Notes under the pieces: generated by a model
Told to the model about the DNA's origin: nothing
The model's database searches: none
What the model saw: the letters and a program-made list of their open reading frames with translations, nothing else
From: Calditrichia bacterium
GTDB lineage: Bacteria; Calditrichota; Calditrichia; JAJRVZ01
Reading direction: 5' to 3'
Length of the DNA stretch: 58,234 nt
Assembly: GCA_023132435.1 (NCBI GenBank)
Contig: JAGLYF010000190.1
Location: 1 to 58,234 of the forward strand
In this document: piece after piece, positions 1-58,234 of the stretch
Layout: each line of letters starts with the position of its first letter
Position numbering within the stretch: the first letter of the stretch is position 1
Position numbers and translations under genes: made by a program

Positions 1-69
1 CTCTGCGTTTAAAACAAAACTATTGTACCTTTTTTGAATACTTTGTAGTTAGAATCGATTAATCGTTTC

Positions 70-98
70 TTGCATAATTTCACCTGATTATGTATATT
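70..98 (+). promoter_or_regulatory. putative sigma-70-type promoter (TTGCAT-17 nt-TATATT) upstream of gltX
   Basis: TTGCAT at 70-75, a 17-nt spacer, TATATT at 93-98, about 60 nt upstream of the ATG at 160. The same TTGnnn-17-TATATT pattern recurs upstream of two other operons in the window. Confidence 0.4.
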
Positions 99-159
99 CT
101 GTCGAAAAATGCTACATATCTCACCCTCTACGGCGAAAAATTATACAACAAATTAAGAA

Positions 160-1596
160 ATGGATAAAAAAGTAAACAGTGTCTATCGATTTGCACCCAG
201 TCCTACCGGCTTGCTTCATGTAGGTGGAGCAAGAACCGCAATATTTAATTGGCTTCTGGCTAAAAAAGAAGGTGCCAGATTTTTGCTCCGGATTGAAGAC
301 ACTGATGAAAAACGTTCAAGCAAGGAATCACTTGATCAGATTATAAACAGCCTGGACTGGTTAGATATTAAATGGGATGGATCACCTTTATTTCAGAGTA
401 AGCAAAAAGAGAGACATAAGCAGATTGCTAATGAATTACTGGAAAAAGGAAAAGCCTATCGGTGTTTTTGTACACCGGATATGTTGCGGGAGGAGAGAAA
501 AAGAGCAGAGGCAAACAAAAAGGCTTTCCTGTATAACGGTCGATGTCGACAACTTATTGCATCTGAAATTGAGTCCAATCTTAAAAACAACAAACCGTTT
601 ACTCTGCGGTTGAGGATTGATGATGGTGAGACGACTTTTAATGATCTTATCCGGGGAGGCGTAACTGTCAAACATGCTGAATTGGATGATTTTGTTATAT
701 TACGTTCTGATCGATCTCCCGTTTATCATCTTGCGGTTGTTGTTGATGACCACGACATGGGAATTACACACGTGGTTAGAGGTGATGATCATCTGTCCAA
801 TACTCCAAAACAAATTCTTATCTACGAAGCATTGGGATGGCAAATTCCAATATATGCACATGTTCCTCTGATTTGTGGATTTGATGGAGCGCGGTTATCA
901 AAGCGCCATGGGGCAACAGCGGTGGAAGAATTCAAGGAAAAGGGATTTTTGCCGGATGCTCTGTTTAATTATCTGTGTTTACTGGGCTGGGCACCCGGAG
1001 ATGACCGGGAACTCATGTCCCGTGATGAAATCGTTTCTAGTTTTTCACTGGATCGGATAAGTAAAAAGGATGCAATATTTGATGAAAAAAAACTAAAGTG
1101 GATGAATGGAAAATATCTGTCTCAACAAAGTAATAATCACCTAACAAATTTACTTGGTCCCATATTAGCAAATAAGGAACAGGTTAAAATTGAAAAAGAT
1201 AGACAGAATTTTCTATTCCTTATAGATTTAGTGAAAACCCGGGCCCAAACCGTGAATGAGATCTATGAAAACATTGAATTCTATTTTAGTGATCCCGGGT
1301 CTTATGAAGAAAAAGGCGTTGATAAATATTTCAGAAATGATGACGCGATTGATTTACTTGACCGTCTAATGTCTCAATTAATAAAAGAAGAAAACTTTGA
1401 TGCTGAGAATATGGAGAAGATTGTCCGGGGACTGGCTGATACCCTGGGAATAAAAGCAGGAACACTGATTCATCCATTACGGCTAGCTCTTACCGGTCGG
1501 ACGACAAGTCCCGGGATTTTCGATGTAATGCAGATTCTTGGCAGGGAAACAGTGATCAGGCGAATTGAAAAAGCCCTGACAAGGAGTTATATGTGA
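160..1596 (+). CDS. gltX: glutamyl-tRNA synthetase
   Basis: 478-aa ORF with a class I aaRS HIGH-type motif (HVGGARTAIFNW) and a KMSKS-type motif (RLSKRHG). Length and layout are GluRS-like. Confidence 0.95.
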   Translation: MDKKVNSVYRFAPSPTGLLHVGGARTAIFNWLLAKKEGARFLLRIEDTDEKRSSKESLDQIINSLDWLDIKWDGSPLFQSKQKERHKQIANELLEKGKAYRCFCTPDMLREERKRAEANKKAFLYNGRCRQLIASEIESNLKNNKPFTLRLRIDDGETTFNDLIRGGVTVKHAELDDFVILRSDRSPVYHLAVVVDDHDMGITHVVRGDDHLSNTPKQILIYEALGWQIPIYAHVPLICGFDGARLSKRHGATAVEEFKEKGFLPDALFNYLCLLGWAPGDDRELMSRDEIVSSFSLDRISKKDAIFDEKKLKWMNGKYLSQQSNNHLTNLLGPILANKEQVKIEKDRQNFLFLIDLVKTRAQTVNEIYENIEFYFSDPGSYEEKGVDKYFRNDDAIDLLDRLMSQLIKEENFDAENMEKIVRGLADTLGIKAGTLIHPLRLALTGRTTSPGIFDVMQILGRETVIRRIEKALTRSYM

Positions 1597-2954
1597 AAAC
1601 AAAAATATTAATCGTTGATGATGAAGTTGATGTTCTGGATTTGATGCGGGAGCTATTTGAAAGTCGTGGTTATCTTCCCCTGACAGCTACGAATGGTGTT
1701 GAGGCTTTAAAAGTGGTTCGGGAAGAAGAACCAGATATGGTTATCACTGACATTCGTATGCCCGATATGGATGGAATGCAGTTGCTGGAAATTCTAAGTA
1801 ATAGTTATTCTAATATTCCGGTAATCATGGTTACTGCTCATGGAACAATCGAAACTGCTGTAGAAGCTATAAAAATGGGTGCAAAAGATTATATCCTAAA
1901 ACCACTTAGATTGGATGAAATTCTGGCAAAAGTGGAAACAATTGCCCAATTAAAAAATCTGGAAAGAGAAAATGAGTATTTGAAAAGCCGACTTGCCTAC
2001 CGGTTTAATTTTAAAAATATTATAGGTAAAAGCGAGAGTATGAATGAATTATTTAAACTGATTCATGATGTTGCACCGACGGCCATAACCGTATTAATTC
2101 AGGGTGAAAACGGAACTGGTAAGGAACTGATTGCAAATGCGATACATTTTAATAGTCCGAATGTGAATAAACCATTTATAAAACTAAATTGTGCAGTCCT
2201 GGCGGAAACACTGCTTGAGTCAGAACTTTTTGGACATGTAAAGGGTGCCTTTACCGGAGCAATAAAAGATAAAGTCGGACGATTTGAATTAGCCGACAGG
2301 GGAACCTTATTTCTTGACGAGATTGGGGAAATTTCACCCAATATGCAGGTAAAATTATTACGCGTATTGCAGGAAGGGGAATTTGAGAGAGTAGGAGAAG
2401 CAGAGACGATTAAAGTTGATGTGAGAATTATCGCAGCAAGCAACCAGGATTTAGAAGAGAAAATCAGGGAGGGAACTTTTCGCCAGGATCTGTATTACCG
2501 ACTCAATGTTATACCGATTCATGTTCCTCCATTGAGAGAGCGTAAGGATGACATAGAATTATTAGTCTATCACTTTTTTGAAAAATTTGATGAAGTTTAT
2601 AAAAAAAATATAAAGAAAATTGATCCGGAAGTGCTCAGGGCACTTGAAGAATATGATTGGCCGGGAAATATCAGGGAATTGGAAAATTATATGGAAAGGG
2701 CAATCGTTCTTAATAAAACAGATAAATTATCTCTGAGTGATTTTCCTGAAACGATAGGCCATAAACAGAAGACAGTTGTTGAGTTTAATGAGAATGATGG
2801 TCTTGTCGGTGCCATTGAGGCATATGAAAGGCAGTTAATATTAGCTGAATTAAAAAGTAACAAGGGAAATAAAGCAAAAACAGCCCAGAAATTTAAAATA
2901 AACCGTAGCACTTTTATGTCAAGACTAAAGAAATATGATATCAGTTCTTCGTAA
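1593..2954 (+). CDS. sigma-54-dependent response regulator (NtrC-family enhancer-binding protein)
   Basis: N-terminal receiver domain (ILIVDDE...DIRMPDMDG). AAA+ domain with Walker A GENGTGKE, ESELFGH and the GAFTGA sigma-54 contact loop. C-terminal Fis-type HTH. The GTG start overlaps the gltX stop (GTGA). Confidence 0.9.
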   Translation: MKTKILIVDDEVDVLDLMRELFESRGYLPLTATNGVEALKVVREEEPDMVITDIRMPDMDGMQLLEILSNSYSNIPVIMVTAHGTIETAVEAIKMGAKDYILKPLRLDEILAKVETIAQLKNLERENEYLKSRLAYRFNFKNIIGKSESMNELFKLIHDVAPTAITVLIQGENGTGKELIANAIHFNSPNVNKPFIKLNCAVLAETLLESELFGHVKGAFTGAIKDKVGRFELADRGTLFLDEIGEISPNMQVKLLRVLQEGEFERVGEAETIKVDVRIIAASNQDLEEKIREGTFRQDLYYRLNVIPIHVPPLRERKDDIELLVYHFFEKFDEVYKKNIKKIDPEVLRALEEYDWPGNIRELENYMERAIVLNKTDKLSLSDFPETIGHKQKTVVEFNENDGLVGAIEAYERQLILAELKSNKGNKAKTAQKFKINRSTFMSRLKKYDISSS

Positions 2955-2995
2955 GTATATTTCTGAAAAAAAATAAGAACCTGATCTTCCATAAA

Positions 2996-3140
2996 CCACG
3001 GATTAACACGGAAAATTACACGGATTTAATTTATTTAAGGATGATTTGGCTTTAATAATTTTATACTTTTCATAAAGTCATATTATTTTTTCTAAATGCT
3101 TTATTTTCAATACTCTGTGTACATCCGTGCCCTTCCGTGG
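2996..3140. repeat. CCAC-word fold-back element, CACGGA variant
   Basis: Left arm is ccacggattaacacggaaaattacacgg (2996-3027). Right arm is ctctgtgtacatccgtgcccttccgtgg (3113-3140). The arm words are complementary. Confidence 0.8.
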
Positions 3141-3293
3141 TGAATAATTTCATCTAAAATAATTATTAAAAATATCAATTTTATCTTCAAGATATGAAAT
3201 TAAGTGGACGATAATACTTAACAAAGTGGAAACATTACCCAAAAAAGATTATATGCTTTCGGGACAGATTTAAAAGAAGGAAGGAAGGCGTAG

Positions 3294-3542
3294 TTGGCTG
3301 TACAAGTAGATAAGATTGATGGCGAGTATCCGGGAAGAAAGGGCGAGGAGATTATTCGTGAATATGATCGAATGATTGAGGAGTTGAGAACACGTCTGAA
3401 CGTCTTAAGCACATCACTGTTTTTACTGCACGAGTCTTCCAATACGGACGATCCAAAAGCAAAACGCTATCTGAATAGTGTAAATCAGGAAATGGAAAGA
3501 ATTCGCAATATCATTTCCCAATATCCAAAGAATTCCAAATAA
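3294..3542 (+). CDS. hypothetical small protein (82 aa), helical, between the bEBP and the histidine kinase
   Basis: TTG start preceded by an AGGAAGGAAGG SD-like tract. No recognisable family. Coding status is uncertain. Confidence 0.3.
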   Translation: MAVQVDKIDGEYPGRKGEEIIREYDRMIEELRTRLNVLSTSLFLLHESSNTDDPKAKRYLNSVNQEMERIRNIISQYPKNSK

Positions 3543-3567
3543 TTAAATTTTAGAAAGCTGGTTTTAT

Positions 3568-4749
3568 ATGTCTTCTGAAGTTCCAAAAATATTAGTTATT
3601 GAAGATGAAGATCAGGTCAGACAATCGTATGACGATATGTTTTCTTTTTTTGGATATGAAGTTGAGTCCGTCCCTAATGGCCGTGAAGGTATGTCACGGA
3701 TTACTAAGAAGGATTATGATATTGTCGTAACTGACCTCAATATGCCGGAAATGAATGGCATCGAGGTTTTAAAATATATAAAGAAGAAAAAACCCTATAT
3801 TGAAGTTATCGTTATTACCGGTTATGCCACTCTTGAAAATGCAATTGAGGCGATGAAGGTCGGCGCCTATGATTATTTTGCAAAACCGATAGATATCGAA
3901 CATGTCCGTATCGTCCTCACAAAATGTGTGCAAAAAATACAATCCCGAAAAGAAAATGAAGAACTCCGTTCATTAACTCAAAGATTAAAAGAACTCAATG
4001 AACTGAAAGATAAATTTATTACGATAACTAATCACGAATTACGCACACCTGTGACAGTCTTAAAAGGATATATTGAACTAATTGATTATTTTCTCGAAGA
4101 CAACCGGAATGAAAATATTAATGAAGCGATCGAAATTGTTACTGAAACCATGCGTGAATTGGTGGGAATCGTTGAGCAGATGCATGATATCTCTTCATTT
4201 GATTATGGTAAAAAACGTCTGGTAACGGTTGATGTGGAGATTGAGAAGATACTCGAATTGATATATAAAGAAATGAAAGTATTATTCGAAAAACGTAAGA
4301 TTAAGTTTGATCTTAACCTCGATAGCTCTGGTATGATTGTATCTGGTGATGATAAACAGCTAAAAAGAAGCTTGCGTGAACTCCTGCAAAATGCTCTCAA
4401 ATTTACTCCGGAAGGTGGCCATGTTGAGTTAGAGTATTCTATAAACAAAAAAAATAAAAAATTATACATTAAGGTAAAGGATGATGGAATAGGTATTCCA
4501 GGTGATAAATTAGATCTTGTATTCGAGCCTTTTTATGAGGTCCAAAATGTGATAAATCATATGACATCGAAAACTGAGTTTATGGGAGGGGGTATTGGTT
4601 TAGGTTTGACTCTTGCCAAAGAGGTTTTTGAATCTCATGAAGGGGAATTATTGTTGGAAAGTGAGGAGAACCGTGGTAGCACCTTTACAGTTGTTTTACC
4701 CTATAAAGATCCTCAAAATCAGGATAATGAACCATCCGCTACTGCCTAA
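3568..4749 (+). CDS. REC-first hybrid histidine kinase (receiver + HisKA + HATPase_c, no TM or sensor domain)
   Basis: Receiver domain (ILVIEDE...TDLNMPEMNG). H-box ITNHELRTPVT, N-box LLQNALKFTPEGG, G1 VKDDGIGIP, G2 GGGIGLGL. Confidence 0.9.
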   Translation: MSSEVPKILVIEDEDQVRQSYDDMFSFFGYEVESVPNGREGMSRITKKDYDIVVTDLNMPEMNGIEVLKYIKKKKPYIEVIVITGYATLENAIEAMKVGAYDYFAKPIDIEHVRIVLTKCVQKIQSRKENEELRSLTQRLKELNELKDKFITITNHELRTPVTVLKGYIELIDYFLEDNRNENINEAIEIVTETMRELVGIVEQMHDISSFDYGKKRLVTVDVEIEKILELIYKEMKVLFEKRKIKFDLNLDSSGMIVSGDDKQLKRSLRELLQNALKFTPEGGHVELEYSINKKNKKLYIKVKDDGIGIPGDKLDLVFEPFYEVQNVINHMTSKTEFMGGGIGLGLTLAKEVFESHEGELLLESEENRGSTFTVVLPYKDPQNQDNEPSATA

Positions 4750-5645
4750 TAGGTAGTGATTTTTTTTATTGAACTATATCGCTTGTTTAATTCTTCTTTT
4801 TTTAACCCGGCCAGTCGTCTGAAAGAAAAATCTTCCACACAAAATGATGCAACAACAGTTCCATATATGATTGCTTTCCTGAGTTCTGAATCTTCAAACC
4901 CCTCATTTTCAGCTAAATATCCTACAAATCCTCCGGCAAAGGAGTCACCTGCTCCGGTTGGATCAACCACTTTTTGAACCGGAAAAGCGGGAGCGACGAA
5001 ATAAGAATCCTTACTCATCAGAATGGCTCCATGTTCCCCCTTTTTTACCACGACAACGTCAGGTCCCATTTCCAAAATTTTTTGACCACCACGGGTCAGG
5101 TTTGTCTCTCCCGTTAATTGTTGGGTTTCTTCATCATTTAATATAATAATATTTGATTGTTTAATTACCTCATCCAGGGCAGATCTTTTTCCGGATATCC
5201 AAAAATTCATTGTGTCTGTAACAACTAATTTTGGATCCGTGATTTGATTTAAAACCTGCAACTGCAGATCCGGATCAATATTTGCCAGAAAGACGATATC
5301 GCTGTTCCTGAAATGTTTAGGAATCTCGGGCTTAAAGTTTTCAAATACATTCAGATGGGTAAACAATGTATCTCGTTTATTTGGATCATCGTAATAGCGT
5401 CCCCCCCAGCGGAATGTTTTACCTTTTTCTGTATATAAACCATCAAAATTTATCGGCCGGTTTTTACCAAAATCGATCACCTTCAAATCAAAATCCTCCC
5501 CGACAACACCTACCACATTAACCGGGGCGAAAAAACTTGCAGCATTACTAAAATAAAGAGCAGAACCACCTGGTGAGTCAAGAAAAGACTGATGTGGGGT
5601 CTCTACTGTGTCAAAGGCGATGGAACCAACAACTAATATATTCAT
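4746..5645 (-). CDS. PfkB-family carbohydrate/nucleoside kinase
   Basis: C-terminal PfkB signature DPTGAGDSFAGGF. I prefer the ATG at 5645 (MNILVVGSIAFD, preceded by AAAGGA) to the ORF-track start at 5696, which overlaps argS. Confidence 0.8.
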   Translation of the reverse strand: MNILVVGSIAFDTVETPHQSFLDSPGGSALYFSNAASFFAPVNVVGVVGEDFDLKVIDFGKNRPINFDGLYTEKGKTFRWGGRYYDDPNKRDTLFTHLNVFENFKPEIPKHFRNSDIVFLANIDPDLQLQVLNQITDPKLVVTDTMNFWISGKRSALDEVIKQSNIIILNDEETQQLTGETNLTRGGQKILEMGPDVVVVKKGEHGAILMSKDSYFVAPAFPVQKVVDPTGAGDSFAGGFVGYLAENEGFEDSELRKAIIYGTVVASFCVEDFSFRRLAGLKKEELNKRYSSIKKITTY

Positions 5646-5656
5646 AAATGTTCCTT

Positions 5657-7291
5657 TTACATTTTTTCCGGCGCTGTGATACCCAGAATCTGACAACCAT
5701 TATAGATTACAACTCTTGTTGCCTCGCATAATGCCAAACGTGCTTGAGTTAATTGTGTATCATCACTAATCACCCGGCAGATAGTATAAAATTTATGGAA
5801 TAGTGTAGCTGTATCTATCAGGTAATGTACAAGCCGGTGGGGTTCAAAACTATGGGCACTGTATTCAACGGTAGCAGGGAAATCTATTAAATGTTTAATG
5901 AGATCGAGTTCCTCTTCGGAATCCAATAAGGTAAGCTCGGGATTCTTCTCAAAGGTAATGTTTTTTTCCTGACCAAATCTGACGATACTGCATATTCGGG
6001 CATGGGCATACTGTACATAAAAAACCGGATTTTCATCTGACTGAGTTTTTGCCAGAGTGAGGTCAAAATTAAGATGAGAGTTCATATGACGCATAAGAAA
6101 AAAGAATCTGGTTACATCCTCTCCAACTTCATCGATCAGCTCATCAAGAGTAACAAAATTTGCTTTGCGTGTGGACATCTTAACCTTTTCAGTTCCTTCC
6201 ATCAGAGTTACAAATTGGTGAATCAGTACTTTGATTTTAGATTCATCATATCCCAGGGCTTTAACTGCCAACAGAACATCAGGGTAAGTATCGATATGAT
6301 CGGCGCCAAAAATATCTATTATCAATTCAAAACCGCGTTTTATTTTTTCGACATGGTAAGCAATATCGGGGAGGCGATATGTTGGTTCACCGCTACTCTT
6401 TATTATAACCCGATCCTGTTCTTTACCCAGCTTACTGGTCAGAAACCAAACTGCTCCATCCCGTTCATCAACCAACCCTTTTTCTCCGAGTGCCGAGACT
6501 ACTTCATCTATCTTTCCCTCGTCATAAAGAGACTTTTCATTATAAAATACGTCCATCCGGAAATTCAGCCGGGCAATTGTATTTTTAATATCTTTAAAGA
6601 CTTCCTCTTCTGCTTTTGTTGTAAATATTTCCGGATTTGTTTCTTTTTTTAATTTTTCACCATTCTCATCCCGGATCTGCCGGGCTATATCGATGATATA
6701 ATCCCCCTGATAATAGTCATCAGGAAATTCAATTTTTTCCCCCAACTGCTGCAAATAGCGCAGTCTGACTGAATCACCCAGAATTCGCATTTGCCTTCCA
6801 GCATCATTAAAGTAATATTCACGGGTTACATTATAACCGATAGTTTCAAAAAGGCGGGCAATTGAATCACCTAAAACAGCCTGACGGCCATGGCCTATGG
6901 TCAGAGGTCCGGTTGGATTCGCACTTATAAATTCTACCTGGGTCTTTATACCTTTACCCTGATCAGACTGACCATATTTTTCTTTCTTCTTGATGATATC
7001 ATAAAGTTGGATATAAAAAGAATTCGGGGAAATAAAGAAATTTAAAAAACCCGGTCCGGCAATATCGATTTTTTCAATATATTGAGGATCTATTGGTATG
7101 AAGGACTGAATTTCGGTTGCTATTTGTCGGGGATTGGCTTTTAGAATTGTTGCCATTTGCATGGCGATATTGGTTGATAGATCGCCAAACTGTTTCTGTT
7201 TTGGTTTTTCAAAGTTTAAGGAGAGGTCTTTAACACCCTTGGATTTCAAAAATCGTTCAATTTCATTACGAATATATTGCTCAGCCTGCAT
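5657..7291 (-). CDS. argS: arginyl-tRNA synthetase
   Basis: 544 aa with the class I motif SANPTGPLTIGHGR, an ArgRS-like anticodon-binding C-terminal domain and a terminal Met typical of ArgRS. Confidence 0.95.
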   Translation of the reverse strand: MQAEQYIRNEIERFLKSKGVKDLSLNFEKPKQKQFGDLSTNIAMQMATILKANPRQIATEIQSFIPIDPQYIEKIDIAGPGFLNFFISPNSFYIQLYDIIKKKEKYGQSDQGKGIKTQVEFISANPTGPLTIGHGRQAVLGDSIARLFETIGYNVTREYYFNDAGRQMRILGDSVRLRYLQQLGEKIEFPDDYYQGDYIIDIARQIRDENGEKLKKETNPEIFTTKAEEEVFKDIKNTIARLNFRMDVFYNEKSLYDEGKIDEVVSALGEKGLVDERDGAVWFLTSKLGKEQDRVIIKSSGEPTYRLPDIAYHVEKIKRGFELIIDIFGADHIDTYPDVLLAVKALGYDESKIKVLIHQFVTLMEGTEKVKMSTRKANFVTLDELIDEVGEDVTRFFFLMRHMNSHLNFDLTLAKTQSDENPVFYVQYAHARICSIVRFGQEKNITFEKNPELTLLDSEEELDLIKHLIDFPATVEYSAHSFEPHRLVHYLIDTATLFHKFYTICRVISDDTQLTQARLALCEATRVVIYNGCQILGITAPEKM

Positions 7292-7649
7292 TTTCTATGT
7301 CCATCACAAAATCAATCTTCGCATCACCCCAGAGTCGTTCCAGCCCATAGAATTCTCTTGTTTCCGGTTTGAAAACATGTACGACAACATCGACATAGTC
7401 CAATAATACCCACCGTAAAGAGTTATACCCCTCTTTGTGATAAACTCTTATTTTTTGTCCTTTTAGTTCTCTGACAATATGATCTGCTATCGCTTTTATT
7501 TGTGTGTCAGAATCTCCACTCATCAGGACGAAAAAATCTGCAATACCGGTCATACCATTGAGATCCATGACAATAATTTGTTTTGCTTTTTTGTCCAGCG
7601 CCAGATCGGCTATTTTATATGCTAAAGTTTTTGATTCAAGAGATGTCAA
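7281..7649 (-). CDS. rsfS: ribosome silencing factor RsfS
   Basis: 122 aa with the characteristic WVLLDYVDVVVHVF...RE(F)Y.LE.LWGDA block. Confidence 0.85.
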   Translation of the reverse strand: MTSLESKTLAYKIADLALDKKAKQIIVMDLNGMTGIADFFVLMSGDSDTQIKAIADHIVRELKGQKIRVYHKEGYNSLRWVLLDYVDVVVHVFKPETREFYGLERLWGDAKIDFVMDIENAG

Positions 7650-7669
7650 AAGTCGATCTACCCAGGTGT

Positions 7670-8257
7670 TTATTGTTTAATGTATTTTTTATAGTCTTTA
7701 CCTACCACCAGGCTAATATCATAAATTGCGGCAGGATTTTCCCGGCTCTCAATATTTGTCAAAGGAATTCCCAATGTCTTCGCTATGGATTTTGCCTGTT
7801 CAGCCACACCAATCTGGTCAATAATAAATGTCTGGTCAACTCTCCAGAATACTTTCCCATTCACTACATAATTTTCTGTATTAACAACATCAAATCCATT
7901 TTCGCGTAAAAGAGACTGGAATATCCTTGCCACACCATTGACACCACAGCCATTCAATATCTCAACCTGTATTGTATGTACCATTGGAGGTGGTTGTCGT
8001 TCTTCTTCCTCAGGTTCAGCGGGTGATGTTGTGATTTCTTCTGTGCCCGATTCGGGAGGTTGAGTATCATCTTTTTGCAATTTTAAGTTATAAAAATAGT
8101 AGCTCAAAGATCCTAGAACAACCACAAGGGTAAAGAAAAATAATATCTTTCTACCACTTCGCTTTGGTTTGGGCGGAGAATAATAGGAACTTACTGGTGG
8201 ACTTGAAGTAGTTTTTTTATGAATAATCTGTGTAGATTGTCTTCTTTTTCTACGCAA
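7670..8257 (-). CDS. LytR_C-domain membrane protein
   Basis: Basic N-terminal tail, one TM segment, a Pro/Glu-rich linker and a C-terminal LytR_C-like domain (IQVEILNGCGVNGVARIF...). Confidence 0.6.
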   Translation of the reverse strand: MRRKRRQSTQIIHKKTTSSPPVSSYYSPPKPKRSGRKILFFFTLVVVLGSLSYYFYNLKLQKDDTQPPESGTEEITTSPAEPEEEERQPPPMVHTIQVEILNGCGVNGVARIFQSLLRENGFDVVNTENYVVNGKVFWRVDQTFIIDQIGVAEQAKSIAKTLGIPLTNIESRENPAAIYDISLVVGKDYKKYIKQ

Positions 8258-8300
8258 TCGTGCTCGATCTTATTGAATTTATATATCTGATTTTTTATAT

Positions 8301-8330
8301 AAAAAAATAACCGGATCAGGTAATCCGGTT
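8301..8330 (-). terminator. intrinsic terminator for the 8361-8849 gene
   Basis: On the minus strand, the stem aaccggat/atccggtt (8309-8316 / 8323-8330) is followed by a U-tract (the A-run at 8301-8307 on the plus strand). Confidence 0.6.
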
Positions 8331-8360
8331 AATTATAGAAATAAGTTTTTATTAACCCGA

Positions 8361-8849
8361 TTACCAATCCCTTTGAGTAATTCCAAACGGGCTTCGGTAA
8401 TTACCATAATATCCCTGGGAATAAAAAGCAGGTGCTCTTTCAAATCTGATGAATATTGCTGAATTTTCAGATGGCAACCACTTTAATTCTGCGCCCCCAA
8501 AAATTTGTACATCATTGAGATAACTATTTCCTGGCATAGAATTATAGGGTGAATTCATGATCCCCAGTTTGGTCGTTAGAAACAGATCATCACTAAAACG
8601 ATAATTAAGGGTATTGACATATGTGTTGATCATTGCCCCTCCGCCGCCAAATGCTGTATACGACATAGAAATATTATGACTCATATTGAAGCGGGAGGGA
8701 TCGAGAAATCCAAGCATAACATCTTTTGCCTGAGAAAATTCTAATGATTCCGAAATGTTTGTTTTATTAACATCCTTTTTCAACTGACCAAAACCTAAGG
8801 TAGGAATGATGATCAGTATTAGTATCAAATACCCAAATTGTTTCATCAT
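8361..8849 (-). CDS. hypothetical secreted / outer-membrane protein
   Basis: Signal peptide, Gly/aromatic-rich sequence and a C-terminal aromatic residue (W). No family recognised. Confidence 0.4.
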   Translation of the reverse strand: MMKQFGYLILILIIIPTLGFGQLKKDVNKTNISESLEFSQAKDVMLGFLDPSRFNMSHNISMSYTAFGGGGAMINTYVNTLNYRFSDDLFLTTKLGIMNSPYNSMPGNSYLNDVQIFGGAELKWLPSENSAIFIRFERAPAFYSQGYYGNYRSPFGITQRDW

Positions 8850-8902
8850 ATATCCTTTTTTTCAGAAATACTATGAAAAAATATTAAGTCAATCCCTCAA
8901 TG

Positions 8903-9664
8903 TCAACTTTTTTTTATTAAACGACGTGTATTTAGAATAGTTTCAGCCTTCCGTAATTGTTCAACAGTATTTATACCCCGGGTTTCATCAAAATTTTCAG
9001 CCAGTTGGGCGACAACTTTTTCACCACGATCCACATAAATCTTCACCACATCCGGTAAATAATATTCCCCCTGAACATTGTCGTTTCGAACCTGATTTAG
9101 ATTTTCAAATAAAGGTTTTGTCTTAAAAAGATATATTCCAACATTGATTTCCTTAATCTCCAGTTCAGGAGATGTGGCATCTTTGTGTTCCACTATTTTT
9201 TGAACATTCCCCTCGTTATCGCGAATAATCCGTCCATAACCAGCCGGATTCTCCAGGTTTGCCGTAAGGAGTGTGGCAATCGCTCCTGATTTTTGATGAG
9301 TGGTAATCAGTCTTTTTAAAGTGGATTTGGTCAACAAGGGTACATCTCCGGATAAGACAAGCAGGTCATGTTCGTAAGAACCAAGTAAACTTTTGGTCTG
9401 CAAAACGGCATGAGCTGTGCCCAGTTGTTCGGCCTGAATTGCATATTGAACCGGATACTGATTACAGAGTTCTTTTACTTTCTCTCTCTGATAACCAATG
9501 ATCAGGACGGTTTTTTCTGAGCCGAGAGATAAAGCAACATCAATAACATAATGAACCATTGGCCGGCCGTTGATTGGGTGTAAAACTTTTGCCAGATCTG
9601 ATTTCATTCTGGTACCCTGACCAGCTGCCAAAATTACCGTGGAAAAATTCTGCAATGAAAACAC
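8903..9664 (-). CDS. GlmU-N-like sugar-1-phosphate nucleotidyltransferase (uridyltransferase half only)
   Basis: LAAGQGTRMKS motif and GlmU-like N-terminal domain. The ORF ends at 253 aa with no hexapeptide-repeat acetyltransferase domain. Confidence 0.75.
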   Translation of the reverse strand: MFSLQNFSTVILAAGQGTRMKSDLAKVLHPINGRPMVHYVIDVALSLGSEKTVLIIGYQREKVKELCNQYPVQYAIQAEQLGTAHAVLQTKSLLGSYEHDLLVLSGDVPLLTKSTLKRLITTHQKSGAIATLLTANLENPAGYGRIIRDNEGNVQKIVEHKDATSPELEIKEINVGIYLFKTKPLFENLNQVRNDNVQGEYYLPDVVKIYVDRGEKVVAQLAENFDETRGINTVEQLRKAETILNTRRLIKKS

Positions 9665-9694
9665 TCCTCACAATTATTAGCCACAAAGAAATAT

Positions 9695-10807
9695 CTATAT
9701 TTTATGATCGATGATTCCGCCGCCGATAACCAGATCGTCAGAGAAAAAAACAGCCGATTGTCCCGGAGTGACGGATTTTTGCGGATTATCGAAAACAACA
9801 CGCAGTTTTCCATCTTCATCAGGAAAGACCGTTCCTGAATGACCCTCATCATTATAGCGAATTTTGATTTGTGCTTTTATCGGATTAGTTATCTCTGCCA
9901 GACTTATCAAATTTATCTGATCCACGATGAATTCGGTGCAAAATAAAGATTCCTGATTGCCCACGGTGATTGTATTGTTTTCGGAATTAACATCGATAAC
10001 ATACAAAGGCTCAGAAAATCCACCACCAAGCCCTTTCCTCTGTCCAATGGTATAAAATGGATAGCCATTATGTTGACCAACGGTCTTACCGTTTGTATCG
10101 ATCGTATCACCATTGGCTACTTTTTCTTCCAGATCGGGACGTAGATTTTTTAACAGCCTGTGATAATTATTGTCCGGAATAAAACAGATCTCCTGACTTT
10201 CCTTCTTTTCTGCTGTGGTCAGCTGAAACTGACGGGCTAAATCACGAACCTCTGGTTTGGTCAAATCTCCCAGCGGGAAAATTGTTTTGGCCATACTCTG
10301 CTGTCGGATCCCCCAGAGCGCGTATGACTGGTCTTTATTTTTGTCGATAGCACGGTGAAGTTCATAGCGATTACTCCGTGGATTAAAATGTGTCCGGGCG
10401 TAATGTCCGGTGGCAATGTAATCCGCCCCCAACTCATCCGCTTTATCAACCAGGGTGCCCCACTTTATTTTTGTATTGCACTGGACGCAGGGATTCGGTG
10501 TACGGCCAGCGAGATATTCATCAATAAAATTTTCCACAACACCTGTGTGAAACTGTTGACTAAAATTCAATATATAGTGAGGAATATTATGGGATACACA
10601 GATCTCACGGGCGTCGTTAAATGATTCAAGAGAGCAACACCTGCTTTCATGATTAATATTTCCACCAACCTGTTCAAAATCCCAGAGTTTCATTGTGGCG
10701 CCAATAACGTTATAACCCTGGTTTTTTAACAAAATAGCAGCTACTGAACTGTCCACACCACCACTCATGGCTATAACAACAGTCTTATTTTTTTTATTCT
10801 GGGACAT
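9695..10807 (-). CDS. mnmA: tRNA-specific 2-thiouridylase
   Basis: PP-loop motif AMSGGVDSSVAA, conserved Cys residues and the expected 370-aa length. Confidence 0.93.
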   Translation of the reverse strand: MSQNKKNKTVVIAMSGGVDSSVAAILLKNQGYNVIGATMKLWDFEQVGGNINHESRCCSLESFNDAREICVSHNIPHYILNFSQQFHTGVVENFIDEYLAGRTPNPCVQCNTKIKWGTLVDKADELGADYIATGHYARTHFNPRSNRYELHRAIDKNKDQSYALWGIRQQSMAKTIFPLGDLTKPEVRDLARQFQLTTAEKKESQEICFIPDNNYHRLLKNLRPDLEEKVANGDTIDTNGKTVGQHNGYPFYTIGQRKGLGGGFSEPLYVIDVNSENNTITVGNQESLFCTEFIVDQINLISLAEITNPIKAQIKIRYNDEGHSGTVFPDEDGKLRVVFDNPQKSVTPGQSAVFFSDDLVIGGGIIDHKI

Positions 10808-10888
10808 TTGTATTTAATATGGTTATCAATAAAATATCCGGATGATAAGCCCCCCTGGAAATCGTTGGTTAAGATACACAGGTAGGTA

Positions 10889-11311
10889 CTACTGAAGATT
10901 TTTTGTAACGATAGTTTCTGTGCCTGTATCTGAAAATTTAAATTCAAGTCCATCCATCAAATTTCGGATTAAAAAAATACCCCGACCACTTTCATTAAGC
11001 AGATTCTCAGGTGCCAGGGGATCTTTTAATTTATCAGGATTAAATCCACTTCCCTGGTCGATTATTCTAAGTTCGATTTTTTCCTGATCAACAGTAAATA
11101 CGATGTGAACAAGTTTATCCGGATCATTGTTGTTTCCGTGATGAATCGCATTATTTACGAGTTCGGTTGTAACAATTCCCAAATCATCACTATCGCTTTC
11201 AGTGAGTTTCGCATACCGGGCAACTTTACTACTCAATTTTTCCACATTCTCCAGATATTTTATATCACTGGAAAATTTCAGTTCAAATTTTCGCGGTTTT
11301 AAAGAGACCAT
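10889..11311 (-). CDS. RsbW/SpoIIAB-like anti-sigma factor serine kinase (GHKL ATPase)
   Basis: 140 aa with N-box ELVNNAIHHG, G1 DQGSGF and G2 ESGRGIFLIRNLMD. Confidence 0.75.
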   Translation of the reverse strand: MVSLKPRKFELKFSSDIKYLENVEKLSSKVARYAKLTESDSDDLGIVTTELVNNAIHHGNNNDPDKLVHIVFTVDQEKIELRIIDQGSGFNPDKLKDPLAPENLLNESGRGIFLIRNLMDGLEFKFSDTGTETIVTKNLQ

Positions 11312-11486
11312 TACTCTATTTTCCGATATCAGTTGTATTTTTTAAAATATAGATAAATGGTTATATTATTTCAAAATATTTCTGATTTTTTGTATGAATT
11401 CAAATATTTACTATGACTGTTAATTAGCCTGAATTATTCAAATTAAAATGTGATGAAGATTATAAGTAACATATAATCAAAGATTT

Positions 11487-11726
11487 AATTCCCCCTTTGC
11501 TGGGGCTGTTGCAGAATCGATAAAATTAGCCGTAAATGTCATACCTGCGAAAGCAGGTATCCATGGATCCCCGCTTGCGCGGGGATGACAACTTGGGTTG
11601 GGGTATAAATTCCCGCTGGAGTTTACCCCGTACTTGATGCGGGGCGGGAATGACAATTTAAGACTTTTTCAGCACTAAAATTGTTAAATATTGATAATCT
11701 GCAACAGCCCCTGCTAAGGGGAAATT
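11487..11726. mobile_element. MITE-like element with 29-bp terminal inverted repeats and internal tetraloop hairpins
   Basis: The TIRs aattccccctttgctggggctgttgcaga (11487-11515) and tctgcaacagcccctgctaaggggaaatt (11698-11726) match 26/29. Internal hairpins are atacctgc-GAAA-gcaggtat and atccccgc-TTGC-gcggggat. No ORF is present. Confidence 0.7.
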
Positions 11727-11809
11727 AAACTTTTGAATCATCTTTCCGATGTTTCTAATAATAAATTATCGGAAGTCAGAAGAGAAACAAGAGTAAATAT
11801 GGAGAAGTA

Positions 11810-12235
11810 TTGAAAGGATTTAATTTAAAAAAGTTCTTTATTTTTCAATTTCCCTGGCAGCTCTTAATGCTGGCAATCTTTATCCAATCTTCAATTGGCT
11901 CACTCAAATTGCCTGGTATTGAATTTGATCTTGCAGATAAAATTTTACATTTCTTAGTTTTTGGGATTTTAGGAATTCTGACTGCAAAAGGATTGAGAAA
12001 TGCAAAGAACAGGATTTTGAAAGAGAATTATACTTCATTAACTTTTCTGATTTGTATAATATATGGGGCATCGGATGAAATCCATCAGTATTTTGTACCT
12101 GGTCGACATGCCTCATGGGGGGATTGGATCGCTGATACCCTGGGTATTGTAATGATGGTATGGATTTATAAACGTGTTATAGATTCAAAAGAATTAAAAA
12201 ATAAAAAACCGGGCGAGGACGGGGCGGTGATCTGA
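11810..12235 (+). CDS. VanZ-like family membrane protein
   Basis: Four TM segments and the VanZ-type block GASDEIHQYFVPGRHASWGDWIADTLG. Confidence 0.7.
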   Translation: MKGFNLKKFFIFQFPWQLLMLAIFIQSSIGSLKLPGIEFDLADKILHFLVFGILGILTAKGLRNAKNRILKENYTSLTFLICIIYGASDEIHQYFVPGRHASWGDWIADTLGIVMMVWIYKRVIDSKELKNKKPGEDGAVI

Positions 12236-13099
12236 AATATAATCGACATAGTGTGAAAACTCCTCGTCAATTTTTAATACGCGCGTTAAACCTCCATCGT
12301 ATTCATTTCTGGCATCATTGGTTATAAGCAAATGATCAATGGAACTTCCAAAATTGCTTATATATGTTGGCTCGTCTGCAATTGGTAATGTTAAAAATTC
12401 ATAATTTAAACTGTCATCAAGAAAAACCTGAAATACATTATCATGTGGTGGATCATCTAATTCGTCATTAAAATCGCCCAGAATGAGGATATCTTTTTCA
12501 GCGCCGGTCAAGAGATAGGTGTCAATATAATTTTTCAATTTCTCACAGGCTTCTCGTCTTCTCTCTTCACATTCCGGATCAGCAAACGCTTTTAAATGCA
12601 GAATAATTAATATAAAGTCAAAAACCGTATTGTTTTCTTTCTTTACCGTCACAAAAGTGACAAGCGGCGGTCTGGGAAAAGCCCAATCATCATCGGTAAA
12701 GATTTGTTCAGGATCTGAAATTGCTATGATGTCTGATTTATAGATTATCCCCAACCGCAGGCCATAATCGGGTAATAAAGAAACATATCCCTGGTAACCA
12801 TCCAGAGAGTCGATCAAACTCAGAAAAGATGTTCTCTCGTCGATTTCCTGTATGGCAATCAAATCGATATCAATGTCACGAATTATCTGGGTGAGATATG
12901 GAATGGTGTAATTCCGACTTTTGGGAAAATGTTCGATATTCCAGGTGGCGATATCAAAACTCTCCTCGGACCCGTATTGGGATACCTGGATATTATCTAT
13001 AATTACTTCATGTTTTTCATCGAGGACAGTTTCGCCATCGCATCCGGCTGAAATAAACAGGCTAATGATTAGGAATACTGTTAAATAGATTTTCTGCAT
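12194..13099 (-). CDS. endonuclease/exonuclease/phosphatase (EEP) family lipoprotein
   Basis: Lipobox LFISAGC after the ATG at 13099. EEP blocks IAIQE, GDFN and a C-terminal SDHRPV. Confidence 0.75.
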   Translation of the reverse strand: MQKIYLTVFLIISLFISAGCDGETVLDEKHEVIIDNIQVSQYGSEESFDIATWNIEHFPKSRNYTIPYLTQIIRDIDIDLIAIQEIDERTSFLSLIDSLDGYQGYVSLLPDYGLRLGIIYKSDIIAISDPEQIFTDDDWAFPRPPLVTFVTVKKENNTVFDFILIILHLKAFADPECEERRREACEKLKNYIDTYLLTGAEKDILILGDFNDELDDPPHDNVFQVFLDDSLNYEFLTLPIADEPTYISNFGSSIDHLLITNDARNEYDGGLTRVLKIDEEFSHYVDYISDHRPVLARFFIF

Positions 13100-13332
13100 A
13101 GTATGATAATTTAAGACCAATATTCATTTATCTCCAGTTTAGAATACTAAATAGTTTAAAAATTGTTCCTGCGTTGTGTCCATTACCTGCCCGTTTACCC
13201 GCTGACCGGGATGGGCTTGGGCCTGTTGGTTTAAAAAATCAGATGGGTTTAAATGTAAAAATTTTGAAATAAAATCTGCAACTCGTATATTTTAATGTTG
13301 AGCTACTAAGCATCAAGGAAGTGAGGAAAACT

Positions 13333-14328
13333 ATGTATAAAGCAATGATTGCTGGTGTTGGGCATTATGTTCCTGATCAGGTTATAAATAATTTTGATTT
13401 TGAAAAATTGATGGATACCTCCGATGAATGGATACGCGAGAGGTCCGGAATTGTGGAAAGACGTTGGGTGAAAGATGGAGAAAATAATCTGGACCTGGCA
13501 GAGAAGGCATCTTTACAGGCCTTAGAACAGGCCAGTATGAAACCGGAAGATATTGATTTTATTATATTTGCAACACTTAGTCCTGACTACTTTTTCCCAG
13601 GTACCGGATGTTTGCTACAAGAAAGAATGGGATCTTCAACTATTGGTGCACTAGACGTCCGTAATCAATGTAGCGGATTTATTTACGGACTTTCCATTGC
13701 TGATCAATTCATAAAAACAGGGATGTACAAAAACATTTTACTTGTTGGATCAGAAATACAGTCAAGGGGCCTCAACATGAGCACCGAAGGAAGGGATGTA
13801 ACGGTTCTTTTTGGTGACGGTGCAGGGGCAGTTGTCATTACCCGCTCAGATGATCCACAAAAAGCAATCCTTACGACGCATTTGCATGCAGAGGGCAGGC
13901 ATGCGAAAGAACTTTGGTGCGAAGATCCAGGAAGTGTGCGAAATCCCCGTCTTACGCACGAATTAATAGATACGCCGAACGTTTTTCCTTCCATGAACGG
14001 AAGGTATGTATTCAAACATGCTGTGACAAGATTCCCTGAAGTTATAATTGAAGCATTACAGGCTGCGGGGGTCGATAGAAGTGATGTGGATCTGGTTATA
14101 CCCCATCAGGCCAATCAAAGAATTACAGATGCAGTTCGAATGAGATTGGAATTAAAAGAAGAACAGGTTTACAGTAATATCGCAAAATATGGCAATACAA
14201 CGGCTGCTTCGATTCCGATCGCTATGAGTGAAGCAATTGCTGAAGGAAGAATAAAAGACGGCTCACTGGTATGCCTGGCCGCCTTTGGCAGTGGCTTCAC
14301 ATGGTCTTCCGCCTTGATCAGGTTTTAG
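13333..14328 (+). CDS. fabH: 3-oxoacyl-ACP synthase III
   Basis: Active-site region NQCSGFIYGL, plus HQANQRI and GNTTAASIP. The ATG at 13333 has better GAGG spacing than the GTG at 13321. Confidence 0.9.
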   Translation: MYKAMIAGVGHYVPDQVINNFDFEKLMDTSDEWIRERSGIVERRWVKDGENNLDLAEKASLQALEQASMKPEDIDFIIFATLSPDYFFPGTGCLLQERMGSSTIGALDVRNQCSGFIYGLSIADQFIKTGMYKNILLVGSEIQSRGLNMSTEGRDVTVLFGDGAGAVVITRSDDPQKAILTTHLHAEGRHAKELWCEDPGSVRNPRLTHELIDTPNVFPSMNGRYVFKHAVTRFPEVIIEALQAAGVDRSDVDLVIPHQANQRITDAVRMRLELKEEQVYSNIAKYGNTTAASIPIAMSEAIAEGRIKDGSLVCLAAFGSGFTWSSALIRF

Positions 14329-14333
14329 TGAAT

Positions 14334-14392
14334 GAGGTATAGAGGTATAGGGGAATAAGGGAATAAGGTATAGGGGTATAAGGTTATAGGTT
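14334..14392 (+). repeat. 8-nt-periodic purine/T stutter tract (GAGGTATA-like, 7 units), C-free
   Basis: The units are gaggtata gaggtata ggggaata agggaata aggtatag gggtataa ggttatag. There is no C on the plus strand from 14320 to 14398. The tract fills the fabH-lipA spacer. Confidence 0.85.
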
Positions 14393-14395
14393 AAA

Positions 14396-15283
14396 ATGCC
14401 AGGAAAAACAAATCCACTAAATATTGTTCAAAATGAATCTTTACGCCGGCCGGAATGGTTGCGGGTAAAATTTGGCTCAGGTCGTACATTTACCAATGTA
14501 CGTCATCTGATGAACACTAAAAATCTGCATACAGTGTGCGAAAGTGCCCGTTGTCCTAATCTGGGAGAATGTTGGTCCAGAGGTACGGCAACTTTTATGG
14601 TTCTGGGTGATGTGTGTACGCGCAGTTGTACTTTTTGTAATATTAAAGTCGGAAAACCTGATCATTATGATTTAGATGAGCCCAAACGCATCGCAGATGC
14701 GGTGAAAAAGATGAATATCAGACATGCGGTTTTAACAATGGTTGCTCGTGATGATCTTAAGGATGGTGGCGCCCATATCGTTGCTGAAACAATAAAGGAA
14801 ATAAAAAAGATCCAACCCGGTTGTTCCGTGGAAGCTTTAATCTCTGATTTGAAAGGTAGCAAAGAAAGTCTGGAAATAGTATTGGCATCACAACCCGATA
14901 TATTAAACCACAATCTTGAAACGGTGAAACGATTACAGAAAGCTTTACGTGTACAGGCGAGATATGAAAGATCACTGCAGGTATTAAAATGGGCAAAGGA
15001 AGCAGGAGCGGTTATTAAATCAGGAATAATGGTTGGTGTGGGTGAAACCTTTGAGGAAATTGTGGAAGTCATGACTGATCTGCGTGAAATCAGATGCGAG
15101 ATATTGACGATTGGCCAATATTTACCACCTACAAAAGCTCATTATCCTCTCCAACGTTATTATCATCCCAATGAATTTGATGATCTCCGGGAATTGGGAT
15201 TCGAGATGGGATTTACGCATGTTGAGTCAGGTCCACTTGTGCGCAGTTCCTATCATGCAGAGGAAGCTCTTCCCCAAAGATAA
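14396..15283 (+). CDS. lipA: lipoyl synthase
   Basis: Radical-SAM motif CTRSCTFC plus the N-terminal auxiliary cluster motif CESARCPNLGEC. Confidence 0.95.
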   Translation: MPGKTNPLNIVQNESLRRPEWLRVKFGSGRTFTNVRHLMNTKNLHTVCESARCPNLGECWSRGTATFMVLGDVCTRSCTFCNIKVGKPDHYDLDEPKRIADAVKKMNIRHAVLTMVARDDLKDGGAHIVAETIKEIKKIQPGCSVEALISDLKGSKESLEIVLASQPDILNHNLETVKRLQKALRVQARYERSLQVLKWAKEAGAVIKSGIMVGVGETFEEIVEVMTDLREIRCEILTIGQYLPPTKAHYPLQRYYHPNEFDDLRELGFEMGFTHVESGPLVRSSYHAEEALPQR

Positions 15284-15323
15284 CAGATTATAATCGCCGC
15301 AGGCGATTATAATCTGTTATTTT
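15282..15323 (+). terminator. intrinsic terminator after lipA
   Basis: A 17-bp perfect stem aacagattataatcgcc / ggcgattataatctgtt with a 3-nt loop, followed by ATTTTAAAA. Confidence 0.65.
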
Positions 15324-15348
15324 AAAAGTTAAACTATGAGGTATAAAA

Positions 15349-15837
15349 ATGTCACTTCATAAAAGTATAATCTTAATATTACTCGCAATTGTTATTTGGG
15401 ACAATGGTTGTGCAAAAAAAGATGGAATGGCAGTTCCGGAAAAGATTAGTGAAAAGAAAATCACCAAATTGCTTGCTGGTGACGAGGCAGTAATGGTAAT
15501 AGATAAATTGCACGGGCTGGAGGTTGCACCGGAAGAAAATATTATTGCCGAATATGGAGAGGACCCAAAAGACCTGCTCTATATCTCTTATTATAAGGAT
15601 GAAGATCAGGCCAGGGATGCATTTAAATTAATGATCAGTAAAATGATGAAAACAGACCAGGGGCCGTTTACTCATATTCGCGCTTTGCCGGACTATGGGG
15701 ATAAGGTATATATGAGTATTGGGATGGGAGCAATTCATTACATTTATTATTCTTCTTATTATATTTTATGGTTGCAAACCTATCAGGATATTGGCCGTGA
15801 ATTACCAGAGGATTTACTTGCGCTCTATCCGATATAA
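15349..15837 (+). CDS. hypothetical lipoprotein
   Basis: Signal peptide with lipobox-like WDNGC. No recognisable family. Confidence 0.45.
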   Translation: MSLHKSIILILLAIVIWDNGCAKKDGMAVPEKISEKKITKLLAGDEAVMVIDKLHGLEVAPEENIIAEYGEDPKDLLYISYYKDEDQARDAFKLMISKMMKTDQGPFTHIRALPDYGDKVYMSIGMGAIHYIYYSSYYILWLQTYQDIGRELPEDLLALYPI

Positions 15838-15842
15838 AAAGT

Positions 15843-16010
15843 AACCGCAAAAACACAAAGGAATAAATCACAAATAACAAATTTCAAATGACAAATAAAT
15901 TCCAATTTCAAATTATCAAAATGATTACTATAAGTGATTTTATATTTTGGTCATTGAGTTTTGATGTTTATTTGAGATTTGTTATTTGAAACCTTGGCAT
16001 CTTCGCGGTT
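15843..16010. repeat. 168-bp AT-rich fold-back with CAAAT/ACAAA word arms
   Basis: The outer ends aaccgcaaaaacacaaagg and ccttggcatcttcgcggtt pair. The inner words caaataacaaatttcaaat and atttgagatttgttatttg are also complementary. Confidence 0.75.
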
Positions 16011-16178
16011 AAGTCGTAAAAGCACAAAGTAGAATATTATTTCTTGCACCTGGATAAGGTTTTGGTTACTTTTATCAATCTACATCTTAAAATTTTGTCA
16101 AATATTTTAGATAAAAGAATTTAATAATAATCATACCGTCCGTCTATATATACTAAAGTGATTTGAAAGCATATTAAT

Positions 16179-17480
16179 ATGGGACAATCCAATTCAATAC
16201 CAGAACTGGAACAATTAAAAACTGAAAACCACCGACTGAGAATTGCCGTTGAGGAATTATCGGTATTAAATGATATTGCCACTGCTATCAGTTCTACACT
16301 TGAACTCGATCGTGTGGTCGCGATGATCGTTCAAAAATGTGTAAAACATCTGAAAGGGGAACAGGGAGCAATATGGTTACTGGAGGAGCAGGATCAGGAG
16401 AAACCGTGGGTTACTGTCGTACGCACACAAGATTCAGAGGTTACTGGTTTACCCTATCGTCTGGATACCCAGCTAACCGGCTGGATGATTAAAAATCAGA
16501 AACCACTGATCGTTCAGGATCTTGAGACCGATGAACGTTTTCAGATTACAAAAAATGAAGGAAGCTATCTTCGTTCCTTACTCGCTGTACCGCTGCAACA
16601 AAAAGGAAAAATGATTGGTGTATTGTCGGTGTTTAATAAGCGCGGGGAGGAAGGTTTTTTAGATGAAGACAGTCGATTGCTGACCATCATCGGAGCGCAG
16701 TCTGCCCAGGTAATTGAAAGTGCCCGGCTCTATCTGGAAGAGCAGGAACTGTTAAAGATGATGCAGGAAATGAATCTTGCCCGTAAAATCCAGACCAATT
16801 TATTGCCGGCAGAACCACCAAAGTTGGAAGGTTATGAAGCATTTGGTATCAGCATTCCGGCCAAAGATGTTGGGGGCGACTATTATGATTTTATAACCAA
16901 AGATAATGATAAAATGGTTTTTTGTCTTGGAGATGTTTCGGGAAAAGGGATGCCGGCCGCCCTATTGATGGCAAATTTACAGGCGACCCTGCGCGGTCAG
17001 TCGATGGGTTGTAAAAGTGCCCTGGATTGTTTAAAAACGTCAAACCAACTTCTTTATCACAGTACGGATATGGAAAAATACGCCACCATGTTTTATGGCA
17101 TAATATGTTTTAAGGACCATCAACTTATATTCGCCAATGCCGGACACAACAACCCCTTCCTCGTATCTCAGGATGGATCAGTGCGGAGATTGAAAACTGT
17201 CGGCATTCCTCTCGGTTGGTTAGAAGATTTTGACTATACCGAGGAGAAGATACCTTTTAACACTGGTGATATACTGGTAACATTTTCTGATGGGATAAGT
17301 GAGGCAATGAATGAGCAGGAGGAGGAATTTGAGGAGGAACCAATCCTTGATATCATAAAGCAGAACTTATCTGCATCTCCCAAGGAAATTACAGACAACA
17401 TTATTGAAGCGGTGCACAATCATGCCGGCAATGCTCCCCAGGCTGATGATATGACTCTGGTTGTAATTAAAAGAACATGA
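16179..17480 (+). CDS. GAF-domain PP2C (SpoIIE/RsbU-type) serine phosphatase
   Basis: N-terminal coiled coil plus a GAF domain. PP2C block GGDYYDF...GDVSGKGMPAALLMA...DGISEA...DDMTLVV. Confidence 0.85.
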   Translation: MGQSNSIPELEQLKTENHRLRIAVEELSVLNDIATAISSTLELDRVVAMIVQKCVKHLKGEQGAIWLLEEQDQEKPWVTVVRTQDSEVTGLPYRLDTQLTGWMIKNQKPLIVQDLETDERFQITKNEGSYLRSLLAVPLQQKGKMIGVLSVFNKRGEEGFLDEDSRLLTIIGAQSAQVIESARLYLEEQELLKMMQEMNLARKIQTNLLPAEPPKLEGYEAFGISIPAKDVGGDYYDFITKDNDKMVFCLGDVSGKGMPAALLMANLQATLRGQSMGCKSALDCLKTSNQLLYHSTDMEKYATMFYGIICFKDHQLIFANAGHNNPFLVSQDGSVRRLKTVGIPLGWLEDFDYTEEKIPFNTGDILVTFSDGISEAMNEQEEEFEEEPILDIIKQNLSASPKEITDNIIEAVHNHAGNAPQADDMTLVVIKRT

Positions 17481-17619
17481 TGTTAGCACCATATGTACTA
17501 TTTAATTTGTGGAGTAAATTCTTCATTATGGTTATATCGTTGTACAGTGCTTTGCACTAGACATACTATAATAGTAAATCGATTCAGAGCAGGGAAAACA
17601 GAAGCAGAGGAGAATATCA

Positions 17620-17958
17620 GTGGTTTGTATTGAAAAGGAAGTCGATGATTTAATGGTATTAACACTGAAAGGAAAATTGATAGTCCAGGAAGAGACCGAT
17701 AAACTTCACACCTGCATTAAATCAGTACTGGACCGGGATATTAACAAAATAATCCTCAATTTAAAAAACCTGTCACGTATTTCGAGTATCGGGATTGGTG
17801 CAATTATGAGAGCTTTAACGATAGTGCGTGATGCGGGTGGGGATTTGCGTCTGGCCGGACTGGATCCTAATGTTAAAAATATTTTAGAGATAACAAAGAT
17901 TATTGGGGTAATCCGGATTTTTGATCAAAGCGATCAGGCGATTGCCAGTTTTACATAA
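17620..17958 (+). CDS. STAS-domain anti-sigma-factor antagonist (RsbV/SpoIIAA-like), copy 1
   Basis: 112 aa. The conserved phospho-acceptor region is NLSRISSIGIGAIM. GTG start. Confidence 0.8.
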   Translation: MVCIEKEVDDLMVLTLKGKLIVQEETDKLHTCIKSVLDRDINKIILNLKNLSRISSIGIGAIMRALTIVRDAGGDLRLAGLDPNVKNILEITKIIGVIRIFDQSDQAIASFT

Positions 17959-17995
17959 AATAATTAATGGTTAAACTTACGTAAAGGTGAATATT

Positions 17996-18775
17996 ATGTT
18001 CATGCGACTTTTTCACCTGAAGGCAAAATCTGATAAGGTTGGTGTATTAATTTCATTCTATGACGCGATTGTAATTCCCGAGTTACAAAAAATTGATGGC
18101 TGCCTGTTTGCCGGTCTTCTCCAAAGTAATACGGATATAACCGAAGGAATATCTCTTACACTCTGGGATACAAAACAACATGCTGAAAATTATGAAGGAA
18201 GCGGATTATTCGAAAAATTGCTGGACCAGGCCAAATCATCCCTGGCAGAATCAACCGAATGGAAAATCCAGTTATCAGAAGATCTTGAGTTAGAATATAA
18301 ACCTGAAGATGAAGGACCGGAACTGGAACATTATATTGTTACGGTACATGAACGTGTCAAAGAAGACTTGTTCAGACAGCATTCTAAAATGTATGTACGG
18401 ATAGTATCCCATATCTTGCAAAAGGATAAAATTGAAGAGTTTCGTGATATCTTTACAGATGAGATATTACCAGTACTACGAGAGACAAAAGGCTGCCGAT
18501 ATGCATATCTCATTGAAAGTATGCATCAGGAAAATGAAGTGATTTCCTTATCAATCTGGGATAGTCAGGAAGATGCAGTAACTTATGAGAAAAGTGGCGA
18601 GTTTGATAAACTGATAAACAAATTAAGACCGACATTTTCTCAATTCTATCAATGGAAAATGGCATTGGATAAAGATACGGTAAAAAAAGTAAGTACAACC
18701 GATGATTTAAAAGTTACTCATTACAGTGTGGTGACTGGAAAAAATTTACGAAGTTCCTTTCCTGAAAACAGATAA
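17996..18775 (+). CDS. tandem ABM/Dabb-like (ferredoxin-fold) two-domain protein
   Basis: Clear internal duplication, shown by ISLTLWDTKQHAENYEGSGLFEKL versus ISLSIWDSQEDAVTYEKSGEFDKL. The start is ambiguous (17987 GTG, 17996 ATG or 18002 ATG). Confidence 0.5.
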   Translation: MFMRLFHLKAKSDKVGVLISFYDAIVIPELQKIDGCLFAGLLQSNTDITEGISLTLWDTKQHAENYEGSGLFEKLLDQAKSSLAESTEWKIQLSEDLELEYKPEDEGPELEHYIVTVHERVKEDLFRQHSKMYVRIVSHILQKDKIEEFRDIFTDEILPVLRETKGCRYAYLIESMHQENEVISLSIWDSQEDAVTYEKSGEFDKLINKLRPTFSQFYQWKMALDKDTVKKVSTTDDLKVTHYSVVTGKNLRSSFPENR

Positions 18776-18946
18776 TTGGTGTGGTTCAACTAAAAATCTT
18801 ATCATTTTTTACTTGGATTTACTGACATTCGTCCATATACTCCTATAGTATTTTGAAGTAGATTACTGTCGTTCTATTTATTACATATTTACTTTTATTA
18901 TTTTATCAATCTCTAACTCAATCTGACCTCAAGAACATGATAATTC

Positions 18947-18974
18947 GTAGAGAGGTAACATGTTACGTCTCCAC
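18947..18974. repeat. degenerate third copy of the TGTAGAGACG palindrome
   Basis: The sequence gtagagaggtaacatgttacgtctccac aligns to the copies at 28724 and 40432. It carries one compensatory pair change and three disruptive changes. Confidence 0.6.
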
Positions 18975-19054
18975 AGCCTAATCTGAATTGGCAAAGTGAA
19001 TCATATTTTAATATTAAGTCAGGTGGTAGATTTGCAATTTAATGGATTTTAATC

Positions 19055-21610
19055 ATGATCGGTGAGTCTGTTTCGCATTATCAAATTTTGGAGAAATTAG
19101 GTGGCGGGGGTATGGGCGTGGTGTATAAAGCCTACGATACACGCTTAAAAAGACAGGTCGCTCTCAAGTTCTTATCATCTGAATTGTGTCACAATGAGGA
19201 TGCGAAAATCCGTTTTATGAGAGAAGCACAGGCTGCTTCTGCACTGGATCATCCCAATATTTGCAATGTCCACGAAATTGACCAAACAGAAGATGGACAG
19301 CTTTTTATTTGCATGACCCTTTGTGAAGGCGACACCTTAAAGAAGAAAATTCAGGACGGACCTCTACCTCTGGATGAAGTAATTACCATTGCTCTCCAGA
19401 TTGCCCGCGGTCTGGCCAGAGCGCATGAAGTAGGTATATTTCACAGAGATCTCAAACCAGCCAATATCATGCTTACTGAGCAGGGGGAAGTGAAAATTGT
19501 TGATTTTGGTCTTGCCAAGTTGTCCGGTCAACAGGATTTAACAAAAGAAGGCTCTACCATAGGAACGGTGGCCTATATGTCCCCGGAACAAGCGAAGGGT
19601 CAAACATCCGATCACCGAACGGATCTATGGTCTTTTGGGGTTATTCTTTATGAACTCCTCACCGGAGACTGGCCTTTTAGAGGAGATTATGACCAGGCGG
19701 TTATCTATTCCGTTTTGAATGAGGAACCGGAAGCGATTCAAAATTTACGAAAAGATGTGCCAGTTGAACTGATCAATATTATTACGCGGTGTCTGATGAA
19801 AGATCCGAAAGACAGATACTCATCAATGGATGATATTGTCCTGATATTGCAACAACACCAGCAAGGCATCACACCTGCCAGCCGTTTATATCTCCTCGAA
19901 ACAATGGAAGGGGTAATTCAGAAATTAACAAGGTACAGACTCCCGATAATCATCGTTGTTACCCTATTTGTTATATTTGGCATATGGGAGATTTTTTTCT
20001 CTTTCAGTTCACCCAGGTATCTTGTCGTTTTACCATTCAGAGTTATTGGAAAGGAAGCCATTGATGATTTCTACCGTGATGGAATGCTCGAGATAATAAA
20101 CAGTAAACTTACCCAATTAGAGCAGTTTCAGGAAAAACTTTGGGTAATTTCAGGCAGTGAGGTTAGAAATCACAAACTTACCAGTGTTGCAGAAGCACGT
20201 GATATTGTCGGTGCAGATCTGGCAATTACTGGTAGTATAGGACAAACAGATGGTTCTTTTAGATATACGTTAAATCTTGTAGAAACAGAATCATTTATCC
20301 AACTCAAGTCAAAGGACCTGACTGTAGAAAGAAATGCAGCATCTATTGCGGAAGCGAAAATTATAGACAGTATCGTTGAGATGCTCAATCTGGAACTGGG
20401 GCAGGAATCAAGAAGTGTTCTCTATGCAGGGGGAACAAGTCTGCCAGATGCCTATGACTACTATGTTCGGGGCCGAGGCTTTCTGACACACTCCGAAGAA
20501 ATTAATAATATTGAGACAGCAATTTCCTTGTTTGAGTTGGCTCTAGCCGCTGATAGCACCTTTCTTCTTGCCTATACCGGTTTGGGTGAAGCTTATTGGA
20601 GAAAATATGACGCCACAAGAGATCCTCAATATGTAGAATTATCTAAAACATCCTGCCAGAAAGCGATGAGCCTGGAAGATCAACATGCTGAGGTAAATGT
20701 CACTTGTGGCATGATATTCAGTGGAATCGGCGAATATGAGAAAGCAGTTGACATACTTCAAAAAGCGTTATTAATAGATCCGAATAATGCAACAGCCTCC
20801 CTGGAATTAGGCCTGGCTTATTTATTACTGGGAAATCTTGAGCTATCCCGAAAAACATTTGAGACAACTGTTAAAAACCGGCCCGGATACTGGCAGGGGC
20901 ATAGCTACCTGGGTTATTTCTACTATGTAACAGGTGAATACAAAAGGGCAGTGGATCAATATCAAAAAGTAGTCGAGCTGATACCCCATAGTGATGTAGG
21001 ATACAGAAAACTGGCAGCGGTCTATTTTCAGATAGATAAACCAGAAGAGTTTATTGTAGCTTCTGAGAAGGCGATGAAGATAAAACCTTCATATAGTGTA
21101 GTTAATAATCTTGCTGTTTTTTATTACTACTCCGGCGAATACGAGAAGGCAGCAAAAATGTTCAAAGAAGTACTTGCTTATAATATTCATGATTATCTGA
21201 TTTATGGAAATATAGCAACAGCCAGTTATTTTACCGGTCAAAAGGACAGTGCAGAAGTGTATTATAAAAAAGCGGCTGAATTAGCAGAGGATGAGAGACA
21301 GATTAATCCACGGGATGACTTTATTTTGTCTAATTTAGCCGGTTATTATGCCAGACTAGATAGCACTGATAAAGCGTATCGACTGTTAGATGAAGTAAAA
21401 AACCTGGATCCGAAAAACCTTACAGTCATCTTTAATATGGGTGATGTCTATGAGCAACTTGGTGACCGGGAAACCGCACTTTTCTGGATGAAAAAAGCAA
21501 TCGAGAATGGTGCCACATTGGCTAAATTTAAATTAAATCCGGGATTAAAAGAATTGATCGCCGATCAGAGATTTAAGGAAATTCTCAGTCAGGTAGAATC
21601 TTTAGATTAA
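19055..21610 (+). CDS. Hanks-type Ser/Thr protein kinase with TM segment and C-terminal TPR repeats, copy 1
   Basis: GGGGMGVVYKA...HRDLKPANIM...DFGLAK...YMSPEQ, then one TM segment, a VVLPF-type module and multiple TPR repeats. Confidence 0.9.
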   Translation: MIGESVSHYQILEKLGGGGMGVVYKAYDTRLKRQVALKFLSSELCHNEDAKIRFMREAQAASALDHPNICNVHEIDQTEDGQLFICMTLCEGDTLKKKIQDGPLPLDEVITIALQIARGLARAHEVGIFHRDLKPANIMLTEQGEVKIVDFGLAKLSGQQDLTKEGSTIGTVAYMSPEQAKGQTSDHRTDLWSFGVILYELLTGDWPFRGDYDQAVIYSVLNEEPEAIQNLRKDVPVELINIITRCLMKDPKDRYSSMDDIVLILQQHQQGITPASRLYLLETMEGVIQKLTRYRLPIIIVVTLFVIFGIWEIFFSFSSPRYLVVLPFRVIGKEAIDDFYRDGMLEIINSKLTQLEQFQEKLWVISGSEVRNHKLTSVAEARDIVGADLAITGSIGQTDGSFRYTLNLVETESFIQLKSKDLTVERNAASIAEAKIIDSIVEMLNLELGQESRSVLYAGGTSLPDAYDYYVRGRGFLTHSEEINNIETAISLFELALAADSTFLLAYTGLGEAYWRKYDATRDPQYVELSKTSCQKAMSLEDQHAEVNVTCGMIFSGIGEYEKAVDILQKALLIDPNNATASLELGLAYLLLGNLELSRKTFETTVKNRPGYWQGHSYLGYFYYVTGEYKRAVDQYQKVVELIPHSDVGYRKLAAVYFQIDKPEEFIVASEKAMKIKPSYSVVNNLAVFYYYSGEYEKAAKMFKEVLAYNIHDYLIYGNIATASYFTGQKDSAEVYYKKAAELAEDERQINPRDDFILSNLAGYYARLDSTDKAYRLLDEVKNLDPKNLTVIFNMGDVYEQLGDRETALFWMKKAIENGATLAKFKLNPGLKELIADQRFKEILSQVESLD

Positions 21611-21665
21611 AAAATACAAACAAGGATTTGTTTATTTAGATAATATATATATGGAGGTGATCGTT

Positions 21666-22163
21666 ATGAAATTTAGATATGTCGTTTTACTTGTTTTATT
21701 TCTCAATACCACTTTTTGTACCAGGGACAAAAATTCAGACAATGGAGTACCTGACGCTCCACCCGTTGAAGATACCGTCAGTGTCATATTAAAGTATGAC
21801 AAAGAACAACCATTGGAATCCCAATATCGCATTCGTAAAGTTAGCGTAAAACAAAAAGGCAAATTGAGATTTACCAATGATACAAAAGAAAAAGAAACCA
21901 GTGTAACATTTATCATTCCCAATGCAGATCTATTATTCGAGGATTTTAGAGGTTACTACGCTTTCTCAATCAATAATATCACCTATTTGGTGATTACTGT
22001 TGGTAAAAATGGAAAATCAAAAGTATTGAAAATTCATGATGATGCTAATCAGGGAGCGGGCGAGGTCGGCAAAATATATCCTTATTCAGCCTATTGCCAG
22101 GATGCGGGGGTTATGGCAGAGGGGGACTCTTCTCCCGTTATTATTATTAAACCCGGGAGCTGA
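21666..22163 (+). CDS. hypothetical lipoprotein
   Basis: The ATG at 21666 lies 7 nt after GGAGG. Signal peptide with a Cys (LNTTFC). No family recognised. Confidence 0.4.
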   Translation: MKFRYVVLLVLFLNTTFCTRDKNSDNGVPDAPPVEDTVSVILKYDKEQPLESQYRIRKVSVKQKGKLRFTNDTKEKETSVTFIIPNADLLFEDFRGYYAFSINNITYLVITVGKNGKSKVLKIHDDANQGAGEVGKIYPYSAYCQDAGVMAEGDSSPVIIIKPGS

Positions 22164-22241
22164 AAGTGAATAAGAATTAGACCACGGATAAGACACCTGC
22201 CTCGCAACTGGCGGGGATATAACACTCAGTACCGAAAATAA

Positions 22242-22270
22242 TTGACGCTTTTATTAAAAAAAGGTATATT
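22242..22270 (+). promoter_or_regulatory. putative sigma-70-type promoter (TTGACG-17 nt-TATATT) for STAS copy 2
   Basis: TTGACG at 22242-22247, a 17-nt spacer and TATATT at 22265-22270, about 50 nt upstream of the ATG at 22321. Confidence 0.45.
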
Positions 22271-22320
22271 TTGGCAATTAATATTTCTCAACCACTTCGA
22301 AGAAGAGGAGGATCAGCTCA

Positions 22321-22665
22321 ATGAAATTTAAAGATAAAATCGAGGATGGTATCGGCATTCTGACCCTAAAAGGTAAGTTAATGGGATATCCGGAGACTGA
22401 TGAATTACATGATGAGATGAAAAGTTTTATGGGGCAGAAAGTCAATAAAATCATTATCGATCTCAATGGTGTTAGCTGGATGAATAGTATGGGCATTGGT
22501 GCATTGATGCGTTGTCTTACAACCATACGCAATGCCGAGGGTGATCTACGCCTGGCACGGATGAGCGAAAAAGCGCGAAGTGTTTTTGTGATATCGCAGC
22601 TGATCAGTATATACAAGATTTATGAGACTGTTGAAGAAGCAATTGAGAGCTTCAAAAACGAATAG
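22321..22665 (+). CDS. STAS-domain anti-sigma-factor antagonist, copy 2
   Basis: 114 aa and a paralog of 17620-17958 (LTLKGKL...TD.LH...NKII..L...S...S.GIGA.MR.LT..R.A.GDLRLA). The acceptor region is GVSWMNSMGIGALM. Confidence 0.8.
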   Translation: MKFKDKIEDGIGILTLKGKLMGYPETDELHDEMKSFMGQKVNKIIIDLNGVSWMNSMGIGALMRCLTTIRNAEGDLRLARMSEKARSVFVISQLISIYKIYETVEEAIESFKNE

Positions 22666-22691
22666 TCTTCGATCTTATTTCGATATTTTTT

Positions 22692-22725
22692 AATCCCCAG
22701 CTATTGATAACCTGGGGATTTTTTA
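22692..22725 (+). terminator. intrinsic terminator after STAS copy 2
   Basis: Stem aatccccag / ctggggatt (22692-22700 / 22712-22720) running into TTTTTTATTT. Confidence 0.65.
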
Positions 22726-22823
22726 TTTGTGTGAATTAGAAAATTTGTTTGCCATTACAATCTGAGATAAGTAGCTTCAGATTAAAGTATCTAATATCCT
22801 TCACTTAATATTAAACCAATTTC

Positions 22824-25343
22824 ATGTCAGTAACCGGTTCAACTATTTCTCATTACAGAATCCTCGACAAACTTGGCGAGGGTGGAATGGGAATGGTCTA
22901 CAAGGCGGAAGATCTTAAATTAAAAAGAATAGTGGCCATTAAAATTCTGCCCCCATCTCTCACCAGGGATCATGAAACGCGGATGCGGTTCAGTCAGGAA
23001 GCACAGTCTGCTTCGGCGCTGGATCATCCCAATATTTGTACCATCTATGAAATTGATCAGACCGAAGATGCTCAGATCTTCATGGTCATGGCTTACTACG
23101 ATGGTCAAACGCTTGACAAGAAAATAAAAAGCGACCAGATCCCTTTTAAAGAATCTCTCGATATTTCGATTAAAATTGCCGAAGGCCTGGCAAAGGCACA
23201 TAAGCATGGTATTGTTCACCGGGATATTAAACCGGCCAATATCATGGTAACTGAGGATGGCGAGGTAAAAATTCTCGATTTTGGTCTGGCAAAATTAGCT
23301 GGTCAGGCCAACCTGACAAAAGAACATACGTCGCTGGGTACTGTTAATTACATGTCACCTGAACAGGCCCAGGGTGATTTGGCGGATGATCGAACGGATA
23401 TCTGGTCCCTGGGGGTTTTACTGTATGAGTCGATTACCGGTCAGTTTCCTTTTAGGGGTGAATATGAACAAGCTGTTATCTATAGTATCATCAATCAGGA
23501 ACCTGAACCATTAAACAAATTCAGAAAAGGTGTGTCTGCCGGCATCGAACAAATCATCCGGAAAGCATTGGCAAAAAATCCTGCCGATCGCTATCAAACT
23601 GTTCTGGATATGCTTGAAGATCTGCAAAAGGTGCGGAAAAGTGTGGAAGAGGGTACGGAAATAAAAATTCCGGGCATGAAAAGGAGTATATCTGCAAGCA
23701 GTAAGAAAATATTCGCTGGTATCGTTGGAATGGTTGTTTTGATATTCCTCCTGTATAAATTTTGGTTTGGTATAACAGACTCTGTTGAGCAGAAGTCGAT
23801 CACGGTCCTTCCTTTTGAGAATTTAAATCAGGACAATCAGAATGCCTATATTAGTGACGGGATTACAGAAGATATTACAGTTCAGCTATCAAAAATATCC
23901 GGTCTTCGGGTTATTGCCTATCGGTCAAGCAAATCATATCGCAATTCTGATAAAGATCTGTCACAGATTGGTGAGGAGTTGCAGGTGGATAATATCCTGA
24001 TTGGAAAAATTCGACAGGAAGATGATCTGATCCGAATAACTGCTCAGTTGATAGATGCCGATGTCGGTGAACAGTTGTGGGCGGAAACCTATGATCGAAA
24101 TTTGGATGCAATATTTAGTATTCAGAGTGAAGTTGCTAAGAAAATCGCTTCCGCCTTACAGGTTGTCCTCTCCAGAGCGGAAACAGAACAAATTGATAAA
24201 AAATATACTGAAAATCTTTCAGCTTATGATTATTACCTGAGGGGAAGAGATTATTATAATCGCTTGCGTTCGGAGGATAATCAAGAAGCGATCAGATTAT
24301 TTAAAAAAGCATATGAAGAGGATTCGGATTTTGCTCTCGCCTATGCCGGACTTGCAGATGCTTATGTCCAAAAAACATTACGGTTTGGCGCTGACTCCCA
24401 CTGGTTAGACTCAGCGATTGTACATTGTGATCGGGCATTAATTATCGATCCATATTTAGCCGAGGCCCATAAGGCATTGGGATTGATTTATTATGCACGC
24501 AGCTGGTTTGACAAATCCTTAAAAGCAAACCTCACAGCGATCGAACTTAATCCCAATTTTTTTATGGCCTTGCATAATCTGGGCTGGATTTATCTGAATC
24601 AGGGTGATTTAGAAAAGTCCGACAAATGGATGAATAGGGCCCGTCGTGTAGATCCAACATTTGCAACCAGTTATATCGGATCCGGGTTGATAAATTTGAT
24701 AGTCGGAGACTATCAGAGAGCAGGGCATCTTTTTCGATTTGCTTGTGAAATACAACCGGATCATAGACTTAACCCGATGATCCCCATATTCTTAATTAAA
24801 TTGTTGATGGGTGATCCTGAGGAAGCAAAAAGTGAAGCAGATAAAATTATCGGTAAAATCTCAGATGATGATGGATTGTATATCGCTGCTGGTGATGTTG
24901 CCCTGTTCTCAGGAGATCCTGCCGCTGCCGGCGAATATTATCAAAAAGCAGTTACAATTAATCCCAAAGCATGGCATCCAATTACGGGAGTGAATGCGAC
25001 TACCAGTCTGGGTTTTATTTTGTGGAAAACCAATCACCGGGTAGAAGCAGATGAGATGCTTCAATACAGTAAGAAGTTAGATGAAGAGACTCTGGAACAG
25101 GGCAGTCAATGGTGGGGTGTATCATACGATATGGCGGCTATCCAGGCGATTCGTAATAATAAGACCGAATGCTATCATTGGCTGGAAAAGGCGATAAATG
25201 ACGGATTCAGGTTTCATACATGGCTTTCCATCGATCCTCTTTTCGAAAATATGCGTGATGATCAACGGTTTAACGAGATCATTGATCAATTAGAAAAATC
25301 GGTCACGGAAATGCGATATAAAATTGAAAAAAAATCCGACTAG
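22824..25343 (+). CDS. Hanks-type Ser/Thr protein kinase with TM segment, VLPF module and TPR repeats, copy 2
   Basis: GEGGMGMVYKA...HRDIKPANIM...DFGLAK...YMSPEQ, then a TM segment, ITVLPFENLNQD...DGITEDI and TPR repeats. Confidence 0.9.
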   Translation: MSVTGSTISHYRILDKLGEGGMGMVYKAEDLKLKRIVAIKILPPSLTRDHETRMRFSQEAQSASALDHPNICTIYEIDQTEDAQIFMVMAYYDGQTLDKKIKSDQIPFKESLDISIKIAEGLAKAHKHGIVHRDIKPANIMVTEDGEVKILDFGLAKLAGQANLTKEHTSLGTVNYMSPEQAQGDLADDRTDIWSLGVLLYESITGQFPFRGEYEQAVIYSIINQEPEPLNKFRKGVSAGIEQIIRKALAKNPADRYQTVLDMLEDLQKVRKSVEEGTEIKIPGMKRSISASSKKIFAGIVGMVVLIFLLYKFWFGITDSVEQKSITVLPFENLNQDNQNAYISDGITEDITVQLSKISGLRVIAYRSSKSYRNSDKDLSQIGEELQVDNILIGKIRQEDDLIRITAQLIDADVGEQLWAETYDRNLDAIFSIQSEVAKKIASALQVVLSRAETEQIDKKYTENLSAYDYYLRGRDYYNRLRSEDNQEAIRLFKKAYEEDSDFALAYAGLADAYVQKTLRFGADSHWLDSAIVHCDRALIIDPYLAEAHKALGLIYYARSWFDKSLKANLTAIELNPNFFMALHNLGWIYLNQGDLEKSDKWMNRARRVDPTFATSYIGSGLINLIVGDYQRAGHLFRFACEIQPDHRLNPMIPIFLIKLLMGDPEEAKSEADKIIGKISDDDGLYIAAGDVALFSGDPAAAGEYYQKAVTINPKAWHPITGVNATTSLGFILWKTNHRVEADEMLQYSKKLDEETLEQGSQWWGVSYDMAAIQAIRNNKTECYHWLEKAINDGFRFHTWLSIDPLFENMRDDQRFNEIIDQLEKSVTEMRYKIEKKSD

Positions 25344-25364
25344 TTTTCCCATGTTATAAGGAAA

Positions 25365-25399
25365 AACAACCCCCTAACCCCCTTTTCTAAGGGGGAATT
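25365..25399 (+). repeat. C5/G5 hairpin core module (copy 1 of 5)
   Basis: The sequence aacaaccccctaacccccttttctaagggggaatt is the same module found at 41526 (reverse), 51701 (reverse), 51829 and 55307. Confidence 0.85.
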
Positions 25400-25487
25400 A
25401 ACTTATTGGTAATACAAGGCTTATGCACTTATTTTTTAAAAATTGTGAATTAACTAGGGTAATAAATTCAAAATTTAAAAAAGCTTT

Positions 25488-27698
25488 ATGAAAATTAGAA
25501 GTAAAAAAGCGATAGTTATTTCACTGATAGGTTTTATTCTTCTTAATTGGGTTCATGTCAGCCATGCGCAGAAAAAAAGTTTTACTTACGAACAGGTTTA
25601 TGGGAGAGCAAAATCGGCATTAATGGAAAAGGTCCCGGATTTAGTGGGTTGGCTTAATGAAGAGTACTATTTGGCCTGGATGCCCCATGAGAAAAACAAA
25701 AAAACTCATTTGATGAAAATCCACGCGGAAACCGGGGAAGCCCAGTCACTGGTTGACTTTACGCCAGTTAATGATAGATTTGTTAAGGGAAGATTTTTTG
25801 TACCCTGGGAGGCACGCACTACAGACTATAGAGGTTTTATTATCAGGTTTATAGACAATCTCTACTATTTTTCCGGAGTTGATGGATCAATTCGTCAATT
25901 GACAGATACAGAAGCAAAAGAAAAAAATCCGACTTTTTCACCCGATGGGCGTCAAATTACCTTTACCCGTGACCATGATCTTTATACAATCAGCATTGAA
26001 ACGGGCGAGGAAAGGCGTCTTACAAATGATGGAGCAGATTTGATATATAACGGATATGCGTCCTGGATATATTACGAAGAAATACTTCACCGTAGATCCA
26101 ATTATAAGGCTTTCTGGTGGGCACCCAATAGTAAGATGATTGCATTTTTGAGGTTTGATGACAGCGATGTCCCTGAATTCCCGATTTTTCACTGTGAAGG
26201 AATACGTGGATATCTTGAAGTTCAAAGATATCCTAAACCAGGCGATACCAATCCATCCGTAAAACCAGGTATTGTTCATATCGATGAGGGAAAAATAGTT
26301 TGGATTGATACAGATGAAAAGGCTGATAATTACATCGCCTGGCCTTTCTGGACACCGGATAGTAAAAAACTTTTTTTCCAATTGGTTAACAGGGGACAGG
26401 ACAAAATACAAATTTATAAGTCAGATCCATTTTCTGGCCGGAAAAAAATGATTTATGAAGAAACACAACCTTCCTGGGTAGAATTTTTTGAAGATATGTA
26501 TCTCTTTAAGGATGGACGGGGATATCTGCTTCGCAGCGATCATAGTGGGTGGCACCATCTGTATTTTTATGATATGGATGGAAACTTGATTCATCGCCTT
26601 ACAGAAGGAGAGTGGAATGTCAGTAAAATTGTCCGGGTTGATGAAAAAAATGGACATGTCTATTTTCAGGGTTTTCGGGATAATTCAACAGAAACCCATC
26701 TATTTAGGGTTGGACTAAATGGTTCCGATCTTAAAAAACTAACCCGGATCGAGGGAACTCACTCGACTAAAGTTTCTCCTGGCGGAAATTATTTTATTGA
26801 TACTTATAGTAATATTTCTCACCCTGAGAAAATCGATTTGTATGATAATAAGGGTGCCTTAATACGGACGATCGGAGATAAAAATTCAACTAAATTGGAA
26901 AGCTATGATTCAGGTAAAGTAGAATTATTCAAAATTCCCACGGTAGACGGTGTTGAGTTGCCTGCTTTATGGGTGTTACCCCCGGATTTTGATAAATCAA
27001 AGAAATATCCGGTAATTTTCCAGGTTTACGGGGGACCTGGCGGGGCTGATGTGAAAAACGAATATCGTTCCCTCTCAAATCATTATCTGGCGCAGCATGA
27101 TATCATCATCATCTCTGTTGATCATCGTGGATCTTTTCATTTTGGTAAAGTGGGTCAATCACTTATGCATAGAAATCTGGGAAAGTGGGAAATGAACGAT
27201 TTTATAGAGGCGGTAAAATGGTTAAGGGAGTTACCATTTATTGATCCGGATCGAATCGGTATTATGGGTGGCAGTTATGGTGGCTATGTGACAGCAATGG
27301 CTCTGACCTATGGAGCGGAATATTTCACCCATGGGGTAGCGCTCTATTCTGTTACTGACTGGCATTTGTATGATAATGTTTACACAGAACGGTATATGGA
27401 TATGCCTGCTGAAAATCCCGATGGGTATACATTTGGATCTGCTTTGACCCATGCGGAAAAATATCAGGGTCGTATGCTAATCCTGCATGGGGCACTTGAT
27501 GATAATGTCCATATGCAAAATACGACACAGTTAATTCAGCTCTTACAAAAATTTGATAAAAGTTTTGAATTAATGATTTATCCCAATCAAAAACATGGAA
27601 CAAGTGGTGCCTGGCGGAAACATGCAAGACGAGAAACGGTAAATTTCTGGTTCAGGCATTTTCTTGGACGGGAATTAGTGGTCGATGGAACTGAGTAA
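25488..27698 (+). CDS. dipeptidyl-peptidase IV family (S9B) serine peptidase
   Basis: Signal peptide, an N-terminal beta-propeller-like region and a C-terminal hydrolase domain with nucleophile motif GGSYGGY and the later DDNVH. Confidence 0.88.
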   Translation: MKIRSKKAIVISLIGFILLNWVHVSHAQKKSFTYEQVYGRAKSALMEKVPDLVGWLNEEYYLAWMPHEKNKKTHLMKIHAETGEAQSLVDFTPVNDRFVKGRFFVPWEARTTDYRGFIIRFIDNLYYFSGVDGSIRQLTDTEAKEKNPTFSPDGRQITFTRDHDLYTISIETGEERRLTNDGADLIYNGYASWIYYEEILHRRSNYKAFWWAPNSKMIAFLRFDDSDVPEFPIFHCEGIRGYLEVQRYPKPGDTNPSVKPGIVHIDEGKIVWIDTDEKADNYIAWPFWTPDSKKLFFQLVNRGQDKIQIYKSDPFSGRKKMIYEETQPSWVEFFEDMYLFKDGRGYLLRSDHSGWHHLYFYDMDGNLIHRLTEGEWNVSKIVRVDEKNGHVYFQGFRDNSTETHLFRVGLNGSDLKKLTRIEGTHSTKVSPGGNYFIDTYSNISHPEKIDLYDNKGALIRTIGDKNSTKLESYDSGKVELFKIPTVDGVELPALWVLPPDFDKSKKYPVIFQVYGGPGGADVKNEYRSLSNHYLAQHDIIIISVDHRGSFHFGKVGQSLMHRNLGKWEMNDFIEAVKWLRELPFIDPDRIGIMGGSYGGYVTAMALTYGAEYFTHGVALYSVTDWHLYDNVYTERYMDMPAENPDGYTFGSALTHAEKYQGRMLILHGALDDNVHMQNTTQLIQLLQKFDKSFELMIYPNQKHGTSGAWRKHARRETVNFWFRHFLGRELVVDGTE

Positions 27699-27757
27699 TT
27701 TATTTTTCTTCGTGGTTAAATAAGATTAAAAAAGCATCTAAAAGACAGGGGAGAGAA

Positions 27758-28720
27758 ATGGAAGGATTAAGAGAATCGGCAGAGATAGCCCTGCGCGACT
27801 GTATGGCATTAAAAGAAAATGAAACTCTACTGGTTTTAACCGATGATAAAACGACAGAAATAGGTACGACTCTTTTTGAAGTTGGCAAAAAGCTGGCTGG
27901 CGACTCTGTACTTCTTGTCATGCCGGAACGGGAGGTTAATGGTCAGGAGCCTCCAGACGCAATTGCGGAATTGATGACAAAATATGATGTGGTGATATGT
28001 CCAACCGCTAAATCTTTAACCCATACAGAAGCAAGACGTAATGCCTGCAAAGCAGGCGCCCGGGTAGGTACGATGCCGGGGATTACGAATGAAGTGATGA
28101 TCCGTACGCTCAAAGCTGATTATCATGGGATTGCAGAGCGCACCTATCAATTAAGCAAAATCCTTGATGAAGCTAATGGGGTACATATTACAACAGCAAA
28201 GGGAACAGATATTGTCATCCCAATTAAGGGTATAAAAGCTATTTCGTCAACCGGGCTTGTTACGGAAAAAGGATCATTTGGAAATTTGCCGAGCGGTGAG
28301 TCTTATCTGATGCCTGCTGAAGGTCAAACCAATGGTGTTTTTGTCGTTGATGGTTCATTTGCAGGTGTTGGAAAAATTAAAGATATGCCAATCACACTTA
28401 CCGCCGAAAATGGTTTTGCCACGAAAATCGAAGGTGGTAAAGAAGCGGTAAAATTAATTGAATTGCTTGAACCCATGGGCAAAAAAGCTTATAACATTGC
28501 AGAGTTAGGAATAGGCACCAATGATCAGGCAATTGTGACCGGCAAGATTCTCGAAGATGAAAAAGTGATGGGAACCATACATATCGCTCTTGGAAATAAT
28601 CTTAGCATGGGTGGAACTTGTAATGTCGGTATTCATCTGGATGGTGTTATTCTTGAACCTACGGTTAGGGTGGATGGTAACCTGATCATGGAAAATGGAA
28701 AATTGAAGATTGATGATTAA
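27758..28720 (+). CDS. aminopeptidase (M29/AmpS-like family)
   Basis: 320 aa whose blocks resemble the thermophilic aminopeptidase family (N-terminal LVLTDD..., C-terminal GTIHIALGNN...GIHLDGVI). The assignment is from memory of the family. Confidence 0.6.
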   Translation: MEGLRESAEIALRDCMALKENETLLVLTDDKTTEIGTTLFEVGKKLAGDSVLLVMPEREVNGQEPPDAIAELMTKYDVVICPTAKSLTHTEARRNACKAGARVGTMPGITNEVMIRTLKADYHGIAERTYQLSKILDEANGVHITTAKGTDIVIPIKGIKAISSTGLVTEKGSFGNLPSGESYLMPAEGQTNGVFVVDGSFAGVGKIKDMPITLTAENGFATKIEGGKEAVKLIELLEPMGKKAYNIAELGIGTNDQAIVTGKILEDEKVMGTIHIALGNNLSMGGTCNVGIHLDGVILEPTVRVDGNLIMENGKLKIDD

Positions 28721-28721
28721 A

Positions 28722-28759
28722 TTTGTAGAGACGTTGCATGCAACGTCTCTACAAATTTT
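28722..28759 (+). terminator. perfect 34-bp palindrome (TGTAGAGACG family) + T4; terminator-like, possibly also a regulator site
   Basis: The palindrome tttgtagagacgttgcatgcaacgtctctacaaa is followed by tttt and starts 2 nt after the aminopeptidase stop. It lies ~130-160 bp upstream of the sigma-54 promoter. Confidence 0.5.
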
Positions 28760-28883
28760 CCTACCTTACTTTCTCCAGTGTATAAACATTGCATAGATTA
28801 CCCGGTTCTGTTTTTGAAGAACTTCCACAAACCACACTCTATAAACCTTTGTAAATAAAATAGTTATATCTATTGAACTTGGA

Positions 28884-28900
28884 TTGGCACGTATCTTGCA
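28884..28900 (+). promoter_or_regulatory. sigma-54 (-24/-12) promoter
   Basis: TTGGCAC-gtatc-TTGCA exactly matches TGGCAC-N5-TTGCA, with GG at 28886-28887 and GC at 28898-28899. It lies 134 nt upstream of the ATG at 29034. Confidence 0.65.
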
Positions 28901-29033
28901 AGTAACAGTGCGAAACCAATTGGTATGACAATTGCATGACTTCGGATCTGTTTAAAATGAAATCAATCCGATCAGGAAATGTAATTGTTTTAAAAAAATG
29001 AATGATTAACTGAATATTATTGAGGAGAAAAAA

Positions 29034-30266
29034 ATGTTTGAGGGTACAAGTGGTTTAGTAAATATGATTTTATCCATCGTATTATTTCCCATGCATTTTC
29101 AGGGAGCTTTTATTGAGTTCGCCTGGGGCATGAATGATCCTTTCTGGATAATGATCGGAAAAAGAATATTAATCTTGTTGCCGGTCCTTGCTGTTATTAC
29201 AGGATGTTGGCTCAGTATCGCATCTTCATTGACCGTGTTATTCAGACAAAACCGCCGTCAGTTTATCACCACATTGATCATTACCTGGTGGGATCTTGGA
29301 AAATCTATTGTCTCCTTCTGGGGAGGGATCATCAACTTTCTTTTTCGCTTTCTTGTTTCTATGACCGGAATGCTCAGGATATTAATACTTGGCTTGTGGT
29401 CATTGGTTCAGGAAATATTGTTTCTGCCCTTCAGATTGATCAGACAGATCTCACAGTCAATCGGTCGCTCATCCATTCCATGGATTGCCGTCATCATGAC
29501 AATATTCTGGTGTCTGATTGAAGCGGCAATATTTACATTTGTTACGACACCTCTGGTTATCGATACTTTTTCAAATATCACCGGGGAACAATTCTCAGAA
29601 AATTTTATACGAATACCATTGTTCATCTTCCTGTTTTTTATCGTGCTTGGAAGCTATGCTGTCCTTTCTACATTTGTTGATGCAACTAAAAAGAAAGAAT
29701 TCTCAGCAATCCTCGGAATTGGGGTTATTGAAGTAATTGTACTATTAGTTGAAGTTGTCTTTTTATACCGCGAATTCGTCGATGCTTTAGTACCATGGTT
29801 TGCACAGTACTCTGAGAATTTTGAACTGGGAATGTTCTGGACACTGGCCATTTCATGTTTTGCCTGGTTTGGAATCCGTAGTCTTTCCTGGTTCCTGTTT
29901 GCTGCCCATGGAACACCAACATTAATGAAAATTATTCAGGGCGCAGATTTAAGATCTGCGCAGATGGAACAAAGACCAGTAAAAGAACAGGTTTCTTTTT
30001 CAAATGGCTATCTGGATTCTTTGAAGGAGAACGCCGAGTGGATACAGGCCAAGGGAGAAGATCTTCTACAATCATTTATGTTGCCACCACTACAAGTTGT
30101 TGCGGCTACTGTAAACTTTTGTATACTTCTGATCAGTGGACATCATCTATTTGAATTACCTTTGAAAAACTTTAGCGACGTTGCCGATTCAAAGCAGCTT
30201 TTTGAACAAATGATTCGTGGCAATAAATCTATTAATAAAATGTATGGTGTAAAGGAGAATGTTTAA
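29034..30266 (+). CDS. hypothetical polytopic membrane protein (410 aa)
   Basis: At least 7 hydrophobic segments and a soluble C-terminal ~110 aa. No family recognised. Confidence 0.55.
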   Translation: MFEGTSGLVNMILSIVLFPMHFQGAFIEFAWGMNDPFWIMIGKRILILLPVLAVITGCWLSIASSLTVLFRQNRRQFITTLIITWWDLGKSIVSFWGGIINFLFRFLVSMTGMLRILILGLWSLVQEILFLPFRLIRQISQSIGRSSIPWIAVIMTIFWCLIEAAIFTFVTTPLVIDTFSNITGEQFSENFIRIPLFIFLFFIVLGSYAVLSTFVDATKKKEFSAILGIGVIEVIVLLVEVVFLYREFVDALVPWFAQYSENFELGMFWTLAISCFAWFGIRSLSWFLFAAHGTPTLMKIIQGADLRSAQMEQRPVKEQVSFSNGYLDSLKENAEWIQAKGEDLLQSFMLPPLQVVAATVNFCILLISGHHLFELPLKNFSDVADSKQLFEQMIRGNKSINKMYGVKENV

Positions 30267-31034
30267 ATGAAAAATTTTCTGAAATATACAACGTATTTGA
30301 TTGTTGTCCTGATTCTTTTTTCAGGATGCAATTTGAGCTCAGAAAACTCCAAACCGCGACTTTCTCTTTTTATTGGGGTTGATATCAGCGGGTCCTATAA
30401 AAGTACTAAATATTTTGACGATTCGCTAGATTTCCTCGCTTATTATATTTACTGCCATCTGAACGGGCTGGGCGGGCTTGAAGTTCCTAATGTTCTATAT
30501 GTCAGTTCGATCGGTGGAGCGAGAGCAAATGAACCGAAAACATTTTACCCGATACAAAGTTTTGCAAACAAAACAATTCCTGAGATTCGGGCGCAGTTAA
30601 AAGAGATTTTCCCTTCCAGGGTTTCAAATCCCTTTACGGATTATAATGCTTTTTTTAAACAGGTTGCGCAGACGGTTAAAAACAAAAATCTGGTATTAAG
30701 GCCCATCTCCGTTGTTATGCTAAGCGATGGCATCCCGGATGTTAAAGTAGAAGGTGGTACTGATTATCGTAGTATACGTGTTGAACCGTTAGAGAGACTG
30801 GCCAGGAATGTGACAATTCGTTTGTTATATACGACTGCTGATGTTGGGATGAAATGGCAAACAAAAGTAAAAAGACGCCGTGTAAAGATCTGGACCCAGG
30901 ATGCAGAAGTATTGCGATCATGGAAGGATCCGAAAATTCTACTCGCTGAGAAACAAATCGGAGAGCAAGATTATTTTTTCAGTTGGGTAAAAGATAATGT
31001 AGATTTTGGTGTCCGCTCCAGACGTGTTGACTAG
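30267..31034 (+). CDS. vWA-like lipoprotein
   Basis: Lipobox LFSGC. MIDAS-like motif GVDISGS and the later VVMLSDGIPD. The ATG directly abuts the stop of the upstream gene (TAAATG). Confidence 0.5.
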   Translation: MKNFLKYTTYLIVVLILFSGCNLSSENSKPRLSLFIGVDISGSYKSTKYFDDSLDFLAYYIYCHLNGLGGLEVPNVLYVSSIGGARANEPKTFYPIQSFANKTIPEIRAQLKEIFPSRVSNPFTDYNAFFKQVAQTVKNKNLVLRPISVVMLSDGIPDVKVEGGTDYRSIRVEPLERLARNVTIRLLYTTADVGMKWQTKVKRRRVKIWTQDAEVLRSWKDPKILLAEKQIGEQDYFFSWVKDNVDFGVRSRRVD

Positions 31035-31070
31035 CCTGGATAATTCATTTCTCAACGACGTAGCGACTAT

Positions 31071-31143
31071 CCACGAATTACACGAATTAATGCGAATTAC
31101 ACGAATTGATCTAAGAATTTTTAAAAGAAATTCCTGGACCCAT
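31071..31143. repeat. CACGAATT-word element with a degenerate right arm
   Basis: The left arm ccacgaattacacgaattaatgcgaattacacgaattg is followed at the far end by aaattcctggaccca. It ends at the stop codon of the gene at 31144-31605. Confidence 0.75.
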
Positions 31144-31605
31144 TTACTTTTGAAATTTCTTTCTGAAATGTAGCAGGCAATAAACTGAAAATGAAATGAA
31201 CGAGATGATAAACAGATATATCCAGTAGGTATCAGAGTATATTCCTATTTGATAAGTTTCCCAGTAAGGAAATAGTAAATAAAGTTGTCCTCCATTCAGA
31301 TAAAATTGAAAAAGATCAAAAATAAGGTGGAGGGATTGGCCTGTTAACAGACTAATAAAAACACGACCTCTTAATGATACTGTAAAAAATGAGGTAATAA
31401 ATAAACTGACACATATAATCCCCAGAATCGAATGAAATGGATAAACTGCTGATTTAAAAACTGCCGGTAAAAGGAATTTAAAAATTTCACGCAGATAATC
31501 CGGTAATACGGTTCCGATTAGTACCAATGGAGCCAGAATCGGATATCTGTATAATCGGCTAAACAGGGCCGGTAGGGCAATATGTGTAAAAGTATCAGGC
31601 ATCAA
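31144..31605 (-). CDS. membrane protein, possibly YdjM/DUF457-like membrane-bound hydrolase
   Basis: 153 aa with 4 TM segments and an N-terminal MPDTFTH. The family assignment is weak. Confidence 0.35.
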   Translation of the reverse strand: MMPDTFTHIALPALFSRLYRYPILAPLVLIGTVLPDYLREIFKFLLPAVFKSAVYPFHSILGIICVSLFITSFFTVSLRGRVFISLLTGQSLHLIFDLFQFYLNGGQLYLLFPYWETYQIGIYSDTYWIYLFIISFISFSVYCLLHFRKKFQK

Positions 31606-32071
31606 ATTTGTCCTCGTTAATTACAGTCAGATATCGTCCTTTTTCCTGGATCCGGATATTTTTTATAATCAAATACAGCACAATTAAGATTGCAGAACTT
31701 GAGAGGAGATATTTATACAGGCGATAGGGATGATGCTGTATCTCTTTAATCCTGATTTTCCCTGAGGCGGTGATCATTCCGATAAATGAATATGTTTCTC
31801 CCTTCCGGATATTCATAGAAGGGTCGCTGGTTAGTTGGTATTTACGCTGAGAATCATGACCCATTATCTCATAACCATTGACTTCACCGATCTTTAGAAA
31901 TCCTAACCTGATTTCCTCCTGCAGATGTTCCAGGGGATTACTTAAAATTTTGGTTCTCTCATGATTTAATTTCGATCCCTCAAGTGCACAATATACCATT
32001 AATAAAATAAGAGTAAGGGATGAAAATCCGGCCAAAAGCCATCTTGGTAAACAGAATACGCGTTTAATCAT
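31595..32071 (-). CDS. hypothetical membrane-anchored protein
   Basis: 158 aa with N- and C-terminal hydrophobic segments. It overlaps the downstream gene by 11 nt. Confidence 0.4.
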   Translation of the reverse strand: MIKRVFCLPRWLLAGFSSLTLILLMVYCALEGSKLNHERTKILSNPLEHLQEEIRLGFLKIGEVNGYEIMGHDSQRKYQLTSDPSMNIRKGETYSFIGMITASGKIRIKEIQHHPYRLYKYLLSSSAILIVLYLIIKNIRIQEKGRYLTVINEDKFDA

Positions 32072-32079
32072 TTTTCTCG

Positions 32080-33576
32080 TTAATCCTGTTCGATAATAAT
32101 GCGGTTTTGCAGCTTTGTGTTTATAGTTTTCAATTCACGGCAATACTGGATAAGTATTTCCACATCCTCTGCCCCTTCCTGCGGGGGAACAAGAATTTCT
32201 GCTTCTGAGAGCATTGTAAAATCATTTCCACCTCTGAGAATGTAGTCCGGGAGAGCTATCGTGTATTTTTTATCATCTTCCAGGTTGTCATCTCCCACTT
32301 TTACGGAGATAATTCTTTCACCGGGTGGTTTTTTCGGATTGTACCGATAGGCGCCACCAGAAATCTGGAGAAAAGCGCCATCTCGTGATTCTACATCCGC
32401 CACACCATGCTCAAGCATTTGTCTTAGTAATTGCCCTGATATACGTATCAGACATACTCTGTTGTGAAACGGAAGAACAGATAATGTATTTTTGAGCGTT
32501 AATTTTCCTGCAGGTATATTGGCCCGGATTCCTCCCCCGTTTATAATCCCGAATCCTGCTTTATAATATAATCGATAAGCATCAGTTATCAGATTACCTA
32601 AATTCGTCTCTCCCCACCGACATTTAAAATCGGTATTGATACCGCCATCGAGGAGTGTTTTAACATGGGCAATAGGCCTGGCAAGTTTTGCTTCGAGAGA
32701 ATCCTGATATTTTTTCTGTAACCGGAGCATTTCAGATTCTTCCGCTACTGAATTATCTACCGGATGGACGGTAGAAAAAATCGATAGTTCAGATCCTTTT
32801 TTGGTAATATCAATTTGAATTACTGAACCCATATTTCCACAGGGCGAAATAATCGGCCGTCCGGCGACATAACATATATTACTTCGTTCCTCAAACTGTT
32901 CCTCAGATAAGATAATATCTATTCTCTCTTCGTTTATAAGCAGCTGTTCATTATTTTCCTGAGTTGTTTGGGTGACAGCCACGACCACATCCACATCCGT
33001 AATTTCATTCTTCATAAGGTCTATTGCTTTTTTCACTGATGGGATAAGAGGAAGTTGTACAATTTCTCCGGTAGGTTTGGTCGTATTCATCGCATCAGTC
33101 AGGCCAATAAAACCGATCTTAATTCTATTGGATTCCCGAACAGTATAGGTTGGCACATTTGCAAATGGATTGGAATCCTTATCAATAATATTGGATGAAA
33201 TCCAGGTAAATCTGGATGCACTAATCAACTTTTTTGTCTCGGCAGGTCCAAAATCAAAATCATGCTGACCAAAATTTGCGATATCGACGGGCAAGAGGTT
33301 AAAGGCTTCAACCATCGGAAATCCCTTATAAACAGCCCCAAATAGCGTCCCGCCTGCCAAATCTCCCCCAAAGACAACGATAGTTTGGGCATTTTGCATG
33401 CGGACTTTATCTACGATTGTCTTTATTCGGGCTACGCCACCCCTGCTGCCCAGGTGATCCTGAACCGGTGAGATCTCATGGGCATCATTAAAGTACAAAA
33501 TTGTGGCTCTATCCAAATTCGAGATGTTTTGCCCCTGAGAATTGAATAGCCAGAATATCAGTATCCAGTGAATCAT
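32080..33576 (-). CDS. 5'-nucleotidase / UDP-sugar hydrolase family metallophosphoesterase
   Basis: Signal peptide. Calcineurin-like motifs ILYFNDAHE, GGDLAGG and NFGQHDFDFG, plus a 5'-nucleotidase C-terminal domain. Confidence 0.8.
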   Translation of the reverse strand: MIHWILIFWLFNSQGQNISNLDRATILYFNDAHEISPVQDHLGSRGGVARIKTIVDKVRMQNAQTIVVFGGDLAGGTLFGAVYKGFPMVEAFNLLPVDIANFGQHDFDFGPAETKKLISASRFTWISSNIIDKDSNPFANVPTYTVRESNRIKIGFIGLTDAMNTTKPTGEIVQLPLIPSVKKAIDLMKNEITDVDVVVAVTQTTQENNEQLLINEERIDIILSEEQFEERSNICYVAGRPIISPCGNMGSVIQIDITKKGSELSIFSTVHPVDNSVAEESEMLRLQKKYQDSLEAKLARPIAHVKTLLDGGINTDFKCRWGETNLGNLITDAYRLYYKAGFGIINGGGIRANIPAGKLTLKNTLSVLPFHNRVCLIRISGQLLRQMLEHGVADVESRDGAFLQISGGAYRYNPKKPPGERIISVKVGDDNLEDDKKYTIALPDYILRGGNDFTMLSEAEILVPPQEGAEDVEILIQYCRELKTINTKLQNRIIIEQD

Positions 33577-33604
33577 TTCTTACCTTCTTATAATAAATTT
33601 TATA

Positions 33605-33743
33605 CCACGAAGGACACGAAGGTCACGAAGATAATTTATAATTTAGAGTAATATTATGATCGGTGATTTTGTAGTCGCGTCGCTACTTCTCTACATTGCC
33701 TAATATTGTTAAATTCTATAAAAAGATCTTCGTGCTCTTCGTG
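33605..33743. repeat. CCAC-word fold-back element, CACGAAGG variant
   Basis: Left arm is ccacgaaggacacgaaggtcacgaagat. Right arm is atcttcgtgctcttcgtg. The word variant is complementary between arms. Confidence 0.85.
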
Positions 33744-33856
33744 TTTAAATTAGATTCTTCCTGAATCACCGGTGTTGTGAATTTAATTAAAAATAATGAC
33801 CGGGATGTTTGTATACAATAAAATAAGTAAAAAGTGGAGTAAATTCTAGCTTTTGT

Positions 33857-33885
33857 TTGCGCTAATCAATAGAGAAACATATATT
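33857..33885 (+). promoter_or_regulatory. putative sigma-70-type promoter (TTGCGC-17 nt-TATATT) for the ABC ATPase gene
   Basis: TTGCGC at 33857-33862, a 17-nt spacer and TATATT at 33880-33885, 62 nt upstream of the ATG at 33947. Confidence 0.4.
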
Positions 33886-33946
33886 TATTAATATTGCATC
33901 ATTTCAAGATGGTCTTATTTACGATATCAATCCAGGAGGTTAATAA

Positions 33947-35050
33947 ATGGCAGAAGTCCGGTTAGAAAATGTCTCAAAAATTTTTAATGAGAGGATCAAA
34001 GCGGTAGATGAGGTCAGTCTTACAATTCATGATAAAGAATTTATGGTTTTAGTTGGGCCTTCCGGATGTGGAAAATCTACAACCCTCAGAATGGTTGCTG
34101 GATTAGAGGAAATATCTGCTGGAAAAATTTTTATTGATGATGATCTGGTGAACGACATACCACCTAAAGACCGGGACATCGCCATGGTATTTCAAAACTA
34201 TGCCCTTTATCCCCATATGACGGTCTTCGAGAATATGGCTTTTGGATTGAAACTGAGGAAATTTCGTAAAGAAGAAATTAAAAGCCGGGTGGAAGAAACC
34301 GGTGATATTCTTGGTCTTCAGGATCTATTAGATCGTCGGCCAAAAGAACTTTCCGGCGGTCAGAGACAAAGAGTTGCGGTGGGTCGAGCTATTGTGAGAA
34401 AACCAAAAGTGTTTTTGTTTGATGAACCTCTTTCAAATCTCGATGCAAAATTACGGGTACAGATGCGCGTTGAGATTAGCAAACTCCATCAAAAACTTGA
34501 AGCAACAATGATCTATGTTACCCATGACCAGGTTGAAGCGATGACCATGGGTGACCGTATCACGGTTATGAAAGACGGTATCATACACCAGGTTGAATCG
34601 CCGGCAAATTTATACGCAAAGCCGGTTAATAAATTTGTTGCAGGATTTATCGGAAGCCCGGCGATGAATTTTTTTAGCGGAGAATTGGTTGAGAATGGAA
34701 CGATATTGTTTAAGAATAAATCTTTCGAAATTCAAATTCCCGGACACTTATCAAAAAACCTGATTAAGGAAAAAGGTAAAAAAATTGTACTGGGCGTGAG
34801 ACCGGAAGATTTTTCGATGCAGTCATCTGAGAAAGAAGAATACAATTCAATTGAAGCGCTGGTTGAAGTAATCGAGCCGATGGGTAGCGAGAATTATTTA
34901 TATTTACGGACAGATGATCAAAATTTTATTATCAGAACCGTTCCATCCATCAATGTAAAAATCAACGATCAAATAAAATTATATATTAATCTTGAAAACA
35001 TTCATCTGTTTGATGAAAAATCATCGGCATCATTAATTTCTCTTCTGTGA
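33947..35050 (+). CDS. MalK/UgpC-type sugar ABC transporter ATP-binding protein
   Basis: Walker A GPSGCGKST, signature LSGGQRQR, Walker B FLFDEPLSNLDA and a C-terminal TOBE-like regulatory domain. Strong SD (AGGAGG). Confidence 0.9.
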   Translation: MAEVRLENVSKIFNERIKAVDEVSLTIHDKEFMVLVGPSGCGKSTTLRMVAGLEEISAGKIFIDDDLVNDIPPKDRDIAMVFQNYALYPHMTVFENMAFGLKLRKFRKEEIKSRVEETGDILGLQDLLDRRPKELSGGQRQRVAVGRAIVRKPKVFLFDEPLSNLDAKLRVQMRVEISKLHQKLEATMIYVTHDQVEAMTMGDRITVMKDGIIHQVESPANLYAKPVNKFVAGFIGSPAMNFFSGELVENGTILFKNKSFEIQIPGHLSKNLIKEKGKKIVLGVRPEDFSMQSSEKEEYNSIEALVEVIEPMGSENYLYLRTDDQNFIIRTVPSINVKINDQIKLYINLENIHLFDEKSSASLISLL

Positions 35051-35067
35051 ATCATTAATCGCTTTTC

Positions 35068-37509
35068 TTATGGTTTGGTTACTTCACCTATAATATTTTT
35101 ATCCACTGAACGGAGATGAAGATCCTGTTGTGGAAAGGGGATTTCAATACCTGCTTTTTTAAATGCATTATTAATTGCCACATTTATATCGCTCTTTAAT
35201 TCCAGCCAGGTTGTCGAATCAGACGTCCAGAAACGTATATCAAAATTAAGCGAACTATCACCAAATTCCCTAAATAGAATCATCGGTTCAGGCGTATCCA
35301 AAATATCCGGGTTGCTTTTTATTGTATCCCTTAAAACTTTTAAAACTTTTTCGGGATCTGTTCCATAAGCAACCCCTACCAGAATTTGAATTCGTCGCCG
35401 ACGATCCGAGAGTGTCCAGTTGGTTACTTCATTTGAAATAAGATTTGCATTGGGGACAATGACTTCCGCGCCGTCAAATGTCCGAATCGTGCTGGAGCGT
35501 ATGCCAATCCGTGTAACGGTTCCAAAAAGTTCACCCTGAGCAACCGTATCACGCAACTGAATTGGCCGTTCGAATATCAGTATCAATCCCGAGATAAAAT
35601 TATTGACAACATTTTGTAAACCAAATCCGATACCAATCCCCAGGGCACCAAGCACAATCGCAAATTTACTGAGATCAAATCCGGCGACAGATAGAGCAAT
35701 CATAAATCCAAGACCGATGATCACATAATTGGTCAACATAGATACGGCGGCAGGAACACCTCTTGGTAATTTCATATGAACCAATACATCCTCTTCCAGA
35801 ATAAATCTGATAAAGCGAGAGATCAGTATGGAAGCATAGATGGCAAGAAAAAAGACCAAAATATCACCGATGGAAATATCGACACTTCCAATTTGTAGAC
35901 GTTCGGAAATAATTGTATCGAGCCAATCATAGATGAAGTCAAAGATTGTGAATAATTTCATCGTACTAATTATCCACAAGAGTGAGGCTACAAAATAGAT
36001 AAATTTTGTGATCTTTTCCCTTGTTTTTTTTGAGTGAACGCGAACAATACGGGAAACAAAAGCCAATTTTGTGCTGAGGATAAGATTGAGTAAACCAATC
36101 AGAACAAGACTTCCGGTCAGAAGAATAAATGACAGATAGATGCTTGCCAACGAAGCAGTGGTCAGTAAACTTGCTAAACTTACATTGCCGATCACATTGG
36201 CAATGATAGAAATCATCAAAAATATGGCAAATAGAGTGATTAGAAATGAGCCAAATTTTGCCAGGCGACTATTTGATTCGATAGAATGAAGCAATTTTTG
36301 TCTGATAATCCAAATAAGAAAAACGAGGGATAGTATTGTAATAAAAAGTAAAAAAATACGATTTATAAGGGCTTGTTCGGAAGATAAAACATAGATTAAA
36401 TTCAAAAAGTATATACCGGTAAACAGGGGAAGCATTTTATGGATTTTTACAACATACAGAACCGGTAATAAACGTAATACAGGTATCAGACTCATAATTT
36501 GGGCCAGCTTGGAGATAAGATTTGGTGCCCGCGGATACAATTCCGGTGTTAATAGAAGGGTTACCAGCAAAGCAACTGAATAGGGATGGTTTAATATTTC
36601 CCGTGATATTTCTGCTGCTTCTTTATCCATGATTAGTTTATTTCCAAATCGTCGAAGGGTTAAAAGAAAGGCTAAAATTATGATCAGGAGTGTAAAATGA
36701 ACTAAAATATTACTTTTAAAGTTATTATAAAAATCAGAAAGTGTTTCAGCATGTCTCTCAAAATTCCCGGAAAGATATTCTGAAAAATTCGGTTCTTCCT
36801 CTTCTGCCTCAAAAGCCTCCCAGAGTGATTTTGAATCGATGCTGAAGATTTGCATTTTCTTTTGAAGTAATAATTCATCGATTTGGGCAATAGTCACATT
36901 TATTACGTTTACGTCATCAGAAACAATGTTTTGTAAGGCTATAATTCCATCCAGCCGTTTTCGATACTTGGCCTGAACATCATTGATCGCCGTAAGCAGC
37001 TCTTTAATATGGACAAGCATTTGATTAGGTACTTTTTCTCCTTTAGCCGCAGTATAAGTGGCCTCCCAGATCCTTTTGGTTTCCAATAGACTGATCCGGT
37101 CTTTCTCAAGATTTTCTGAGCGCGTGACAAGATTATATTTCCATTCGTTTAATTTAGTGAGATGTGACATCCATTTTTTCTGTAAATCACCAAGTTTGCT
37201 CGCCGGGAGTTTGTCGAGTTTCTGCATATCCGGGTCTTTTTTAAAATCATTAATAGTTTTAATATACTCAGGGTATTTCTCCTCGATGTTAACAATTTTA
37301 TCTTCAGGGCTTAGTGAAGCACTCATTTTTTGCAAGGTGGCAGTAGTGGTTTCAGATTTTTTAATAATATCAGCAGTCGGAATGGGCTCAGGCTCTTTTT
37401 TTACTTCCTCTTCTTCCTGGGCATAGATCGCTGGTGTTAGAATCAATAAACAAAACATCAAAATAAACTGGAAATTAATTATATTTTTACGAATCAAATG
37501 GTTTTTCAT
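35068..37509 (-). CDS. MscK/KefA-like mechanosensitive channel (MscS family)
   Basis: 813 aa with a signal peptide, a long coiled periplasmic domain, ~10 TM segments and the MscS core (FERPIQLRDTV...GTVTRIGIRSSTIRTFDGAEVIVPNANL). Confidence 0.85.
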   Translation of the reverse strand: MKNHLIRKNIINFQFILMFCLLILTPAIYAQEEEEVKKEPEPIPTADIIKKSETTTATLQKMSASLSPEDKIVNIEEKYPEYIKTINDFKKDPDMQKLDKLPASKLGDLQKKWMSHLTKLNEWKYNLVTRSENLEKDRISLLETKRIWEATYTAAKGEKVPNQMLVHIKELLTAINDVQAKYRKRLDGIIALQNIVSDDVNVINVTIAQIDELLLQKKMQIFSIDSKSLWEAFEAEEEEPNFSEYLSGNFERHAETLSDFYNNFKSNILVHFTLLIIILAFLLTLRRFGNKLIMDKEAAEISREILNHPYSVALLVTLLLTPELYPRAPNLISKLAQIMSLIPVLRLLPVLYVVKIHKMLPLFTGIYFLNLIYVLSSEQALINRIFLLFITILSLVFLIWIIRQKLLHSIESNSRLAKFGSFLITLFAIFLMISIIANVIGNVSLASLLTTASLASIYLSFILLTGSLVLIGLLNLILSTKLAFVSRIVRVHSKKTREKITKFIYFVASLLWIISTMKLFTIFDFIYDWLDTIISERLQIGSVDISIGDILVFFLAIYASILISRFIRFILEEDVLVHMKLPRGVPAAVSMLTNYVIIGLGFMIALSVAGFDLSKFAIVLGALGIGIGFGLQNVVNNFISGLILIFERPIQLRDTVAQGELFGTVTRIGIRSSTIRTFDGAEVIVPNANLISNEVTNWTLSDRRRRIQILVGVAYGTDPEKVLKVLRDTIKSNPDILDTPEPMILFREFGDSSLNFDIRFWTSDSTTWLELKSDINVAINNAFKKAGIEIPFPQQDLHLRSVDKNIIGEVTKP

Positions 37510-37548
37510 TTTGGATTCCTTTTGATAAAAATGGTAATGTAAAAAAAA

Positions 37549-37727
37549 CCACAGATTACACAGATTGCACAGAAATATTGAAAAAACAATGGATTAGATA
37601 AAAAATCATGAAAATTTTTTTAATTTTAAATAGAATCTCAATTACTTCCACGTTTTTATTATAATTAATTATCTTCGGTGTTCTCGGTGGTTAATTTATA
37701 TTCTGTGAAAATCGGTGTAATCAGTGG
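37549..37727. repeat. CCAC-word fold-back element, CACAGATT variant
   Basis: Left arm is ccacagattacacagattgcacagaa. Right arm is ttctgtgaaaatcggtgtaatcagtgg. The arms are complementary except for single mismatches. Confidence 0.85.
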
Positions 37728-37858
37728 TTAAATAATTCTTTTGTTTGCCCCGAGCCCTCGGGGCGCTATGAATAGATCAAACTAATATATTATTTTTTTT
37801 ATTTAATCGCTAATAATATTATATTTGCCGGATAATAAAAGTATTTATCAGCCTTGAT

Positions 37859-37963
37859 AATTCGTGAACCAATTCGTGTTCATCCCGTGAGATATTATTG
37901 AGCATTGTCCAGATTAATTCAAATAACCTTGTTTATCTCACGGGATAAATTCGTGGACTAATT
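37859..37963. repeat. right-arm-type AATTCGTG words plus a cccgtgagat/atctcacggg hairpin, abutting the truncated gene
   Basis: aattcgtgaaccaattcgtgtt (37859-37880), the inverted repeat 37884-37893 / 37935-37944, then aaattcgtggactaatt (37947-37963). Confidence 0.8.
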
Positions 37964-37971
37964 ATTAAATT

Positions 37972-38157
37972 CTAAAAAAAGATCGCAGGAGAGGGTTTTA
38001 TGATACGTGTTTTTTCTATCGTATTGACTTCTGTATGTTCAATAATCAGTTTTGTATTGCCAGCCATCAAATAATCCATGGTTGCAAGTTTTTCATTATT
38101 TATTTCAATGTAGAATGAACCCTTTTTGCCATCAAAAAAGTGTTGTATTTCTTGCAT
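37972..38157 (-). pseudogene. 3'-truncated remnant of a small GNAT-like (YjdJ-type) acetyltransferase gene
   Basis: The N-terminal ~45 aa (FYIE...MDY...LIIEHTEV) fit the ~90-aa family as I remember it. Similarity stops right after HTEV and none continues in the other frames. Repeat-element ends flank the remnant. Confidence 0.4.
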
Positions 38158-38220
38158 TGTATTGTCTCTCCAGTTTAATCAATTTGATCTATTCATATCC
38201 CGCCCAGGCGTAAATTTAAT

Positions 38221-38335
38221 GGGTCCACGAATTACACGAATTTTATAACCCTCCCCATCCCCGAAGGCTCGGGGACTTCCCCTCCCTTACGTATAAGGGA
38301 GGGGAATATGGGGTGGATTAATTCGGGATGACAAA
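38221..38335. repeat. CACGAATT left end fused to C-rich multi-hairpin module
   Basis: gggtccacgaattacacgaatttt is followed by the hairpins ccccga-aggc-tcgggg (38259-38274) and cccctccctta-cgta-taagggagggg (38279-38304), then gggatgacaaa. Confidence 0.8.
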
Positions 38336-38453
38336 ATACAAAATCATGGTTTTCAATAGTAGATTTCACTAATTTTGCAAACTTAAATGGAACACTGTCA
38401 ATAATAAGCTGTTAGAATATATTTTATATTTCAAATAGACAGAGAATTGATTT

Positions 38454-40370
38454 TTGATAACGCTACTAACTAAATATATATTTCTGAGTTTTATTCTTTG
38501 CATATCTTCCTTGCATGCTCAAAGGACTCTCACTACGGAAATGAACGGGGACGAGAGAAATCCGGGAATAGAAAACAAGGCTACCGTACCTATCGATCCG
38601 AAATCAACAGATATCAACAATGAAGCAGATACACTAACTGTACGTATTAGTGAAAAGGATTCACTCAAATTACCTCTTGAAGAAACGTCGTTGAAAAATG
38701 ATATCCTCGATATGCTACATGGCGTCATATTCAGGGATACAACAAGGAAGAATGATAAATATGATTCAGATCTGATTGAAAGCGAGGAAAAATATCGCCC
38801 ACATGAAGGTCAAATCATTGCTAATATTTATATCAAAAAAGTTCCCATCTTTGGTGGTTCTGTGGATGATAGCCTGCAATTTACCGTCTCCGATATAGAA
38901 AAATTCGGTAATTCTCTTCATGTTGATACAAAAGATTGGGTGATCTATAATAATCTCTTATTTAAAGAAGGAGATAAAATACAGCCTTTTGAACTTGCTG
39001 ATAATGAGAGAATATTACGACAGTTGTCCTTTATTCGTGATGCCCGAATTTTAGTTGTTCCCAGAACGGAAGACGATAAGGTGGATATTCTTGTTATAAC
39101 CCGGGATGTTTTTTCATTAGGTGTGAGTATAAAACCCCGGGATATAGATGACATCGCAGTCAGTGTTTATGAGAGAAATCTGTTTGGCAACGGGTGGGAA
39201 TTCCGTAATACATTTAGATTTCGTTCAGAATTCGTTCAGAAAATGGATTATGAGGGCAAATTTGATGTAAACAATATAAAAGGAAGTTTTATAGGCACGA
39301 CGCTTCAGTATATATATGCTCATGATAAGCAACAAGGTTGGTTGAGATTTTACAAGGAATATCTGACACAGGAGATTAAATACGCAGGAGGGATAGATTT
39401 AATAAGAACTTCCCTCAGGGACGAGCTCCATAACTATCAGACGGTGACTCATGTTTCAAATACCTATGATTTCTGGCTGGGACGCTCCTTTACAATGGGA
39501 GAATTGGAGAGTCGAAGAAGTTTGAAAATTGGAGCCAGATATATCAGGAAGACATTTGATAAGAGACCGGAGGTTCTGGCCGATAGCAATTTCTCCTATC
39601 ATACACAGAAATTGTATCTTGCTAACTTAATGCTTGATAAAAGGGAATATTTTACCAGTAACATGATCCTTGGGTTTGGTACCACTGAAGATGTGCCAAC
39701 AGGGTATGCCTTTGAACTGACCGGTGGATTTTCTGATGAGGAGTTTAAAAATCGTACTTATGTTGGGATCGACGTGAGGGTTGCTTCCTGGTTTGATGAT
39801 ATCGGATATATGGCTTTTGTAACCCAGGCTGCGACTTATATAAACCGTGATGGATCAGAGGATGGATTGGTCGGTTTTTATTATCAGTATTTCAGCCCAC
39901 TGATGGATGCTGGTAAGTATAGATTCAGACATTTTTTGTTCGCGAATTATTTTACTGGTATAAACCGTTTTGATGATAGGATGATTGATATCCGGGAAGA
40001 AGATGGTATCAGGGGTTTGTCCCATGATGCTCTTGATGGAATTGAGCGTCTGGTATTAAATTTAGAAAGTGTGGCCTTTACTCCATGGAATTTAATAGGT
40101 TTTCAATTCTCGTTGTTAGCCTTTACCGATCTGGGTTGGATCAGCACTCGAAAAGGACTTTGGAAGGAAAATCATTTTTCTTCAGCATTAGGATTTGGCT
40201 GCCGGATCAGAAATGAAGGTCTGGTACTTCAGACTATCAATTTGAGGTTTGCCTATTATCCAAGTGTACCTGGTGGGGACAGCCATTTTGGTTTTGAAAT
40301 ATCGACAACCGACCTAACTCTATTTTCCCAGTTCACCCGCGGCAAGCCAAGAGTCATTCCTTTTAATTAA
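38454..40370 (+). CDS. Omp85/BamA-family-like outer membrane protein (POTRA-like + beta-barrel)
   Basis: TTG start and signal peptide. POTRA-like segment (IANIYIKKVPIFG...GDKIQPFELADNERILRQLSFIRDARILV). The C-terminal half is large and rich in Gly and aromatic residues. Confidence 0.5.
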   Translation: MITLLTKYIFLSFILCISSLHAQRTLTTEMNGDERNPGIENKATVPIDPKSTDINNEADTLTVRISEKDSLKLPLEETSLKNDILDMLHGVIFRDTTRKNDKYDSDLIESEEKYRPHEGQIIANIYIKKVPIFGGSVDDSLQFTVSDIEKFGNSLHVDTKDWVIYNNLLFKEGDKIQPFELADNERILRQLSFIRDARILVVPRTEDDKVDILVITRDVFSLGVSIKPRDIDDIAVSVYERNLFGNGWEFRNTFRFRSEFVQKMDYEGKFDVNNIKGSFIGTTLQYIYAHDKQQGWLRFYKEYLTQEIKYAGGIDLIRTSLRDELHNYQTVTHVSNTYDFWLGRSFTMGELESRRSLKIGARYIRKTFDKRPEVLADSNFSYHTQKLYLANLMLDKREYFTSNMILGFGTTEDVPTGYAFELTGGFSDEEFKNRTYVGIDVRVASWFDDIGYMAFVTQAATYINRDGSEDGLVGFYYQYFSPLMDAGKYRFRHFLFANYFTGINRFDDRMIDIREEDGIRGLSHDALDGIERLVLNLESVAFTPWNLIGFQFSLLAFTDLGWISTRKGLWKENHFSSALGFGCRIRNEGLVLQTINLRFAYYPSVPGGDSHFGFEISTTDLTLFSQFTRGKPRVIPFN

Positions 40371-40431
40371 CTAATAATTCTGGGAACATTTTCCCCTTCG
40401 AAATCGTTTAGGCTAAAAGTATCTATGATTC

Positions 40432-40503
40432 TGTAGAGACGTAGCATGCTACGTCTCTACAATAAATCTACTCTACAATAAATCTACGTCTCTACAATAA
40501 ACC
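40432..40503. repeat. 30-bp perfect palindrome (TGTAGAGACG family) followed by tandem triplication of its right half
   Basis: The palindrome tgtagagacgtagcatgctacgtctctaca spans 40432-40461. The unit (acgt)ctctacaataaatct then occurs three times through 40503. Confidence 0.85.
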
Positions 40504-40556
40504 ATTTCATATTGGTTAGAAAATTTAGATTTGTGATTAAAAAGGAGAAATGAAAA

Positions 40557-41351
40557 ATGAAAGCGGCTATGGTATTTGCAGTCTTGATATTGTTATCTGT
40601 GTCGGTTGTGTATTCCCAGAATTCATTTGCACACCTTTCAAGTGGAATTTCTGAGACGCCGGTAGAAGCAGATGAAACTTCGAGTAAAGTATCTGTGTTG
40701 ACTGAATCTGATGAATTGACTGAATTGTATGAAGGATCAGAGATCACTATTAACATTGAAACCGAAAAACAATTTGGATTTGAATATTTTCCTTTAAAAA
40801 CGGATGTTTTATATTTGTATGATTCGAACGCGGGGGAAACTGAAGCAGGTGTTACTCCCGATGGTGAAGAACTTGTACTCACCTATGATGCCGGTAAAAT
40901 ATCTTATGAACAGCAGTTTTTCAAAGGTGAAGATGGCATTTATTTAACCAGAACCGAAAGCAGTGCGTTGTTGTTTTTTGGAACTACGGTTACCTATCCG
41001 GAACCTGTACTGAGACTGCCACTTCCCCTGGAAATTGGAAAGAATTGGAAATGGGAAGGATTTGAAATTGCAGATGGTGATACCGGCAGGTTGACGATTA
41101 CAGGCGAAGCGTTGGGTGAAGAAGTTGTCTCAACTCCAGTTGGTGAGTTTAACTGTTTAAAGATACGATTAAAAATTGAATCGGATCATGGTTCTAAAAA
41201 TACCGTAACAGAGTGGCTGGCGCCGGGGATCGGCGTGGTTAAATTTCATGCCGTACTTGAGGGTACCGGATTAACCGCGTTTCTACAGAGTATTTTTGGC
41301 CTTGATGAACTTACGTTTGATCTTACCGGTATGGAAGAAGATAAAATCTGA
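40557..41351 (+). CDS. hypothetical secreted protein
   Basis: SD (AAGGAG) and a signal peptide. No family recognised. Confidence 0.45.
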   Translation: MKAAMVFAVLILLSVSVVYSQNSFAHLSSGISETPVEADETSSKVSVLTESDELTELYEGSEITINIETEKQFGFEYFPLKTDVLYLYDSNAGETEAGVTPDGEELVLTYDAGKISYEQQFFKGEDGIYLTRTESSALLFFGTTVTYPEPVLRLPLPLEIGKNWKWEGFEIADGDTGRLTITGEALGEEVVSTPVGEFNCLKIRLKIESDHGSKNTVTEWLAPGIGVVKFHAVLEGTGLTAFLQSIFGLDELTFDLTGMEEDKI

Positions 41352-41352
41352 T

Positions 41353-41558
41353 CTGGATGCTGGATGCTAGATACTGGATGTTAGACGTAAGACGCTAGAA
41401 GCAAGACGCCCCTACATTTCACGTTTGAAGTTTCACGTCTTAAATCTTGTTCCGATGCTCTGCGTCGGAACATACTGATGTAATTTAGGGCTACGACGCG
41501 GAGCATCGTAGCCAGTAACAATTTGTTCCCCCTTAGTAAAGGGGGGTAGGGGGTTGTT
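41353..41558. repeat. composite: 7-nt stutter arm (CTGGATG/TTAGACG words), two interlocking hairpins, C5/G5 core
   Basis: ctggatgctggatgctagatactggatgttagacgtaagacgctagaagcaagacg, hairpins at 41449-41471 and 41489-41513, and the core ttcccccttagtaaaggggggtagggggttgtt at 41526-41558. Confidence 0.8.
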
Positions 41559-42291
41559 TATCTATATACTTAGCAATCATTTTTTCTGCTTTTTCAATAT
41601 CTTCCGCCGTATCAATTTCGATGCACCGATAATCCCCGACATCCATCGCATAGAGTTTTTGACCATCATCAATCGCATCCTGAAAAGCGGCCTCATAGAA
41701 ATCGTTAACCCGACCCTCAGTTACAACGCGATGATATAATTTTTCAAACAACACTTCAAGAAATCCGGCTTCAAATTTTTCTATACCTATCGATTCGCCT
41801 GCTGCTAATTGAGGATCTATTCCCTTACCAATTTTAGTAACTTGATTATCTTCTTTAGCGATTACTTTCATCTCCTCTTCACCGAGTACATGATCAGATC
41901 GCACAGCGAGATAATTTCCGGGTCCGGAAATAAGAAGCAATTCCACAATACGCCGATCAAATATAATATCACTGTCCATTAGCAGAATATCAGTGTCCTG
42001 AGTATAGTCTTTTATCAGCCAGAGTGAATAGATATTATTTGTGGCGTCATAAATCTCGTTATAGATAAACGTAACTTTCAGAGAGGGATAAGTAATATCT
42101 ATAAATGATCTGATTTTTTCTTCCAAATAACCGGTTACTATTATCAACTCTTCAATTGCATGATCGATAAGATTATCAATCGTTCTTTCAAGAATAGATT
42201 TCTGGCCCAATTTAAGTAGGCATTTTGGTGTGATATCAGTAAGAGGTCTTAGTCGGGAGGAGATCCCTGCGGCCAGAATAACAGCTTTCAT
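41533..42291 (-). CDS. sugar/alcohol-phosphate nucleotidyl(cytidylyl)transferase (LicC/NTP_transf-like)
   Basis: N-terminal MKAVILAAGISSRLRPLT..PKCLL motif. The start overlaps the upstream stop by 1 nt (TAATG). The last 8 codons lie inside the C5/G5 repeat core. Confidence 0.8.
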   Translation of the reverse strand: MKAVILAAGISSRLRPLTDITPKCLLKLGQKSILERTIDNLIDHAIEELIIVTGYLEEKIRSFIDITYPSLKVTFIYNEIYDATNNIYSLWLIKDYTQDTDILLMDSDIIFDRRIVELLLISGPGNYLAVRSDHVLGEEEMKVIAKEDNQVTKIGKGIDPQLAAGESIGIEKFEAGFLEVLFEKLYHRVVTEGRVNDFYEAAFQDAIDDGQKLYAMDVGDYRCIEIDTAEDIEKAEKMIAKYIDKQPPTPLY

Positions 42292-43169
42292 TAAGGTTCA
42301 ACTTTTTTCAGTGAGGCAATGACTGATTTTTGTATGATATAAAGAATCAGAGTATAGATATTTCCTATAGTCACCATTCCCCATAAGAAAATATCCCAAC
42401 GGTTTATAAAAGCACACACAATCATAAAGGTCAACTCTGTTGTAGGTCCGATATAGGTCCAAAGATGGATCATACGCTTGTTTTTATTATAATAATCTTT
42501 GGGATTGTATATTCTGGTTTGACTCTGATCTTGTTTTGAAGAAAGGCTGATCTGGATGCGGGAATATTTCAGATAAATCCAAATCAGGAGTCGATCGAGC
42601 GACCACTTTTTTGCGGTGATCAACCTATTATATTCTGTTTCGAACTGCTCCAGATCTTCTCCCAAAATACTTTTTCGATCGAGGGCATAATCCAGAAATT
42701 GATTACGGTAATAATCCAGCGCAAAGGAGTGTAGAGCATTACTGAAGCCGGCAAGAGCGGTAAGGGTCCAGTAAAAAAAAGGATCATTTGTATTGCTTGC
42801 ATATCCAACACCAATAGCCAGATAAGAAGTGACAGCCACAATATAATCAGCAAAACCATCGACAATACGTCCGGTTAAGGTCCCACTGTTTTGAAGACGC
42901 GCTAATTGTCCATCACTGCAATCCAAAATATTATAAATAATAAAACATATTGCCGCTAAAGTAAAAGCAGTTGCTGTTCCAAAGGTTATTAAGAAAGCGC
43001 CAAAAACGCCAAAAAACAGAGATACCCAGGTGATTTGATTTGGCGTGATCGAGGTCTGGTAGATTAACTTTACCAAGAGGAAAGCAGGGGGACGAAAAAT
43101 AATAAGGTCAAGGACCTCCTCAACCTCAAGCATTTTCAGTGATTTTTTGTATTCGGTATATAGACTCAT
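42291..43169 (-). CDS. CDP-alcohol phosphatidyltransferase family membrane protein
   Basis: Exact family signature D-x2-DG-x2-AR-x8-G-x3-D-x3-D (DCSDGQLARLQNSGTLTGRIVDGFAD). Multiple TM segments. Confidence 0.85.
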   Translation of the reverse strand: MSLYTEYKKSLKMLEVEEVLDLIIFRPPAFLLVKLIYQTSITPNQITWVSLFFGVFGAFLITFGTATAFTLAAICFIIYNILDCSDGQLARLQNSGTLTGRIVDGFADYIVAVTSYLAIGVGYASNTNDPFFYWTLTALAGFSNALHSFALDYYRNQFLDYALDRKSILGEDLEQFETEYNRLITAKKWSLDRLLIWIYLKYSRIQISLSSKQDQSQTRIYNPKDYYNKNKRMIHLWTYIGPTTELTFMIVCAFINRWDIFLWGMVTIGNIYTLILYIIQKSVIASLKKVEP

Positions 43170-43174
43170 TGGTG

Positions 43175-44203
43175 TTATTTCGACATGGAGTATTCTTTAA
43201 TTGCGTCAATAACCATCCGATTTTCTTCTTGTGTACCAAGGGTAATGCGCAGATGGGAATTTAAGACTTCCTCATTCATAAATTTGATGATCAGGCCCTT
43301 GTCTGTTAGAAATTTTTTTAAAGAATCTTTTATTTCTGCCGGAATTTCCACCAGAACGAAGTTAGCATCTGATTTATAGACGGTAAATCCAGGAATTTTT
43401 CCAAGCTCCTGATAATAGAGCTCCTTATCAGAATTCATCTTATCCGCGATCTCTTCATAATATTCAGGTGAATCGAGCGCTGCAAGAGCTATTTTCTCTG
43501 AGATAAGATTAAACCCTAAATATCGATTGGCAATTTTTGCCAATTTTGTAAAATTCTCTCCAATCAGAGCATACCCAATTCTTATTCCGGCAAGAGCATA
43601 GTATTTGGAAAATGTTCTGATTAGTACCAGGTTAGAATAAGTATTAACCAGATGTTTTGCATGTTCATGTTTGGTATCATACCAATAAGCTTCATCCAGA
43701 GCAACAATCGTTTCTCTCATATGCGAAAGAACAGTATCAAGATCCTTTGCAGAAATTGAATTTCCTGTAGGATTATTTGGTGAACTAAGAAATACCAGTT
43801 TTGGTTTTTCGGTATCAACCAGAGATATCATACTATCTATGTCATAGTAAAAACTATCATCACCCTTTATCAATGGATATTCAACATTTGTACCACCAAC
43901 TTCATCAGCTATTTTCTTATAATACCACCATGAATAGGCAGGGATCATTAATTTCCGGCCAGGTCCTAAATAACACTGAACTAATTGTTTTAAAATGTCT
44001 TCAGCACCATATCCGAGGATGATTCTATCTTCAGCAATATCAAAATCAGTAGCAAAGCGCTCTGAAAGAGCACTTTTTACACCTCTTTTATAAGCGTCGG
44101 TATAATTTGAGAACAGATTTTTGTCTGTTTTTTCCAAAACCTCAAAACAGGCAGGCGCCGGACCATAATTATTTTCGTTGCGATCTAATAGTATCTTATT
44201 CAT
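43175..44203 (-). CDS. class I/II PLP-dependent aminotransferase (HisC/CobD-like)
   Basis: PLP-lysine block RTFSKYYALAGIRIGYA, an NPTGN block and a length of 342 aa. Confidence 0.8.
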   Translation of the reverse strand: MNKILLDRNENNYGPAPACFEVLEKTDKNLFSNYTDAYKRGVKSALSERFATDFDIAEDRIILGYGAEDILKQLVQCYLGPGRKLMIPAYSWWYYKKIADEVGGTNVEYPLIKGDDSFYYDIDSMISLVDTEKPKLVFLSSPNNPTGNSISAKDLDTVLSHMRETIVALDEAYWYDTKHEHAKHLVNTYSNLVLIRTFSKYYALAGIRIGYALIGENFTKLAKIANRYLGFNLISEKIALAALDSPEYYEEIADKMNSDKELYYQELGKIPGFTVYKSDANFVLVEIPAEIKDSLKKFLTDKGLIIKFMNEEVLNSHLRITLGTQEENRMVIDAIKEYSMSK

Positions 44204-44293
44204 ATGAATGTCCTTCTTTTCCTGACTTTTTCGTGAAGCATCATAATCTACAAACCGGATCCTATAAACTTCAACTAATCGGATGCTTTTTTT

Positions 44294-44514
44294 CGGTTCT
44301 CGTTACTCGTTTCTCGTCTCTCGTTACTCGTTTCTCGCCGCTCGATATCGGTTGGCAAACTCAGTTCCCCCTTAATCCTCCTTTCCCGCACTCGCGGGAC
44401 TCAGGACAGGCTCTTTCCTAAGAGGGAGCAGATTTTTATCAACCATCATACTGCAGTAAGTATCGAGAAACGAGCATCGAGTATCGAATTCCAAGTTCCG
44501 AATTCCGAATTTCC
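44294..44514. repeat. 7-nt stutter-arm element (TCTCGTT/ACTCGTT words) around an expanded C-rich core
   Basis: The left arm has 7 units of nCTCGnn (44294-44351). The core is ttcccccttaatcctcctttcccgcactcgcgggac...taagagggag. The right arm is tatcgagaaacgagcatcgagtatcgaa followed by ttccgaa words. Confidence 0.85.
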
Positions 44515-44539
44515 TGTAACAATTAAACCAAGGTCTTCA

Positions 44540-45343
44540 TTAGCCAATGAATATCACAATCGCTTGATAAGCAAGATACCCCCCAAGGAAAAACAATACA
44601 ACCCCCAGTAACTGGATAAATTTGTTTAGAATGTGAACTTTAATTTTGTCTCTGTGTCTGATTGTAAATCGTGCTAACTGATCAAGCCAAAATAGAGCAC
44701 CAAGGCCAACTGAAAAGGCAAAAACCAAACTTAAAATGATGACCGGGGGTGAATTGGAGATCGTCTCTGAATTAATGTTTTCCTGGTCATCGGTAAGTGT
44801 CTCTAACTTTTCAAATTCTGTTCCGGCAATATCGGAAACCGAACTAACGTTTTCATTTAGAATAATATCCAGACCACCGGTATTAAATCCTATCGATGAG
44901 ACAAAAGAAAGAGTTATAAAGGAAGCGACCAACCAGCCGATAAAAAGAGAGGGATTGGTGAGATTGATTACAATACCTGTGCGCATTCCCCCTCTATTTT
45001 CTATTTTATCAGTTATAATTTTAGTGGCATCAAATGATTCTAAATCAATCTGCCGGCAAACAATCCTGAGACTAACCAGCACAACAAATATTGCACCAAT
45101 CATCAACAGATAAGGAATAAATGGTCGATAATATGAATAGAGCGCTGCTATTCCATAAACAACGATAAACACATAGAAGAATTCAACGATCGCAGCGCCG
45201 ATAGCTGTCCGCTGACAATAGCGTAATTTTCCTTCCAGTGCTTTGGATATAATAATAATACTGATTGGACCGGCTACCGGTACTGAAAAGATAATTCCTG
45301 CAATCAGTCCTACTATAAATATTGTGATAATACTTTCGAGCAT
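44540..45343 (-). CDS. polytopic membrane protein, possibly LysE/RhtB-type translocator with central insertion
   Basis: About 6 TM segments and an N-terminal VPVAGPISI motif reminiscent of LysE-family proteins. The assignment is weak. Confidence 0.35.
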   Translation of the reverse strand: MLESIITIFIVGLIAGIIFSVPVAGPISIIIISKALEGKLRYCQRTAIGAAIVEFFYVFIVVYGIAALYSYYRPFIPYLLMIGAIFVVLVSLRIVCRQIDLESFDATKIITDKIENRGGMRTGIVINLTNPSLFIGWLVASFITLSFVSSIGFNTGGLDIILNENVSSVSDIAGTEFEKLETLTDDQENINSETISNSPPVIILSLVFAFSVGLGALFWLDQLARFTIRHRDKIKVHILNKFIQLLGVVLFFLGGYLAYQAIVIFIG

Positions 45344-45379
45344 TTTGAAAAATGATTCCTATTCCTCTCGTCTCAGAAG

Positions 45380-46402
45380 TTACAGCCTGTTGTTTGTAGA
45401 TGCAAGAGACCTTTCCGGGATGATTCGATTATTAATTCGCAGGGATGTTTTTTCTTCCTTACGATAGATAAAAACTTTTTGTTCACCTATATCCAATATA
45501 ACTACCTGATCAGATGTGAGATTTTGTTTCTCCATTTCTGCCCTGAGTGTAGCCGTCGCTTCTCCCAATGTATCCAGAGATTCGGGAAAAGTGTCATAGT
45601 GTATCGGCATAAGGCGCTCTGCTCCCAGTTCTTGACTGATCTGTATGGCTGCTTTTGGATCTGTATGTCTTTTCCAACTATATTCCCGGGGGTGAATGGG
45701 GGCGATCGGTAATAATGCCAGATCAATTCCGGGAAATCTACGTCCGGTTTCATGAAAATAGGTTGAATCATAACCGGTGTCACCCCCAAAATATACTTTT
45801 ATTTGGTTATACTCAATTATGTATCCGGTATAGCTGGTTTCCATCCAGGCTTCATCCAATCCGTATCGCCAGCCGTTATGGGAAACCGGAACAGCGGTGA
45901 TTTTTAATCCGTCTTTTTCCCATGACTGCCAGGTTTGTAATTCATTTATATCAAAATCATAATTTGGAATATATACGAGCCCACCCTGCGGGAGCAGAAG
46001 GGTTTTTATTTTTTTTTCAAACATATCCAATGAGGCTGGTGACAGATGATCGATATGCATATGGGATACAAGGACAACATCGAGGTCAGGGAGGTTCTTC
46101 GGATCGATCCCCGGCTCAACCAGACGTTTGGAAAATTGTCCCACAGTTGTCGTAAAAACCGGATCGGTCAATATCATTTTATCATCGATTTGAATAAGTG
46201 TCGTGGCATGTCCAACCCACAAAACGGATAACCGGGCATCTGAACGATAGGGATCCGTAATCCTTTCAGGAAGTTTTCGGGGAGATTTAAATAGTGAAGA
46301 AATACTCCCACCAACCGCATTTGCAGTTGATTTTATCGCCGTACAGGAGTGGATGAAAAATGAAAAATGAAAAATGAAAATAACTGTAATTATTGATTTC
46401 AT
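45380..46402 (-). CDS. MBL-fold metallo-hydrolase lipoprotein
   Basis: Lipobox FIHSC and the metallo-beta-lactamase motif VLVSHMHIDHL. Confidence 0.75.
   Translation of the reverse strand: MKSIITVIFIFHFSFFIHSCTAIKSTANAVGGSISSLFKSPRKLPERITDPYRSDARLSVLWVGHATTLIQIDDKMILTDPVFTTTVGQFSKRLVEPGIDPKNLPDLDVVLVSHMHIDHLSPASLDMFEKKIKTLLLPQGGLVYIPNYDFDINELQTWQSWEKDGLKITAVPVSHNGWRYGLDEAWMETSYTGYIIEYNQIKVYFGGDTGYDSTYFHETGRRFPGIDLALLPIAPIHPREYSWKRHTDPKAAIQISQELGAERLMPIHYDTFPESLDTLGEATATLRAEMEKQNLTSDQVVILDIGEQKVFIYRKEEKTSLRINNRIIPERSLASTNNRL
46354..46381 (-). repeat. 7-nt tandem repeat (TGAAAAA x3 + TGAAAAT) inside the signal-peptide coding region
   Basis: It is read directly in the sequence and encodes residues ~8-16 (IFIFHFSFF) of the MBL lipoprotein. 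Confidence 0.85.
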
Positions 46403-46436
46403 AGTCTAAATTTTACTTATCCGCAATAATTCTTTT

Positions 46437-46529
46437 CCACGAATTACACGAATTTGGCACGAATTAACACGAATTTTATTAATCTAATAATTAATTCGTG
46501 AAATTCGTTTTCATTCGTGAAATTCGTGG
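46437..46529. repeat. CACGAATT-word fold-back element, archetype copy
   Basis: Left arm is ccacgaattacacgaatttggcacgaattaacacgaatttt, followed by a 15-nt AT loop. Right arm is aattcgtgaaattcgttttcattcgtgaaattcgtgg. Confidence 0.9.
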
Positions 46530-46571
46530 ATCAAATAACTTGATATCTTTGCGATAATGTAAACTCCCTTT

Positions 46572-47186
46572 TTAAAAATACCTCAATCTCAAAGTGAAAA
46601 TCCAGGGAGATGTATTCATCTCAGGGGAATAGGTTACCTGAAAACCCAGGATACCAAAAAACAGATAGATACCCGCCTCATAACTTACACCCTGATCCCC
46701 ATTAAAATTGTAATACGAAGCTGCCAGCGAACCGGAGAGATACTCACCTCGCCGGTAGAGGGGAAAATAAGCACGTATTCCCCCGCGAAACAGCCAATTG
46801 GTCTTAAATTTATTTGTTACATTTAACCATTCCGGTGTAAAAAACAGTTCAATTGAACCGTTTTGTCTTACCAGCGGTTCCACGACAAAATAACGCCAGG
46901 GATTCAGTTTACGGTTTATCCCAAATGAATAGAGTAGGGGTGTAACCTGCCAGCGGAGCCCCAATCGCAGACGGTCATCTTTTACTGATATTAATTCAGG
47001 ACTTGGTATTAATTGGGAAGATATCCATAATGATGACGGATAGACTTTTGGTTCGGTAACATCAAACTGAACACTGGTTGAATCATTTATCTTCCATTGC
47101 TCGGCGTTTGAAATTCTAACATCAAGCGTGGAGATGATTATTAGAATTAATAAAATAACAGGCATCTTTTTAAAATTTTCTGACAT
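46572..47186 (-). CDS. hypothetical outer-membrane beta-barrel-like protein
   Basis: Signal peptide, alternating hydrophobic pattern and a C-terminal ...LRLRYF (aromatic terminus). Confidence 0.4.
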   Translation of the reverse strand: MSENFKKMPVILLILIIISTLDVRISNAEQWKINDSTSVQFDVTEPKVYPSSLWISSQLIPSPELISVKDDRLRLGLRWQVTPLLYSFGINRKLNPWRYFVVEPLVRQNGSIELFFTPEWLNVTNKFKTNWLFRGGIRAYFPLYRRGEYLSGSLAASYYNFNGDQGVSYEAGIYLFFGILGFQVTYSPEMNTSPWIFTLRLRYF

Positions 47187-47480
47187 ATTAAAATTATTTT
47201 GATTCTGGTTTTATTTTATGAGGTAGCCCATCAGCCCGCCCCAACATTGGTCATTGAATCTTCCTTGTTGAATATTGGGCCTTCTATCCTTGGGAAACTA
47301 AATCTATCTCATTGTTATTCTGTTATAGGTCATCCCTATGGGACTTCATGTTTTGGGGATGTCTGAATTACCCCGGACTTCCGTCCGGGGCTAGTCTTGG
47401 GCCATCCCTTCGGGATTCTTATTTTGTAACTAATCTAGTTTACGGATTAAATAAATACATAAATCCGTGGTCTATTACAA

Positions 47481-47589
47481 CCCCCTTAGTCCCTCCTTCG
47501 GCTTCGCTCAGGATAGGCTCTTTTTTAAGGGGGAGATGAATTTTTATCATCCGGTATCTCGTATCGAGAAACGAGTACCGAGTACCGAT
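47481..47589. repeat. half-copy (core + right arm) of the 44294-type element
   Basis: cccccttagtccctccttcggcttcgctcaggataggctcttttttaagggggag...tatcgagaaacgagtaccgagtaccgat aligns with 44367-44488. Confidence 0.8.
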
Positions 47590-47793
47590 CAAAATACGGG
47601 AACCTTTATCCGGATCACTCGTTATCAACCTTTAAAATGTAAGATATTTCATACTCGAATGAAACAAAGATGTTCCCTGAATTGAATATATTTGATATAT
47701 TCAACTTCTTGGGATAAATTTATTGTTTATTTCTTTTTTATAAGTAAAAAGAAATTTTACGAATTGATTGGAACAAATTATCAGACTTATCAG

Positions 47794-47821
47794 TTGAAAG
47801 TTATTATTAAAATCGTATAAA
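47794..47821 (+). promoter_or_regulatory. putative sigma-70-type promoter (TTGAAA-16 nt-TATAAA)
   Basis: TTGAAA at 47794-47799 and TATAAA at 47816-47821, 32 nt upstream of the ATG at 47853, with SD GGAAGGAG between. Confidence 0.35.
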
Positions 47822-47852
47822 ACTTTAATTAATCTGGAAGGAGAGTTGTATT

Positions 47853-48497
47853 ATGCTTCAATTTAAGAAGAATTTACATTTGTGGGTAAGAGTGAGCTTG
47901 TTGTCAATTCTCATACTCGGCAGCATGGTTCTCTTGCAGGCGTGTTTTCCATTTGGTCCTGAAGATATCGAAGATTTTGATATTGTGGGAACATTTTATG
48001 ATGAAAACGTAAATTTTGGCGCCTTTAAAAGTTACGCGATGCCGGATACAATTGTACATGTTGACAATTCCGGCGTAACAACCAGAACAGGGGATTTTGA
48101 TGCTTTGATCCTCGATCAGGTTGCCGCCAATATGAGTGCCGTTGGTTATACCCGTGTTAGTAATCCTGACAATGCGGATATGTTATTAACTCTGGCTATT
48201 TCGAAAGAAGGATATAGTCTTGGAACTTCCTATAATTACGGCGATTATTATGGTGACCGCTATGATTATGGCTCTGGTGGATATTATTATACAGGTTCTG
48301 AATATCAGATGGAGACAGGTACGCTCCTCATGAACCTGGCAGATCATAAAGTAGAAGGTGGTTCAGCAAAATCCATGTGGCTTGGCCTGATAAATGGAGT
48401 TACTGAACAGTCCTTTACAAACACCAGCAGGCGGTTGATTGAATTGATCAATCAGGCATATGTTCAGTCACCTTATTTAGGAACATCGACAGATTAA
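47853..48497 (+). CDS. hypothetical lipoprotein (Tyr/Gly-rich segment)
   Basis: Signal peptide with LLQAC and a YNYGDYYGDRYDYGSGGYYY low-complexity stretch. No confident family. Confidence 0.45.
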   Translation: MLQFKKNLHLWVRVSLLSILILGSMVLLQACFPFGPEDIEDFDIVGTFYDENVNFGAFKSYAMPDTIVHVDNSGVTTRTGDFDALILDQVAANMSAVGYTRVSNPDNADMLLTLAISKEGYSLGTSYNYGDYYGDRYDYGSGGYYYTGSEYQMETGTLLMNLADHKVEGGSAKSMWLGLINGVTEQSFTNTSRRLIELINQAYVQSPYLGTSTD

Positions 48498-48536
48498 AAA
48501 TCGAAATCATTTAAATAAAATCAGAGGTATATAAAG

Positions 48537-49136
48537 ATGAAATTAATAAGCACATTAATTCTTGTTGTTGTTCTCAGTTTTGCCGCCTTTGGTCAGGAAT
48601 ATATGACAACTTTAACCTATAACATATCGGCACCGGCTGGAGAAACAACACAATTTATCGAATCTCCCAGTTATCTGGGTCTTAGTTTTGATGGAAGAAA
48701 GTTTATTCTTCCTTTCATTTCCGTAGGTTTTTATACCGGTTGGCAGGTTTTTTACGAGCAAAGTAATATGCCCTTAAATGTCGACAAGGGTACCATCTCA
48801 GGAAACCAATATCGCTATATCAATTCTTTTCCAATTATGCTCAATGCCCATCTCTATATTGGTCCTGACCAATGTATGAGACCGTATGTCGGTATTAATG
48901 CCGGCGCCTATTTTACCTGGAAGAGATTAAACATAGGTGTTATTACAGCAGAAGAGAAAAAATGGGTTCTGGGTTTTGCACCTGAAGTTGGTATGACAGT
49001 CCCGATTGGAGATGTGCATCTCAACCTCGGTGCGAAATATAATTATGCACTGCCTCCGGGTGATTCGGAATATTATGAAGAAGCTGACCCACTTCAGTAT
49101 GTCAGTTTCCATATTGGTTTTGCCTATTATCGTTAG
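48537..49136 (+). CDS. small outer-membrane beta-barrel protein
   Basis: Signal peptide and an alternating beta-strand pattern. It is a paralog of 51052-51645 (compare LTYNISAPAGETTQFIESPSYLGLSFDGR with ISYDISIPTLDTKEFVNNISLVGFGLDAR). Confidence 0.5.
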   Translation: MKLISTLILVVVLSFAAFGQEYMTTLTYNISAPAGETTQFIESPSYLGLSFDGRKFILPFISVGFYTGWQVFYEQSNMPLNVDKGTISGNQYRYINSFPIMLNAHLYIGPDQCMRPYVGINAGAYFTWKRLNIGVITAEEKKWVLGFAPEVGMTVPIGDVHLNLGAKYNYALPPGDSEYYEEADPLQYVSFHIGFAYYR

Positions 49137-49162
49137 TCGGGTATTCCGCTAAAGTTTTTTTA

Positions 49163-49373
49163 CCACGGAATGCCACGGAAAAGAAACACTGATTGGTTCA
49201 CGAATTTGTCCACGAATTACACGAATTGGACACGAATTATCACGAATATTTCTTAATAATTCCTTGATAGTTTGTGTGATTCGTGGATAGAAATGAATTA
49301 TCCAGGATAAATAAGACATTTTATAAATTCACTCAAAATATAATTTTCCGTGTTTCTCCGTGTGATTCCGTGG
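49163..49373. repeat. nested fold-back elements: CACGAATT-type copy inside a CACGGAA-type copy
   Basis: The outer arms are ccacggaatgccacggaaaag (49163-49183) and ttttccgtgtttctccgtgtgattccgtgg (49344-49373). The inner element (49198-49306) runs from ttcacgaatttgtccacgaattacacgaattggacacgaattatcacgaat to gtgtgattcgtggatagaaatgaattatccagg. Confidence 0.85.
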
Positions 49374-49408
49374 TAAAATGTTTTTCTTCAAAATCTATTA
49401 TTTATAGC

Positions 49409-49435
49409 GCCCGGAAATATTTCCGGGCTTTTTTT
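49409..49435 (+). terminator. intrinsic terminator
   Basis: gcccggaaa-ta-tttccgggc (9-bp stem) followed by T7. It lies ~270 nt downstream of the stop at 49136, with the nested repeats in between. Confidence 0.7.
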
Positions 49436-49534
49436 ATGCCTCAGCCTTCTCCGTTTGTATTTTATCCTAATTTTAGTTTAATTATATTGTAAACCATAGA
49501 ATAATTATGCTGCGTCGAGATGCCGTTATTTAAT

Positions 49535-49630
49535 GGATTCCCGCTTCCGCGGGAATGACAATTTGTGAGAAAGTCACAGTAATATTGTGAAATACTGTGT
49601 ATTCTGCAACAGCCTGCTCTGGCGGAAATG
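49535..49630. repeat. right-half copy of the 11487-type MITE
   Basis: ggattcccgcttccgcgggaatgacaattt, ~39 nt of spacer, then tctgcaacagcctgctctggcggaaatg parallels 11641-11726. It ends 35 nt before the next ATG. Confidence 0.7.
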
Positions 49631-49663
49631 GAATAAAGACACCTAAAATACTTGGAGTTAATT

Positions 49664-51013
49664 ATGTATTTTAAACATAAAAATACAGTATTGAATGACT
49701 GGATAAATACTTTTACTCCTGAGATCATGTATCAAACGAAAGTATTTAAGTTGATCCCTTATACATTTTTTCTTTTTATTATGATCATTATTATCAGTGG
49801 ATGTGCAGGGACGGGAGGATATCGGGAAGCAAAATTTAAGGATGAAAAATACTCAGATGTTAAAATCTACGGAATGTTCGATAAAGAATACGCCAGTAAA
49901 TATTTTGGTAGTTTCAGATTTGTGTTTGAAAATCAGGGTGATCAATGGTTGACGATGGAAAATATCAGATTATCATTTGCTCAGGATAGTGCGCAAAAAT
50001 ATATTAAAGTCCTTGATCAACCGGAATTAGAACAGTGGAGCAGGGCAGTACGTTTGCAAAAGAACCTTCACGAATCAACTGTCAAGGAGCTCCAAACTGC
50101 TTTAATTAGTGCCGGCTCGAGTATATCCGGTATGGTCGGTGATATTAGTGAATCTGTCGGTCTTGATGCCAGTGGTAAAAAAAGGACCTATCCGGAAAAT
50201 CATTTATATGCAGAAGAATTTATTCTCCCGCCGGGTTTTGCTGTTGAAAAATGGGTTCTTCTTGAATCTTCACATCATGAGAAAATTCCCTATGTCACAA
50301 ATCTTGATCTGGATTTTGAGATCAACAAAAAACATCAACGTGCGGATTTACAGTTTCGTGAAAAATCATCAAAGTACAACAATTTTATCTGGTTCGACGC
50401 AACCCGCGATGTAGATCTGAACTTTTATCTGGGTGTAAGTATCGGCTCAGCTTTTCCCATAGGTGAGTTTAAAGAAATGGCAAACAGGAAAGAAAATATA
50501 ATAAACATCTTCGGAGCAAACGCTTATCTGGCGATTCTGAAAAATTTTGGGATTAATTTTGCCCTGGACTATCAATCATTTCTGTCCCGGGCAAAACTAC
50601 CGTTTAGAGCTGATTCACTTGTCTTGCCAGGCATTGAATTTGAATTTAGTAATTGGGAGAATATTTCATTTTTAATCAGCCCCAGATTTGTTTATCCTGT
50701 AACTGTGGATGTTGATCTGTTTGCAGAGCTTACCACTGGTCTGGTGATGAGCATATCTCCAACAATAATGGCAATACGGGCAGGGTTGGAGATTGAAGAA
50801 CTTGAAAGTAACAGTACTATATCATTGGCAGGAGGGTTTGCTTTTGGTTCGAGATTTTATTTATCAGATAAATTAAATCTTGATATAAAAATGGAATTTA
50901 TCCCATTTCTCGAGCCCACTTTCACTTATGAAACTGCTGATAATGAGGAAATAGAGGTTACCCAAAATATGAGTAAATATAAACTTAAGGCCAGTGTCAA
51001 TTGGGATTTATGA
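49664..51013 (+). CDS. hypothetical lipoprotein with C-terminal beta-barrel-like region
   Basis: The ATG at 49664 lies 6 nt after GGAG. An alternative start at 49727 sits directly before the lipoprotein signal (FIMIIIISGC). No family recognised. Confidence 0.45.
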   Translation: MYFKHKNTVLNDWINTFTPEIMYQTKVFKLIPYTFFLFIMIIIISGCAGTGGYREAKFKDEKYSDVKIYGMFDKEYASKYFGSFRFVFENQGDQWLTMENIRLSFAQDSAQKYIKVLDQPELEQWSRAVRLQKNLHESTVKELQTALISAGSSISGMVGDISESVGLDASGKKRTYPENHLYAEEFILPPGFAVEKWVLLESSHHEKIPYVTNLDLDFEINKKHQRADLQFREKSSKYNNFIWFDATRDVDLNFYLGVSIGSAFPIGEFKEMANRKENIINIFGANAYLAILKNFGINFALDYQSFLSRAKLPFRADSLVLPGIEFEFSNWENISFLISPRFVYPVTVDVDLFAELTTGLVMSISPTIMAIRAGLEIEELESNSTISLAGGFAFGSRFYLSDKLNLDIKMEFIPFLEPTFTYETADNEEIEVTQNMSKYKLKASVNWDL

Positions 51014-51051
51014 TCACCCATGAACCACATATGATCCAGGGATACAACTGA

Positions 51052-51645
51052 TTGAAAAAAGCCCTCACTCTTTTATTGATTTCTTTATCTATGAATATAC
51101 CAATACAGGCGCAACAGATATTTGGCATATCCTATGATATATCTATTCCCACTCTGGATACAAAAGAGTTTGTAAACAATATTAGTTTGGTTGGGTTTGG
51201 ATTGGATGCCAGGGAAATGAGGCACGGTAAAGTCTCTTTTGGTGTAACATTTCATTGGAATTCATTTAAAGATGATCGCCTTGAAAGAGTCAATACGGGA
51301 GATGGAGATTTTATTTCAATCGATGACCGCTCACTGGAATCATTTCCTCTCCTTGTTAACAGTCATTTTTATTTCTTCTCAGAAATTGAGTCCTTTCGTC
51401 CATTTTTCGGCGCAAATATTGGAACCTATTTTATTATCACGCGCCGGAGTGTGGATGGTGTCAGAAGATCGGATAAAAACTGGCACTTTGGATTAGCACC
51501 CGATATAGGTTTTATGTTACACTTTATGCAGGATGTTCATATTATGCTCACTCTGCGTTATAATTATGCGGTAAAGACTGGTGGCTCTCCGGCTCAAACC
51601 TATTGGAATGTTATTTTTGGTTTTGTTTCTATCAGTTTATTTTGA
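51052..51645 (+). CDS. small outer-membrane beta-barrel protein (paralog of 48537-49136)
   Basis: The TTG start is supported by the signal peptide KKALTLLLISLSMNIPIQAQ. The protein ends in ...SISLF (aromatic terminus). Confidence 0.5.
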   Translation: MKKALTLLLISLSMNIPIQAQQIFGISYDISIPTLDTKEFVNNISLVGFGLDAREMRHGKVSFGVTFHWNSFKDDRLERVNTGDGDFISIDDRSLESFPLLVNSHFYFFSEIESFRPFFGANIGTYFIITRRSVDGVRRSDKNWHFGLAPDIGFMLHFMQDVHIMLTLRYNYAVKTGGSPAQTYWNVIFGFVSISLF

Positions 51646-51647
51646 TA

Positions 51648-51931
51648 CCGGATGCTGGATACTTGATAGATGATACAGTCTGATGGTTGATAAAAATCTG
51701 TTCCCCCTTATCAAAGGGGGACTAAGGGGGTTGTTGGAATTTGGTAGCAAGAAACAGAATACGAGATACGTTATGTAAAGGCGGGTTCAGAAACCGGGCC
51801 CTACATCCAATATCCAACATTCATATCAAAACACCCCCCTTAATCCCCCCTTGATAGGGGGGAAATAGATCTCTGCCATCCGATATCCTTTATCACGAAT
51901 CTTGTATCCAAAATCCAACATCTAATATCGA
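51648..51931. repeat. composite element: GGATG/ATCC word arms enclosing two inverted C5/G5 cores
   Basis: The arms are ccggatgctggatacttgatagatgataca and tgtatccaaaatccaacatctaatatcgag. The cores are at 51701-51735 (reverse) and 51829-51865 (forward). Confidence 0.8.
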
Positions 51932-52035
51932 GTCCCATTGATTAAATGCAAAAATTGTCTTAAAATCTAAATATTGTTAAAGAATATCCGATAAATGTTC
52001 ATATAACAAGTCAATTGAATTAAGGAGGCGTTCTA

Positions 52036-52560
52036 ATGAAGAAGTTTTTAATTGTATTGGTTATTTTATCCTTTGCCGGTATTTCATCAGCTCAGGGCTT
52101 TAAACTGGGTGTTGCCGGAACTGCTGCCTTTCCAACTGGTGATTGGTCAGAGTTCACTTCAACCGGATATGGTGTAGATGCATTTGGAGTGTTTGATATT
52201 ATGTTGCTTACCCTTACTGTCAGGGCAGGGTATCTGAGTTTTGGTGAAAATGAAGAAGAAATTTTTGGTGAAACATATAAAACCAGCATCACGGCTATTC
52301 CGGTCATGGCAGGATTACGCTGGGATTTTGGCCTGCCTGTAGGACCTTCTTTTTATGCCGGTGTCGAAGCGGGTCTTCATGCCTTCACGACGACTGTGGA
52401 AGTAGGAGGGGTCACTGCACCGAGTGAATCGAATACAGAATTTGCTCTTGCTCCAAATGTTGGACTGGAATTTGCCGGTTTTGATCTTTCTGCATTCTAT
52501 ATGATTATAAAAGATGCGAACTATTGGGGTTTGCGACTCGGGTGGGGGATTGGTATATAA
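52036..52560 (+). CDS. small outer-membrane beta-barrel protein (OmpA-beta-barrel/porin-like)
   Basis: Strong SD (AAGGAGG), a signal peptide ending SSAQG, and Gly/aromatic beta-strand periodicity. Confidence 0.55.
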   Translation: MKKFLIVLVILSFAGISSAQGFKLGVAGTAAFPTGDWSEFTSTGYGVDAFGVFDIMLLTLTVRAGYLSFGENEEEIFGETYKTSITAIPVMAGLRWDFGLPVGPSFYAGVEAGLHAFTTTVEVGGVTAPSESNTEFALAPNVGLEFAGFDLSAFYMIIKDANYWGLRLGWGIGI

Positions 52561-52581
52561 CCTAACCTGAATTATTTTTAT

Positions 52582-52617
52582 AGCCACCTCAAGATCGATT
52601 GGGGTGGCTTTTTTTTT
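52582..52617 (+). terminator. intrinsic terminator
   Basis: Stem agccacctc / ggggtggct with a 10-nt loop, followed by T8. It is immediately followed by a CACGAATT element. Confidence 0.65.
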
Positions 52618-52619
52618 AT

Positions 52620-52727
52620 CCACGAATTACACGAATTTCCCACGAATTAACACGAATTTTTTTAAAATTCTTTGACCAGTTCGTGTAATTCGTACTAATT
52701 CGTGAAATTCGTGGACCAATTTGTGGA
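52620..52727. repeat. CACGAATT-word fold-back element
   Basis: Left arm is ccacgaattacacgaatttcccacgaattaacacgaattttt. Right arm is cagttcgtgtaattcgtactaattcgtgaaattcgtggacc followed by aatttgtggat. Confidence 0.9.
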
Positions 52728-52816
52728 TAAAAAACTTGAAAATTGGTGAATGGTTTATATTCTCTATTTTAGTATATTAAGGGTGTTTGTCGTTATCCTT
52801 TTATCATATAATTTTT

Positions 52817-54022
52817 ATGAAATCTCTGTTTGTTTTTCTATTTATAGTATCAATTAGTATCATTGGTGTAAATGGCTCCGATTCAGATTGGATCTATGAA
52901 TTTGGCTATCAGGATCGGTTGCTCTACATCCACCCTTTTGTTAATTATGATTATAACGCCTATTGGTATAATAACTGGGAAAGAAATTTTTTTAAGGGGA
53001 ACGGATTTTTGTTTAGCGTGGGAAGTGTCACAACCAGTGAGCTGTTGGTTGACGGCGCCCTGGTAATAAACGAATCTCTTGGTAAAGGCTGGCGTTTTCG
53101 CGGTGAGGGGCGCTGGTTTGAAACATTGCACCTTAAAAATGTTGAGAAATCTACATTTATGGGTTTAGAGAAAGAAGTGTTGAATAATTCCTCGATATAT
53201 TTGATTGTTAATCCGGCCTACGATAAGGAATACACGGATTTGAATATGGGGATTTTATATGCGGACAGTACTTATGAAAATTACATTCGTCTTGGACTAT
53301 TGTGGGAGGATTTTGTCTATGCTGATAAGAACAACATGGATGGGGTGACCGACAGAGTTCCCCTGAATCTTGAATGGTATGCACGCTATCAGAGTGGCCG
53401 GTTTGTATTCTACAGCCAGGGACGTCTCAGCCAGGGTTTCGAGCGTCGTTTTCCCAATCTGGAATTATCCCCGGATTTAACGTCTCATGACTTACAACAT
53501 AGTAACTTTACAGTTAAACTATATTATTTCCCTTCGGATGTATCCATACTGAATCTATCCTTTTATAATTACCAGTTTAACGAAACCAAAACTTTCTATG
53601 CCGACAGTTTTAACTATAATTACAATACACGAATCAGTGATATCGGGCTTGATTATCTGCTGACATTTAAGGAGGTAAATCGTCTGCGGTTCCAGTTACA
53701 TTATGTAACAAACAGGGCAAAATCGATCGGTTATCGGGAGCATTTTTTTAAGCGGGAAGATTTTTTAACAGCCCTATCCTATGAAAGATTTTTTTCCAGA
53801 CATATTATTGAACTGCAATATATGTTTGCCCTGCCCAGTTGGGATTACATCAGTCATCATGAGGAGGAAGTATCATACGATTATCAGGGCATTATGGATA
53901 AAGTTAAGATTGGCTGGACCTATAATTTCCCTCAGGGATCAAAAATACATATTTCTGTCAGTCATGAAGTACAGGTTGGTAATTTTGGAGGGGCAAATTT
54001 GCAATATATTCTAATTTTCTAG
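52817..54022 (+). CDS. hypothetical outer-membrane protein
   Basis: The ATG at 52817 gives the signal peptide MKSLFVFLFIVSISIIGVNG. The protein is rich in Tyr, Asn and Phe and ends ...LQYILIF (aromatic terminus). Confidence 0.4.
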   Translation: MKSLFVFLFIVSISIIGVNGSDSDWIYEFGYQDRLLYIHPFVNYDYNAYWYNNWERNFFKGNGFLFSVGSVTTSELLVDGALVINESLGKGWRFRGEGRWFETLHLKNVEKSTFMGLEKEVLNNSSIYLIVNPAYDKEYTDLNMGILYADSTYENYIRLGLLWEDFVYADKNNMDGVTDRVPLNLEWYARYQSGRFVFYSQGRLSQGFERRFPNLELSPDLTSHDLQHSNFTVKLYYFPSDVSILNLSFYNYQFNETKTFYADSFNYNYNTRISDIGLDYLLTFKEVNRLRFQLHYVTNRAKSIGYREHFFKREDFLTALSYERFFSRHIIELQYMFALPSWDYISHHEEEVSYDYQGIMDKVKIGWTYNFPQGSKIHISVSHEVQVGNFGGANLQYILIF

Positions 54023-54070
54023 TGTTCCCTTAACCCTTCACCATGATGTGCTATTTTCAAGTTTTTTTAT

Positions 54071-54313
54071 CCACGAATTACACGAACTATTCCATAAATA
54101 TTTAACCTGATCTATAGCATAAATTTCTTGCGCAAAGGCGCTAAGACGTAAAGAAATAATTATTTATAAGGAATAGATTTAATTTAAAATTCAATTTCAC
54201 AATCTTGACATAAATTATTCAAAAATAAATCGTTGCGTCGCTGCGTCGTCGCGAGAAATGAATTATCCCGGTTAGTAGATATTCTTAAAATTCGTGGACT
54301 AATTCGTGGACCC
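54071..54313. repeat. long CACGAATT-type element (243 bp)
   Basis: The left end is ccacgaattacacgaac. An internal gagaaatgaattatcccgg motif is shared with 31036 (reverse) and 49287. The right end is aaaattcgtggactaattcgtggaccc, 3 nt from the stop codon of the next gene. Confidence 0.8.
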
Positions 54314-54315
54314 AT

Positions 54316-55224
54316 TTACTTTGCGTCGCTGTGAGAAAAAAACTCCGTTAATCTATTATAGGTCTCCGGTCGCCGGTCGCGGTAAAATTGCCAGTAGTTG
54401 CGGACCTCCAAATTGAGATTCAAGTCTAAATCGGCTATAACTATCTGGTCTTTTTCCTGACTTGCCTCGGCGATGATTTCGCCTCGTGGATTGCAAAAGT
54501 AACTTTGGCCAAAGAATTTGCCAATTTTCCAGGGTTCCTCGATTCCGGTGCGATTAATCGCCCCTACAAAATAACCATTTGCTACGGCATGAGCGGGTTG
54601 TTCCAGTTTCCATAAATGGTCGGCATGGCCGGCAGTGGTTGCGGAAGGGTTAAACACAATTTCAGCGCCGTTCAATCCCAGCGCCCGGGCGCCTTCGGGA
54701 AAATGACGATCATAGCAAATATAAACGCCAATTTTCGCATAACTCGTTTCAAAAACGGGATATCCTAAATTTCCCGGTTTAAAGTAAAATTTTTCCCAGA
54801 ATCCCGGATGGCAGTGAGGAATATGATTTTTCCGGTACTTACCAAGGTAGGTCCCATCAGCGTCGATGACCGCGGCAGTATTATAATAAACGCCGGGCAT
54901 TTCCTCCTCGTAAATGGGGATGACTAAAACCATCCGGTGTTTGCGCGCTATTTCCTGCATCAGAATGGTCGTTGGTCCGTCCGGAATTTTTTCGGTCAGT
55001 CCGTACCAGCGCGTGTTTTGTTCTGCGGGAAAATAAGGCCCGTAGAACAATTCCTGCAGGCAAACAATTTGCACTCCCCGGTTTGCGCATTTATCTATTA
55101 AGGCAAGATGTTTATCAATCATTGCCTTCTTAATTACTTCGAGTTTTTCTGAAACCTGCGTTTCGGTGCAGGTTTGAACCAGACCGCACTTTACTATTCT
55201 GCTCATTATTTTCTCCACAAACAA
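54316..55224 (-). CDS. carbon-nitrogen hydrolase (nitrilase superfamily; beta-ureidopropionase/N-carbamoyl amidase-like)
   Basis: Catalytic Cys context VYICYDRHFPE, an RKNHIP block and an E-K-C triad layout. 302 aa. Confidence 0.78.
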   Translation of the reverse strand: MFVEKIMSRIVKCGLVQTCTETQVSEKLEVIKKAMIDKHLALIDKCANRGVQIVCLQELFYGPYFPAEQNTRWYGLTEKIPDGPTTILMQEIARKHRMVLVIPIYEEEMPGVYYNTAAVIDADGTYLGKYRKNHIPHCHPGFWEKFYFKPGNLGYPVFETSYAKIGVYICYDRHFPEGARALGLNGAEIVFNPSATTAGHADHLWKLEQPAHAVANGYFVGAINRTGIEEPWKIGKFFGQSYFCNPRGEIIAEASQEKDQIVIADLDLNLNLEVRNYWQFYRDRRPETYNRLTEFFSHSDAK

Positions 55225-55233
55225 ATTTTATAA

Positions 55234-55375
55234 GTGTTCAAAGGTTCTGGGTTCTGGGTTAACCTCTGAACCTTGAACAGTGAACCCAAAACCTGTGAAC
55301 ATGGCAAACACCCCCCTTTGTCCCCCCTCAAGGGGGGAATTCCCGGGGTAAACCCAGAACGGTGAACTCTGAACC
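55234..55375. repeat. 7-nt stutter-arm element (GGTTCTG / CAGAACC words) around a C5/G5 core
   Basis: gtgttcaaaggttctgggttctgggtt, then the core aaacacccccctttgtcccccctcaaggggggaatt (55307-55341), then aacccagaacggtgaactctgaacc. It fills the whole spacer between two co-directional genes. Confidence 0.85.
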
Positions 55376-55379
55376 TCCT

Positions 55380-56528
55380 CTATAAAACTTGTCCGACCAA
55401 TTCTGTGATATCCATTATTTTTAGTTTGCTGCCGCTGTGCCGGGCTGCTTCCAACAGGTTTGTTTGACAGGCCGGGCAGGCGCTGATGACCGCCTCCGCG
55501 CCGGTCTCTTCCGCTTCACACAGACGTTCCGTACCGATCTTTAACGCTAAATCATTATTATACATCTTGATTAAACAGCCGGCTCCGCAGCAGTAACCGT
55601 CATTACGGTTTCGCGGCATCTCTATCAGATCGATACCGGGAATATTGTTGATGATCTCGCGCGGTTCTTCGTATACGCCTAAATGGCGGCCAAGTGTGCA
55701 GGGATCGTGATATGTTACTTTGTGGGGATAGGATTTGAATGAAACCGGTTTATTTGAAAGTTGTTCGTTTATAACCTGGGCATAATGCACCGTTTCGAAA
55801 GGCAGCGGTTTTCCGAGCAGTTCGGGATAATCTTTTTGAAACATTTTCTGGCAGCCGGAGCAATCGAACACGATGCGTTGAATTCCCATTTCCTGAAACT
55901 CATCTACTGTTTTTTGAGCAATGTTTTTAGCTTTGTCGATTTCGCCGGCCGCCATGTAGGGATGGCCGCAGCAGATTTCTTTACTACTAATAGCAAAATC
56001 AACACCGGTTTTTTCTAACGAATTAACGGCGCTGCGGGCAATTTGCCGTCTGAGGTAGGCCGGGGTGCATCCGATGAAAAGAAGAGTATCTGATTCGGCG
56101 TCCAGATGTTTTTTGTTTTGCAGCCAGTTAAAACGTTCCGAGCGGGGTTTCTGGTAAATATTGCCTTCTTGCGAAATTGATTCATTGGATTGTAGTAATC
56201 CGGCCGGGCTTAATCCCAATTGGGCAAGTTCTTCTTTCATTTTAGTAAATACAGTCAACAGGTCAAGATATTTCAGGCAGTTTGCTTCACAGGCGCCGCA
56301 TTCCGTACAGGCATATACCCGCTTGGCAATATCGGCGTCGTAATCAATTACGCCATCGACAAGGGCGCGTCCTAAATTCATTTTCCCGCGCGCGGTATAA
56401 GATTCATAGCCCGTTCCTGCAAAAGCAGGGCACATGAAGTATTGACCGATCTTACTAAAATCATAACAAAAAGCACAACGCAGACAAGCGTATATATCAA
56501 CCTTTTTCGATGTGAGATTATTTTCCAT
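55380..56528 (-). CDS. (Fe-S)-binding oxidoreductase subunit, GlcF/LutA/HdrD-like
   Basis: Two 4Fe-4S-type Cys clusters (CLRCAFC...C and CTECGACEANC) and two CCG-type Cys-rich domains (CCGHPYM, CCGAGC). Confidence 0.8.
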   Translation of the reverse strand: MENNLTSKKVDIYACLRCAFCYDFSKIGQYFMCPAFAGTGYESYTARGKMNLGRALVDGVIDYDADIAKRVYACTECGACEANCLKYLDLLTVFTKMKEELAQLGLSPAGLLQSNESISQEGNIYQKPRSERFNWLQNKKHLDAESDTLLFIGCTPAYLRRQIARSAVNSLEKTGVDFAISSKEICCGHPYMAAGEIDKAKNIAQKTVDEFQEMGIQRIVFDCSGCQKMFQKDYPELLGKPLPFETVHYAQVINEQLSNKPVSFKSYPHKVTYHDPCTLGRHLGVYEEPREIINNIPGIDLIEMPRNRNDGYCCGAGCLIKMYNNDLALKIGTERLCEAEETGAEAVISACPACQTNLLEAARHSGSKLKIMDITELVGQVL

Positions 56529-56553
56529 GTATAATATTCCTTCCTTAACAGCG

Positions 56554-57960
56554 TTATTTTCCGTCCAGAAACAGCACTCCGGGATTTAATATATTATTGA
56601 CGTCCATCATTTTCTTTAATTGTTTCAGGAACGCGAAGTAAGTCCCTAATTTGGGCATGGCATGGGGCGCGACCCCGGCTCCCAAACCACCGGGAGACAT
56701 TTTCCCTTTAATATACATTAAATCACAAAGCTTTCCGCGAAGCTCTAAACCGTACTTCCAGGAATCTTCTTTCATTTCATTATACAGGGTATCGATCCAG
56801 AGATAAGCTCCGTTACGGGTAAAATAGACGTCAAAACCTTTGATCAGAATGTCAAATTTTTCAAATTCATCTTTATGATTTTTCACATATTCATATAAAA
56901 GAGCCAGAGATTCTTTTAACTGCAGCGTAGGCATAAAGCCAGCCACTTCGGGACACATGTAAGGAGCGCCCTGGTAATAAGGACCCGGCGCGACATTGCG
57001 AAGCCAGGAATACATATGGTCCCGCCAATATTTTTTAGTGCCGAAAGCATCATGTTCCACGCCATCCTTACTTTCGCACAGGCTTCTGGTCAATTGCAGC
57101 CGTTTGGCAGCTTCCTGTTTGCTGTCCCGGATAATAATATGGATAAAGGCTTCGCCCTCAACGTCTTTCGGTTTAGGGCCGGCAAACAGCCCCACCACAA
57201 ATGTTGCCGCGCCTTCTTTCTGAATTTCATTCACAGCTTCAAGAGCTTTGCCGTAATCAGCGAAAGCATAAAAAGCAAACTGCTCTGCTTCCGGGATTTT
57301 TCGGATACGATAGGTTATCTCCGTAATAATTCCAAGTGTGCCGTAAGCCCCGATGAATAAACCAGACAGGTCAGGTCCGTTCGTGTAGCGCTCTACGGGA
57401 AAACAATGGGGATTGGCCGAAGCGCCGGTACGCATAATAGTGCCGTCGGGCAGCACCACTTCAAATCCCAATATGTGGTCGCCGGTCATGCCGTATTCCG
57501 TGATAGCATGGGGAATTACATTTACCGCCACTGAGCCGCCGACCGTTCCGGAAAACAATCCACCCCCGCCGGGAACGAACAGTTCCCAGTTATCTTTCTT
57601 CAAAACCGCATCGATGGAATGCCAAATAACCCCGGCCTGTACGGTTGCCGTCAGGGTTTCAGGATCTATTTTAAGGATTTTATCCAGCCGGGCGGTTGAT
57701 AATAATATGCAGCCCTGCAGCACGCCGCTTCCTAAGAAAGTGGTAGCGCGTCCCCAGGTGAAAATCGGTTTTTTTAGATTATTGGCCAATTTCACTACCC
57801 CCGCAATCTCTTCCGTATTTCCCGGCTTGACGATAATGTCCGGGATACCGGCTTTGTCTGGTCCACAGTCGCGCGAATAGCAGATACGTTCCACCATTTC
57901 ATCGCATACATTTTCCGGACCGACTATCTTTTCCAATTCCTTTTTTAGATTGTTGCTCAT
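56554..57960 (-). CDS. FAD-binding oxidase, GlcD/D-lactate dehydrogenase-like
   Basis: 468 aa with an FAD_binding_4-type N-terminal domain (GRATTFLGS...GGGG) and an FAD-linked oxidase C-terminal domain ending ILNPG. Confidence 0.85.
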   Translation of the reverse strand: MSNNLKKELEKIVGPENVCDEMVERICYSRDCGPDKAGIPDIIVKPGNTEEIAGVVKLANNLKKPIFTWGRATTFLGSGVLQGCILLSTARLDKILKIDPETLTATVQAGVIWHSIDAVLKKDNWELFVPGGGGLFSGTVGGSVAVNVIPHAITEYGMTGDHILGFEVVLPDGTIMRTGASANPHCFPVERYTNGPDLSGLFIGAYGTLGIITEITYRIRKIPEAEQFAFYAFADYGKALEAVNEIQKEGAATFVVGLFAGPKPKDVEGEAFIHIIIRDSKQEAAKRLQLTRSLCESKDGVEHDAFGTKKYWRDHMYSWLRNVAPGPYYQGAPYMCPEVAGFMPTLQLKESLALLYEYVKNHKDEFEKFDILIKGFDVYFTRNGAYLWIDTLYNEMKEDSWKYGLELRGKLCDLMYIKGKMSPGGLGAGVAPHAMPKLGTYFAFLKQLKKMMDVNNILNPGVLFLDGK

Positions 57961-58031
57961 AAAATCTCTTGCTCCTTATATAATTTGTAAACGTTTACAG
58001 GTTCTGGGCTTCTTTTTATTCCCATTCTTCG

Positions 58032-58234
58032 CTATGCCGGTTCATAACATTTTCGCATGGCATTCACTTCGCGCAGCACCTCGTTTTCGTTGATAGTATT
58101 AATAATCCTTTCCTTCATAACTATTTTGCCATTAATTATTACCGTTTCCACATCATTGGCCCGGGCGCAATAAACCAGCGTATTTATAATATCGTGATGT
58201 GGCGTTAAGTGGGCCTGGTTTGGATTGATTAACT
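58032..58234 (-). CDS. amidohydrolase-superfamily protein, C-terminal fragment (5' end outside window)
   Basis: This ORF is not in the track. Manual translation of the minus strand gives ...LINPNQAHLTPHHDIINTLVYCARANDVETVIINGKIVMKERIINTINENEVLREVNAMRKCYEPA*, which resembles the C-terminus of deaminase or chlorohydrolase-type amidohydrolases. Confidence 0.5.
   Translation of the reverse strand, partial: LINPNQAHLTPHHDIINTLVYCARANDVETVIINGKIVMKERIINTINENEVLREVNAMRKCYEPA

Follow-up and report, generated by a model that had tools for sequence, protein, structure and literature searches.

A conserved Calditrichota signalling cassette of a GAF-PP2C phosphatase, a tandem-ABM protein and STAS proteins flanked by Hanks-type receptor kinases

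The window analysed here is a stretch of 58,234 nucleotides, positions 1 to 58,234 of contig JAGLYF010000190.1 from a Calditrichia bacterium; the host of the locus is a marine-sediment bacterium. Seven open reading frames fill positions 16179-25343, all of them on the + strand, and an ORF check returned the coordinates first given. These genes and the features around them are as follows.

10889..11311, - strand: orphan RsbW-type GHKL serine kinase/anti-sigma-like protein (Pfam HATPase_c_2, E 1.5e-27)
15349..15837, + strand: small putative lipoprotein of 162 aa, between LipA and the phosphatase; N-terminus ends ...DNGC
16179..17480, + strand: phosphatase, GAF plus SpoIIE-type PP2C (PPM) (Pfam)
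17620..17958, + strand: STAS1, single-domain, anti-sigma-antagonist-type, with Ser56 (Pfam STAS, E 1.5e-14)
17987..18775, + strand: tandem-ABM protein, two ferredoxin-like ABM repeats (Pfam ABM, two stretches)
19055..21610, + strand: STK1, receptor Hanks-type Ser/Thr kinase (Pfam Pkinase, E 7e-56, plus TPR families)
21651..22163, + strand: small putative lipoprotein of 170 aa, from a lipoprotein-like signal read in the N-terminal sequence
22242..22270, + strand: weak sigma-70-like promoter match 5' of STAS2 (TTGACG-17-TATATT, 10/12 positions)
22321..22665, + strand: STAS2, single-domain STAS with Ser56 (Pfam STAS, E 1.2e-14)
22692..22729, + strand: intrinsic-terminator-like hairpin with U-run between STAS2 and STK2 (9-bp stem, -12.6 kcal/mol, z -2.69)
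22824..25343, + strand: STK2, second receptor Hanks-type kinase (Pfam Pkinase, E 8e-54, plus TPR families)

The gene order and domains proposed in a preliminary description of this DNA were borne out by the ORF positions and by Pfam. The phosphatase, whose place as first gene of the cassette is conserved, matches SpoIIE over profile positions 2-191 of 192 (E 1.2e-47) and GAF (E 1e-14 to 1.5e-16). Neither putative lipoprotein matches a family in Pfam or NCBIfam. The gene for the 162-aa protein has an orthologue in the same place in one relative (G006). The 170-aa protein is seen in this lineage only and has no tblastn match in the relatives' loci; in a near-identical metagenomic locus, L117, its slot is kept, as judged from flanking-gene spacing only. 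The preliminary description was also right about what the cassette lacks: there is no Sigma70_r2 match on the 58-kb contig (the 18 matches in the genome are all on other contigs), and no GHKL kinase is encoded within the cassette itself, the RsbW-type gene lying about 5 kb away on the other strand as described.

The genes of this region make up a signalling cassette that is conserved in Calditrichota and turns up repeatedly across the phylum. The ABM gene is found in 22 of 86 phylum genomes. Among the 21 other than this one, the phosphatase is directly 5' of ABM, or separated from it by one STAS gene, in 15 of the 20 that could be assessed; such directly adjoining phosphatase orthologues are 50-76% identical. 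A Hanks kinase lies within ~3 kb 3' of the cassette in 16 of the 21; three of the remaining five loci stop at a contig edge and two have no Hanks kinase. We also surveyed 71 distinct ABM loci in metagenomes, where the assessable subset differs for each count. The phosphatase is directly upstream of ABM in 22/39 loci and directly downstream in 4 more, and a kinase domain starts within 1.7 kb 3' of ABM in 16/32. Where both flanks extend at least 4.5 kb (n=17), 14 loci have a Hanks kinase within 4.5 kb and the other 3 have an RsbW-type one. A STAS gene of the cassette type adjoins ABM in just 10 of 37 loci, and the commonest layout is PP2C, ABM and kinase, with no STAS. The conserved core is an operon for the GAF-PP2C phosphatase and the tandem-ABM protein, usually with at least one Hanks kinase; the STAS proteins are lineage-specific additions to it, two of them in this lineage. 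Since most loci have no STAS, the link to the kinases may be through the phosphatase or the ABM protein instead.

The tandem-ABM protein was modelled with AlphaFold at a pLDDT of 70, and the best PDB matches of the model are the tandem "putative monooxygenases" 3mcs and 3f44. In an alignment of 19 rows, each repeat carries a Gly-Cys pair at the matching position. In the second repeat the pair never varies; the first has the Gly in nearly all rows and the Cys in most. The cassette moves as a unit, recurring with other flanking genes and other kinase groups. In G036, for instance, none of the flanking genes is shared, and the cassette kinase carries an FGE-sulfatase sensor in place of TPR. The metagenomic locus L138 reads ABM, GAF-PP2C, RsbW, STAS, ECF sigma factor; this pairing of the same ABM and phosphatase input genes with a GHKL kinase fits an in-place swap in which one kinase type displaced the other.

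STK1 and STK2 share an architecture of a kinase domain, one transmembrane segment (a single hydrophobic stretch at residues 296-314 in each) and a periplasmic TPR region, which in STK1 is a TPR array. The catalytic Lys, HRD, DFG and SPE motifs are intact and invariant across 13 aligned kinase domains. The preliminary description had read the two STAS proteins and the two kinases as clear paralogues and proposed a segmental duplication of a STAS-kinase unit. The first part stands in so far as STAS1 and STAS2 are 44% identical (E 3e-32) and STK1 and STK2 33% identical over their full length (E 2e-144), but the kinases have no special tie to each other. Their kinase domains share ~56% identity (55-56%), whereas other paralogues reach 62%, and each ranks only 11th among the other's paralogue matches. 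The nearest paralogue of STK2 (44.6% full length) is encoded on contig C94, where no STAS gene lies close by, and the best paralogue of STAS2 is on contig C84. The shared motifs cited as a mark of the pair are common to the ~25 Hanks kinases of this 3.7-Mb genome. By sequence comparison, STK1 and STK2 belong to different orthologue groups among these ~25 paralogues, and because each has its own orthologues in other genomes, the duplication is unsupported.

Best-hit orthologues of STK1 lie 3' of the cassette in families f2 (G081, G018), f7 (G031, G025) and f4 (G065), and a frameshifted STK1 remnant of ~190 bp persists in G004; STK1 is the ancestral cassette kinase. The kinase slot as a whole has been filled by at least four orthologue groups (STK1-like, STK2-like, C272-like and C16-like).

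Both STAS proteins retain the serine of the SpoIIAA/RsbV phosphorylation site, as had been claimed: Ser56 is invariant among 21 aligned relatives and aligns with the first Ser of FMDSSGLG in SpoIIAA, where the chain in 1tid, identical in all else, has Ala. STAS1 has orthologues in two genomes only, G007 (74%) and G004 (69%), as well as metagenomic relatives, and lies 29 bp upstream of the ABM gene. STAS2 has orthologues (47-85% identity) in six genomes of the same family and two of family f7. STAS genes entered the cassette at two separate points, depending on the lineage. One search for longer relatives gave a single match, which was STAS only and so speaks weakly against STAS-kinase fusions.

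Loss of STAS-kinase adjacency in related genomes had been named beforehand as an outcome that would count against a functional pairing. Within the host family, six of the nine other genomes (G003, G004, G006, G007, G008, G009) have an STK2 orthologue after their STAS2 orthologue, and in other families a STAS gene precedes a different kinase paralogue (G081 and G036 in f2, G031 in f7, G011 in f3). The adjacency is therefore kept in several families with different kinases. Could it nonetheless reflect only the setting? Hanks kinase genes are numerous in the phylum and frequently arranged in tandem. The genome's ~25 kinase genes in 3.7 Mb include several tandem pairs (on C160, C16, C156, C145 and C218), and many related loci have 2-4 kinases in a row, so a cassette in or beside such arrays might be kept there by synteny among relatives, with no functional link between STAS and kinase. 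Two further observations favour this. A promoter-like site and a terminator-like hairpin apparently belong to STAS2 itself, although the promoter match is weak because the scan showed no enrichment, with 32 matches against 32.0 expected from shuffles. A hairpin follows STAS2 in five of seven family genomes examined, at the same place and with compensatory stem changes in G007 and G004 and as other hairpins in G006 and G009; none was seen after STAS2 in G008 or G003. With STAS-to-kinase gaps of 51 to ~470 bp, STAS2 and STK2 probably do not form one operon. In addition, some close relatives have no kinase: L120, whose ABM is 79% identical, retains ABM, the phosphatase and three STAS genes, lacks a Hanks kinase and has DPP4 directly after STAS2; L123 is similar, also keeping its STAS genes. 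We nevertheless consider the absence of any link quite unlikely. The association recurs despite different flanks, kinase orthologue groups and sensor domain; a Hanks kinase is present at most of the well-flanked metagenomic loci; and the kinases are co-directional with the cassette in every kinase-bearing locus tallied. Kinases make up <1% of genes, so by an informal, phylogenetically uncorrected estimate chance would not be expected to put them beside the cassette repeatedly.

A different kinase could nonetheless serve these STAS proteins. Elsewhere the genome encodes three complete canonical PP2C/STAS/RsbW modules, and the three STAS proteins that adjoin RsbW fall into one clade, apart from STAS1, STAS2 and five further orphan STAS proteins. 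Most phylum genomes (77 of 86, and 50 of the 53 of high quality) carry a single-copy orthologue of the RsbW-type gene at 10889-11311, so its product is a serious candidate kinase for STAS1 and STAS2. It might phosphorylate and bind all orphan-clade STAS proteins, with GAF-PP2C dephosphorylating them and the Hanks kinases tied in otherwise; for instance, the PP2C may reset kinase autophosphorylation, or kinase and phosphatase may share a target, either the ABM protein or the phosphatase. We regard this as a near-equal rival to direct action by the Hanks kinases, and as a real possibility if short of an even one. Its appeal lies in numbers. Orphan-clade relatives occur in 41/41 sampled genomes, and here seven such STAS proteins face one orphan RsbW, which has no STAS gene beside it. 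None of the five other orphan STAS genes has a Hanks kinase in the neighbourhoods checked, and parsimony would let RsbW serve the whole clade. L120 and L123 adjoin RsbW, and the dominance of cassettes with no STAS also favours this reading. So does the lack of a PstP-type phosphatase in the genome for its ~25 kinases: PF13672, PF00481 and FHA have no match, which leaves the 12 SpoIIE-type enzymes as the sole PPM phosphatases detected there.

Linkage tells against it. RsbW belongs to a separate, conserved block of housekeeping genes and, outside the host family, has no linkage to the cassette. The arrangement NTP-transferase-mnmA-RsbW <> VanZ-EEP-FabH-LipA is present in six of ten sampled genomes (L092, L094, L095, L098, L100, L101) and was not found in the other four (L093, L096, L097, L099). 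RsbW is near the cassette in family f1 only; f2 and f7 genomes have it on a different contig or >1 Mb off (>1 Mb in G036). No RsbW orthologue was found at E <= 1e-20 in the ABM-bearing genomes G064, G065, G082 and G085, which is weak evidence because they are 81-89% complete. Finally, the modules that received STAS genes always have a Hanks-type kinase as their sole local kinase.

Known systems resemble the cassette in part. In PknB-PstP and PrkC-PrpC, a receptor Ser/Thr kinase gene adjoins that of a PPM-family phosphatase presumed to oppose the kinase. The cassette shares this kinase-phosphatase neighbourhood, but its phosphatase is of the SpoIIE/RsbU subfamily with GAF and not of the PP2C_2/PP2C type, which was not found in this genome, and the STAS and ABM proteins sit between phosphatase and kinase. 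With the RsbU/RsbV/RsbW and SpoIIE/SpoIIAA/SpoIIAB modules of Bacillus it shares a SpoIIE-type PPM phosphatase with an N-terminal sensor and single-domain STAS proteins with a serine at the SpoIIAA phospho-site. Unlike them, it is flanked by Hanks receptor kinases and has neither a GHKL kinase/anti-sigma gene nor a sigma factor on the contig. Compared with the genome's own module on C318 (PP2C, RsbW, STAS), it has tandem-ABM in the place of RsbW.

We know of no Hanks kinase that acts on the canonical STAS serine, and we take the M. tuberculosis genes for PknD and Rv0516c to be unlinked. PknD phosphorylates the STAS protein Rv0516c, an anti-anti-sigma homologue, at Thr2 in an N-terminal extension and not at the canonical serine (PMC1847690). 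As proposed for the cassette, a transmembrane Hanks receptor kinase there acts on a STAS regulator and so on a sigma-regulatory network (PMC1847690). The cassette differs in that STAS1 and STAS2 have no such extension and in its conserved linkage with a SpoIIE-type phosphatase and ABM. A second parallel is the partner-switching-like Anabaena system of HenR (phosphatase), All4160 (STAS) and the kinases Alr3423 and All2284, also without a sigma factor (bioRxiv 10.64898/2026.04.08.717354). These two are described only as candidate serine kinases picked genome-wide, and we read them as RsbW-type. In Anabaena, as in the cassette, the genes for STAS and phosphatase have no STAS kinase gene next to them; unlike in the cassette, All4160 is a STAS domain fused to a sugar transferase, and neither a Hanks kinase nor an ABM protein takes part. 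The experimentally defined kinases of the canonical STAS serine covered in the same study are all GHKL-type, and such kinases can be encoded at unlinked loci, which favours RsbW as the kinase.

Direct phosphorylation of the STAS proteins by the Hanks kinases, which would thereby feed a switch that another type of kinase usually operates, is the reading that we tentatively prefer, at a little under an even chance. Besides the recurrent linkage, the kinase swap in L138, the separate block of RsbW and the PknD precedent, the clade split among the STAS proteins and the restriction of the PPM phosphatases found to SpoIIE-type enzymes count in its favour. Gene content, intact catalytic motifs, the conserved serine and the conserved linkage are observed, whereas who phosphorylates whom and what the STAS proteins bind we infer. 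In such a scheme, STK1 and STK2 would sense the envelope via their periplasmic TPR regions and GAF-PP2C would sense a cytoplasmic ligand, possibly aided by the ABM protein. Acting against each other, kinases and phosphatase would set how far STAS1 and STAS2 are phosphorylated at Ser56. The unphosphorylated STAS would then bind a partner, for which the orphan RsbW-type protein 5 kb upstream is the best candidate. The grouping of these genes suggests, but does not prove, that Hanks receptor kinases in Calditrichota feed a STAS switch.

The preliminary description had set out the following gene order for the cassette at 16179-25343, and open reading frames lie at exactly these positions, all on the forward strand.

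Genes of the cassette, with domains assigned by Pfam
16179-17480, + strand: GAF and SpoIIE-type PP2C phosphatase
17620-17958, + strand: STAS1, a single-domain STAS protein
17987-18775, + strand: protein with two ABM repeats (the ABM protein)
19055-21610, + strand: STK1, Pkinase domain at the N-terminus and TPR arrays at the C-terminus
21651-22163, + strand: 170-aa ORF with a lipoprotein-like N-terminus, given no family by Pfam
22321-22665, + strand: STAS2, a single-domain STAS protein
22824-25343, + strand: STK2, Pkinase domain at the N-terminus and TPR arrays at the C-terminus

The catalytic motifs of this cassette are intact, the STAS serine is canonical, and a GHKL kinase is absent locally. 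The phosphatase matches PF07228 (E 1.2e-47, covering positions 2-191 of the 192-position profile) and contains the sequences DVGGD, GDVSGKG, DG and DDMT, which we take to be its metal-binding motifs. The two kinases match the Pkinase profile PF00069 with E-values of 7e-56 (STK1) and 8e-54 (STK2), and the motifs K40, H132-R133-D134, D152-F153-G154 and S178-P179-E180 are invariant across 13 aligned kinase domains. Each kinase has a single hydrophobic segment at residues 296-314, followed on its C-terminal side by the TPR arrays and a TPR end-of-group domain, a layout that predicts one membrane span with an extracytoplasmic sensor region. Both STAS proteins exceed the cut-offs of PF01740 and TIGR00377, and neither STAS1 (which starts MVCIEKE) nor STAS2 (MKFKDK) has an N-terminal extension before the STAS fold. 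Both had been said to retain the phosphorylatable serine, and indeed Ser56 is invariant in 21 relatives and aligns with the first serine of FMDSSGLG in SpoIIAA. The RsbW-type kinase that had been placed about 5 kb away on the other strand (10889-11311, reverse strand; hereafter the orphan RsbW) is a HATPase_c_2 protein by Pfam, which found no HATPase_c_2 gene within 16179-25343. The observation that no sigma factor gene is nearby was also confirmed, as Sigma70_r2 has no match on the 58-kb contig and all 18 matches in the genome are on other contigs. A search for longer STAS2 relatives found no STAS-kinase fusion and returned one 227-aa STAS-only protein, which is weak evidence.

The resemblance between the two STAS proteins (44% identical) and between the two kinases (33% identical overall) had been taken to indicate segmental duplication of a STAS+kinase cassette. 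We reject this, because neither the ranking of paralogues nor the assignment of orthologues fits it. When kinase domains are compared, STK1 and STK2 rank only 11th among each other's paralogue matches, with an identity of 55-56% versus up to 62% with other paralogues. The nearest paralogue of STK2 is encoded on another contig of the same genome, C94 (44.6% identity over the full length and 691 bits, versus 421 bits with STK1), and the best paralogue of STAS2 is on contig C84. Furthermore, relatives encode separate orthologues of STK1 and of STK2, distinguished by a wide bit-score margin. The kinase motifs quoted as shared are present, but they are family-wide and hence do not mark a special STK1/STK2 pair. 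In a STAS tree of 38 rows, STAS proteins that adjoin an RsbW split from a clade of orphans with support of 95/99; this tree cannot date duplications because it does not resolve the relationships among STAS1, STAS2 and the C84-type proteins. Scanning the genome collection with a 7-row STAS alignment gave 7 loci, all in genomes already sampled.

The genome assembly comprises 3.7 Mb in 360 contigs and is 92% complete, and the DNA runs containing the window are labelled as cold-seep and marine-sediment metagenomes. We found 12 STAS matches, 12 SpoIIE-type phosphatases and eight HATPase_c_2 matches (four of them strong RsbW-type). Hanks kinases number about 25: of 26 matches, 25 pass the cut-off, and a few are contig-end fragments. 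PF13672 (PP2C_2), PF00481 (PP2C) and FHA (PF00498) each have no match in this 92% complete genome. Every PPM phosphatase found is one of the 12 SpoIIE-type enzymes, and the search with PF13672 and PF00481 yielded no cognate PstP/PrpC-type PPM phosphatase for the Hanks kinases.

Complete canonical partner-switching modules are encoded on three other contigs, in the orders PP2C, STAS, RsbW, PP2C (C354), PP2C, RsbW, STAS near an ECF sigma factor gene (C318), and an RsbW-HAMP-PP2C fusion followed by STAS (C175). The C175 fusion (L110:3827-8135) is a 1185-aa protein with HATPase_c_2, HAMP and SpoIIE PP2C domains, and the 240-aa STAS protein after it carries a long acidic tail. The STAS proteins of these modules group in a clade that excludes STAS1, STAS2 and five further orphans (on C84, C8, C172, C105 and C325); none of these five has an RsbW or Hanks kinase as a neighbour. 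The C84 protein is the most widely conserved orphan STAS; its gene is followed by those for endonuclease V, a GAF-GAF histidine kinase, a histone-deacetylase-family protein and PCMT (L102:5873-10391), and the order STAS, histidine kinase, HDAC, PCMT is maintained in two other families of the phylum, f5 and f3. On C105 (L104:6337-8430), an adenylate/guanylate cyclase domain is fused to an STK-like C-terminal TPR sensor region, which is 22-29% identical to the STK C-termini, and an orphan-clade STAS is encoded 6 kb away.

Across the phylum Calditrichota, the linkage of GAF-PP2C, ABM protein and Hanks kinases is conserved, with STAS included in some lineages. The STAS-kinase adjacency seen in the window recurs in its own family (f1), where STAS2 is followed by STK2 in genomes G007, G004, G006, G003, G008 and G009.

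Gene orders around the ABM gene in other Calditrichota genomes
G007 (f1): PP2C, STAS1, ABM, STAS2, STK2
G004 (f1): STAS1, ABM, STK1 remnant, STAS2, STK2
G006, G003 and G008 (f1): PP2C, ABM, STAS2, STK2
G009 (f1), on a short contig: ABM, STAS2, STK2
Family f7: PP2C, ABM, two STK1-like kinases, STAS2, then a further kinase or a second PP2C
G081 (f2): PP2C, ABM, STAS, STK1-like kinase
G036 (f2), where the neighbouring genes are completely different: PP2C, ABM, STAS, kinase with FGE-sulfatase sensor
G076, G075 and G018 (f2): PP2C, ABM, kinase, without STAS

The ABM gene is present in 22 of 86 genomes of the phylum, distributed over the families as f1 7/9, f7 2/2, f2 10/17, f3 1/10, f4 1/4, f5 0/26, f6 0/16 and f8 0/1. 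Among the 21 ABM-encoding genomes other than that of the window, the phosphatase gene either lies immediately upstream of ABM or is parted from it by a single STAS gene in 15 of 20 assessable cases, and a kinase gene follows within about 3 kb in 16 of 21 (three of the others stop at contig edges and two have no kinase). PP2C and ABM are separated by only 29-76 bp, as are ABM and STAS in f2, and the distance from STAS to kinase ranges from 51 to about 470 bp. With STAS2 as the query and the best locus taken per genome, a kinase domain lies within 1.5 kb downstream in 8 of 29 other genomes and upstream in one more. In G004, no phosphatase was found with the query used, and the sequence between ABM and STAS2 retains a frameshifted stretch of some 190 bp from the STK1 kinase domain (L032:10396-10586; residues about 104-171, 71-74% identical), so this lineage has lost STK1. 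We consider it improbable that the STAS proteins and the kinases simply lie together with no functional link.

Metagenomes extended this picture. A scan with an ABM alignment gave 80 loci, or 71 distinct ones once 9 near-identical duplicates were removed. PP2C is encoded directly upstream of ABM at 22 of 39 assessable loci and directly downstream at 4 more, and a kinase domain starts no more than 1.7 kb downstream of ABM at 16 of 32. An orphan-type STAS adjoins ABM at 10 of 37 loci, as detected with three orphan-clade queries at E ≤ 1e-8, which miss divergent STAS proteins such as that at locus L138. Where at least 4.5 kb is available on both sides, a Hanks kinase lies within 4.5 kb at 14 of 17 loci, and the remaining three (L120, L123 and L138) all have an RsbW-type kinase and a STAS. 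The order at L120, a close relative whose ABM protein is 79% identical to that of the window, is LipA, small ORF, PP2C, STAS, STAS1, ABM, STAS2, DPP4, M29 (PP2C to DPP4 over 4677-10857), with three STAS genes and no Hanks kinase at all; L123 resembles it. At L138 (5843-11186), an ECF sigma factor gene is divergent from genes for a tandem-ABM protein, GAF-PP2C, an RsbW-type kinase, a short STAS protein, a second ECF sigma factor and a 268-aa ORF, so that the window's pair of ABM and phosphatase here belongs to a canonical partner-switching operon that is complete and includes sigma factors. At another locus, L117, the window's full gene order is repeated with 92-96% amino-acid identity, so the order of the cassette is not an assembly artefact. 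Two contigs from DNA run X19 fuse the kinase domains of STK1 and STK2 (window 19522-23393), skipping about 3.8 kb; these joins are probably paralogue cross-assembly rather than a real deletion variant, because their shorter side is only 21-23 letters long.

A hairpin with a 9-bp stem and a U-run (22692-22729; -12.6 kcal/mol, z -2.69) lies 3' of STAS2, and was missed by the built-in terminator scan because its loop is 11 nt. Hairpins with compensatory stem changes are found at the same site in G007 and G004, and other hairpins follow STAS2 in G006 and G009; in G008 and G003, where the gap is under 60 bp, none follows it. In most of f1, STAS2 and STK2 therefore probably do not form a simple operon, although read-through is possible. 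A promoter-like match (10/12) lies upstream of STAS2, in a scan that overall was not above shuffles (32 found, 32.0 expected). Metatranscriptome X20 gave contigs of 80-321 nt on the phosphatase, STK1, the 3' end of the lipoprotein gene and STK2, with DNA carry-over possible; none of these short contigs spans two genes, and two further RNA runs gave no contigs on the window.

What, then, would phosphorylate the STAS proteins? The Hanks kinases and the GAF-PP2C phosphatase could act on common substrates, STAS1 and STAS2 may be among these, and unphosphorylated STAS would bind the orphan RsbW or another partner. Direct phosphorylation of STAS by the Hanks kinases, as first proposed for this locus, is on comparative evidence a serious candidate that falls a little short of probable, and it is not exclusive of a role for RsbW as a hub. 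When the kinase domain of STK2 (alignment A3) was co-folded with STAS2 (alignment A4), both runs scored 0.00, which, with controls absent, counts neither for nor against binding.

Alternatively, the orphan RsbW could itself be the kinase of the STAS proteins, serving as a common hub; we rate this as almost as likely. An orphan RsbW and an orphan STAS that are both universal are exactly what it predicts: orphan STAS is found in 41 of 41 genomes sampled, and the RsbW orthologue is single-copy in 77 of 86 (50 of 53 high-quality genomes). Gene linkage, however, does not bind RsbW to the cassette. RsbW belongs to a block of its own (NTP-transferase, mnmA and RsbW, divergent from VanZ, EEP, FabH and LipA) that is present in 6 of 10 sampled genomes and is seen in f5, f3, f7 and f8. 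The two lie within 5 kb in the window because the f1 cassette sits just after LipA, and in f7 and f2 RsbW and the cassette are on different contigs or more than 1 Mb apart. In f6 (L097:4964-7799 in G020, and L093 in G032), the RsbW orthologue is about 1.5 kb upstream of a gene whose product, a sigma factor of 282 aa, contains regions 1.2, 2, 3 and 4, and a PGA_cap gene lies between them; this neighbour is a possible hint at the target of RsbW.

The known systems closest to the cassette include the Rsb and SpoII modules of Bacillus. The cassette shares with them a SpoIIE/RsbU-type phosphatase and a single-domain STAS with a phosphorylatable serine, but differs from canonical partner switching in having neither its own RsbW/SpoIIAB-type GHKL kinase nor a sigma factor gene on the contig. 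Kinase-phosphatase pairs of the PknB/PstP type are a further close comparison. For a Hanks kinase acting on a STAS protein, PMC1847690 describes M. tuberculosis PknD and Rv0516c, in which the acceptor is at a non-canonical site, a threonine in an N-terminal extension of the kind that STAS1 and STAS2 lack. A report on the Anabaena module of HenR and All4160 places its kinases at unlinked loci (bioRxiv 10.64898/2026.04.08.717354). The terms PknD, Hanks and eukaryote-like are all absent from a STAS review (PMC8256260), and in the open-access literature searched we found no description of a conserved STAS/SpoIIE-PP2C/Hanks-kinase or ABM linkage.

The ABM protein is an internal duplication matching PF03992 in two stretches, and its model (mean pLDDT of only 70) resembles 3mcs and 3f44, tandem ABM "putative monooxygenases" from structural genomics, with TM-scores of 0.60-0.70 and E-values of about 3e-12. 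A PDB sequence search gave no match under E 0.7, and similarity to heme-degrading ABM proteins is only sub-threshold, the NCBIfam models for HmuQ and for a heme-binding protein giving E-values of 2e-4 to 5e-4, far under the cut-offs. In an alignment of 19 rows, each repeat has a Gly-Cys pair at the matching position: Gly169-Cys170 of the second repeat is invariant in 19 of 19 orthologues, and in the first repeat the glycine is nearly invariant and the cysteine is present in most rows. These pairs may have a redox or ligand role. The constant pairing with GAF-PP2C suggests that the ABM protein acts in the input of the phosphatase or as a target.

A bolder reading, which we judge unlikely as it stands, is that GAF-PP2C and the tandem-ABM protein form a portable sensor-phosphatase input, and that Hanks kinases have displaced RsbW in the Calditrichota switch. 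The kinase partner would be a GHKL protein at L138 and Hanks receptor kinases at most loci, which would phosphorylate the canonical STAS serine directly; at STAS-less loci they would instead phosphorylate ABM, which would serve as a phospho-switch or effector in the position of RsbW/STAS. If true, this would be a hybrid of eukaryote-like kinase signalling and partner switching.

In bacteria, partner switching and signalling by Hanks-type kinases tend to be regarded as separate systems, with the action of PknD on a STAS protein as the one well-known crossover. If its components are wired together, as comparative genomics suggests they may be, the cassette would be a genetically defined case that joins both systems and is conserved across a phylum. 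For some of the numerous orphan STAS proteins of environmental bacteria it would indicate a kinase, and it would give the uncharacterised tandem-ABM family a role in signalling. It would also bear on how phosphorylation is reset in a genome that encodes about 25 Hanks kinases but lacks a PstP-type phosphatase.

Follow-up and report, generated by a model that had tools for sequence, protein, structure and literature searches.

The five copies of a 31–34 nt C5/G5 hairpin module that occur in the window, i.e. the whole stretch of 58,234 nucleotides analysed here, probably belong, as orphan copies, to a widespread family of miniature REP-like palindromes, for which a DUF559 nuclease would be the cognate enzyme. 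The arms of short repeated words that accompany some copies belong to a separate layer of repeats.

Core copies in the window

Full copies are located at 25365(+), 41526(-), 51701(-), 51829(+) and 55307(+), the places at which a preliminary description had reported a module of about 35 nt. The loose pattern CCCCC-N3-12-CCCCC-N2-12-GGGGG matches only these five loci in the window and found nothing in 100 dinucleotide shuffles. The covariance model R1 was trained on 64 copies, all from other genomes, and its full-length window matches are exactly the same five, with 50.3–56.1 bits and E-values of about 1e-19 to 1e-21 (Table 1). Chance low-complexity C/G runs without biological unity might be suspected in a motif that is short and built of homopolymer runs. 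This explanation is already refuted by the five loci as against none in the shuffles, by the scores of a model derived from other genomes, and by the conserved ACA tag and the linked run lengths described below.

The copy at 25363–25400 is solo, carries no stutter arms and lies 22 nt past the stop of a Ser/Thr kinase-TPR gene. ORF 41533-42291 (NTP_transferase) takes its final codons and its TAA stop from the copy at 41523–41560. The pair 51698/51828 constitutes inverted repeat I2, with 35-nt arms that are 89% complementary and spaced by 94 nt, and the intergenic region containing it folds overall into a single long hairpin (fold z -5.9). The copy at 55305 is kept in the relative L121, where it also scores 51.4 bits with R1. 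Pfam analysis of 40 window ORFs returned ordinary housekeeping genes, with no transposase and no DUF559; most other window ORFs have orthologues in L121 and L129 with precomputed Pfam matches.

Table 1. Modules, derivatives, related elements and stutter-word regions in the window.
Position	Strand	Feature	Evidence
11477..11736	.	260-bp element with 39-nt terminal inverted repeats	inverted repeat I1, 87% complementary
25363..25400	+	C5/G5 module, A-subtype (AACAA-C5-TAA-C5-TTTTCTAA-G5-AATT)	R1 56.1 bits, E 1.4e-21
38250..38322	+	sibling-family module, 'closed' form (CCCTCCCC words)	sequence; build recurs elsewhere
41352..41522	.	stutter-word region: CTGGATG x4, TAAGACG x3, TTTCACG and complements	TRF, word clusters, fold z -4.5
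41523..41560	-	C5/G5 module, A-subtype	R1 50.9 bits
44289..44511	.	TCTCGTT / CGAGAAA 7-nt word palindrome round the 44360 derivative	TRF 44289-44337, period 7, 7 copies; inverted repeat I8
44360..44432	+	derivative module homologous to 47474, longer loop insertion	sequence; fold z -3.7
47474..47540	+	derivative module, hairpin-loop insertion of about 22 nt (CGGCTTCGCTCAGGATAGGCTC)	R1 15.1 bits, 5' half only
51646..51935	.	GGATGCT-type words left, xxxATCC words right; outer stem of the module pair	sequence and fold
51698..51737	-	C5/G5 module, A-subtype, left member of mixed-subtype inverted pair	R1 50.3 bits
51828..51867	+	C5/G5 module, C-subtype (ACA-C6-TTAAT-C6-TTGATA-G6), right pair member	R1 53.6 bits
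55234..55375	.	GGTTCTG / xxGAAC 7-nt words round the 55305 module	TRF 55243-55260; inverted repeat I24; fold
55305..55342	+	C5/G5 module, C-subtype, among GGTTCTG/xxGAAC words	R1 51.4 bits

Anatomy of the module

From 5' to 3', the module consists of an ACA-N tag, a first C-word, a linker of 2–6 nt starting with T, a second C-word, a loop of 4–8 nt, the complementary G-word and A(AT). The left arm is a word in tandem duplication and the right arm a single copy of that word, and the hairpin is therefore bistable. The alternative hairpins already described from the letters are confirmed, as the G-run pairs with either C-run. The proximal and distal pairings are nearly isoenergetic (mean -7.3 and -6.5 kcal/mol, DNA parameters, 118 unique copies); by the same parameters the distal pairing is at least as stable as the proximal one in 42 of the 118, and it is the stronger of the two in the 55307 copy. 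A longer closed stem is formed when a second G-word (GGGGG-N-TGTT) follows.

In copies not selected by their flanks, ACA is kept in about 85% and the A 3' of the G-run in 89%, with no conservation of the flanks beyond these ACA...A boundaries. Run lengths are linked: of 177 copies, 146 have runs of 5/5/5 or 6/6/6. The N of the tag is linked to the loop type. The covariation test of the distal hairpin was uninformative, with pairs either invariant or changed on one side only; a single pair covaries (UA 47 versus CG 14). A resemblance to the tRNA T-arm was dropped because the C/G polarity is reversed, and a G-quadruplex or i-motif because the runs per strand are too few.

Distribution and turnover of the family

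A scan placed the module at at least 120 loci in more than 15 bacterial phyla, namely Hydrogenedentota, Bacteroidota, Nitrospirota, Nitrospinota, Calditrichota, KSB1, Patescibacteria, Desulfobacterota, Acidobacteriota, Planctomycetota, Cyanobacteria, Chloroflexota and others. Copies from Patescibacteria, Bacteroidota and Nitrospirota are nearly identical. The preliminary description had named a match of the core to a known Rfam family as a refuting observation. The gathering scan of the whole window yielded only the unrelated Acido-Lenti-1 at 47371-47417, a permissive scan of 51600-51950 had no hit with an E-value under 1.9, and the literature, searched by exact sequence with DNA and RNA spellings of the module, gave no match.

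The module is intergenic: although crude ORFs cover 83% of the sequence, they contain 33 of the 183 copies, and 82% are found outside them. Of the copies between tandem genes, 42 run with the gene orientation and 33 against it, which amounts to no orientation bias. The types of intergenic region occupied by the 183 copies equal the baseline, and the predicted preference for gene 3' ends was not seen. By architecture, 94 copies are solo open, 72 belong to inverted pairs (partners at most 250 nt apart, often of mixed subtypes), 10 are in tandem and 7 are solo closed. The prevailing spelling differs from genome to genome; one Hydrogenedentes MAG, for example, contains 12 copies in 40 kb, nine of them with the linker TTGAT and the loop TTCAAA. 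Such a dominant spelling per genome points to probable amplification within genomes.

Turnover is seen at orthologous sites. The 51698/51828 pair is missing from the L124 ortholog at 93% nucleotide identity. At the 25365 site, the copy in the L128 ortholog is split by a 38-nt insertion that shows no target-site duplication, and L129 has no copy. Mobility of the module is inferred from presence and absence in diverged intergenic regions, which provided no clean comparison of a filled with an empty site. A constrained pattern search of IMG/VR returned 48 viral loci. In blastn searches of plasmid and phage collections the module was nearly absent, with 2 and 1 weak matches, and no plasmid or phage vehicle is evident in the searched collections. 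A larger IS-like unit round the module was not found; the repeated unit in the JAJRTW MAG measures about 120–140 nt and lies at contig ends.

Association with DUF559 nucleases

In Bacteroidota, the T-subtype of the module is present at both ends of a gene for a DUF559 endonuclease (Vsr-like PD-(D/E)XK) of about 125 aa, in at least five genomic contexts. Loci selected by the module include L023, L070 and L118 (Pfam PF04480, E 1e-25 to 1e-33). The homologues selected by protein sequence (P0357, P0283, P0254, P0293, P0241 and P0359) are each enclosed by modules and come from two different gene neighbourhoods; five of these six Bacteroidota cases are orthologous loci (Omp85, ComEA-like, DUF559, rpsU) and do not represent independent events. 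The modules have been retained beside orthologous DUF559 genes that are about 35% diverged in protein sequence.

Beyond the T-subtype, analogous modules bracket the gene in five other lineages. More distant DUF559 genes, bracketed by modules with their own spelling and the common build, occur in Sphingomonas, where the cassette lies between sufB and sufC, in Deinococcus, Picosynechococcus (a cyanobacterium) and Magasanikbacteria (Patescibacteria), and on IMG/VR contigs. Module-encoded peptides are found at the termini of 15–20 of 120 DUF559 homologue clusters. Inverted-repeat z-scores of the flanks are 5–25 in 16 of the 29 DUF559 loci tested, with loci of the lineages just named among the 16, and the flanking repeat is absent at 13 of them, E. 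coli, N. gonorrhoeae, Azospirillum, Sinorhizobium and eight IMG/VR contigs being among these. The putative autonomous unit comprises only about 430–470 bp (L023, L220).

A tblastn search detected no DUF559 gene either in the window or across about 50 kb from its close relatives, and the nuclease link to the window copies is therefore inferred. The A and C subtypes, which are those of the window, were not seen bracketing DUF559; one DUF559-adjacent copy (P0295) has an A-type loop. We know of no biochemical activity of DUF559.

Stutter arms as a separate repeat layer

Core copies were previously thought to be surrounded by hypervariable arms of 7-nt words, entirely different in each copy, so that a conserved core and idiosyncratic, self-complementary arms formed one element with an inverse MITE logic. 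Both components exist as described, and TRF and the word clusters confirm the word positions at 44294, 55234, 41353 and 51648; the single element does not hold, and words are shared between copies. The regions at 41353 and 51648 use one word, CTGGATG being GGATGCT in another register, and those at 44294 and 47561 share CGAGAAA/TCTCGTT.

Arms and core are two independent layers that share intergenic regions. The window has at least ten word-stutter palindromes with +++/--- word arrays, most of which lack the core (2997, 15871, 33606, 46438, 49164, 49199 and 52621). Arrays with periods of 7–10 were detected by TRF at 15865, 31072, 33606, 37550, 41353, 44289, 46438, 49211, 52620 and 55243, and word arrays fold with z-scores of -2.3 to -5.9. 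The words of 41352–41522 constitute a separate repeat class outside the module and are also present in L124 and L008. At 55225-55379 the core is off the apex, with the left-hand words folding on themselves. In other genomes, an array with a period of 6–12 nt lies within 120 nt of 27 of 183 copies versus 6.8% of random positions, an enrichment that is expected from co-location in intergenic DNA.

The arms are not hypervariable between close strains: L121 differs by 3 SNPs in about 150 nt, beside a neighbouring gene with 98% protein identity. In more distant relatives, however, arm words are swapped wholesale at orthologous sites, including sites without a core. For example, window 15838-16015 (CAAATAA) corresponds to L129 702-860 (GCGTAGA); both form hairpins and have the outer stem in common. 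The arms are STRR-like palindromes composed of arrays of 7–9 nt words, which occupy most intergenic regions of the genome with or without the module.

The earlier model of a composite element, in which the conserved core nucleates, or is carried by, freely varying self-complementary arms, is largely refuted and now very improbable. It draws on the core being inside or next to stutter palindromes at four to six window loci, which fold better than shuffles, and on the 5' part of the module being tandemly stuttered beside DUF559 genes (L180, L211, L070). From the latter, module-primed slippage could seed some arrays. Against it, most stutter palindromes are core-less and most cores arm-less, words are exchanged at orthologous sites that have no core, and the arms of close strains are stable.

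Derivatives and related elements

Three expanded relatives had been proposed, at 44365-44430, 47481-47535 and 38251-38317. The first two are true derivatives (44360-44432 and 47474-47540) with a 20–27 nt insertion in the hairpin loop. The TCTCGTT/CGAGAAA stutter palindrome has the one at 44360 at its apex; R1 did not detect this derivative because of its insertion. Insertion into a module is seen directly at the L128 ortholog of the 25365 site, a parallel for the 47474 derivative.

The third relative, at 38250-38322, is a different module and belongs to a sibling family. Its order is AACCCTCCCC, a nested CCCCGAAGGCTCGGGG hairpin, a hairpin CCCCTCCC-loop-GGGAGGGG and the closing word GGGGTGG. 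The build recurs at L121 5045-5110 and L129 19056-19173, and it also flanks a DUF559 gene in L198.

The terminal inverted repeats (TIRs) of the 260-bp element at 11477-11736 were said to resemble the core. They are single-word hairpins (ACAG-CCCC-loop-GGGGG-AATT), and their match to R1 is not significant (4.5 bits, E 5.8). A relationship between the element and the module is nevertheless plausible because in L014, a Calditrichota MAG, a full module adjoins the same 35-nt tail (93.6% over 47 nt).

Proposed mechanism and alternative explanations

The module has the behaviour of a selfish or mobile sequence at the DNA level, being intergenic, without orientation bias, gained, lost and interrupted, with no target-site duplication seen. 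The DUF559 nuclease is proposed as its cognate enzyme, which would recognise or nick the hairpin and drive its copying. This assignment draws on the T-subtype bracketing in Bacteroidota together with the bracketing of distant DUF559 genes in other phyla. The gene with its flanking modules would be an autonomous unit, like a REP/RAYT unit, and solo copies and pairs would be non-autonomous progeny. The data establish the family, where it occurs, its turnover, its separateness from the arms and the bracketing of DUF559; the dispersal route, catalysis by DUF559 and a common enzyme for the A and C subtypes of the window belong to the proposal. A more far-reaching version, to be taken as tentative, is that DUF559 genes flanked by inverted modules of C-word, linker and hairpin represent, in its autonomous form, a pan-bacterial and undescribed class of miniature mobile elements, a second, non-HUH counterpart of RAYT/REP. 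Orphan modules, the five of the window among them, would have colonised intergenic DNA in more than 15 phyla, the bistable hairpin or slipped tandem words would be the substrate, and nick-primed slippage may seed stutter arrays. Instead of mobilisation, the bracketing could reflect gene regulation, or homing of the gene into the repeat.

A classical REP/REPIN, mobilised as ssDNA by a HUH/Y1 tyrosine transposase (RAYT) and with ACA-N standing in for the GTAG tag at the base of the distal hairpin, is unlikely. Size and extragenic site (31–34 nt, five copies in 58 kb), a 5' tag, inverted doublets (72 of 183 copies) and per-genome spellings agree with REP/BIME/REPIN, as does the L128 insertion without target-site duplication, and in Bacteroidetes the RAYT subclasses 2.4 and 2.6 are accompanied by 'atypical' REPs (PMC6006769). 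However, no GT[AG]G or CGTC tag is present, only ACA-N at the foot of the distal hairpin. A tblastn search of all module-bearing loci, about 0.9 Mb, with approximate IS200-like and YafM-like probes matched only one Y1-like ORF, in L100, which is 2 kb from a doubtful copy and not next to a good one. Moreover, REPs are species-specific while the module is near-identical across phyla, and the gene actually bracketed is DUF559. A MITE is not indicated either, as the flanks show neither conservation nor duplication beyond ACA...A, and the L128 insertion has no target-site duplication.

It is also improbable that the module is a DNA/RNA element under host selection for its structure or for protein binding (an mRNA 3' stabiliser, for instance, or a hairpin resembling a terminator, or a site for nucleoid proteins), kept by its function instead of being spread by an enzyme, with DUF559 genes only using the hairpin for regulation or insulation. 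A strong G/C hairpin in AT-rich intergenic DNA would give an RNA hairpin in either orientation, two window copies (25365 and 41526) adjoin gene 3' ends, transcript stabilisation by REPs is known (PMC6006769), and the retention beside diverged DUF559 orthologues would be in line with a function. Against this reading stands the lack of orientation or 3'-end preference, of a U-tract and of an Rfam family; an intrinsic terminator is contradicted by AAT in place of a T-run after the G-run and by the orientation counts of 42 versus 33. Selfish repeats typically show what is seen here, namely tandem arrays, pairs of mixed subtype, nested insertions and a fast gain and loss between relatives, and the asymmetric ACA-N and the first C-word are conserved, though needless for a simple hairpin. 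Mobilisation with DUF559 as the cognate enzyme is the probable explanation.

Significance and comparison with known systems

If the link between the module and DUF559 is causal, this very large family of 'unknown function' gains a function that can be tested, junk ORFs and metagenome assembly breaks that keep recurring have an explanation, and a second model for the spread of tiny hairpins becomes available. In addition, two layers of repeats that are readily confused in a reading of intergenic DNA by eye are now separated.

Among non-coding features of bacterial genomes, REP-like repeats rank as some of the most common; they are regarded as lineage-specific, and RAYT is the only enzyme family that we know to be tied to REP-like repeats. 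The module is nearly identical across phyla and repeatedly brackets a small nuclease. Like the REP/BIME/REPIN repeats and RAYT 'REPtrons' of E. coli, Pseudomonas and Stenotrophomonas, the module is an imperfect palindrome in the range of 20–40 nt with a conserved 5' tag. It occurs as extragenic high-copy singlets and mixed-subtype inverted pairs (cf. Y/Z REPs), forms a sequence population per genome, and can enclose one small nuclease gene between inverted copies. Unlike in REPs, the stem is a bistable homopolymer of 5–7 bp with a duplicated 5' word, the tag is ACA-N, near-identity extends over more than 15 phyla, and the bracketed gene encodes a PD-(D/E)XK protein (DUF559/Vsr-like) and not a HUH/Y1 transposase. 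The ends of IS200/IS605 elements and MITEs are comparable as small hairpins recognised as structure, without target-site duplication and with non-autonomous copies outnumbering the coding copy; in contrast to these, no transposase of those families and no TIR-plus-TSD signature was found.

'Long simple sequence repeats' were reportedly treated by Mrazek in 2007. The arms, taken on their own, are hairpin-capable intergenic tandem arrays of about 7 nt (here also 8–10 nt) with strain-variable copy number, and in this they resemble such repeats as well as the STRR heptanucleotide or TAACTGA repeats of cyanobacteria, which are intergenic tandem 7-nt words (PMC2670836, PMC4679880). Unlike STRRs, the arrays are systematically matched with complementary arrays into long, often nested palindromes, whole word sets are replaced at orthologous sites, and the host is apparently Calditrichota-like and not a cyanobacterium.

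By comparison of fold families, the module-bracketed DUF559 has its nuclease fold in common with the Vsr-fold homing endonuclease I-Bth0305I (PDB 3R3P) and the structural-genomics protein 3HRL. I-Bth0305I, the product of a phage intron with a unique gene target that it cleaves, sets a precedent for a selfish site-specific nuclease inside the Vsr-fold clade. Unlike this intron-borne enzyme, the DUF559 genes are free-standing and lie between copies of a dispersed repeat.

Module copies and structure

The C5/G5 module consists of ACA-N, a C-run, a T-linker, a second C-run, a loop, a G-run and A. The window contains five copies, at the positions given in the preliminary description, and a loose pattern matches these five loci only. 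The arrangement CCCCC-N3-12-CCCCC-N2-12-GGGGG occurs at five loci in the window versus none in 100 dinucleotide-preserving shuffles. The covariance model R1 was built from an alignment (A1) of 64 copies, all from genomes other than that of the window. With filters off, R1 recovers the five copies at full length with 50.3 to 56.1 bits, and no other full-model match in the window exceeds 15 bits, the score of the 5' half of the 47474 derivative. The terminal inverted repeat of the 11487 element had been thought to resemble the core, a likeness not borne out by R1 (only 4.5 bits, E 5.8). In the window, the module also encodes the ..DKQPPTPLY end and TAA stop of an NTP_transferase-family ORF; such ORF ends are likewise found in the DUF559 ORFs of L070 and Sphingomonas (L220).

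The proximal hairpin, formed by the second C-run and the G-run, has one covarying, subtype-linked pair (UA 47 versus CG 14). Every copy also allows the distal pairing, in which the G-run pairs with the first C-run; covariation is uninformative for it, because pairs are invariant or changed on one side only. The two alternative hairpins proposed earlier are physically correct, with nearly equal mean energies (DNA parameters: proximal -7.3 versus distal -6.5 kcal/mol). Of 118 unique copies, 42 have a distal pairing that equals or exceeds the proximal one in stability; in the 55307 copy the distal pairing is favoured. The module is itself a small stutter palindrome, with a duplicated 8-11 nt word as its left arm and one complement as its right arm; TRF reports two AACCCCCT units at 25368-25383.

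Features of the window and of loci in other genomes (L numbers); minus-strand modules are oriented alike
Feature	Location	Composition or remark
Module	25365 (+)	AACAA-C5-TAA-C5-TTTTCTAA-G5-AATT
Module	41526 (-)	AACAA-C5-TA-C6-TTTACTAA-G5-AACA
Module	51701 (-)	AACAA-C5-TTAGT-C5-TTTGATAA-G5-AACA
Module	51829 (+)	AACA-C6-TTAAT-C6-TTGATA-G6-AAAT
Module	55307 (+)	AACA-C6-TTTGT-C6-TCAA-G6-AATT
Module-encoded ORF end	41533-41560	ORF 41533-42291 (-)
Word array	31072, 46438, 49199, 52621, 54070/54290	CACGAATTA
Word array	2997, 49164	CACGGAA/T
Word array	37550	CACAGATTA
Word array	33606	CACGAAGG
Word array	15871	CAAATAA
Word array	41355, 51650	GGATGCT
Word array	41381	TAAGACG
Word array	44296, 47565	TCTCGTT/CGAGAAA
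Word array	55243	GGTTCTG
Rfam Acido-Lenti-1 match	47371-47417 (+)	37.5 bits vs gathering score 37, E 6e-5
Perfect 20+20 nt palindrome	28719-28758	AAATTTGTAGAGACGTTGCA/TGCAACGTCTCTACAAATTT
Tandem units	40430-40500	TGTAGAGACGTAGCATGCTACGTCTCTACA + tandem CTACAATAAAT
GTCAT(A/T)CC-GC-loop-GC-GG(A/T)ATCC hairpins	11537-11660; L129 12230-12320; L124 2934-2987	e.g. TGTCATACCTGCGAAAGCAGGTATCCATGGATCCCCGCTTGCGCGGGGATGACA
CCCCGAG-nnn-CTCGGGG(CG) hairpins	37749-37766, 38263-38278; L128 732-770; L125 259-276	
Gene remnant between CCACGAATT arms	37950-38245	~50-codon minus-strand ORF (~38160-37999), acetyltransferase-like by eye
Gene remnant between GGATGCT/TAAGACG arms	L124 1830-2170	5' fragment; gene intact in L127
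DUF559 unit, 463 bp	L023, Flavobacterium MAG	module 123-151, ORF 166-549, inverted module 557-585
DUF559-flanking module	L195	CCCTTCTCC-ATG-GGGAGAAGG-TTAGG-TTGAGGG
DUF559-flanking module	L072, Magasanikbacteria	CCTCCCC-TATCA-GGGGAGG-CGA-GGAGGGG
DUF559-flanking module	L198	build as window 38251
DUF559-flanking module	Sphingomonas parapaucimobilis	CCCCTCCCC-TTCA-GGGGAGGGG-CC-GGGGGTGGGG
DUF559 cassette, ~430 bp	L220, S. parapaucimobilis NZ_CP155753.1 112555-112985	DUF559 + inverted CCCCTCCCC hairpin modules
Stutter beside DUF559	L180 3400-3600	five 29-nt partial units GACATCCCCCTGGCCCAGCACATAGAAA, each from the module tag
100-nt units	L211 2115-2500, 3780-4100	each starting GGGGGGATGTC

Distribution across bacteria

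A scan with the pattern AACANCCCCC-N2-6-CCCCC-N4-9-GGGGGAA over one genome per GTDB species returned at least 120 loci. The matches listed include Hydrogenedentota, Bacteroidota (many), Nitrospirota, Nitrospinota, Calditrichota, KSB1, Desantisbacteria, Patescibacteria, Desulfobacterota, Acidobacteriota, Deferribacteres, Ignavibacteria, Chlorobi, Planctomycetota, Poribacteria, Cyanobacteria, Chloroflexota and some Proteobacteria. Among the Bacteroidota carriers are Tannerella forsythia ATCC 43037, Rufibacter, Nibribacter, Capnocytophaga, Arenibacter, Aquimarina and Winogradskyella. IMG/VR holds 48 module loci, and the plasmid and phage collections searched hold almost none. The core is a new, cross-phylum REP-like repeat.

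Three subtypes link tag, run lengths and loop: ACAT (runs 5/5/5, loop TTCAAA or TTCGAA), ACAA (5/5/5, TTTTTTAA-like) and ACA + C6 (6/6/6, TCAA or TCGA). All three run lengths are equal in 146 of 177 copies. Of the secondary copies in the matched loci, whose flanks were not part of their selection, about 85% retain ACA and 89% the A that follows the G-run; sequence further out is not conserved. Because conservation stops there, the unit comprises about 31-34 nt and has no target-site duplication. Crude ORF sets cover 83% of the sequence, yet only 33 of 183 copies lie inside them. Between genes in tandem, 42 modules run with the genes and 33 run against them, and the number of matches in each type of intergenic region (convergent, divergent, tandem) is proportional to region length. 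The module is thus intergenic and has no strand preference; the preference for gene 3' ends raised in the preliminary description is not seen in this set.

Solo 'open' modules account for 94 copies and inverted pairs at most 250 nt apart for 72. These pairs occur in both orders and often combine subtypes, as does the window pair 51701/51829. A further 10 are tandem (L070: three units, 37-nt period), and 7 are solo and 'closed', a downstream GGGGG-N-TGTT pairing with ACA-N-CCCCC. The dominant spelling differs genome by genome, a pattern that within-genome amplification gives: of 12 copies within 40 kb of one Hydrogenedentes MAG, nine have linker TTGAT and loop TTCAAA, while linker TTCG is the spelling of Rufibacter and Nibribacter.

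DUF559 genes between modules

ORFs between neighbouring modules were searched for a partner in module-bearing loci. Homologous genes of about 125 aa lie between modules in three unrelated genomes, L023, L118 (a Bacteroidales MAG) and L070, where a module pair, the ORF and three tandem modules succeed one another and the last codons and stop lie within modules. All three are DUF559 (PF04480, E 1e-25 to 1e-33). Structures of this clade are PDB 3HRL and 3R3P. DUF559 is a Vsr-like PD-(D/E)XK clade that includes the homing endonuclease I-Bth0305I (PMC3424549).

As an independent test, DUF559 protein alone was used as query. In 15-20 of the best 120 homologue clusters, termini are mis-called and include peptides encoded by the module (SPFEGGQGG, PPFKGGRGD, HPPDPLQRGN, IPLPPSGKGE, ...TSP-stop). 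Modules stand on both sides in six of six homologues examined: P0357, P0283, P0254 and P0359, which lack such a peptide, P0241, with only a doubtful ...TP tail, and P0293, with a mis-called N-terminal extension. Between the upstream module, ...GGGGG-nn-GGGGGATGTT, and the ATG are 14-52 nt, and the downstream one, ACATCCCCC-nnn-CCCCC-TTCAAA-GGGGGAA, follows 0-180 nt past the stop. These six share two neighbourhoods (Omp85, ComEA-like, DUF559, rpsU; and RsmE, DUF4159, DUF559, ValS).

Distant DUF559 genes (33-42% identity), found by protein search in IMG/VR and plasmid records, lack the C5/G5 spelling. Many nevertheless have on both sides inverted modules built likewise from a hairpin, a linker and a second G-word, as do those of Deinococcus and Picosynechococcus PCC 7002. 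Flank inverted-repeat z is 5-25 in 16 of 29 loci tested; at the tested loci of E. coli, N. gonorrhoeae, Azospirillum, Sinorhizobium and eight IMG/VR contigs no flank inverted repeats were found. The L220 cassette, between the Fe-S cluster assembly genes sufB and sufC, looks like the insertion of a very small mobile unit.

That DUF559 acts on the module we infer from two observations: modules bracket the gene, and their spelling co-varies with DUF559 subfamily. The coding unit would be a small DUF559 gene with inverted modules at its two ends, and the numerous orphan modules scattered through intergenic DNA would include the window's five. Alternatively, the bracketing could arise if the DUF559 gene homes into the repeat or if the repeat regulates the gene, and an HUH enzyme could do the work on the module. 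In the window's lineage, no module-flanked DUF559 gene was seen. Pfam found no transposase among 40 window ORFs; most remaining ORFs have Pfam-annotated orthologues in the syntenic relatives L121 and L129, and neither a transposase nor DUF559 is among these. Nick-primed slippage might, speculatively, generate some stutter arrays, a hint being that the tag-proximal module part is sometimes tandemly stuttered beside DUF559 genes (L180, L211, L070). In L211, the DUF559 gene itself is tandemly duplicated.

Arms and turnover at orthologous sites

The window is an ordinary chromosomal housekeeping stretch (GltX, ArgS, MnmA, FabH, LipA; further Ser/Thr kinases, DPP-IV, ABC and MscS proteins and a GlcD/GlcF-like pair) with intergenic regions crowded by short repeats. 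By TRF and an inverted-repeat scan, arrays of 7-10 nt words are numerous, and each precedes an array of the complementary word in a +++/--- layout. The words had been called entirely different in each copy. However, CTGGATG (41353) is GGATGCT (51648) in another register, and 44294 and 47561 share a word; such recurrence indicates a limited repertoire. In other genomes, a 6-12 nt-period array lies within 120 nt of the module in 27 of 183 copies versus 6.8% of random positions, an enrichment for which shared intergenic location suffices.

In L121, where the neighbouring hydrolase is 98% identical, the 55307 module and its arms are present with 3 SNPs in ~150 nt, so the claimed arm hypervariability is absent between close strains. 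The CCACGAATT array of window 54023-54315 is longer by one ACACGAATT word in L121 (3700-3990), and synteny breaks inside this hairpin, with different genes downstream; copy-number stutter and rearrangement breakpoint coincide at this palindrome. L124 (flanking genes at 93% nucleotide identity) retains the outer GGATGCT words of the 51701/51829 region and has TAAGACG words and a 5' gene remnant in place of the pair. Short gene remnants are found between inverted stutter arms at two sites (see table).

In L128 (DPP-IV 93% identity), the 25365 module is split within the second C-run by 38 nt, TCCGCCAGTGGGCGGATCCCCGAGTACTCGGGGCGTGA, which comprises two other mini-hairpins, with no duplication at the insertion. 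This shows directly how 'expanded relatives' of the 44360 and 47474 type, modules with a loop insertion, arise; the third relative named earlier, 38251, belongs to a sibling family and has the 'closed' form. The CCCCGAG hairpins form a further mini-hairpin family, with solo members, one within the 38250 module and one that interrupts the L128 copy of the C5/G5 module. The GTCAT(A/T)CC hairpins, inside the 11477-11736 element, form a mobile mini-hairpin family, since their sites in relatives are non-orthologous intergenic regions. The AAATTTGTAGAGACGTTGCA group is another dispersed mini-palindrome family, also found in L129, L124 and L126. The Acido-Lenti-1 match lies ~60 nt upstream of the 47474 derivative; the intergenic region that contains it is 666 nt long and crowded with small CCCnnnGGG hairpins.

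L129, at 78% identity and with 22 kb of synteny, has no module at the 25365-orthologous site. At its ortholog of window 15838-16178 (compared: window 15838-16015, L129 702-860), the outer stem AACCGCAAA.../...TTGCGGTT is retained, and the inner words CAAATAA/TTATTTG of the window are GCGTAGA/CTACGC. Each of the two regions folds into a long hairpin (z -2.3 and -2.5); the structure is retained and the sequence turned over, between neighbouring genes at 78% protein identity. Arms therefore behave independently of the core. The composite 'inverse MITE', with conserved core and hypervariable arms as one element, is unsupported: most stutter palindromes of the window lack the module, module 25365 lacks arms, and the L129 arms turn over without a core.

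Comparison with known systems

STRR of filamentous cyanobacteria are intergenic, hairpin-capable tandem heptanucleotide arrays of unknown function (PMC2670836). Similar arrays are the 'long simple sequence repeats' and the TAACTGA repeats, known from Beggiatoaceae, Cyanobacteria and Bacteroidetes (PMC4679880). The window arms have the same build as STRR but tend more strongly to paired, nested palindromes; they are STRR-like repeats, an already known kind. Judged by title and abstract, no DUF559 paper in the literature searched is about repeats, and the link of a REP-like core to DUF559 nucleases is credible and apparently undescribed. The data fit an arrangement similar to that of REP/RAYT, but with DUF559 as a different nuclease.

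Follow-up and report, generated by a model that had tools for sequence, protein, structure and literature searches.

Hairpin repeats built of matching tandem-word arms in Calditrichia and other phyla: putative cargo-less derivatives of selfish-gene cassettes

RESULTS

Tandem-word hairpin repeats in the window

The window, the whole 58,234-nt stretch of a Calditrichia contig analyzed here, is a piece of chromosome from an uncultured bacterium of the Calditrichota. It contains ordinary housekeeping and signalling genes among the ORFs scanned, and its ArgS is 70% identical to the ArgS of Caldithrix abyssi. Its elements consist of a left arm of two to five tandem words, each CAC plus 5 nt and recurring with a period of 9 to 11 nt, and a right arm made of the reverse complements of those words (Table 1). 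A manual count gave eight two-armed elements, with loops of 20 to 200 nt, and three one-armed arrays, all of them intergenic, and several further elements in the window have the same architecture with other word classes. Hairpin repeats thus counted reach a density of about 1 per 5 kb. For the word CACGAATT alone, the window has 30 occurrences where 2.5 are expected, and the maximum among 100 shuffled sequences was 8.

Attention was drawn to the window by E3, which lies between divergent genes, a 5'-nucleotidase on the minus strand and an ABC ATPase on the plus strand. E4 to E6 also sit between divergent genes. The spacers between words are unlike one another within an arm (A, TTGG, and AA). 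Folded against shuffled controls, E3 gave z = -4.4 as RNA and z = -4.2 as DNA. The arm sequences cited in the original prediction are present for E3 and for the other copies that it named, at 33606, 2997-3139, 49164-49372, 46438, 52621, and 54072/54289.

E5 adjoins the truncated remnant of a GNAT gene, and E5 and E6 together flank that remnant with their arms pointing outward. At locus L155, a GxxExxY gene is flanked by arms that point outward in the same way. No element was overlapped by an Rfam 15 match at the gathering threshold, the sole match in the window being Acido-Lenti-1 at 47371-47417, and no tRNA found by a scan of the window overlaps an element.

Table 1. Tandem-word elements and related arrays of the window
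Feature	Position	Strand	Composition and context
E1, CACGGAxx variant	2995..3141	.	left CCACGGATT, CACGGAAA, CACGGATT; right ACTCTGTG, ATCCGTG, CTTCCGTGG
Other word class, same architecture	15865..15988	.	AAATAAC / TCAAATG words and their complements
E2, CACGAATT variant	31069..31135	.	4 left words (third changed to GCGAATT); decayed right arm AAATTCCTGGAC
E3, cited element	33603..33745	.	left arm CCACGAAGG-A-CACGAAGG-T-CACGAAGA; loop 95 nt; right arm TCTTCGTG-C-TCTTCGTG
E3, left-arm words	33606..33631		CACGAAGG-A-CACGAAGG-T-CACGAAGA
E3, right-arm words	33727..33743		TCTTCGTG twice, C between
E4	37547..37728	.	left CACAGATT x2 and CACAGAAA; right mixed CACCGAAG, CACCGAGA, CACAGAAT, CACCGATT, CACTGATT
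E5	37857..37958	.	3 right-arm-type AATTCGTG words only; separate hairpin inside at 37879-37949
E6	38223..38243	.	left-arm-type words only (GTCCACGAATTACACGAATT)
Inverted heptamer-word arrays	44289..44487	.	TTTCTCG / CGAGAAA
E7, CACGAATT variant	46435..46531	.	4 left and 3 right words
E8, outer element, CACGGAA variant	49161..49375	.	2 left and 3 right words; E9 in loop
E9, inner nested element, CACGAATT variant	49196..49288	.	5 left words; right arm degenerate
E10, CACGAATT variant	52612..52734	.	directly after terminator hairpin of upstream outer-membrane-protein gene
E11, CACGAATT arms	54069..54311	.	loop of about 200 nt holds inverted GCGCAAAG / CGTCGC-type word array
Inverted heptamer-word arrays	55243..55367	.	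GGTTCTG / CAGAACC

The two arms of an element usually carry the same variant

The original prediction held that both arms of each copy use the same variant of the word. In all of the sequence collected, arms were detected by within-arm tandem repetition alone, and each left arm was paired with the nearest right arm blind to variant. The pairs matched, with at most one difference among the 5 variable positions, in 73 of 81 cases (permutation p <= 5e-5), and matching persisted when GAATT/GAATT pairs were left out (p = 1e-4). In the window alone, all eight manually counted two-armed elements were matched (chance, 48/40320 = 0.0012), and automatic detection gave p = 0.03-0.07 with n = 6 elements. 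The cleanest test is selection by the left arm only, in which loci of the viral collection were picked for a minority left arm and a right arm was sought within 330 nt. Where one was present, it was of the same variant in 10 of 10 AGATT cases and 20 of 22 GAAGG cases, and GAATT, globally the commonest variant, was the right arm at none of the loci picked in this way. We conclude that arm-to-arm matching is real. Pair statistics and fold z-scores together uphold the covariation of the arms and the strength of the hairpins.

The rule of one variant per element has exceptions, however, as about 10% of the pairs are mismatched and the match in E4 is imperfect. In E4, a left arm of CACAGATT words faces right-arm words of the CACCGA, CACAGA, and CACTGA types. 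Mismatched or mixed arms also occur at L002 (CACGAATT paired with AATCTGTG), L119 (CACGAATT paired with AATCCGTG), L128 (two unlike words within one arm), L100, L165, L207, and L212. One phage cassette site mixes AGATT, GGATT, and GAATT words, and solo arms are common among the arrays. Finally, the frame CCAC...GTGG had been thought invariant, but CGC-words are present in L141 and L144.

Word variants are shared among loci and phyla

Each variant was predicted to be specific to its element. Instead, individual variants turned up at many loci. For the exact 18-mer CCACGAATTACACGAATT, a collection of species-representative genomes gave at least 120 matching stretches, distributed over about ten phyla. 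The sources were Bacteroidota (about 30 Flavobacterium isolates), Chloroflexota, Acidobacteriota, Planctomycetota, Calditrichota, Cloacimonadota, Armatimonadota, and others. A complementary arm lies 20 to 200 nt from nearly every CCACGAATTACACGAATT match listed. Among the copies, loops are unrelated and arms are conserved, the first inter-word spacer included. Minority variants gave further loci, 44 for AGATT, 16 for GGATT, and 46 for GAAGG, the last being the variant of the cited element, the 18-mer of which was found in those 46 loci of the viral collection. Several variants occur together within a single genome.

A second copy of the CACGAAGG variant lies at another locus, at positions 4313-4418 of L134, in a relative with 98% ArgS identity. 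It reads ACCACGAAGGACACGAAGG...CTTCGTGTTCTTCGTGT, its first 20 nt and its spacers are identical to those of E3, and its loop is unrelated. Because the CACGAAGG variant recurs there with another loop, variants form multi-copy lineages, the outcome that the test proposed with the original prediction was meant to tell from an origin in situ. We conclude that word variants define multi-copy families, not private dialects.

Copies turn over rapidly between closely related strains

The comparison drew on contigs syntenic with the window, taken from strains at 76-99% protein identity. The ABC ATPase gene is preceded by a promoter-proximal 170 nt that is conserved in all syntenic strains, and the distal region, which is the site of E3, is different in every one. 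There, L122 (a 96% strain) lacks E3 and has a GTAAAAA-type array instead; L123 (91%) has a single word, CGACGAAGGA, and another hairpin repeat where the window has a three-word array; and L124 (84%) has only the TGTAGGGACGT palindrome and bases homologous to the E3 loop, with no arms. Since the E3 loop is homologous to arm-less sequence in the 84% strain, the arms bracket older sequence. At the E1 site, four strains of 98-99% ArgS identity (L134, L130, L132, and L135) have an unrelated sequence of about 95 nt, accompanied in some by a 215-nt MITE. In L122, a different hairpin repeat occupies the E2 site. Only 'CCACGAATTACACGGAATAA' is present at the site in L128 that is orthologous to E8. A search of metagenomes for sequences related to the 49-52 kb region returned only two short contigs. 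Clean empty sites and target-site duplications were not seen at E1, E2, or E3, where relatives show replacements only.

Where orthologous copies survive, they differ in word number and by point changes (CAC to TAC, CAA, or GCG; CGTG to CCTG). The E2 ortholog in L123 has five left words and an intact AAAATTCGTGGAC, against four left words in the window, and in E2 (31072-31135) the outer right word has changed from CGTG to CCTG relative to L123 while the outer left word is unchanged. The E10 ortholog in L129 contains TAC and CAA words, and its right arm is decayed. Compensatory changes in the opposite arm were found in neither surviving comparison (E2 versus L123 and E10 versus L129).

Nesting of one element in the loop of another is frequent and symmetric. 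E9 lies within E8, further cases were found at L026, L017, L082, and L043, and L026, from Planctomycetota, nests the same pair of variants as E8 and E9. At L057 there are three nested layers of three word classes, the middle one being the AAATAAC / TCAAATG class that also occurs in the window. Moreover, one copy is inserted in frame within a coding sequence. We conclude that copies turn over fast between strains that are 96-99% identical, being gained, replaced, and lost.

GxxExxY nuclease genes lie between or beside matching arms

For each of the 13 GxxExxY (PD-(D/E)XK) genes examined, 8 of which had been chosen by protein similarity alone, arms of a single matching variant enclose the gene or adjoin it. 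Genome loci had been selected by the presence of the 18-mer, and the plasmid sample alone is unbiased with respect to the nuclease. Among those genome loci and the strain loci, every GxxExxY gene or remnant adjoins arms (L014, L069, L086, and L113). The gene sits in the loop between CACGAATT arms at L086, has complete hairpins on both sides at L014 and L113, and adjoins one arm at L069. Like L086, loci L140, L142, and L144 are longer forms with a GxxExxY nuclease between matching arms. Moreover, a 38-aa C-terminal remnant of a GxxExxY protein lies in a CACGAATT loop of L130, a 99% relative (HMM E = 5e-11). An HMM search of six-frame translations found no GxxExxY gene in the 58-kb window and no remnant in its loops, the remnant in L130 being the sole one detected.

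An independent sample was obtained by searching plasmids with the nuclease protein by tblastn, which gave eight matches in seven phyla or classes. Word arrays border all eight plasmid-borne genes, and each gene has its own variant, with the two sides matching. Variants in this sample include CACAGAGG, CACAGAGA (Bernardetia), CGCAGAGG (Gemmatirosa, as hairpins on both sides), CGCGAAGG (Sphingomonas, where the gene lies between fabD and fabG), and CACGGATT (Treponema and a fusobacterium). The Bacteroides gene is bordered by the words CCACAGAGGA CGCAGAGGA CACGGAGGA ... CTCTGTGA CCTCTGTG TCCTCTGTGG, and the Prevotella and Persicobacter genes have other word classes.

The nuclease belongs to family TIGR04256 (E = 1e-43), is typically about 125 aa long, and has as invariant residues G..E..Y and D...E.K (the catalytic D, E, and K). 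An AlphaFold2 model (pLDDT 93) resembles most closely PD-(D/E)XK folds of the Cas4/lambda-exonuclease type, a generic likeness with TM 0.5-0.6, and a sequence search against solved structures gave no match. The function of PDDEXK_3 is described as unknown, and the family is reported to have been transferred multiple times between divisions (PMC3424549). We found no paper that explains the GxxExxY family, for which one search gave more than 8000 close homologues, and none that links GxxExxY or PDDEXK_3 to repeats of this kind.

Nuclease clade and word class also covary coarsely. On Anaerolineales-type contigs, a pair of nucleases sharing 76% identity occupy the same wzm-wzt context, and three hairpins flank each of them, all CACGAATT in one cassette and all CACGGATT (six arms) in the other. 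Nucleases of one word class share 46% identity, versus 34% for those of different classes (permutation p = 0.002), a correlation among 12 proteins that are phylogenetically non-independent. No identical nuclease was found in two contexts, as P0161 (13 contigs), P0193, and P0200 share one context each.

Similar arms bracket other cargo in phages

Phage contigs carry similar arms around an HNH gene, a methylase gene, or other cargo. Prevotella-type phage contigs share one site, which can be written TTTTAACGA, CCAC-words, ATG...stop, words-GTG, TTCAAAA, and at which the cargo is an HNH endonuclease, an N6/N4 DNA methylase, or a 63-aa Cys-rich ORF. At L165, L207, and L212 the arms directly adjoin the start and stop codons of the cargo. 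No GxxExxY gene was found in 939 kb of viral loci, though word arrays are present, the arms there bracketing other cargo with mixed variants. Because these loci have arms without GxxExxY genes, the arms may be generic cassette boundaries rather than nuclease-specific sites.

DISCUSSION

How the arms of one element come to match is the question raised by these repeats. To the account that we prefer we give about even credence: the hairpin repeats are a cross-phylum population of cargo-less derivatives, MITE-like or REPIN-like, of selfish-gene cassettes, or else the boundaries of such cassettes. Each copy would be laid down from a progenitor that was already symmetric, and after insertion the arms would merely decay, so that the arms would match because copies descend from symmetric progenitors. 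The full-length relatives would be the cassettes, in which a selfish gene is enclosed or adjoined by arms of a single matching variant, and the bacterial cargo would typically be a GxxExxY PD-(D/E)XK nuclease with an intact D..ExK motif. Successive words lie roughly one helical turn from each other, and the two arrays are inverted. Matching probably also reflects the need for a hairpin, a cruciform, or symmetric protein binding when the element is copied. We infer that the nuclease or some other factor recognizes the tandem words or the extruded hairpin and that it drives copying or homing, and loops may be a preferred insertion target. Locus-by-locus compensatory evolution is not the source of arm matching.

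Matching could instead be maintained at the level of RNA, if a stem in the transcript were kept for RNase III processing or insulation that loops out a cargo ORF, as in 23S rRNA intervening sequences, for stabilizing mRNA, or for sequestering the start codon of the cargo. We consider this unlikely. The stems are long and nearly perfect, that of the cited copy has z = -4.4, and in five gene-bearing elements G.U pairs number 12 on the sense strand versus 5 on the antisense, with the sense strand the more stable in 3 of the 5, a weak signal. In cargo-less copies, however, the counts are 19 sense versus 30 antisense, with no bias toward the transcribed strand. The exact abutment of arms on cargo start and stop codons in phage loci L165, L207, and L212, and of the left arm on the start codon at L144, among cases inserted in operons, would suit a transcript-level role, but the cited copy and E4 to E6 lie between divergent genes, solo arms are frequent, and orthologous copies decay uncompensated. 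Moreover, pairing explains neither why words within one arm are alike nor why words are conserved across phyla, no Rfam family matches, and a T-run before the hairpin with an A-run after it is not the arrangement of an intrinsic terminator. Selection for base pairing, one of two explanations first offered for the matched arms, is therefore not favored as the main cause, given the uncompensated decay and the lack of G.U bias in cargo-less copies. The intervening sequences of 23S rRNA, which Ralph and McClelland are said to have described in 1993, reportedly contain a small selfish-looking ORF between stem-forming inverted repeats and are excised by RNase III.

The second explanation first offered was a generative one, in which one arm serves as template for the other, or a single word for all the rest, by fold-back synthesis, quasipalindrome template switching, or slippage with gene conversion. 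As the source of matching we judge it quite improbable. Homogenization would account for a single variant in all six arms around one cassette and a different one throughout its 76%-identical counterpart in that host context, but rapid replacement by the currently active family explains that pattern as well. Word number does change, with four words versus five in orthologs at the E2 site and a single word, CGACGAAGGA, in L123 versus the three-word array of the window. The spacers within an arm are unequal (A, TTGG, and AA), however, which is unexpected under simple slippage; orthologous arms diverge independently, without correction; and the variant recurs together with its inter-word spacers at unrelated loci and in other phyla, which fits inheritance of whole arms. 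Generation in private at each locus is thus not favored as the main cause, given that variants recur at other loci. A copying or homogenizing step may nevertheless give rise to new variants.

Finally, the words might be cooperative putative sites for a nucleoid-associated protein or global regulator of the host, inverted for symmetric binding. The period of 9 to 11 nt is about one helical turn, the elements are intergenic, and paired tandem 7- to 8-mers that include TCTCCGTS (= CACGGAGA) have been read in this way (PMC2700814). Yet elements are present, absent, or replaced among 96-99% strains at otherwise conserved promoters, and identical words occur in about ten phyla that have no such regulator in common. 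Several variants coexist per genome, elements are nested in the loops of one another, and one copy lies in frame within a coding sequence. On these grounds host binding arrays are very unlikely. The original prediction had also argued that an array of protein sites would not need matched dialects, an argument weakened by the link between variants and variant-specific nuclease genes.

Our preferred account, descent from symmetric selfish cassettes, can be set against several known systems. Repeats of this kind have been seen before in Geobacter metallireducens and were left unexplained. There, paired "putative global regulator binding sites" of classes 1-3 were described (Aklujkar et al. 2009, PMC2700814) as 3-5 tandem 7-8-nt words with an inverted partner array at variable distance and at tens of loci. 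Tandem words in each arm and inverted pairs at many loci are likewise found here, and the CACGGAGA word (window 49355; L109) is the class 2 consensus TCTCCGTS[Y] read on the opposite strand. The Geobacter report concerns one genome, proposes a regulator of the IHF/HU type, and mentions no nuclease, nesting, turnover, or other phyla. Strain-level turnover argues against a conserved regulon at these putative regulator sites, and the nuclease link is new in the searchable literature. A literature search with the exact arm sequence found no matching paper.

The functionally nearest model, by analogy, is REPIN-RAYT (PMC3116915; PMC3733652), which also comprises short, non-autonomous, many-copy intergenic repeats that are inverted doublets able to form hairpins, with families tied to a repeat-flanked enzyme gene. 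Two inverted units that form a long hairpin are present here too. A REP unit, however, is an imperfect palindrome of 20-40 nt with a GTAG/CGTC tag, whereas the units here are non-palindromic tandem 8-nt words starting with CAC. The partner of REPINs is an HUH Y1 transposase, whereas here it is a PD-(D/E)XK GxxExxY nuclease or other cargo. Moreover, REPIN-RAYT is reported to be mostly vertically inherited, whereas the words here are common to many phyla. No RAYT gene was found among the subset of window ORFs scanned, and the genes flanked by repeats encode GxxExxY, HNH, or methylase proteins. Since the REP palindrome and the tag are absent, as is an HUH transposase among the ORFs scanned, the elements are not members of REPIN-RAYT.

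MITEs are similarly small, non-coding, and present in many copies, with terminal inverted repeats and presence/absence differences between strains. Interiors of MITEs are usually conserved, however, whereas loops here are unrelated between copies, and neither a parent insertion sequence with a DDE transposase nor a flanking direct repeat at E1 or E3 was found. PeSL cassettes of T4-type phages (PMC2839356, PMC4122927), whose short conserved motifs with a stem-loop promote modular exchange of the variable, often selfish genes that they flank at fixed genome positions, resemble the phage contigs at L165, L207, and L212. The PeSL motif is a direct promoter-plus-terminator unit, in contrast to the inverted array of tandem words found here.

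Other identities were rejected. Intrinsic (bidirectional) terminators are excluded by A+T-rich stems in which a T-run precedes and an A-run follows on both strands, and by the placement of the cited copy between divergent genes. Integron attC sites (RYYYAAC...GTTRRRY) differ from arms of the form CCAC...GTGG with tandem words, and no integrase was found among the ORFs scanned. The terminal TTATCCACG resembles the DnaA box TTATCCACA, but inner words agree at only 6/9 positions, and such boxes would not account for the copy number, the nesting, or the turnover. CsrA-type GGA motifs or Shine-Dalgarno mimicry would suit only the CACGGA and GAAGG variants, not CACGAATT. STRR, Nezha, and SDR elements, to which the 38% G+C and the short tandem words had first pointed along with a cyanobacterial origin, are ruled out for the CAC words by the period of 9-11 nt rather than 7 and by the Calditrichota host, as identified from ArgS. 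STRR are reportedly the tandem heptamers, not defined by inverted pairing, that Mazel is said to have described in 1990 from intergenic DNA of heterocystous cyanobacteria. Separate heptamer arrays are also present in the window.

We advance only tentatively, and by analogy with REPIN-RAYT, that tandem-word hairpins and GxxExxY nucleases might constitute an unrecognized cross-phylum mobile system. The nuclease might read the 8-nt words, one per helical turn, its specificity diversifying with the variant, and cargo-less hairpins might be its non-autonomous progeny, entering preferentially the loops of hairpins already present. The nuclease link is the part most worth pursuing. The first observation, that the arms correspond, is sound, with the "own dialect" of each element now replaced by "variant families."

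Repeats of this kind make up a visible share of the intergenic DNA of many environmental phyla and account for much of what distinguishes near-identical strains, and they also enter operons, coding sequences, and phage genomes. The sole description that we found in the literature treats them as regulator sites in one Geobacter genome. A nuclease targeted by a short, repeated, and evolvable word could be of practical interest. If the nuclease and the repeats are linked, the GxxExxY family would gain a role, and common but unexplained intergenic repeats would be explained, together with the small pseudo-ORFs to which they give rise. Ultimately, such a link would provide a second, independent case for the persistence of populations of short repeats together with a cognate enzyme.

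Repeats sharing the sites of the word elements

The CAC-word elements, inverted arms of tandem 8-nt words, occupy hypervariable intergenic slots, and these same slots also hold palindromic hairpins of the GTCATTCCCGCGGAAGCGGGAATCC type, a repeat that is known from many phyla and is a source of small spurious ORFs. Perfect palindromes form another class, and at 40449-40501 one such unit is followed by tandem copies. The loop core of E3, the CAC-word hairpin at 33603-33745, is a degenerate copy of this palindrome (33684-33700), and intact copies are found in relatives at the orthologous site. Moreover, a MITE-like element of the window contains two GTCAT(A/C)CC...GGGATGACA-type hairpins, and a 215-nt relative of it is present at the site of the CAC-word element at 2997 in three related strains (L130, L132, and L135) and absent in a fourth, L134. 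We note that in L134, a single strain with 98% ArgS identity, an IS110-family transposase insertion and unrelated genes replace the synteny upstream of ispD (4667-5740).

Features of the window and of other loci
Feature	Location	Strand	Details
GTCATTCCCGCGGAAGCGGGAATCC-type palindromic hairpins	window 11537-11590, ~49575-49610; L123 (site orthologous to 33577-33946); L129
Perfect palindromes TGTAGAGACGT(T/A)GCA|TGC(A/T)ACGTCTCTACA	window 28719-28758, 40432-40501, 18947-18974; L124, L126
MITE-like element	window 11477-11736		260 nt; terminal inverted repeats 39 nt, TCAAAGATTTAATTCCCCCTT...
Varied heptamer/octamer word arrays	window 41353-41440, 47561-47588, 14334-14389; L129 1700-2300		CTGGATG / GCTAGAC / GTAAGAC, GTACCGA, GAGGTATA
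Truncated GNAT acetyltransferase remnant	window 38023-38157	(-)	N-terminal 45 aa, 76% identical to L126 94-aa protein
Conserved phage site, variable cargo between word arms	L165 9460-10030; L207 11492-11800; L212 848-1740		IMG/VR contigs

Some of the varied heptamer/octamer arrays have inverted partner arrays, in which the words are similar and their order is not the same, and those of L129, from a related strain, enclose about 400 nt. Separately, the window of this Calditrichota genome matches the Rfam Acido-Lenti-1 sRNA at 47371-47417 (+), with 37.5 bits just above the gathering score of 37.

Word arrays around inserted genes

At the conserved phage site, the cargo is an HNH endonuclease, an N6/N4 DNA methylase, or a 63-aa Cys-rich ORF, and the word arms directly adjoin its start and stop codons. 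The flank of the site also occurs in a Prevotella MAG locus (L030). Genes of the GxxExxY nuclease family are inserted co-directionally into housekeeping gene pairs in four plasmid/chromid records (L138, L140, L142, and L144), interrupting fabD-fabG, radA-FAD protein, and ade-mannose-1-P guanylyltransferase, and the surrounding spacer is only 35 to 60 nt and consists of word arrays. In two Anaerolineales-type metagenome contigs (L151/L152, ~1730-2700), the 5' end of wzt (~105 nt) is duplicated, with one copy on each side of a GxxExxY cassette, and a chimeric ORF of 91 aa continues through the upstream duplicate. Moreover, a CACGGATT hairpin lies in frame within wzt, which encodes 465 aa there versus 428 aa in L145.

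Word arrays at rearrangement borders

The GNAT acetyltransferase gene is intact in L126 and only a remnant in the window, where outward-facing CACGAATT arms stand on either side of it (37948-37958 and 38223-38243). The 164-aa gene that adjoins the GNAT gene in L126 is absent from the window. The flanking arms and the lost neighbor thus situate word arrays at the borders of deletions or rearrangements.

Follow-up and report, generated by a model that had tools for sequence, protein, structure and literature searches.

Fold-back repeats built from phased words in a Calditrichia contig and their association with GxxExxY genes

What is the 93-bp fold-back at 46437-46529 of a Calditrichia bacterium contig, and why do relatives of it recur in the spacers around it? 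The first-pass annotation of this DNA, made from the letters alone, described a pair of inverted arms composed of short phased words and proposed three roles: a mobile DNA hairpin, a structured RNA or 3'-UTR module, or an array of phased protein-binding sites. Here we weigh these proposals over the whole 58,234-nt stretch that was analysed (contig JAGLYF010000190.1, hereafter the window), its syntenic relatives, and loci from other bacterial, metagenomic and viral sequences.

The archetype hairpin and its relatives in the window

The fold-back is real. The window has 30 occurrences of the word CACGAATT, where dinucleotide-preserving shuffles give 2.53 +/- 1.7 and at most 8, and the segment 46430-46535 folds to -38.2 kcal/mol as RNA (z = -8.7) and to -30.2 kcal/mol as DNA (z = -8.6), none of 200 shuffles being as stable in either case. 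The left arm (46437-46475, + strand) reads CCACGAATT-a-CACGAATT-tgg-CACGAATT-aa-CACGAATT, its four words beginning at 46438, 46447, 46458 and 46468. It is followed by an AT-rich loop at 46476-46492, which measures 17 nt and not the 15 nt first reported, and by a right arm (46493-46529, + strand) of four AATTCGTG-type words, two exact and two with one mismatch, that ends in GTGG; the words on the opposite strand begin at 46493, 46502, 46512 and 46521 and run to 46528. These mapped starts bear out the word-to-word spacing of 9-11 nt that had been claimed, and the ladder of word helices alternating with small internal loops, also part of the initial description, is seen in both the RNA and the DNA computed folds.

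The element occupies the intergenic spacer 46403-46571, between a 204-aa gene and an MBL-fold hydrolase gene, where it is embedded in a decayed older CCGCAAAG-type fold-back (ATCGCAAAGA ... TTGCGGATAA). Promoter-like signal in the archetype is not above chance. An intrinsic terminator was considered as an identity for the hairpin and rejected: no terminator-like site is predicted in 46350-46620, the T-run lies upstream and the A-run downstream. Nor does any of the DnaA-box, parS, Chi, H-NS or integrase arm-site motifs fit the word or its cross-phylum spread.

Ten loci had been listed, the archetype and nine related to it. Eight are fold-backs that fold significantly better than shuffles; the other two, at 31071-31139 and 37859-37958, proved to be solo arms. 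The type of word varies between elements (CACGAATT, CACGGATT, CACGAAGG, CACAGATT or CCACGGAA), and the two arms of one element agree. At 2995-3140, CACGGATT and ATCCGTG words enclose an interior of ~90 nt (DNA z = -3.8 over 2994-3141); CACGAAGG and CTTCGTG words form the fold-back at 33605-33744 (z = -4.2 over 33603-33745), and the one at 37549-37729 has CACAGATT on the left and ATCAGTG, ATCGGTG and TTCTGTG on the right (z = -4.1 over 37543-37732), these last two elements lying in divergent promoter regions. CACGAATT words build a fold-back of 4+4 words at 52612-52734, directly after an intrinsic terminator (z = -7.4 over 52612-52730), and a pair of arms at 54070-54311 whose ~200-nt interior holds other word arrays (GCGCTAAGACG, GCGTCGCTGCGTCG; z = -3.1 over 54064-54318). 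The CACGAATT fold-back at 38225-38335 has a CCCTCCCC/GGGGAGGG hairpin nested in its loop and a right arm decayed to AATTCGGGATGAC, and its z of -5.6 (38220-38340) owes mostly to the nested GC-rich hairpin. An outer fold-back of CCACGGAA / TTCCGTGG words at 49163-49373 encloses an inner CACGAATT fold-back at 49199-49287 (z = -6.7 for the nested pair over 49156-49380), and the whole sits between the stop codon of the gene 48537-49136 and that gene's own intrinsic terminator. The solo left arm at 31071-31139 has three exact CACGAATT words plus GCGAATT and a degenerate right remnant, AATTCCTGGAC, and does not fold (DNA z = -0.6 over 31065-31145), and a hairpin of unrelated sequence (CCCGTGAGAT...ATCTCACGGG) splits the three AATTCGTG words of the solo right-type array at 37859-37958.

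Every copy in the window is intergenic, with protein-coding genes on both sides, and the rest of the window consists of ordinary chromosomal genes for tRNA synthetases, kinases, peptidases and transporters. Pfam scans of the 58 kb found no transposase, RAYT, Y1 transposase or PD-(D/E)XK gene, in agreement with the first-pass annotation as far as transposases and RAYTs are concerned, and the window holds no rRNA gene. The closest named homologues of the window's proteins include sequences from Chlorobi/Ignavibacteria-type, Bacteroidota and Calditrichales MAGs.

Turnover at orthologous sites and spread across phyla and viruses

Copies at separate loci, among them the archetype and 52612-52734, follow the same plan, word-A-word-NNN-word-AA-word. 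Syntenic relatives were fetched via homologues of the flanking MBL-fold hydrolase (87% identical to the window's protein in L122 and L239, 84% in L154, 82% in L123 and 79% in L156), and the presence/absence comparison that had been suggested as a check shows that occupancy differs between them. At the archetype site, L156 has an empty spacer of 48 bp, L123 and L154 have a CCGCWAAGACGC-word fold-back with a different inner insertion in each, and the window and L122 have the CACGAATT element within a decayed older CCGCWAAGACGC-word fold-back. At 38225, L156 is empty, L123 has an intact CACGAATT fold-back of 2+2 words, L154 has a longer version, and the window copy has gained a CCCTCCCC-type hairpin in its loop, its right arm being decayed. 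At 45366-45449 the window has no element, and L122, L123, L154, L156 and L157 have various other word-array elements. Nesting in hairpin loops is found in the window (49163-49373 and 38225-38335), at 3715-3990 of L123, in L154, and in L018, L044, L046 and L047. Based on these site comparisons and the shared plan, occupancy varies, loop insertions pile up and the copies look commonly sourced. Of the three roles proposed at the outset, the mobile DNA hairpin is the best supported, by the empty and filled sites, the swaps of one element for another, the nesting in loops and the cross-phylum and viral spread described below.

Several elements are kept at orthologous sites in relatives with ~82-87% flanking-protein identity, which suggests that turnover is slow or that the words are constrained. 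The CACGAATT element at 52620 directly follows the terminator in all three genomes compared (window, L122 and L123), with 4+4 words in the window and L122 and 2+2 words around a different nested hairpin in L123, and its outer words are perfectly conserved in L123 although coding DNA there is ~75-84% identical to that of the window. Such conservation of outer words may reflect constraint, repeated insertion at a hot spot, or conversion between copies. At 49163-49373 of the window, the CACGAATT element enclosed by the CCACGGAA arms looks like the ancestral one for that site; simple insertion into a loop does not account for this order, unless the site was colonised independently. No insertion junction or target-site duplication is readable at empty versus filled sites, where the flanks have diverged (~79-87% flanking-protein identity), and the near-identical contig pairs L123/L124, L154/L155 and L122/L239 (99.8-100% identical) differ by no insertions or deletions.

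The exact 18-mer CCACGAATTACACGAATT was found at 120 loci or more, in about ten phyla by record titles, in a collection with one genome per species, where by our own arithmetic a random 18-mer would have ~17 chance matches; loci entered the sample through an exact match to this 18-mer or through proteins resembling those of Bacteroidota type, and frequencies among them are not genome-wide estimates. Among the matches listed are Bacteroidota (many Flavobacterium isolates, Chitinophagaceae, Saprospiraceae and Bacteroidales), Chloroflexota including Herpetosiphon giganteus DSM 589, Acidobacteriota, Planctomycetota, Calditrichota and Cloacimonadota, and single MAGs labelled Zetaproteobacteria, Deltaproteobacteria, Clostridia and Methanobacteriota. 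These matches are real elements: further words and partner arms in inverted orientation accompany them, even in a GC-rich setting. Read inward from either end, the consensus is a T-rich run, (A/T)GC and then CACGAATT-A-CACGAATT, and on whichever strand the elements are read, a T-run precedes them and an A-run follows.

The same 18-mer is present in 29 IMG/VR viral contigs of 35-70% GC, mostly in solo arms of 2-4 words that lie in short gaps between co-directional genes; L150 has four such arms, all in a single orientation. In a few viral cases two inverted arms frame another gene, namely a methylase-like ORF of ~319 aa in L138, a 293-aa ORF in L153 and a 310-aa ORF in L132. Since solo arms occur, the word array itself appears to be a unit, either a binding site or a half-element. 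BLAST searches with the archetype gave no match in 50,697 phage records or in 72,556 plasmid records.

Linkage of the arms to GxxExxY genes

When ORFs near the arms were clustered, the only recurrent neighbours were ABC ATPases, a generic family, and GxxExxY proteins of 107-128 residues, the latter in L015, L070, L087 and L114. All four GxxExxY genes present among the CCACGAATTACACGAATT loci (at least 120) lie within ~70 nt of arms: that of L087 is inside one fold-back, and those of L015 and L114 stand between two complete fold-backs. An independent sample of 80 metagenomic loci, selected solely for a GxxExxY relative, provided 69 genes with usable flanks, most of which, by eye, have inverted word arrays close on either side. 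A flanking inverted repeat scoring at least 30 accompanies 72% of these 69 genes versus 4% of 70 control ORFs from the same loci, and one scoring at least 40 accompanies 55% versus 0%. The arms are physically linked to the GxxExxY gene, far above the control.

Arms of these cassettes have a median length of 43 nt, and the median distances are 23 nt from arm to ATG and 11 nt from stop codon to arm. CACNNAT words stand on both sides in 27 of the 69 loci and CACGAAT in 14, and the remaining loci include related GCGAATT or CGCTAAT words. Across all loci, GxxExxY genes account for 32 of the 43 ORFs tightly framed by arms, a count that is biased by locus choice. The arrangement is also found in a cultured isolate, Melioribacter roseus P3M-2 (Ignavibacteria), where GCCACGAATTCACGAAT lies 20 nt upstream of the ATG of a GxxExxY gene and a degenerate AATTCGTGCATTTGCAGC 24 nt past its stop codon. 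Tandem arrays of gene-less copies stand beside cassettes in L167, L168 and L178. Because the cassettes carry the same arms, we take the window fold-backs to be the gene-less form of GxxExxY cassettes. An HMM search of the 58-kb window and of ~70 kb from syntenic relatives found no GxxExxY gene, so that for this genome we assume a supply in trans.

The GxxExxY family (TIGR04256 in NCBIfam; PF13366, PDDEXK_3, in Pfam) has ~120 aa and at least 8000 clusters at 90% identity in public sequence collections. The only literature entry we found lists PF13366 as 'unknown; prokaryotes and viruses; multiple transfers' (PMC3424549). Our proteins pass the curated PF13366 / TIGR04256 cut-offs (99-148 bits versus 35; 111.7 bits versus 22), and the D, E and K of their PD-(D/E)XK motif (D...ExK) are invariant. 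An AlphaFold model built from a diverse alignment (pLDDT 95.6, pTM 0.89) has Cas4 SSO0001 as its top PDB match (E = 2e-5, probability 1.0), superposing with an rmsd of 2.8 Å over 98 columns at 24-27% identity, and further matches are LHK-Exo, RecE, Cas4 Pcal_0546, lambda exonuclease, MGME1 and the AdnAB nuclease. An earlier model from a shallow alignment had reached a pLDDT of 62 and given meaningless Foldseek matches. As predicted by the good model, GxxExxY is a minimal nuclease core of the Cas4/RecB/lambda-exonuclease type with its catalytic motif intact. The best-known members of this type act on DNA ends and single strands. We had also considered a junction resolvase like T7 endonuclease I, which was the only PDB sequence match (two profiles) but at E = 0.34-0.5; the good model, which matches Cas4, RecE and lambda exonuclease and places Hjc 24th at E = 0.07, leaves this idea unsupported. 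PADLOC defence models gave no match to the protein.

Explanations for the word arrays and their relation to known repeats

Our leading reading, on which our confidence is evenly balanced, is that the window fold-backs are gene-less, MITE- or REPIN-like derivatives of a nuclease-carrying fold-back element that acts as DNA. The full-length element would begin with (T-run)GCCAC and a left arm of 2-5 phased CACNRATT words, continue with a GxxExxY gene of ~120 codons and close with an inverted arm ending in GTGGC(A-run). Its arms would act as DNA, in the form of a hairpin or cruciform and/or of phased binding sites, and would be recognised by the nuclease that full-length copies at other genomic loci provide in trans. 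New insertions would tend to go into the tips of hairpins already there and into A/T runs close to the ends of genes, and the gene-less copies would do nothing for the host apart from affecting transcripts incidentally. Both the transposition mechanism and the contact between nuclease and arms are what we infer, and phased protein-binding sites are possible and maybe part of this mechanism rather than an alternative to it. The word-array family looks like an undescribed kind of selfish DNA. The solo arms of viral contigs fit protein-binding sites better than hairpin transposition, which counts against this reading, as does the possibility that gene-less copies arose in place where a cargo gene was lost.

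The two arms of a cassette covary. The variable dinucleotide of the outermost word agrees with the partner arm in 17 of 27 cassettes, against 7.2 expected and a maximum of 15 in 5000 permutations. At a host site shared by Flavobacteriia, after a gene ending in ...GEAVGYSxMN and before a gene starting with MExVQAIKQRFEIIG, L159 has CACGGATT words and L162, L164 and L166 have CACAGATT, and the CACGGATT/CACAGATT switch affects the two words of each arm alike. Cargo-protein identity among L159, L164 and L166 is 79-80%; the host gene, at 90-94% identity, is too conserved for comparison with cargo divergence. A switch in all words needs selection for pairing, homogenisation of the words, or co-evolution with a word-reading protein. 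At mismatched arm positions, read on the sense strand, there are 68 G·T and 93 A·C; because G·T is not commoner than A·C, the arms lack the wobble signature that an RNA stem of the sense transcript would leave, and the symmetry of the mismatches is in line with a structure of importance to both strands of the DNA.

These counts weigh on an explanation that we consider unlikely, in which the arms serve the GxxExxY cassette as an RNA module acting in cis, the transcript ends pair into a stem that is protected or is processed in the way RNase III treats rRNA intervening-sequence stems, and the window copies are relics of in-place cargo deletion. Arms that hug the ORF at the median distances given above, an archetype that folds equally well as RNA, and the location of 49163-49373 within a 3' UTR, upstream of the terminator, would all suit such a module. 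However, it would predict an enrichment of sense-strand G·U over A·C that is not seen, and it sits poorly with the many gene-less copies (ten in 58 kb), whose loops are often tiny and which follow one word and spacer plan at separate loci, with the tandem arrays that adjoin cassettes, and with solo arms in phages and elements in divergent promoter regions. The structured RNA or 3'-UTR role put forward in the first-pass annotation is likewise unsupported, given the lack of a terminator, the T-run upstream and A-run downstream, the copies in divergent promoter regions and the missing G·U excess.

We judge it unlikely that the words are instead phased double-stranded DNA binding sites for a repressor, a nucleoid-associated protein or GxxExxY itself, operator- or 'stoperator'-like and not mobile, the inversion being incidental or serving cooperative binding. 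Conserved words with variable spacers at 9-11 bp spacing are what this explanation expects, as are the perfectly conserved outer words at 52620 in L123, the solo arms between phage genes (four in one orientation in L150) and related cassettes that differ by the same change in every word. On the other side, no candidate protein is known, the many unrelated word families of a genome would each need a protein of their own, and one protein conserved across about ten phyla would have to read the same 18-mer, while arm-to-arm complementarity and loop nesting are left unexplained. It is very improbable that the fold-backs are by-products of replication or repair (slippage, then template switching) at A/T-rich gene ends and near GxxExxY genes, neither mobile nor functional, since the many different words in one architecture and the unequal word numbers of copies at one site (4+4 in the window and L122, 2+2 in L123) would fit, but identical 18-mers across phyla in genomes of ~35% to 70% GC, spacer plans shared by separate loci and an association specific to one gene family would not.

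Returning to the nuclease-carrying fold-back element and its gene-less derivatives, a broader proposal can be made, which we hold tentatively and at clearly less than even confidence: fold-backs and GxxExxY cassettes together could form an unrecognised class of prokaryotic mobile elements, in which a minimal Cas4/RecB-like nuclease mobilises phased-word DNA hairpins and inserts them at hairpin tips, rRNA intervening sequences being a special case.

Judged by the features that define those classes, the archetype family is not REP/REPIN, a 23S rRNA intervening sequence (IVS) or an Rfam family, and probably not a classical MITE. The view that it is not CRISPR also stands, with 8-nt words, 1-4-nt spacers and inverted arms in contrast to direct repeats of 24-48 bp with unique spacers of similar size. 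RAYT genes are themselves flanked by cognate REPs and are usually single-copy. As in REPIN/REP-RAYT systems, the hairpins here are dispersed and intergenic, the presumed mobilising gene is flanked by the repeat, and gene-less copies far outnumber the gene. In contrast to REPs, the arms are arrays of non-palindromic 8-nt words and not one imperfect palindrome, and in contrast to RAYTs, which have an HUH Y1 fold, the linked protein has a predicted Cas4-like PD-(D/E)XK fold and GxxExxY has very many copies in sequence collections. Among the retrieved loci no RAYT was found as the flanked gene, the only recurrent one being GxxExxY (PF13366). In the portions of the sources cited here, REPIN/REP sequences are short palindromic non-coding intergenic repeats that form hairpins (PMC3116915, PMC3733652), and the published REP super-families have a conserved GTAG or CGTC tag at one end of an imperfect palindrome of 20-40 bp (PMC3733652). 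Our elements end in (T)nGCCACGAATT ... AATTCGTGGC(A)n, and the lack of GTAG or CGTC at these ends upholds the earlier statement that they are not REP/BIME by the defining tags.

IVSs lie in a helix of 23S (or 16S) rRNA, from whose transcript RNase III excises them. An IVS is a fold-back with or without a small ORF that replaces the tetraloop at a hairpin tip, occurs sporadically and is of unknown origin and mobility (PMC4990558). The word-array elements are alike in having a fold-back stem that encloses nothing or a small ORF, in their sporadic occurrence across phyla and in their position at hairpin tips; they differ in being intergenic and not in rRNA, in carrying GxxExxY and not the four-helix-bundle S23p, and in stems made of word arrays. 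With the MITEs of TIR insertion sequences they share short length, lack of genes, high copy number, ends in common with a coding relative and variable presence, but they have no DDE or other recognised transposase, their whole arms are tandem word arrays, and they have a strong habit of nesting in loops. The GxxExxY cassettes do share arms with the gene-less copies, as expected of a MITE and its coding relative, but their protein is no known transposase.

Two further systems offer architectural parallels. Drosophila foldback (FB) transposons have long inverted arms of short tandem repeats, with a variable number of units and an optional centre; the likeness is architectural only, FB elements being eukaryotic, much larger and associated with different proteins. 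Cyanobacterial STRR heptamer arrays and small dispersed repeats are tandem intergenic short words that nest and are shared by distant lineages. To our knowledge STRR-type repeats are confined to cyanobacteria, and we know of no nuclease gene described with them; their period is 7 nt against 9-11 nt here, and the words differ. The Rfam query that had been suggested as a check on novelty matched no family: no window element has a match at gathering score, and a permissive threshold let through nothing but generic models of hairpins (miRNA precursors), none of which scored above 36 bits where the cut-offs are 40 or higher (80-100 for the best-scoring). Literature searches on the word sequences, MITEs, small dispersed repeats, REP/RAYT, IVS and GxxExxY/PF13366 found no description of the arms, and as far as we have checked neither the arms nor their link to GxxExxY has been described before.

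Our study names and delimits a repeat that makes up a large share of the intergenic DNA in many poorly studied phyla, and it gives a first genomic context to GxxExxY/PDDEXK_3, a family without known function. If the proposal of a mobile class is true, it would provide a function for PF13366, which is abundant in Bacteroidota, Chloroflexota, Planctomycetota, Acidobacteriota and their relatives. The work also opens a testable route to the old question of how fold-back insertions reach hairpin tips, as in rRNA intervening sequences. A nuclease that recognises short programmable words on hairpin DNA, if this is what GxxExxY does, could also serve as a compact DNA-recognition tool. On the practical side, the word-array repeat may cause assembly breaks, and it produces spurious ORFs such as 'NSCNSW' and 'IRVIRG'.

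Word families built on the same plan

Fold-backs or arrays with the architecture of the archetype, the 93-bp element at 46437-46529, are built from other words at 15871-15988, 44292-44488, 55244-55367, 41446-41515, 47540-47590 and 51640-51700 of the window, the words in these six stretches being ACAAATWA, CGAGWAC/CGAGAAA, GTTCTGG, GCGTCG and CTGGAT. The CACGAATT family is therefore one among many word families in this genome. In the syntenic relative L154, the element at the archetype site carries a copy of the ACAAAT family nested within it.

Arms in viral contigs and tandem fold-backs beside GxxExxY genes

Several CACGAATT arms each are found in the viral contigs L150/L145 (IMGVR_UViG_3300037067_009200), L132, L138 and L153. 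Four solo arms lie in intergenic gaps of L150, all in the same orientation, and inverted arms enclose a methylase-like ORF of 319 aa in L138, a 293-aa ORF in L153 and a 310-aa ORF in L132. The 18-mer used as the exact search pattern also matched three further viral contigs (L133, L136 and L143), where it falls within conserved coding sequence (...VVIRVIRG...) and is no part of a repeat, a reminder that some matches to the pattern are coincidental.

At four metagenome loci chosen for their GxxExxY genes (L167, L168, L178 and L171), which encode a Cas4-like nuclease according to the AlphaFold model, short fold-backs, each complete and nearly identical to the next, are repeated in tandem all around the gene, for example with the unit GCCACGAATACACGAATT..ATTCGCACATTCGTGGC at a period of ~55 nt. 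This arrangement suggests that gene-less copies multiplied locally beside the GxxExxY gene.

Genes and a possible rearrangement next to the elements

A GNAT (Acetyltransf_CG) gene on the minus strand at 37972-38157 is a truncated remnant of 61 codons, compared with 94-100 codons in the intact gene at the same place in the relatives L123, L154 and L156, and its break adjoins word-array elements. In the contig L238, which is 97% identical to the window, a breakpoint falls within the archetype fold-back: when positions 897-946 of L238 are set against 46453-46530 of the window, the right arm and part of the loop appear reverse-complemented and joined to unrelated DNA. Either the DNA was truly rearranged at the palindrome, or the palindrome misled the assembly into a chimera. 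The MBL-fold hydrolase gene opens, at its 5' end, with a tandem run of four ATGAAAA/TTTTCAT heptamers (46355-46385, minus strand), which is conserved in L238 and in the relative L122.

Other hairpins in the intergenic DNA

A second repeat class, unrelated to the word-array fold-backs, occupies the same intergenic regions. It consists of GGGCGGG...CCCGCCCCTACA hairpins, present at about 51770-51800 and in intergenic regions of L122, L123 and L154; on the opposite strand they begin TGTAGGGG, and so share the GTAG tag of REP elements (PMC3733652). Two further types of hairpin, both GC-rich (CCCCCTT..AAGGGGG and CCCTCCCC..GGGGAGGG), recur at 11477-11736, 51701-51864, 38250-38320, 44370-44440 and 47480-47535, one of the CCCTCCCC type sitting within the loop of the fold-back at 38225-38335, and stem-loops of the ATTCCCGC-GAAA-GCGGGAAT type occur, for example, at 49550-49575. 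The Acido-Lenti-1 RNA (RF01687, Rfam) gives a full-length match at 47371-47417 on the plus strand, scoring 37.5 bits where the family's gathering score is 37; the intergenic region around it, 660 bp long, is dense with other hairpins. A perfect 40-bp palindrome, AAATTTGTAGAGACGTTGCA / TGCAACGTCTCTACAAATTT, lies at 28719-28758, immediately past the stop codon of the gene at 27758-28720.
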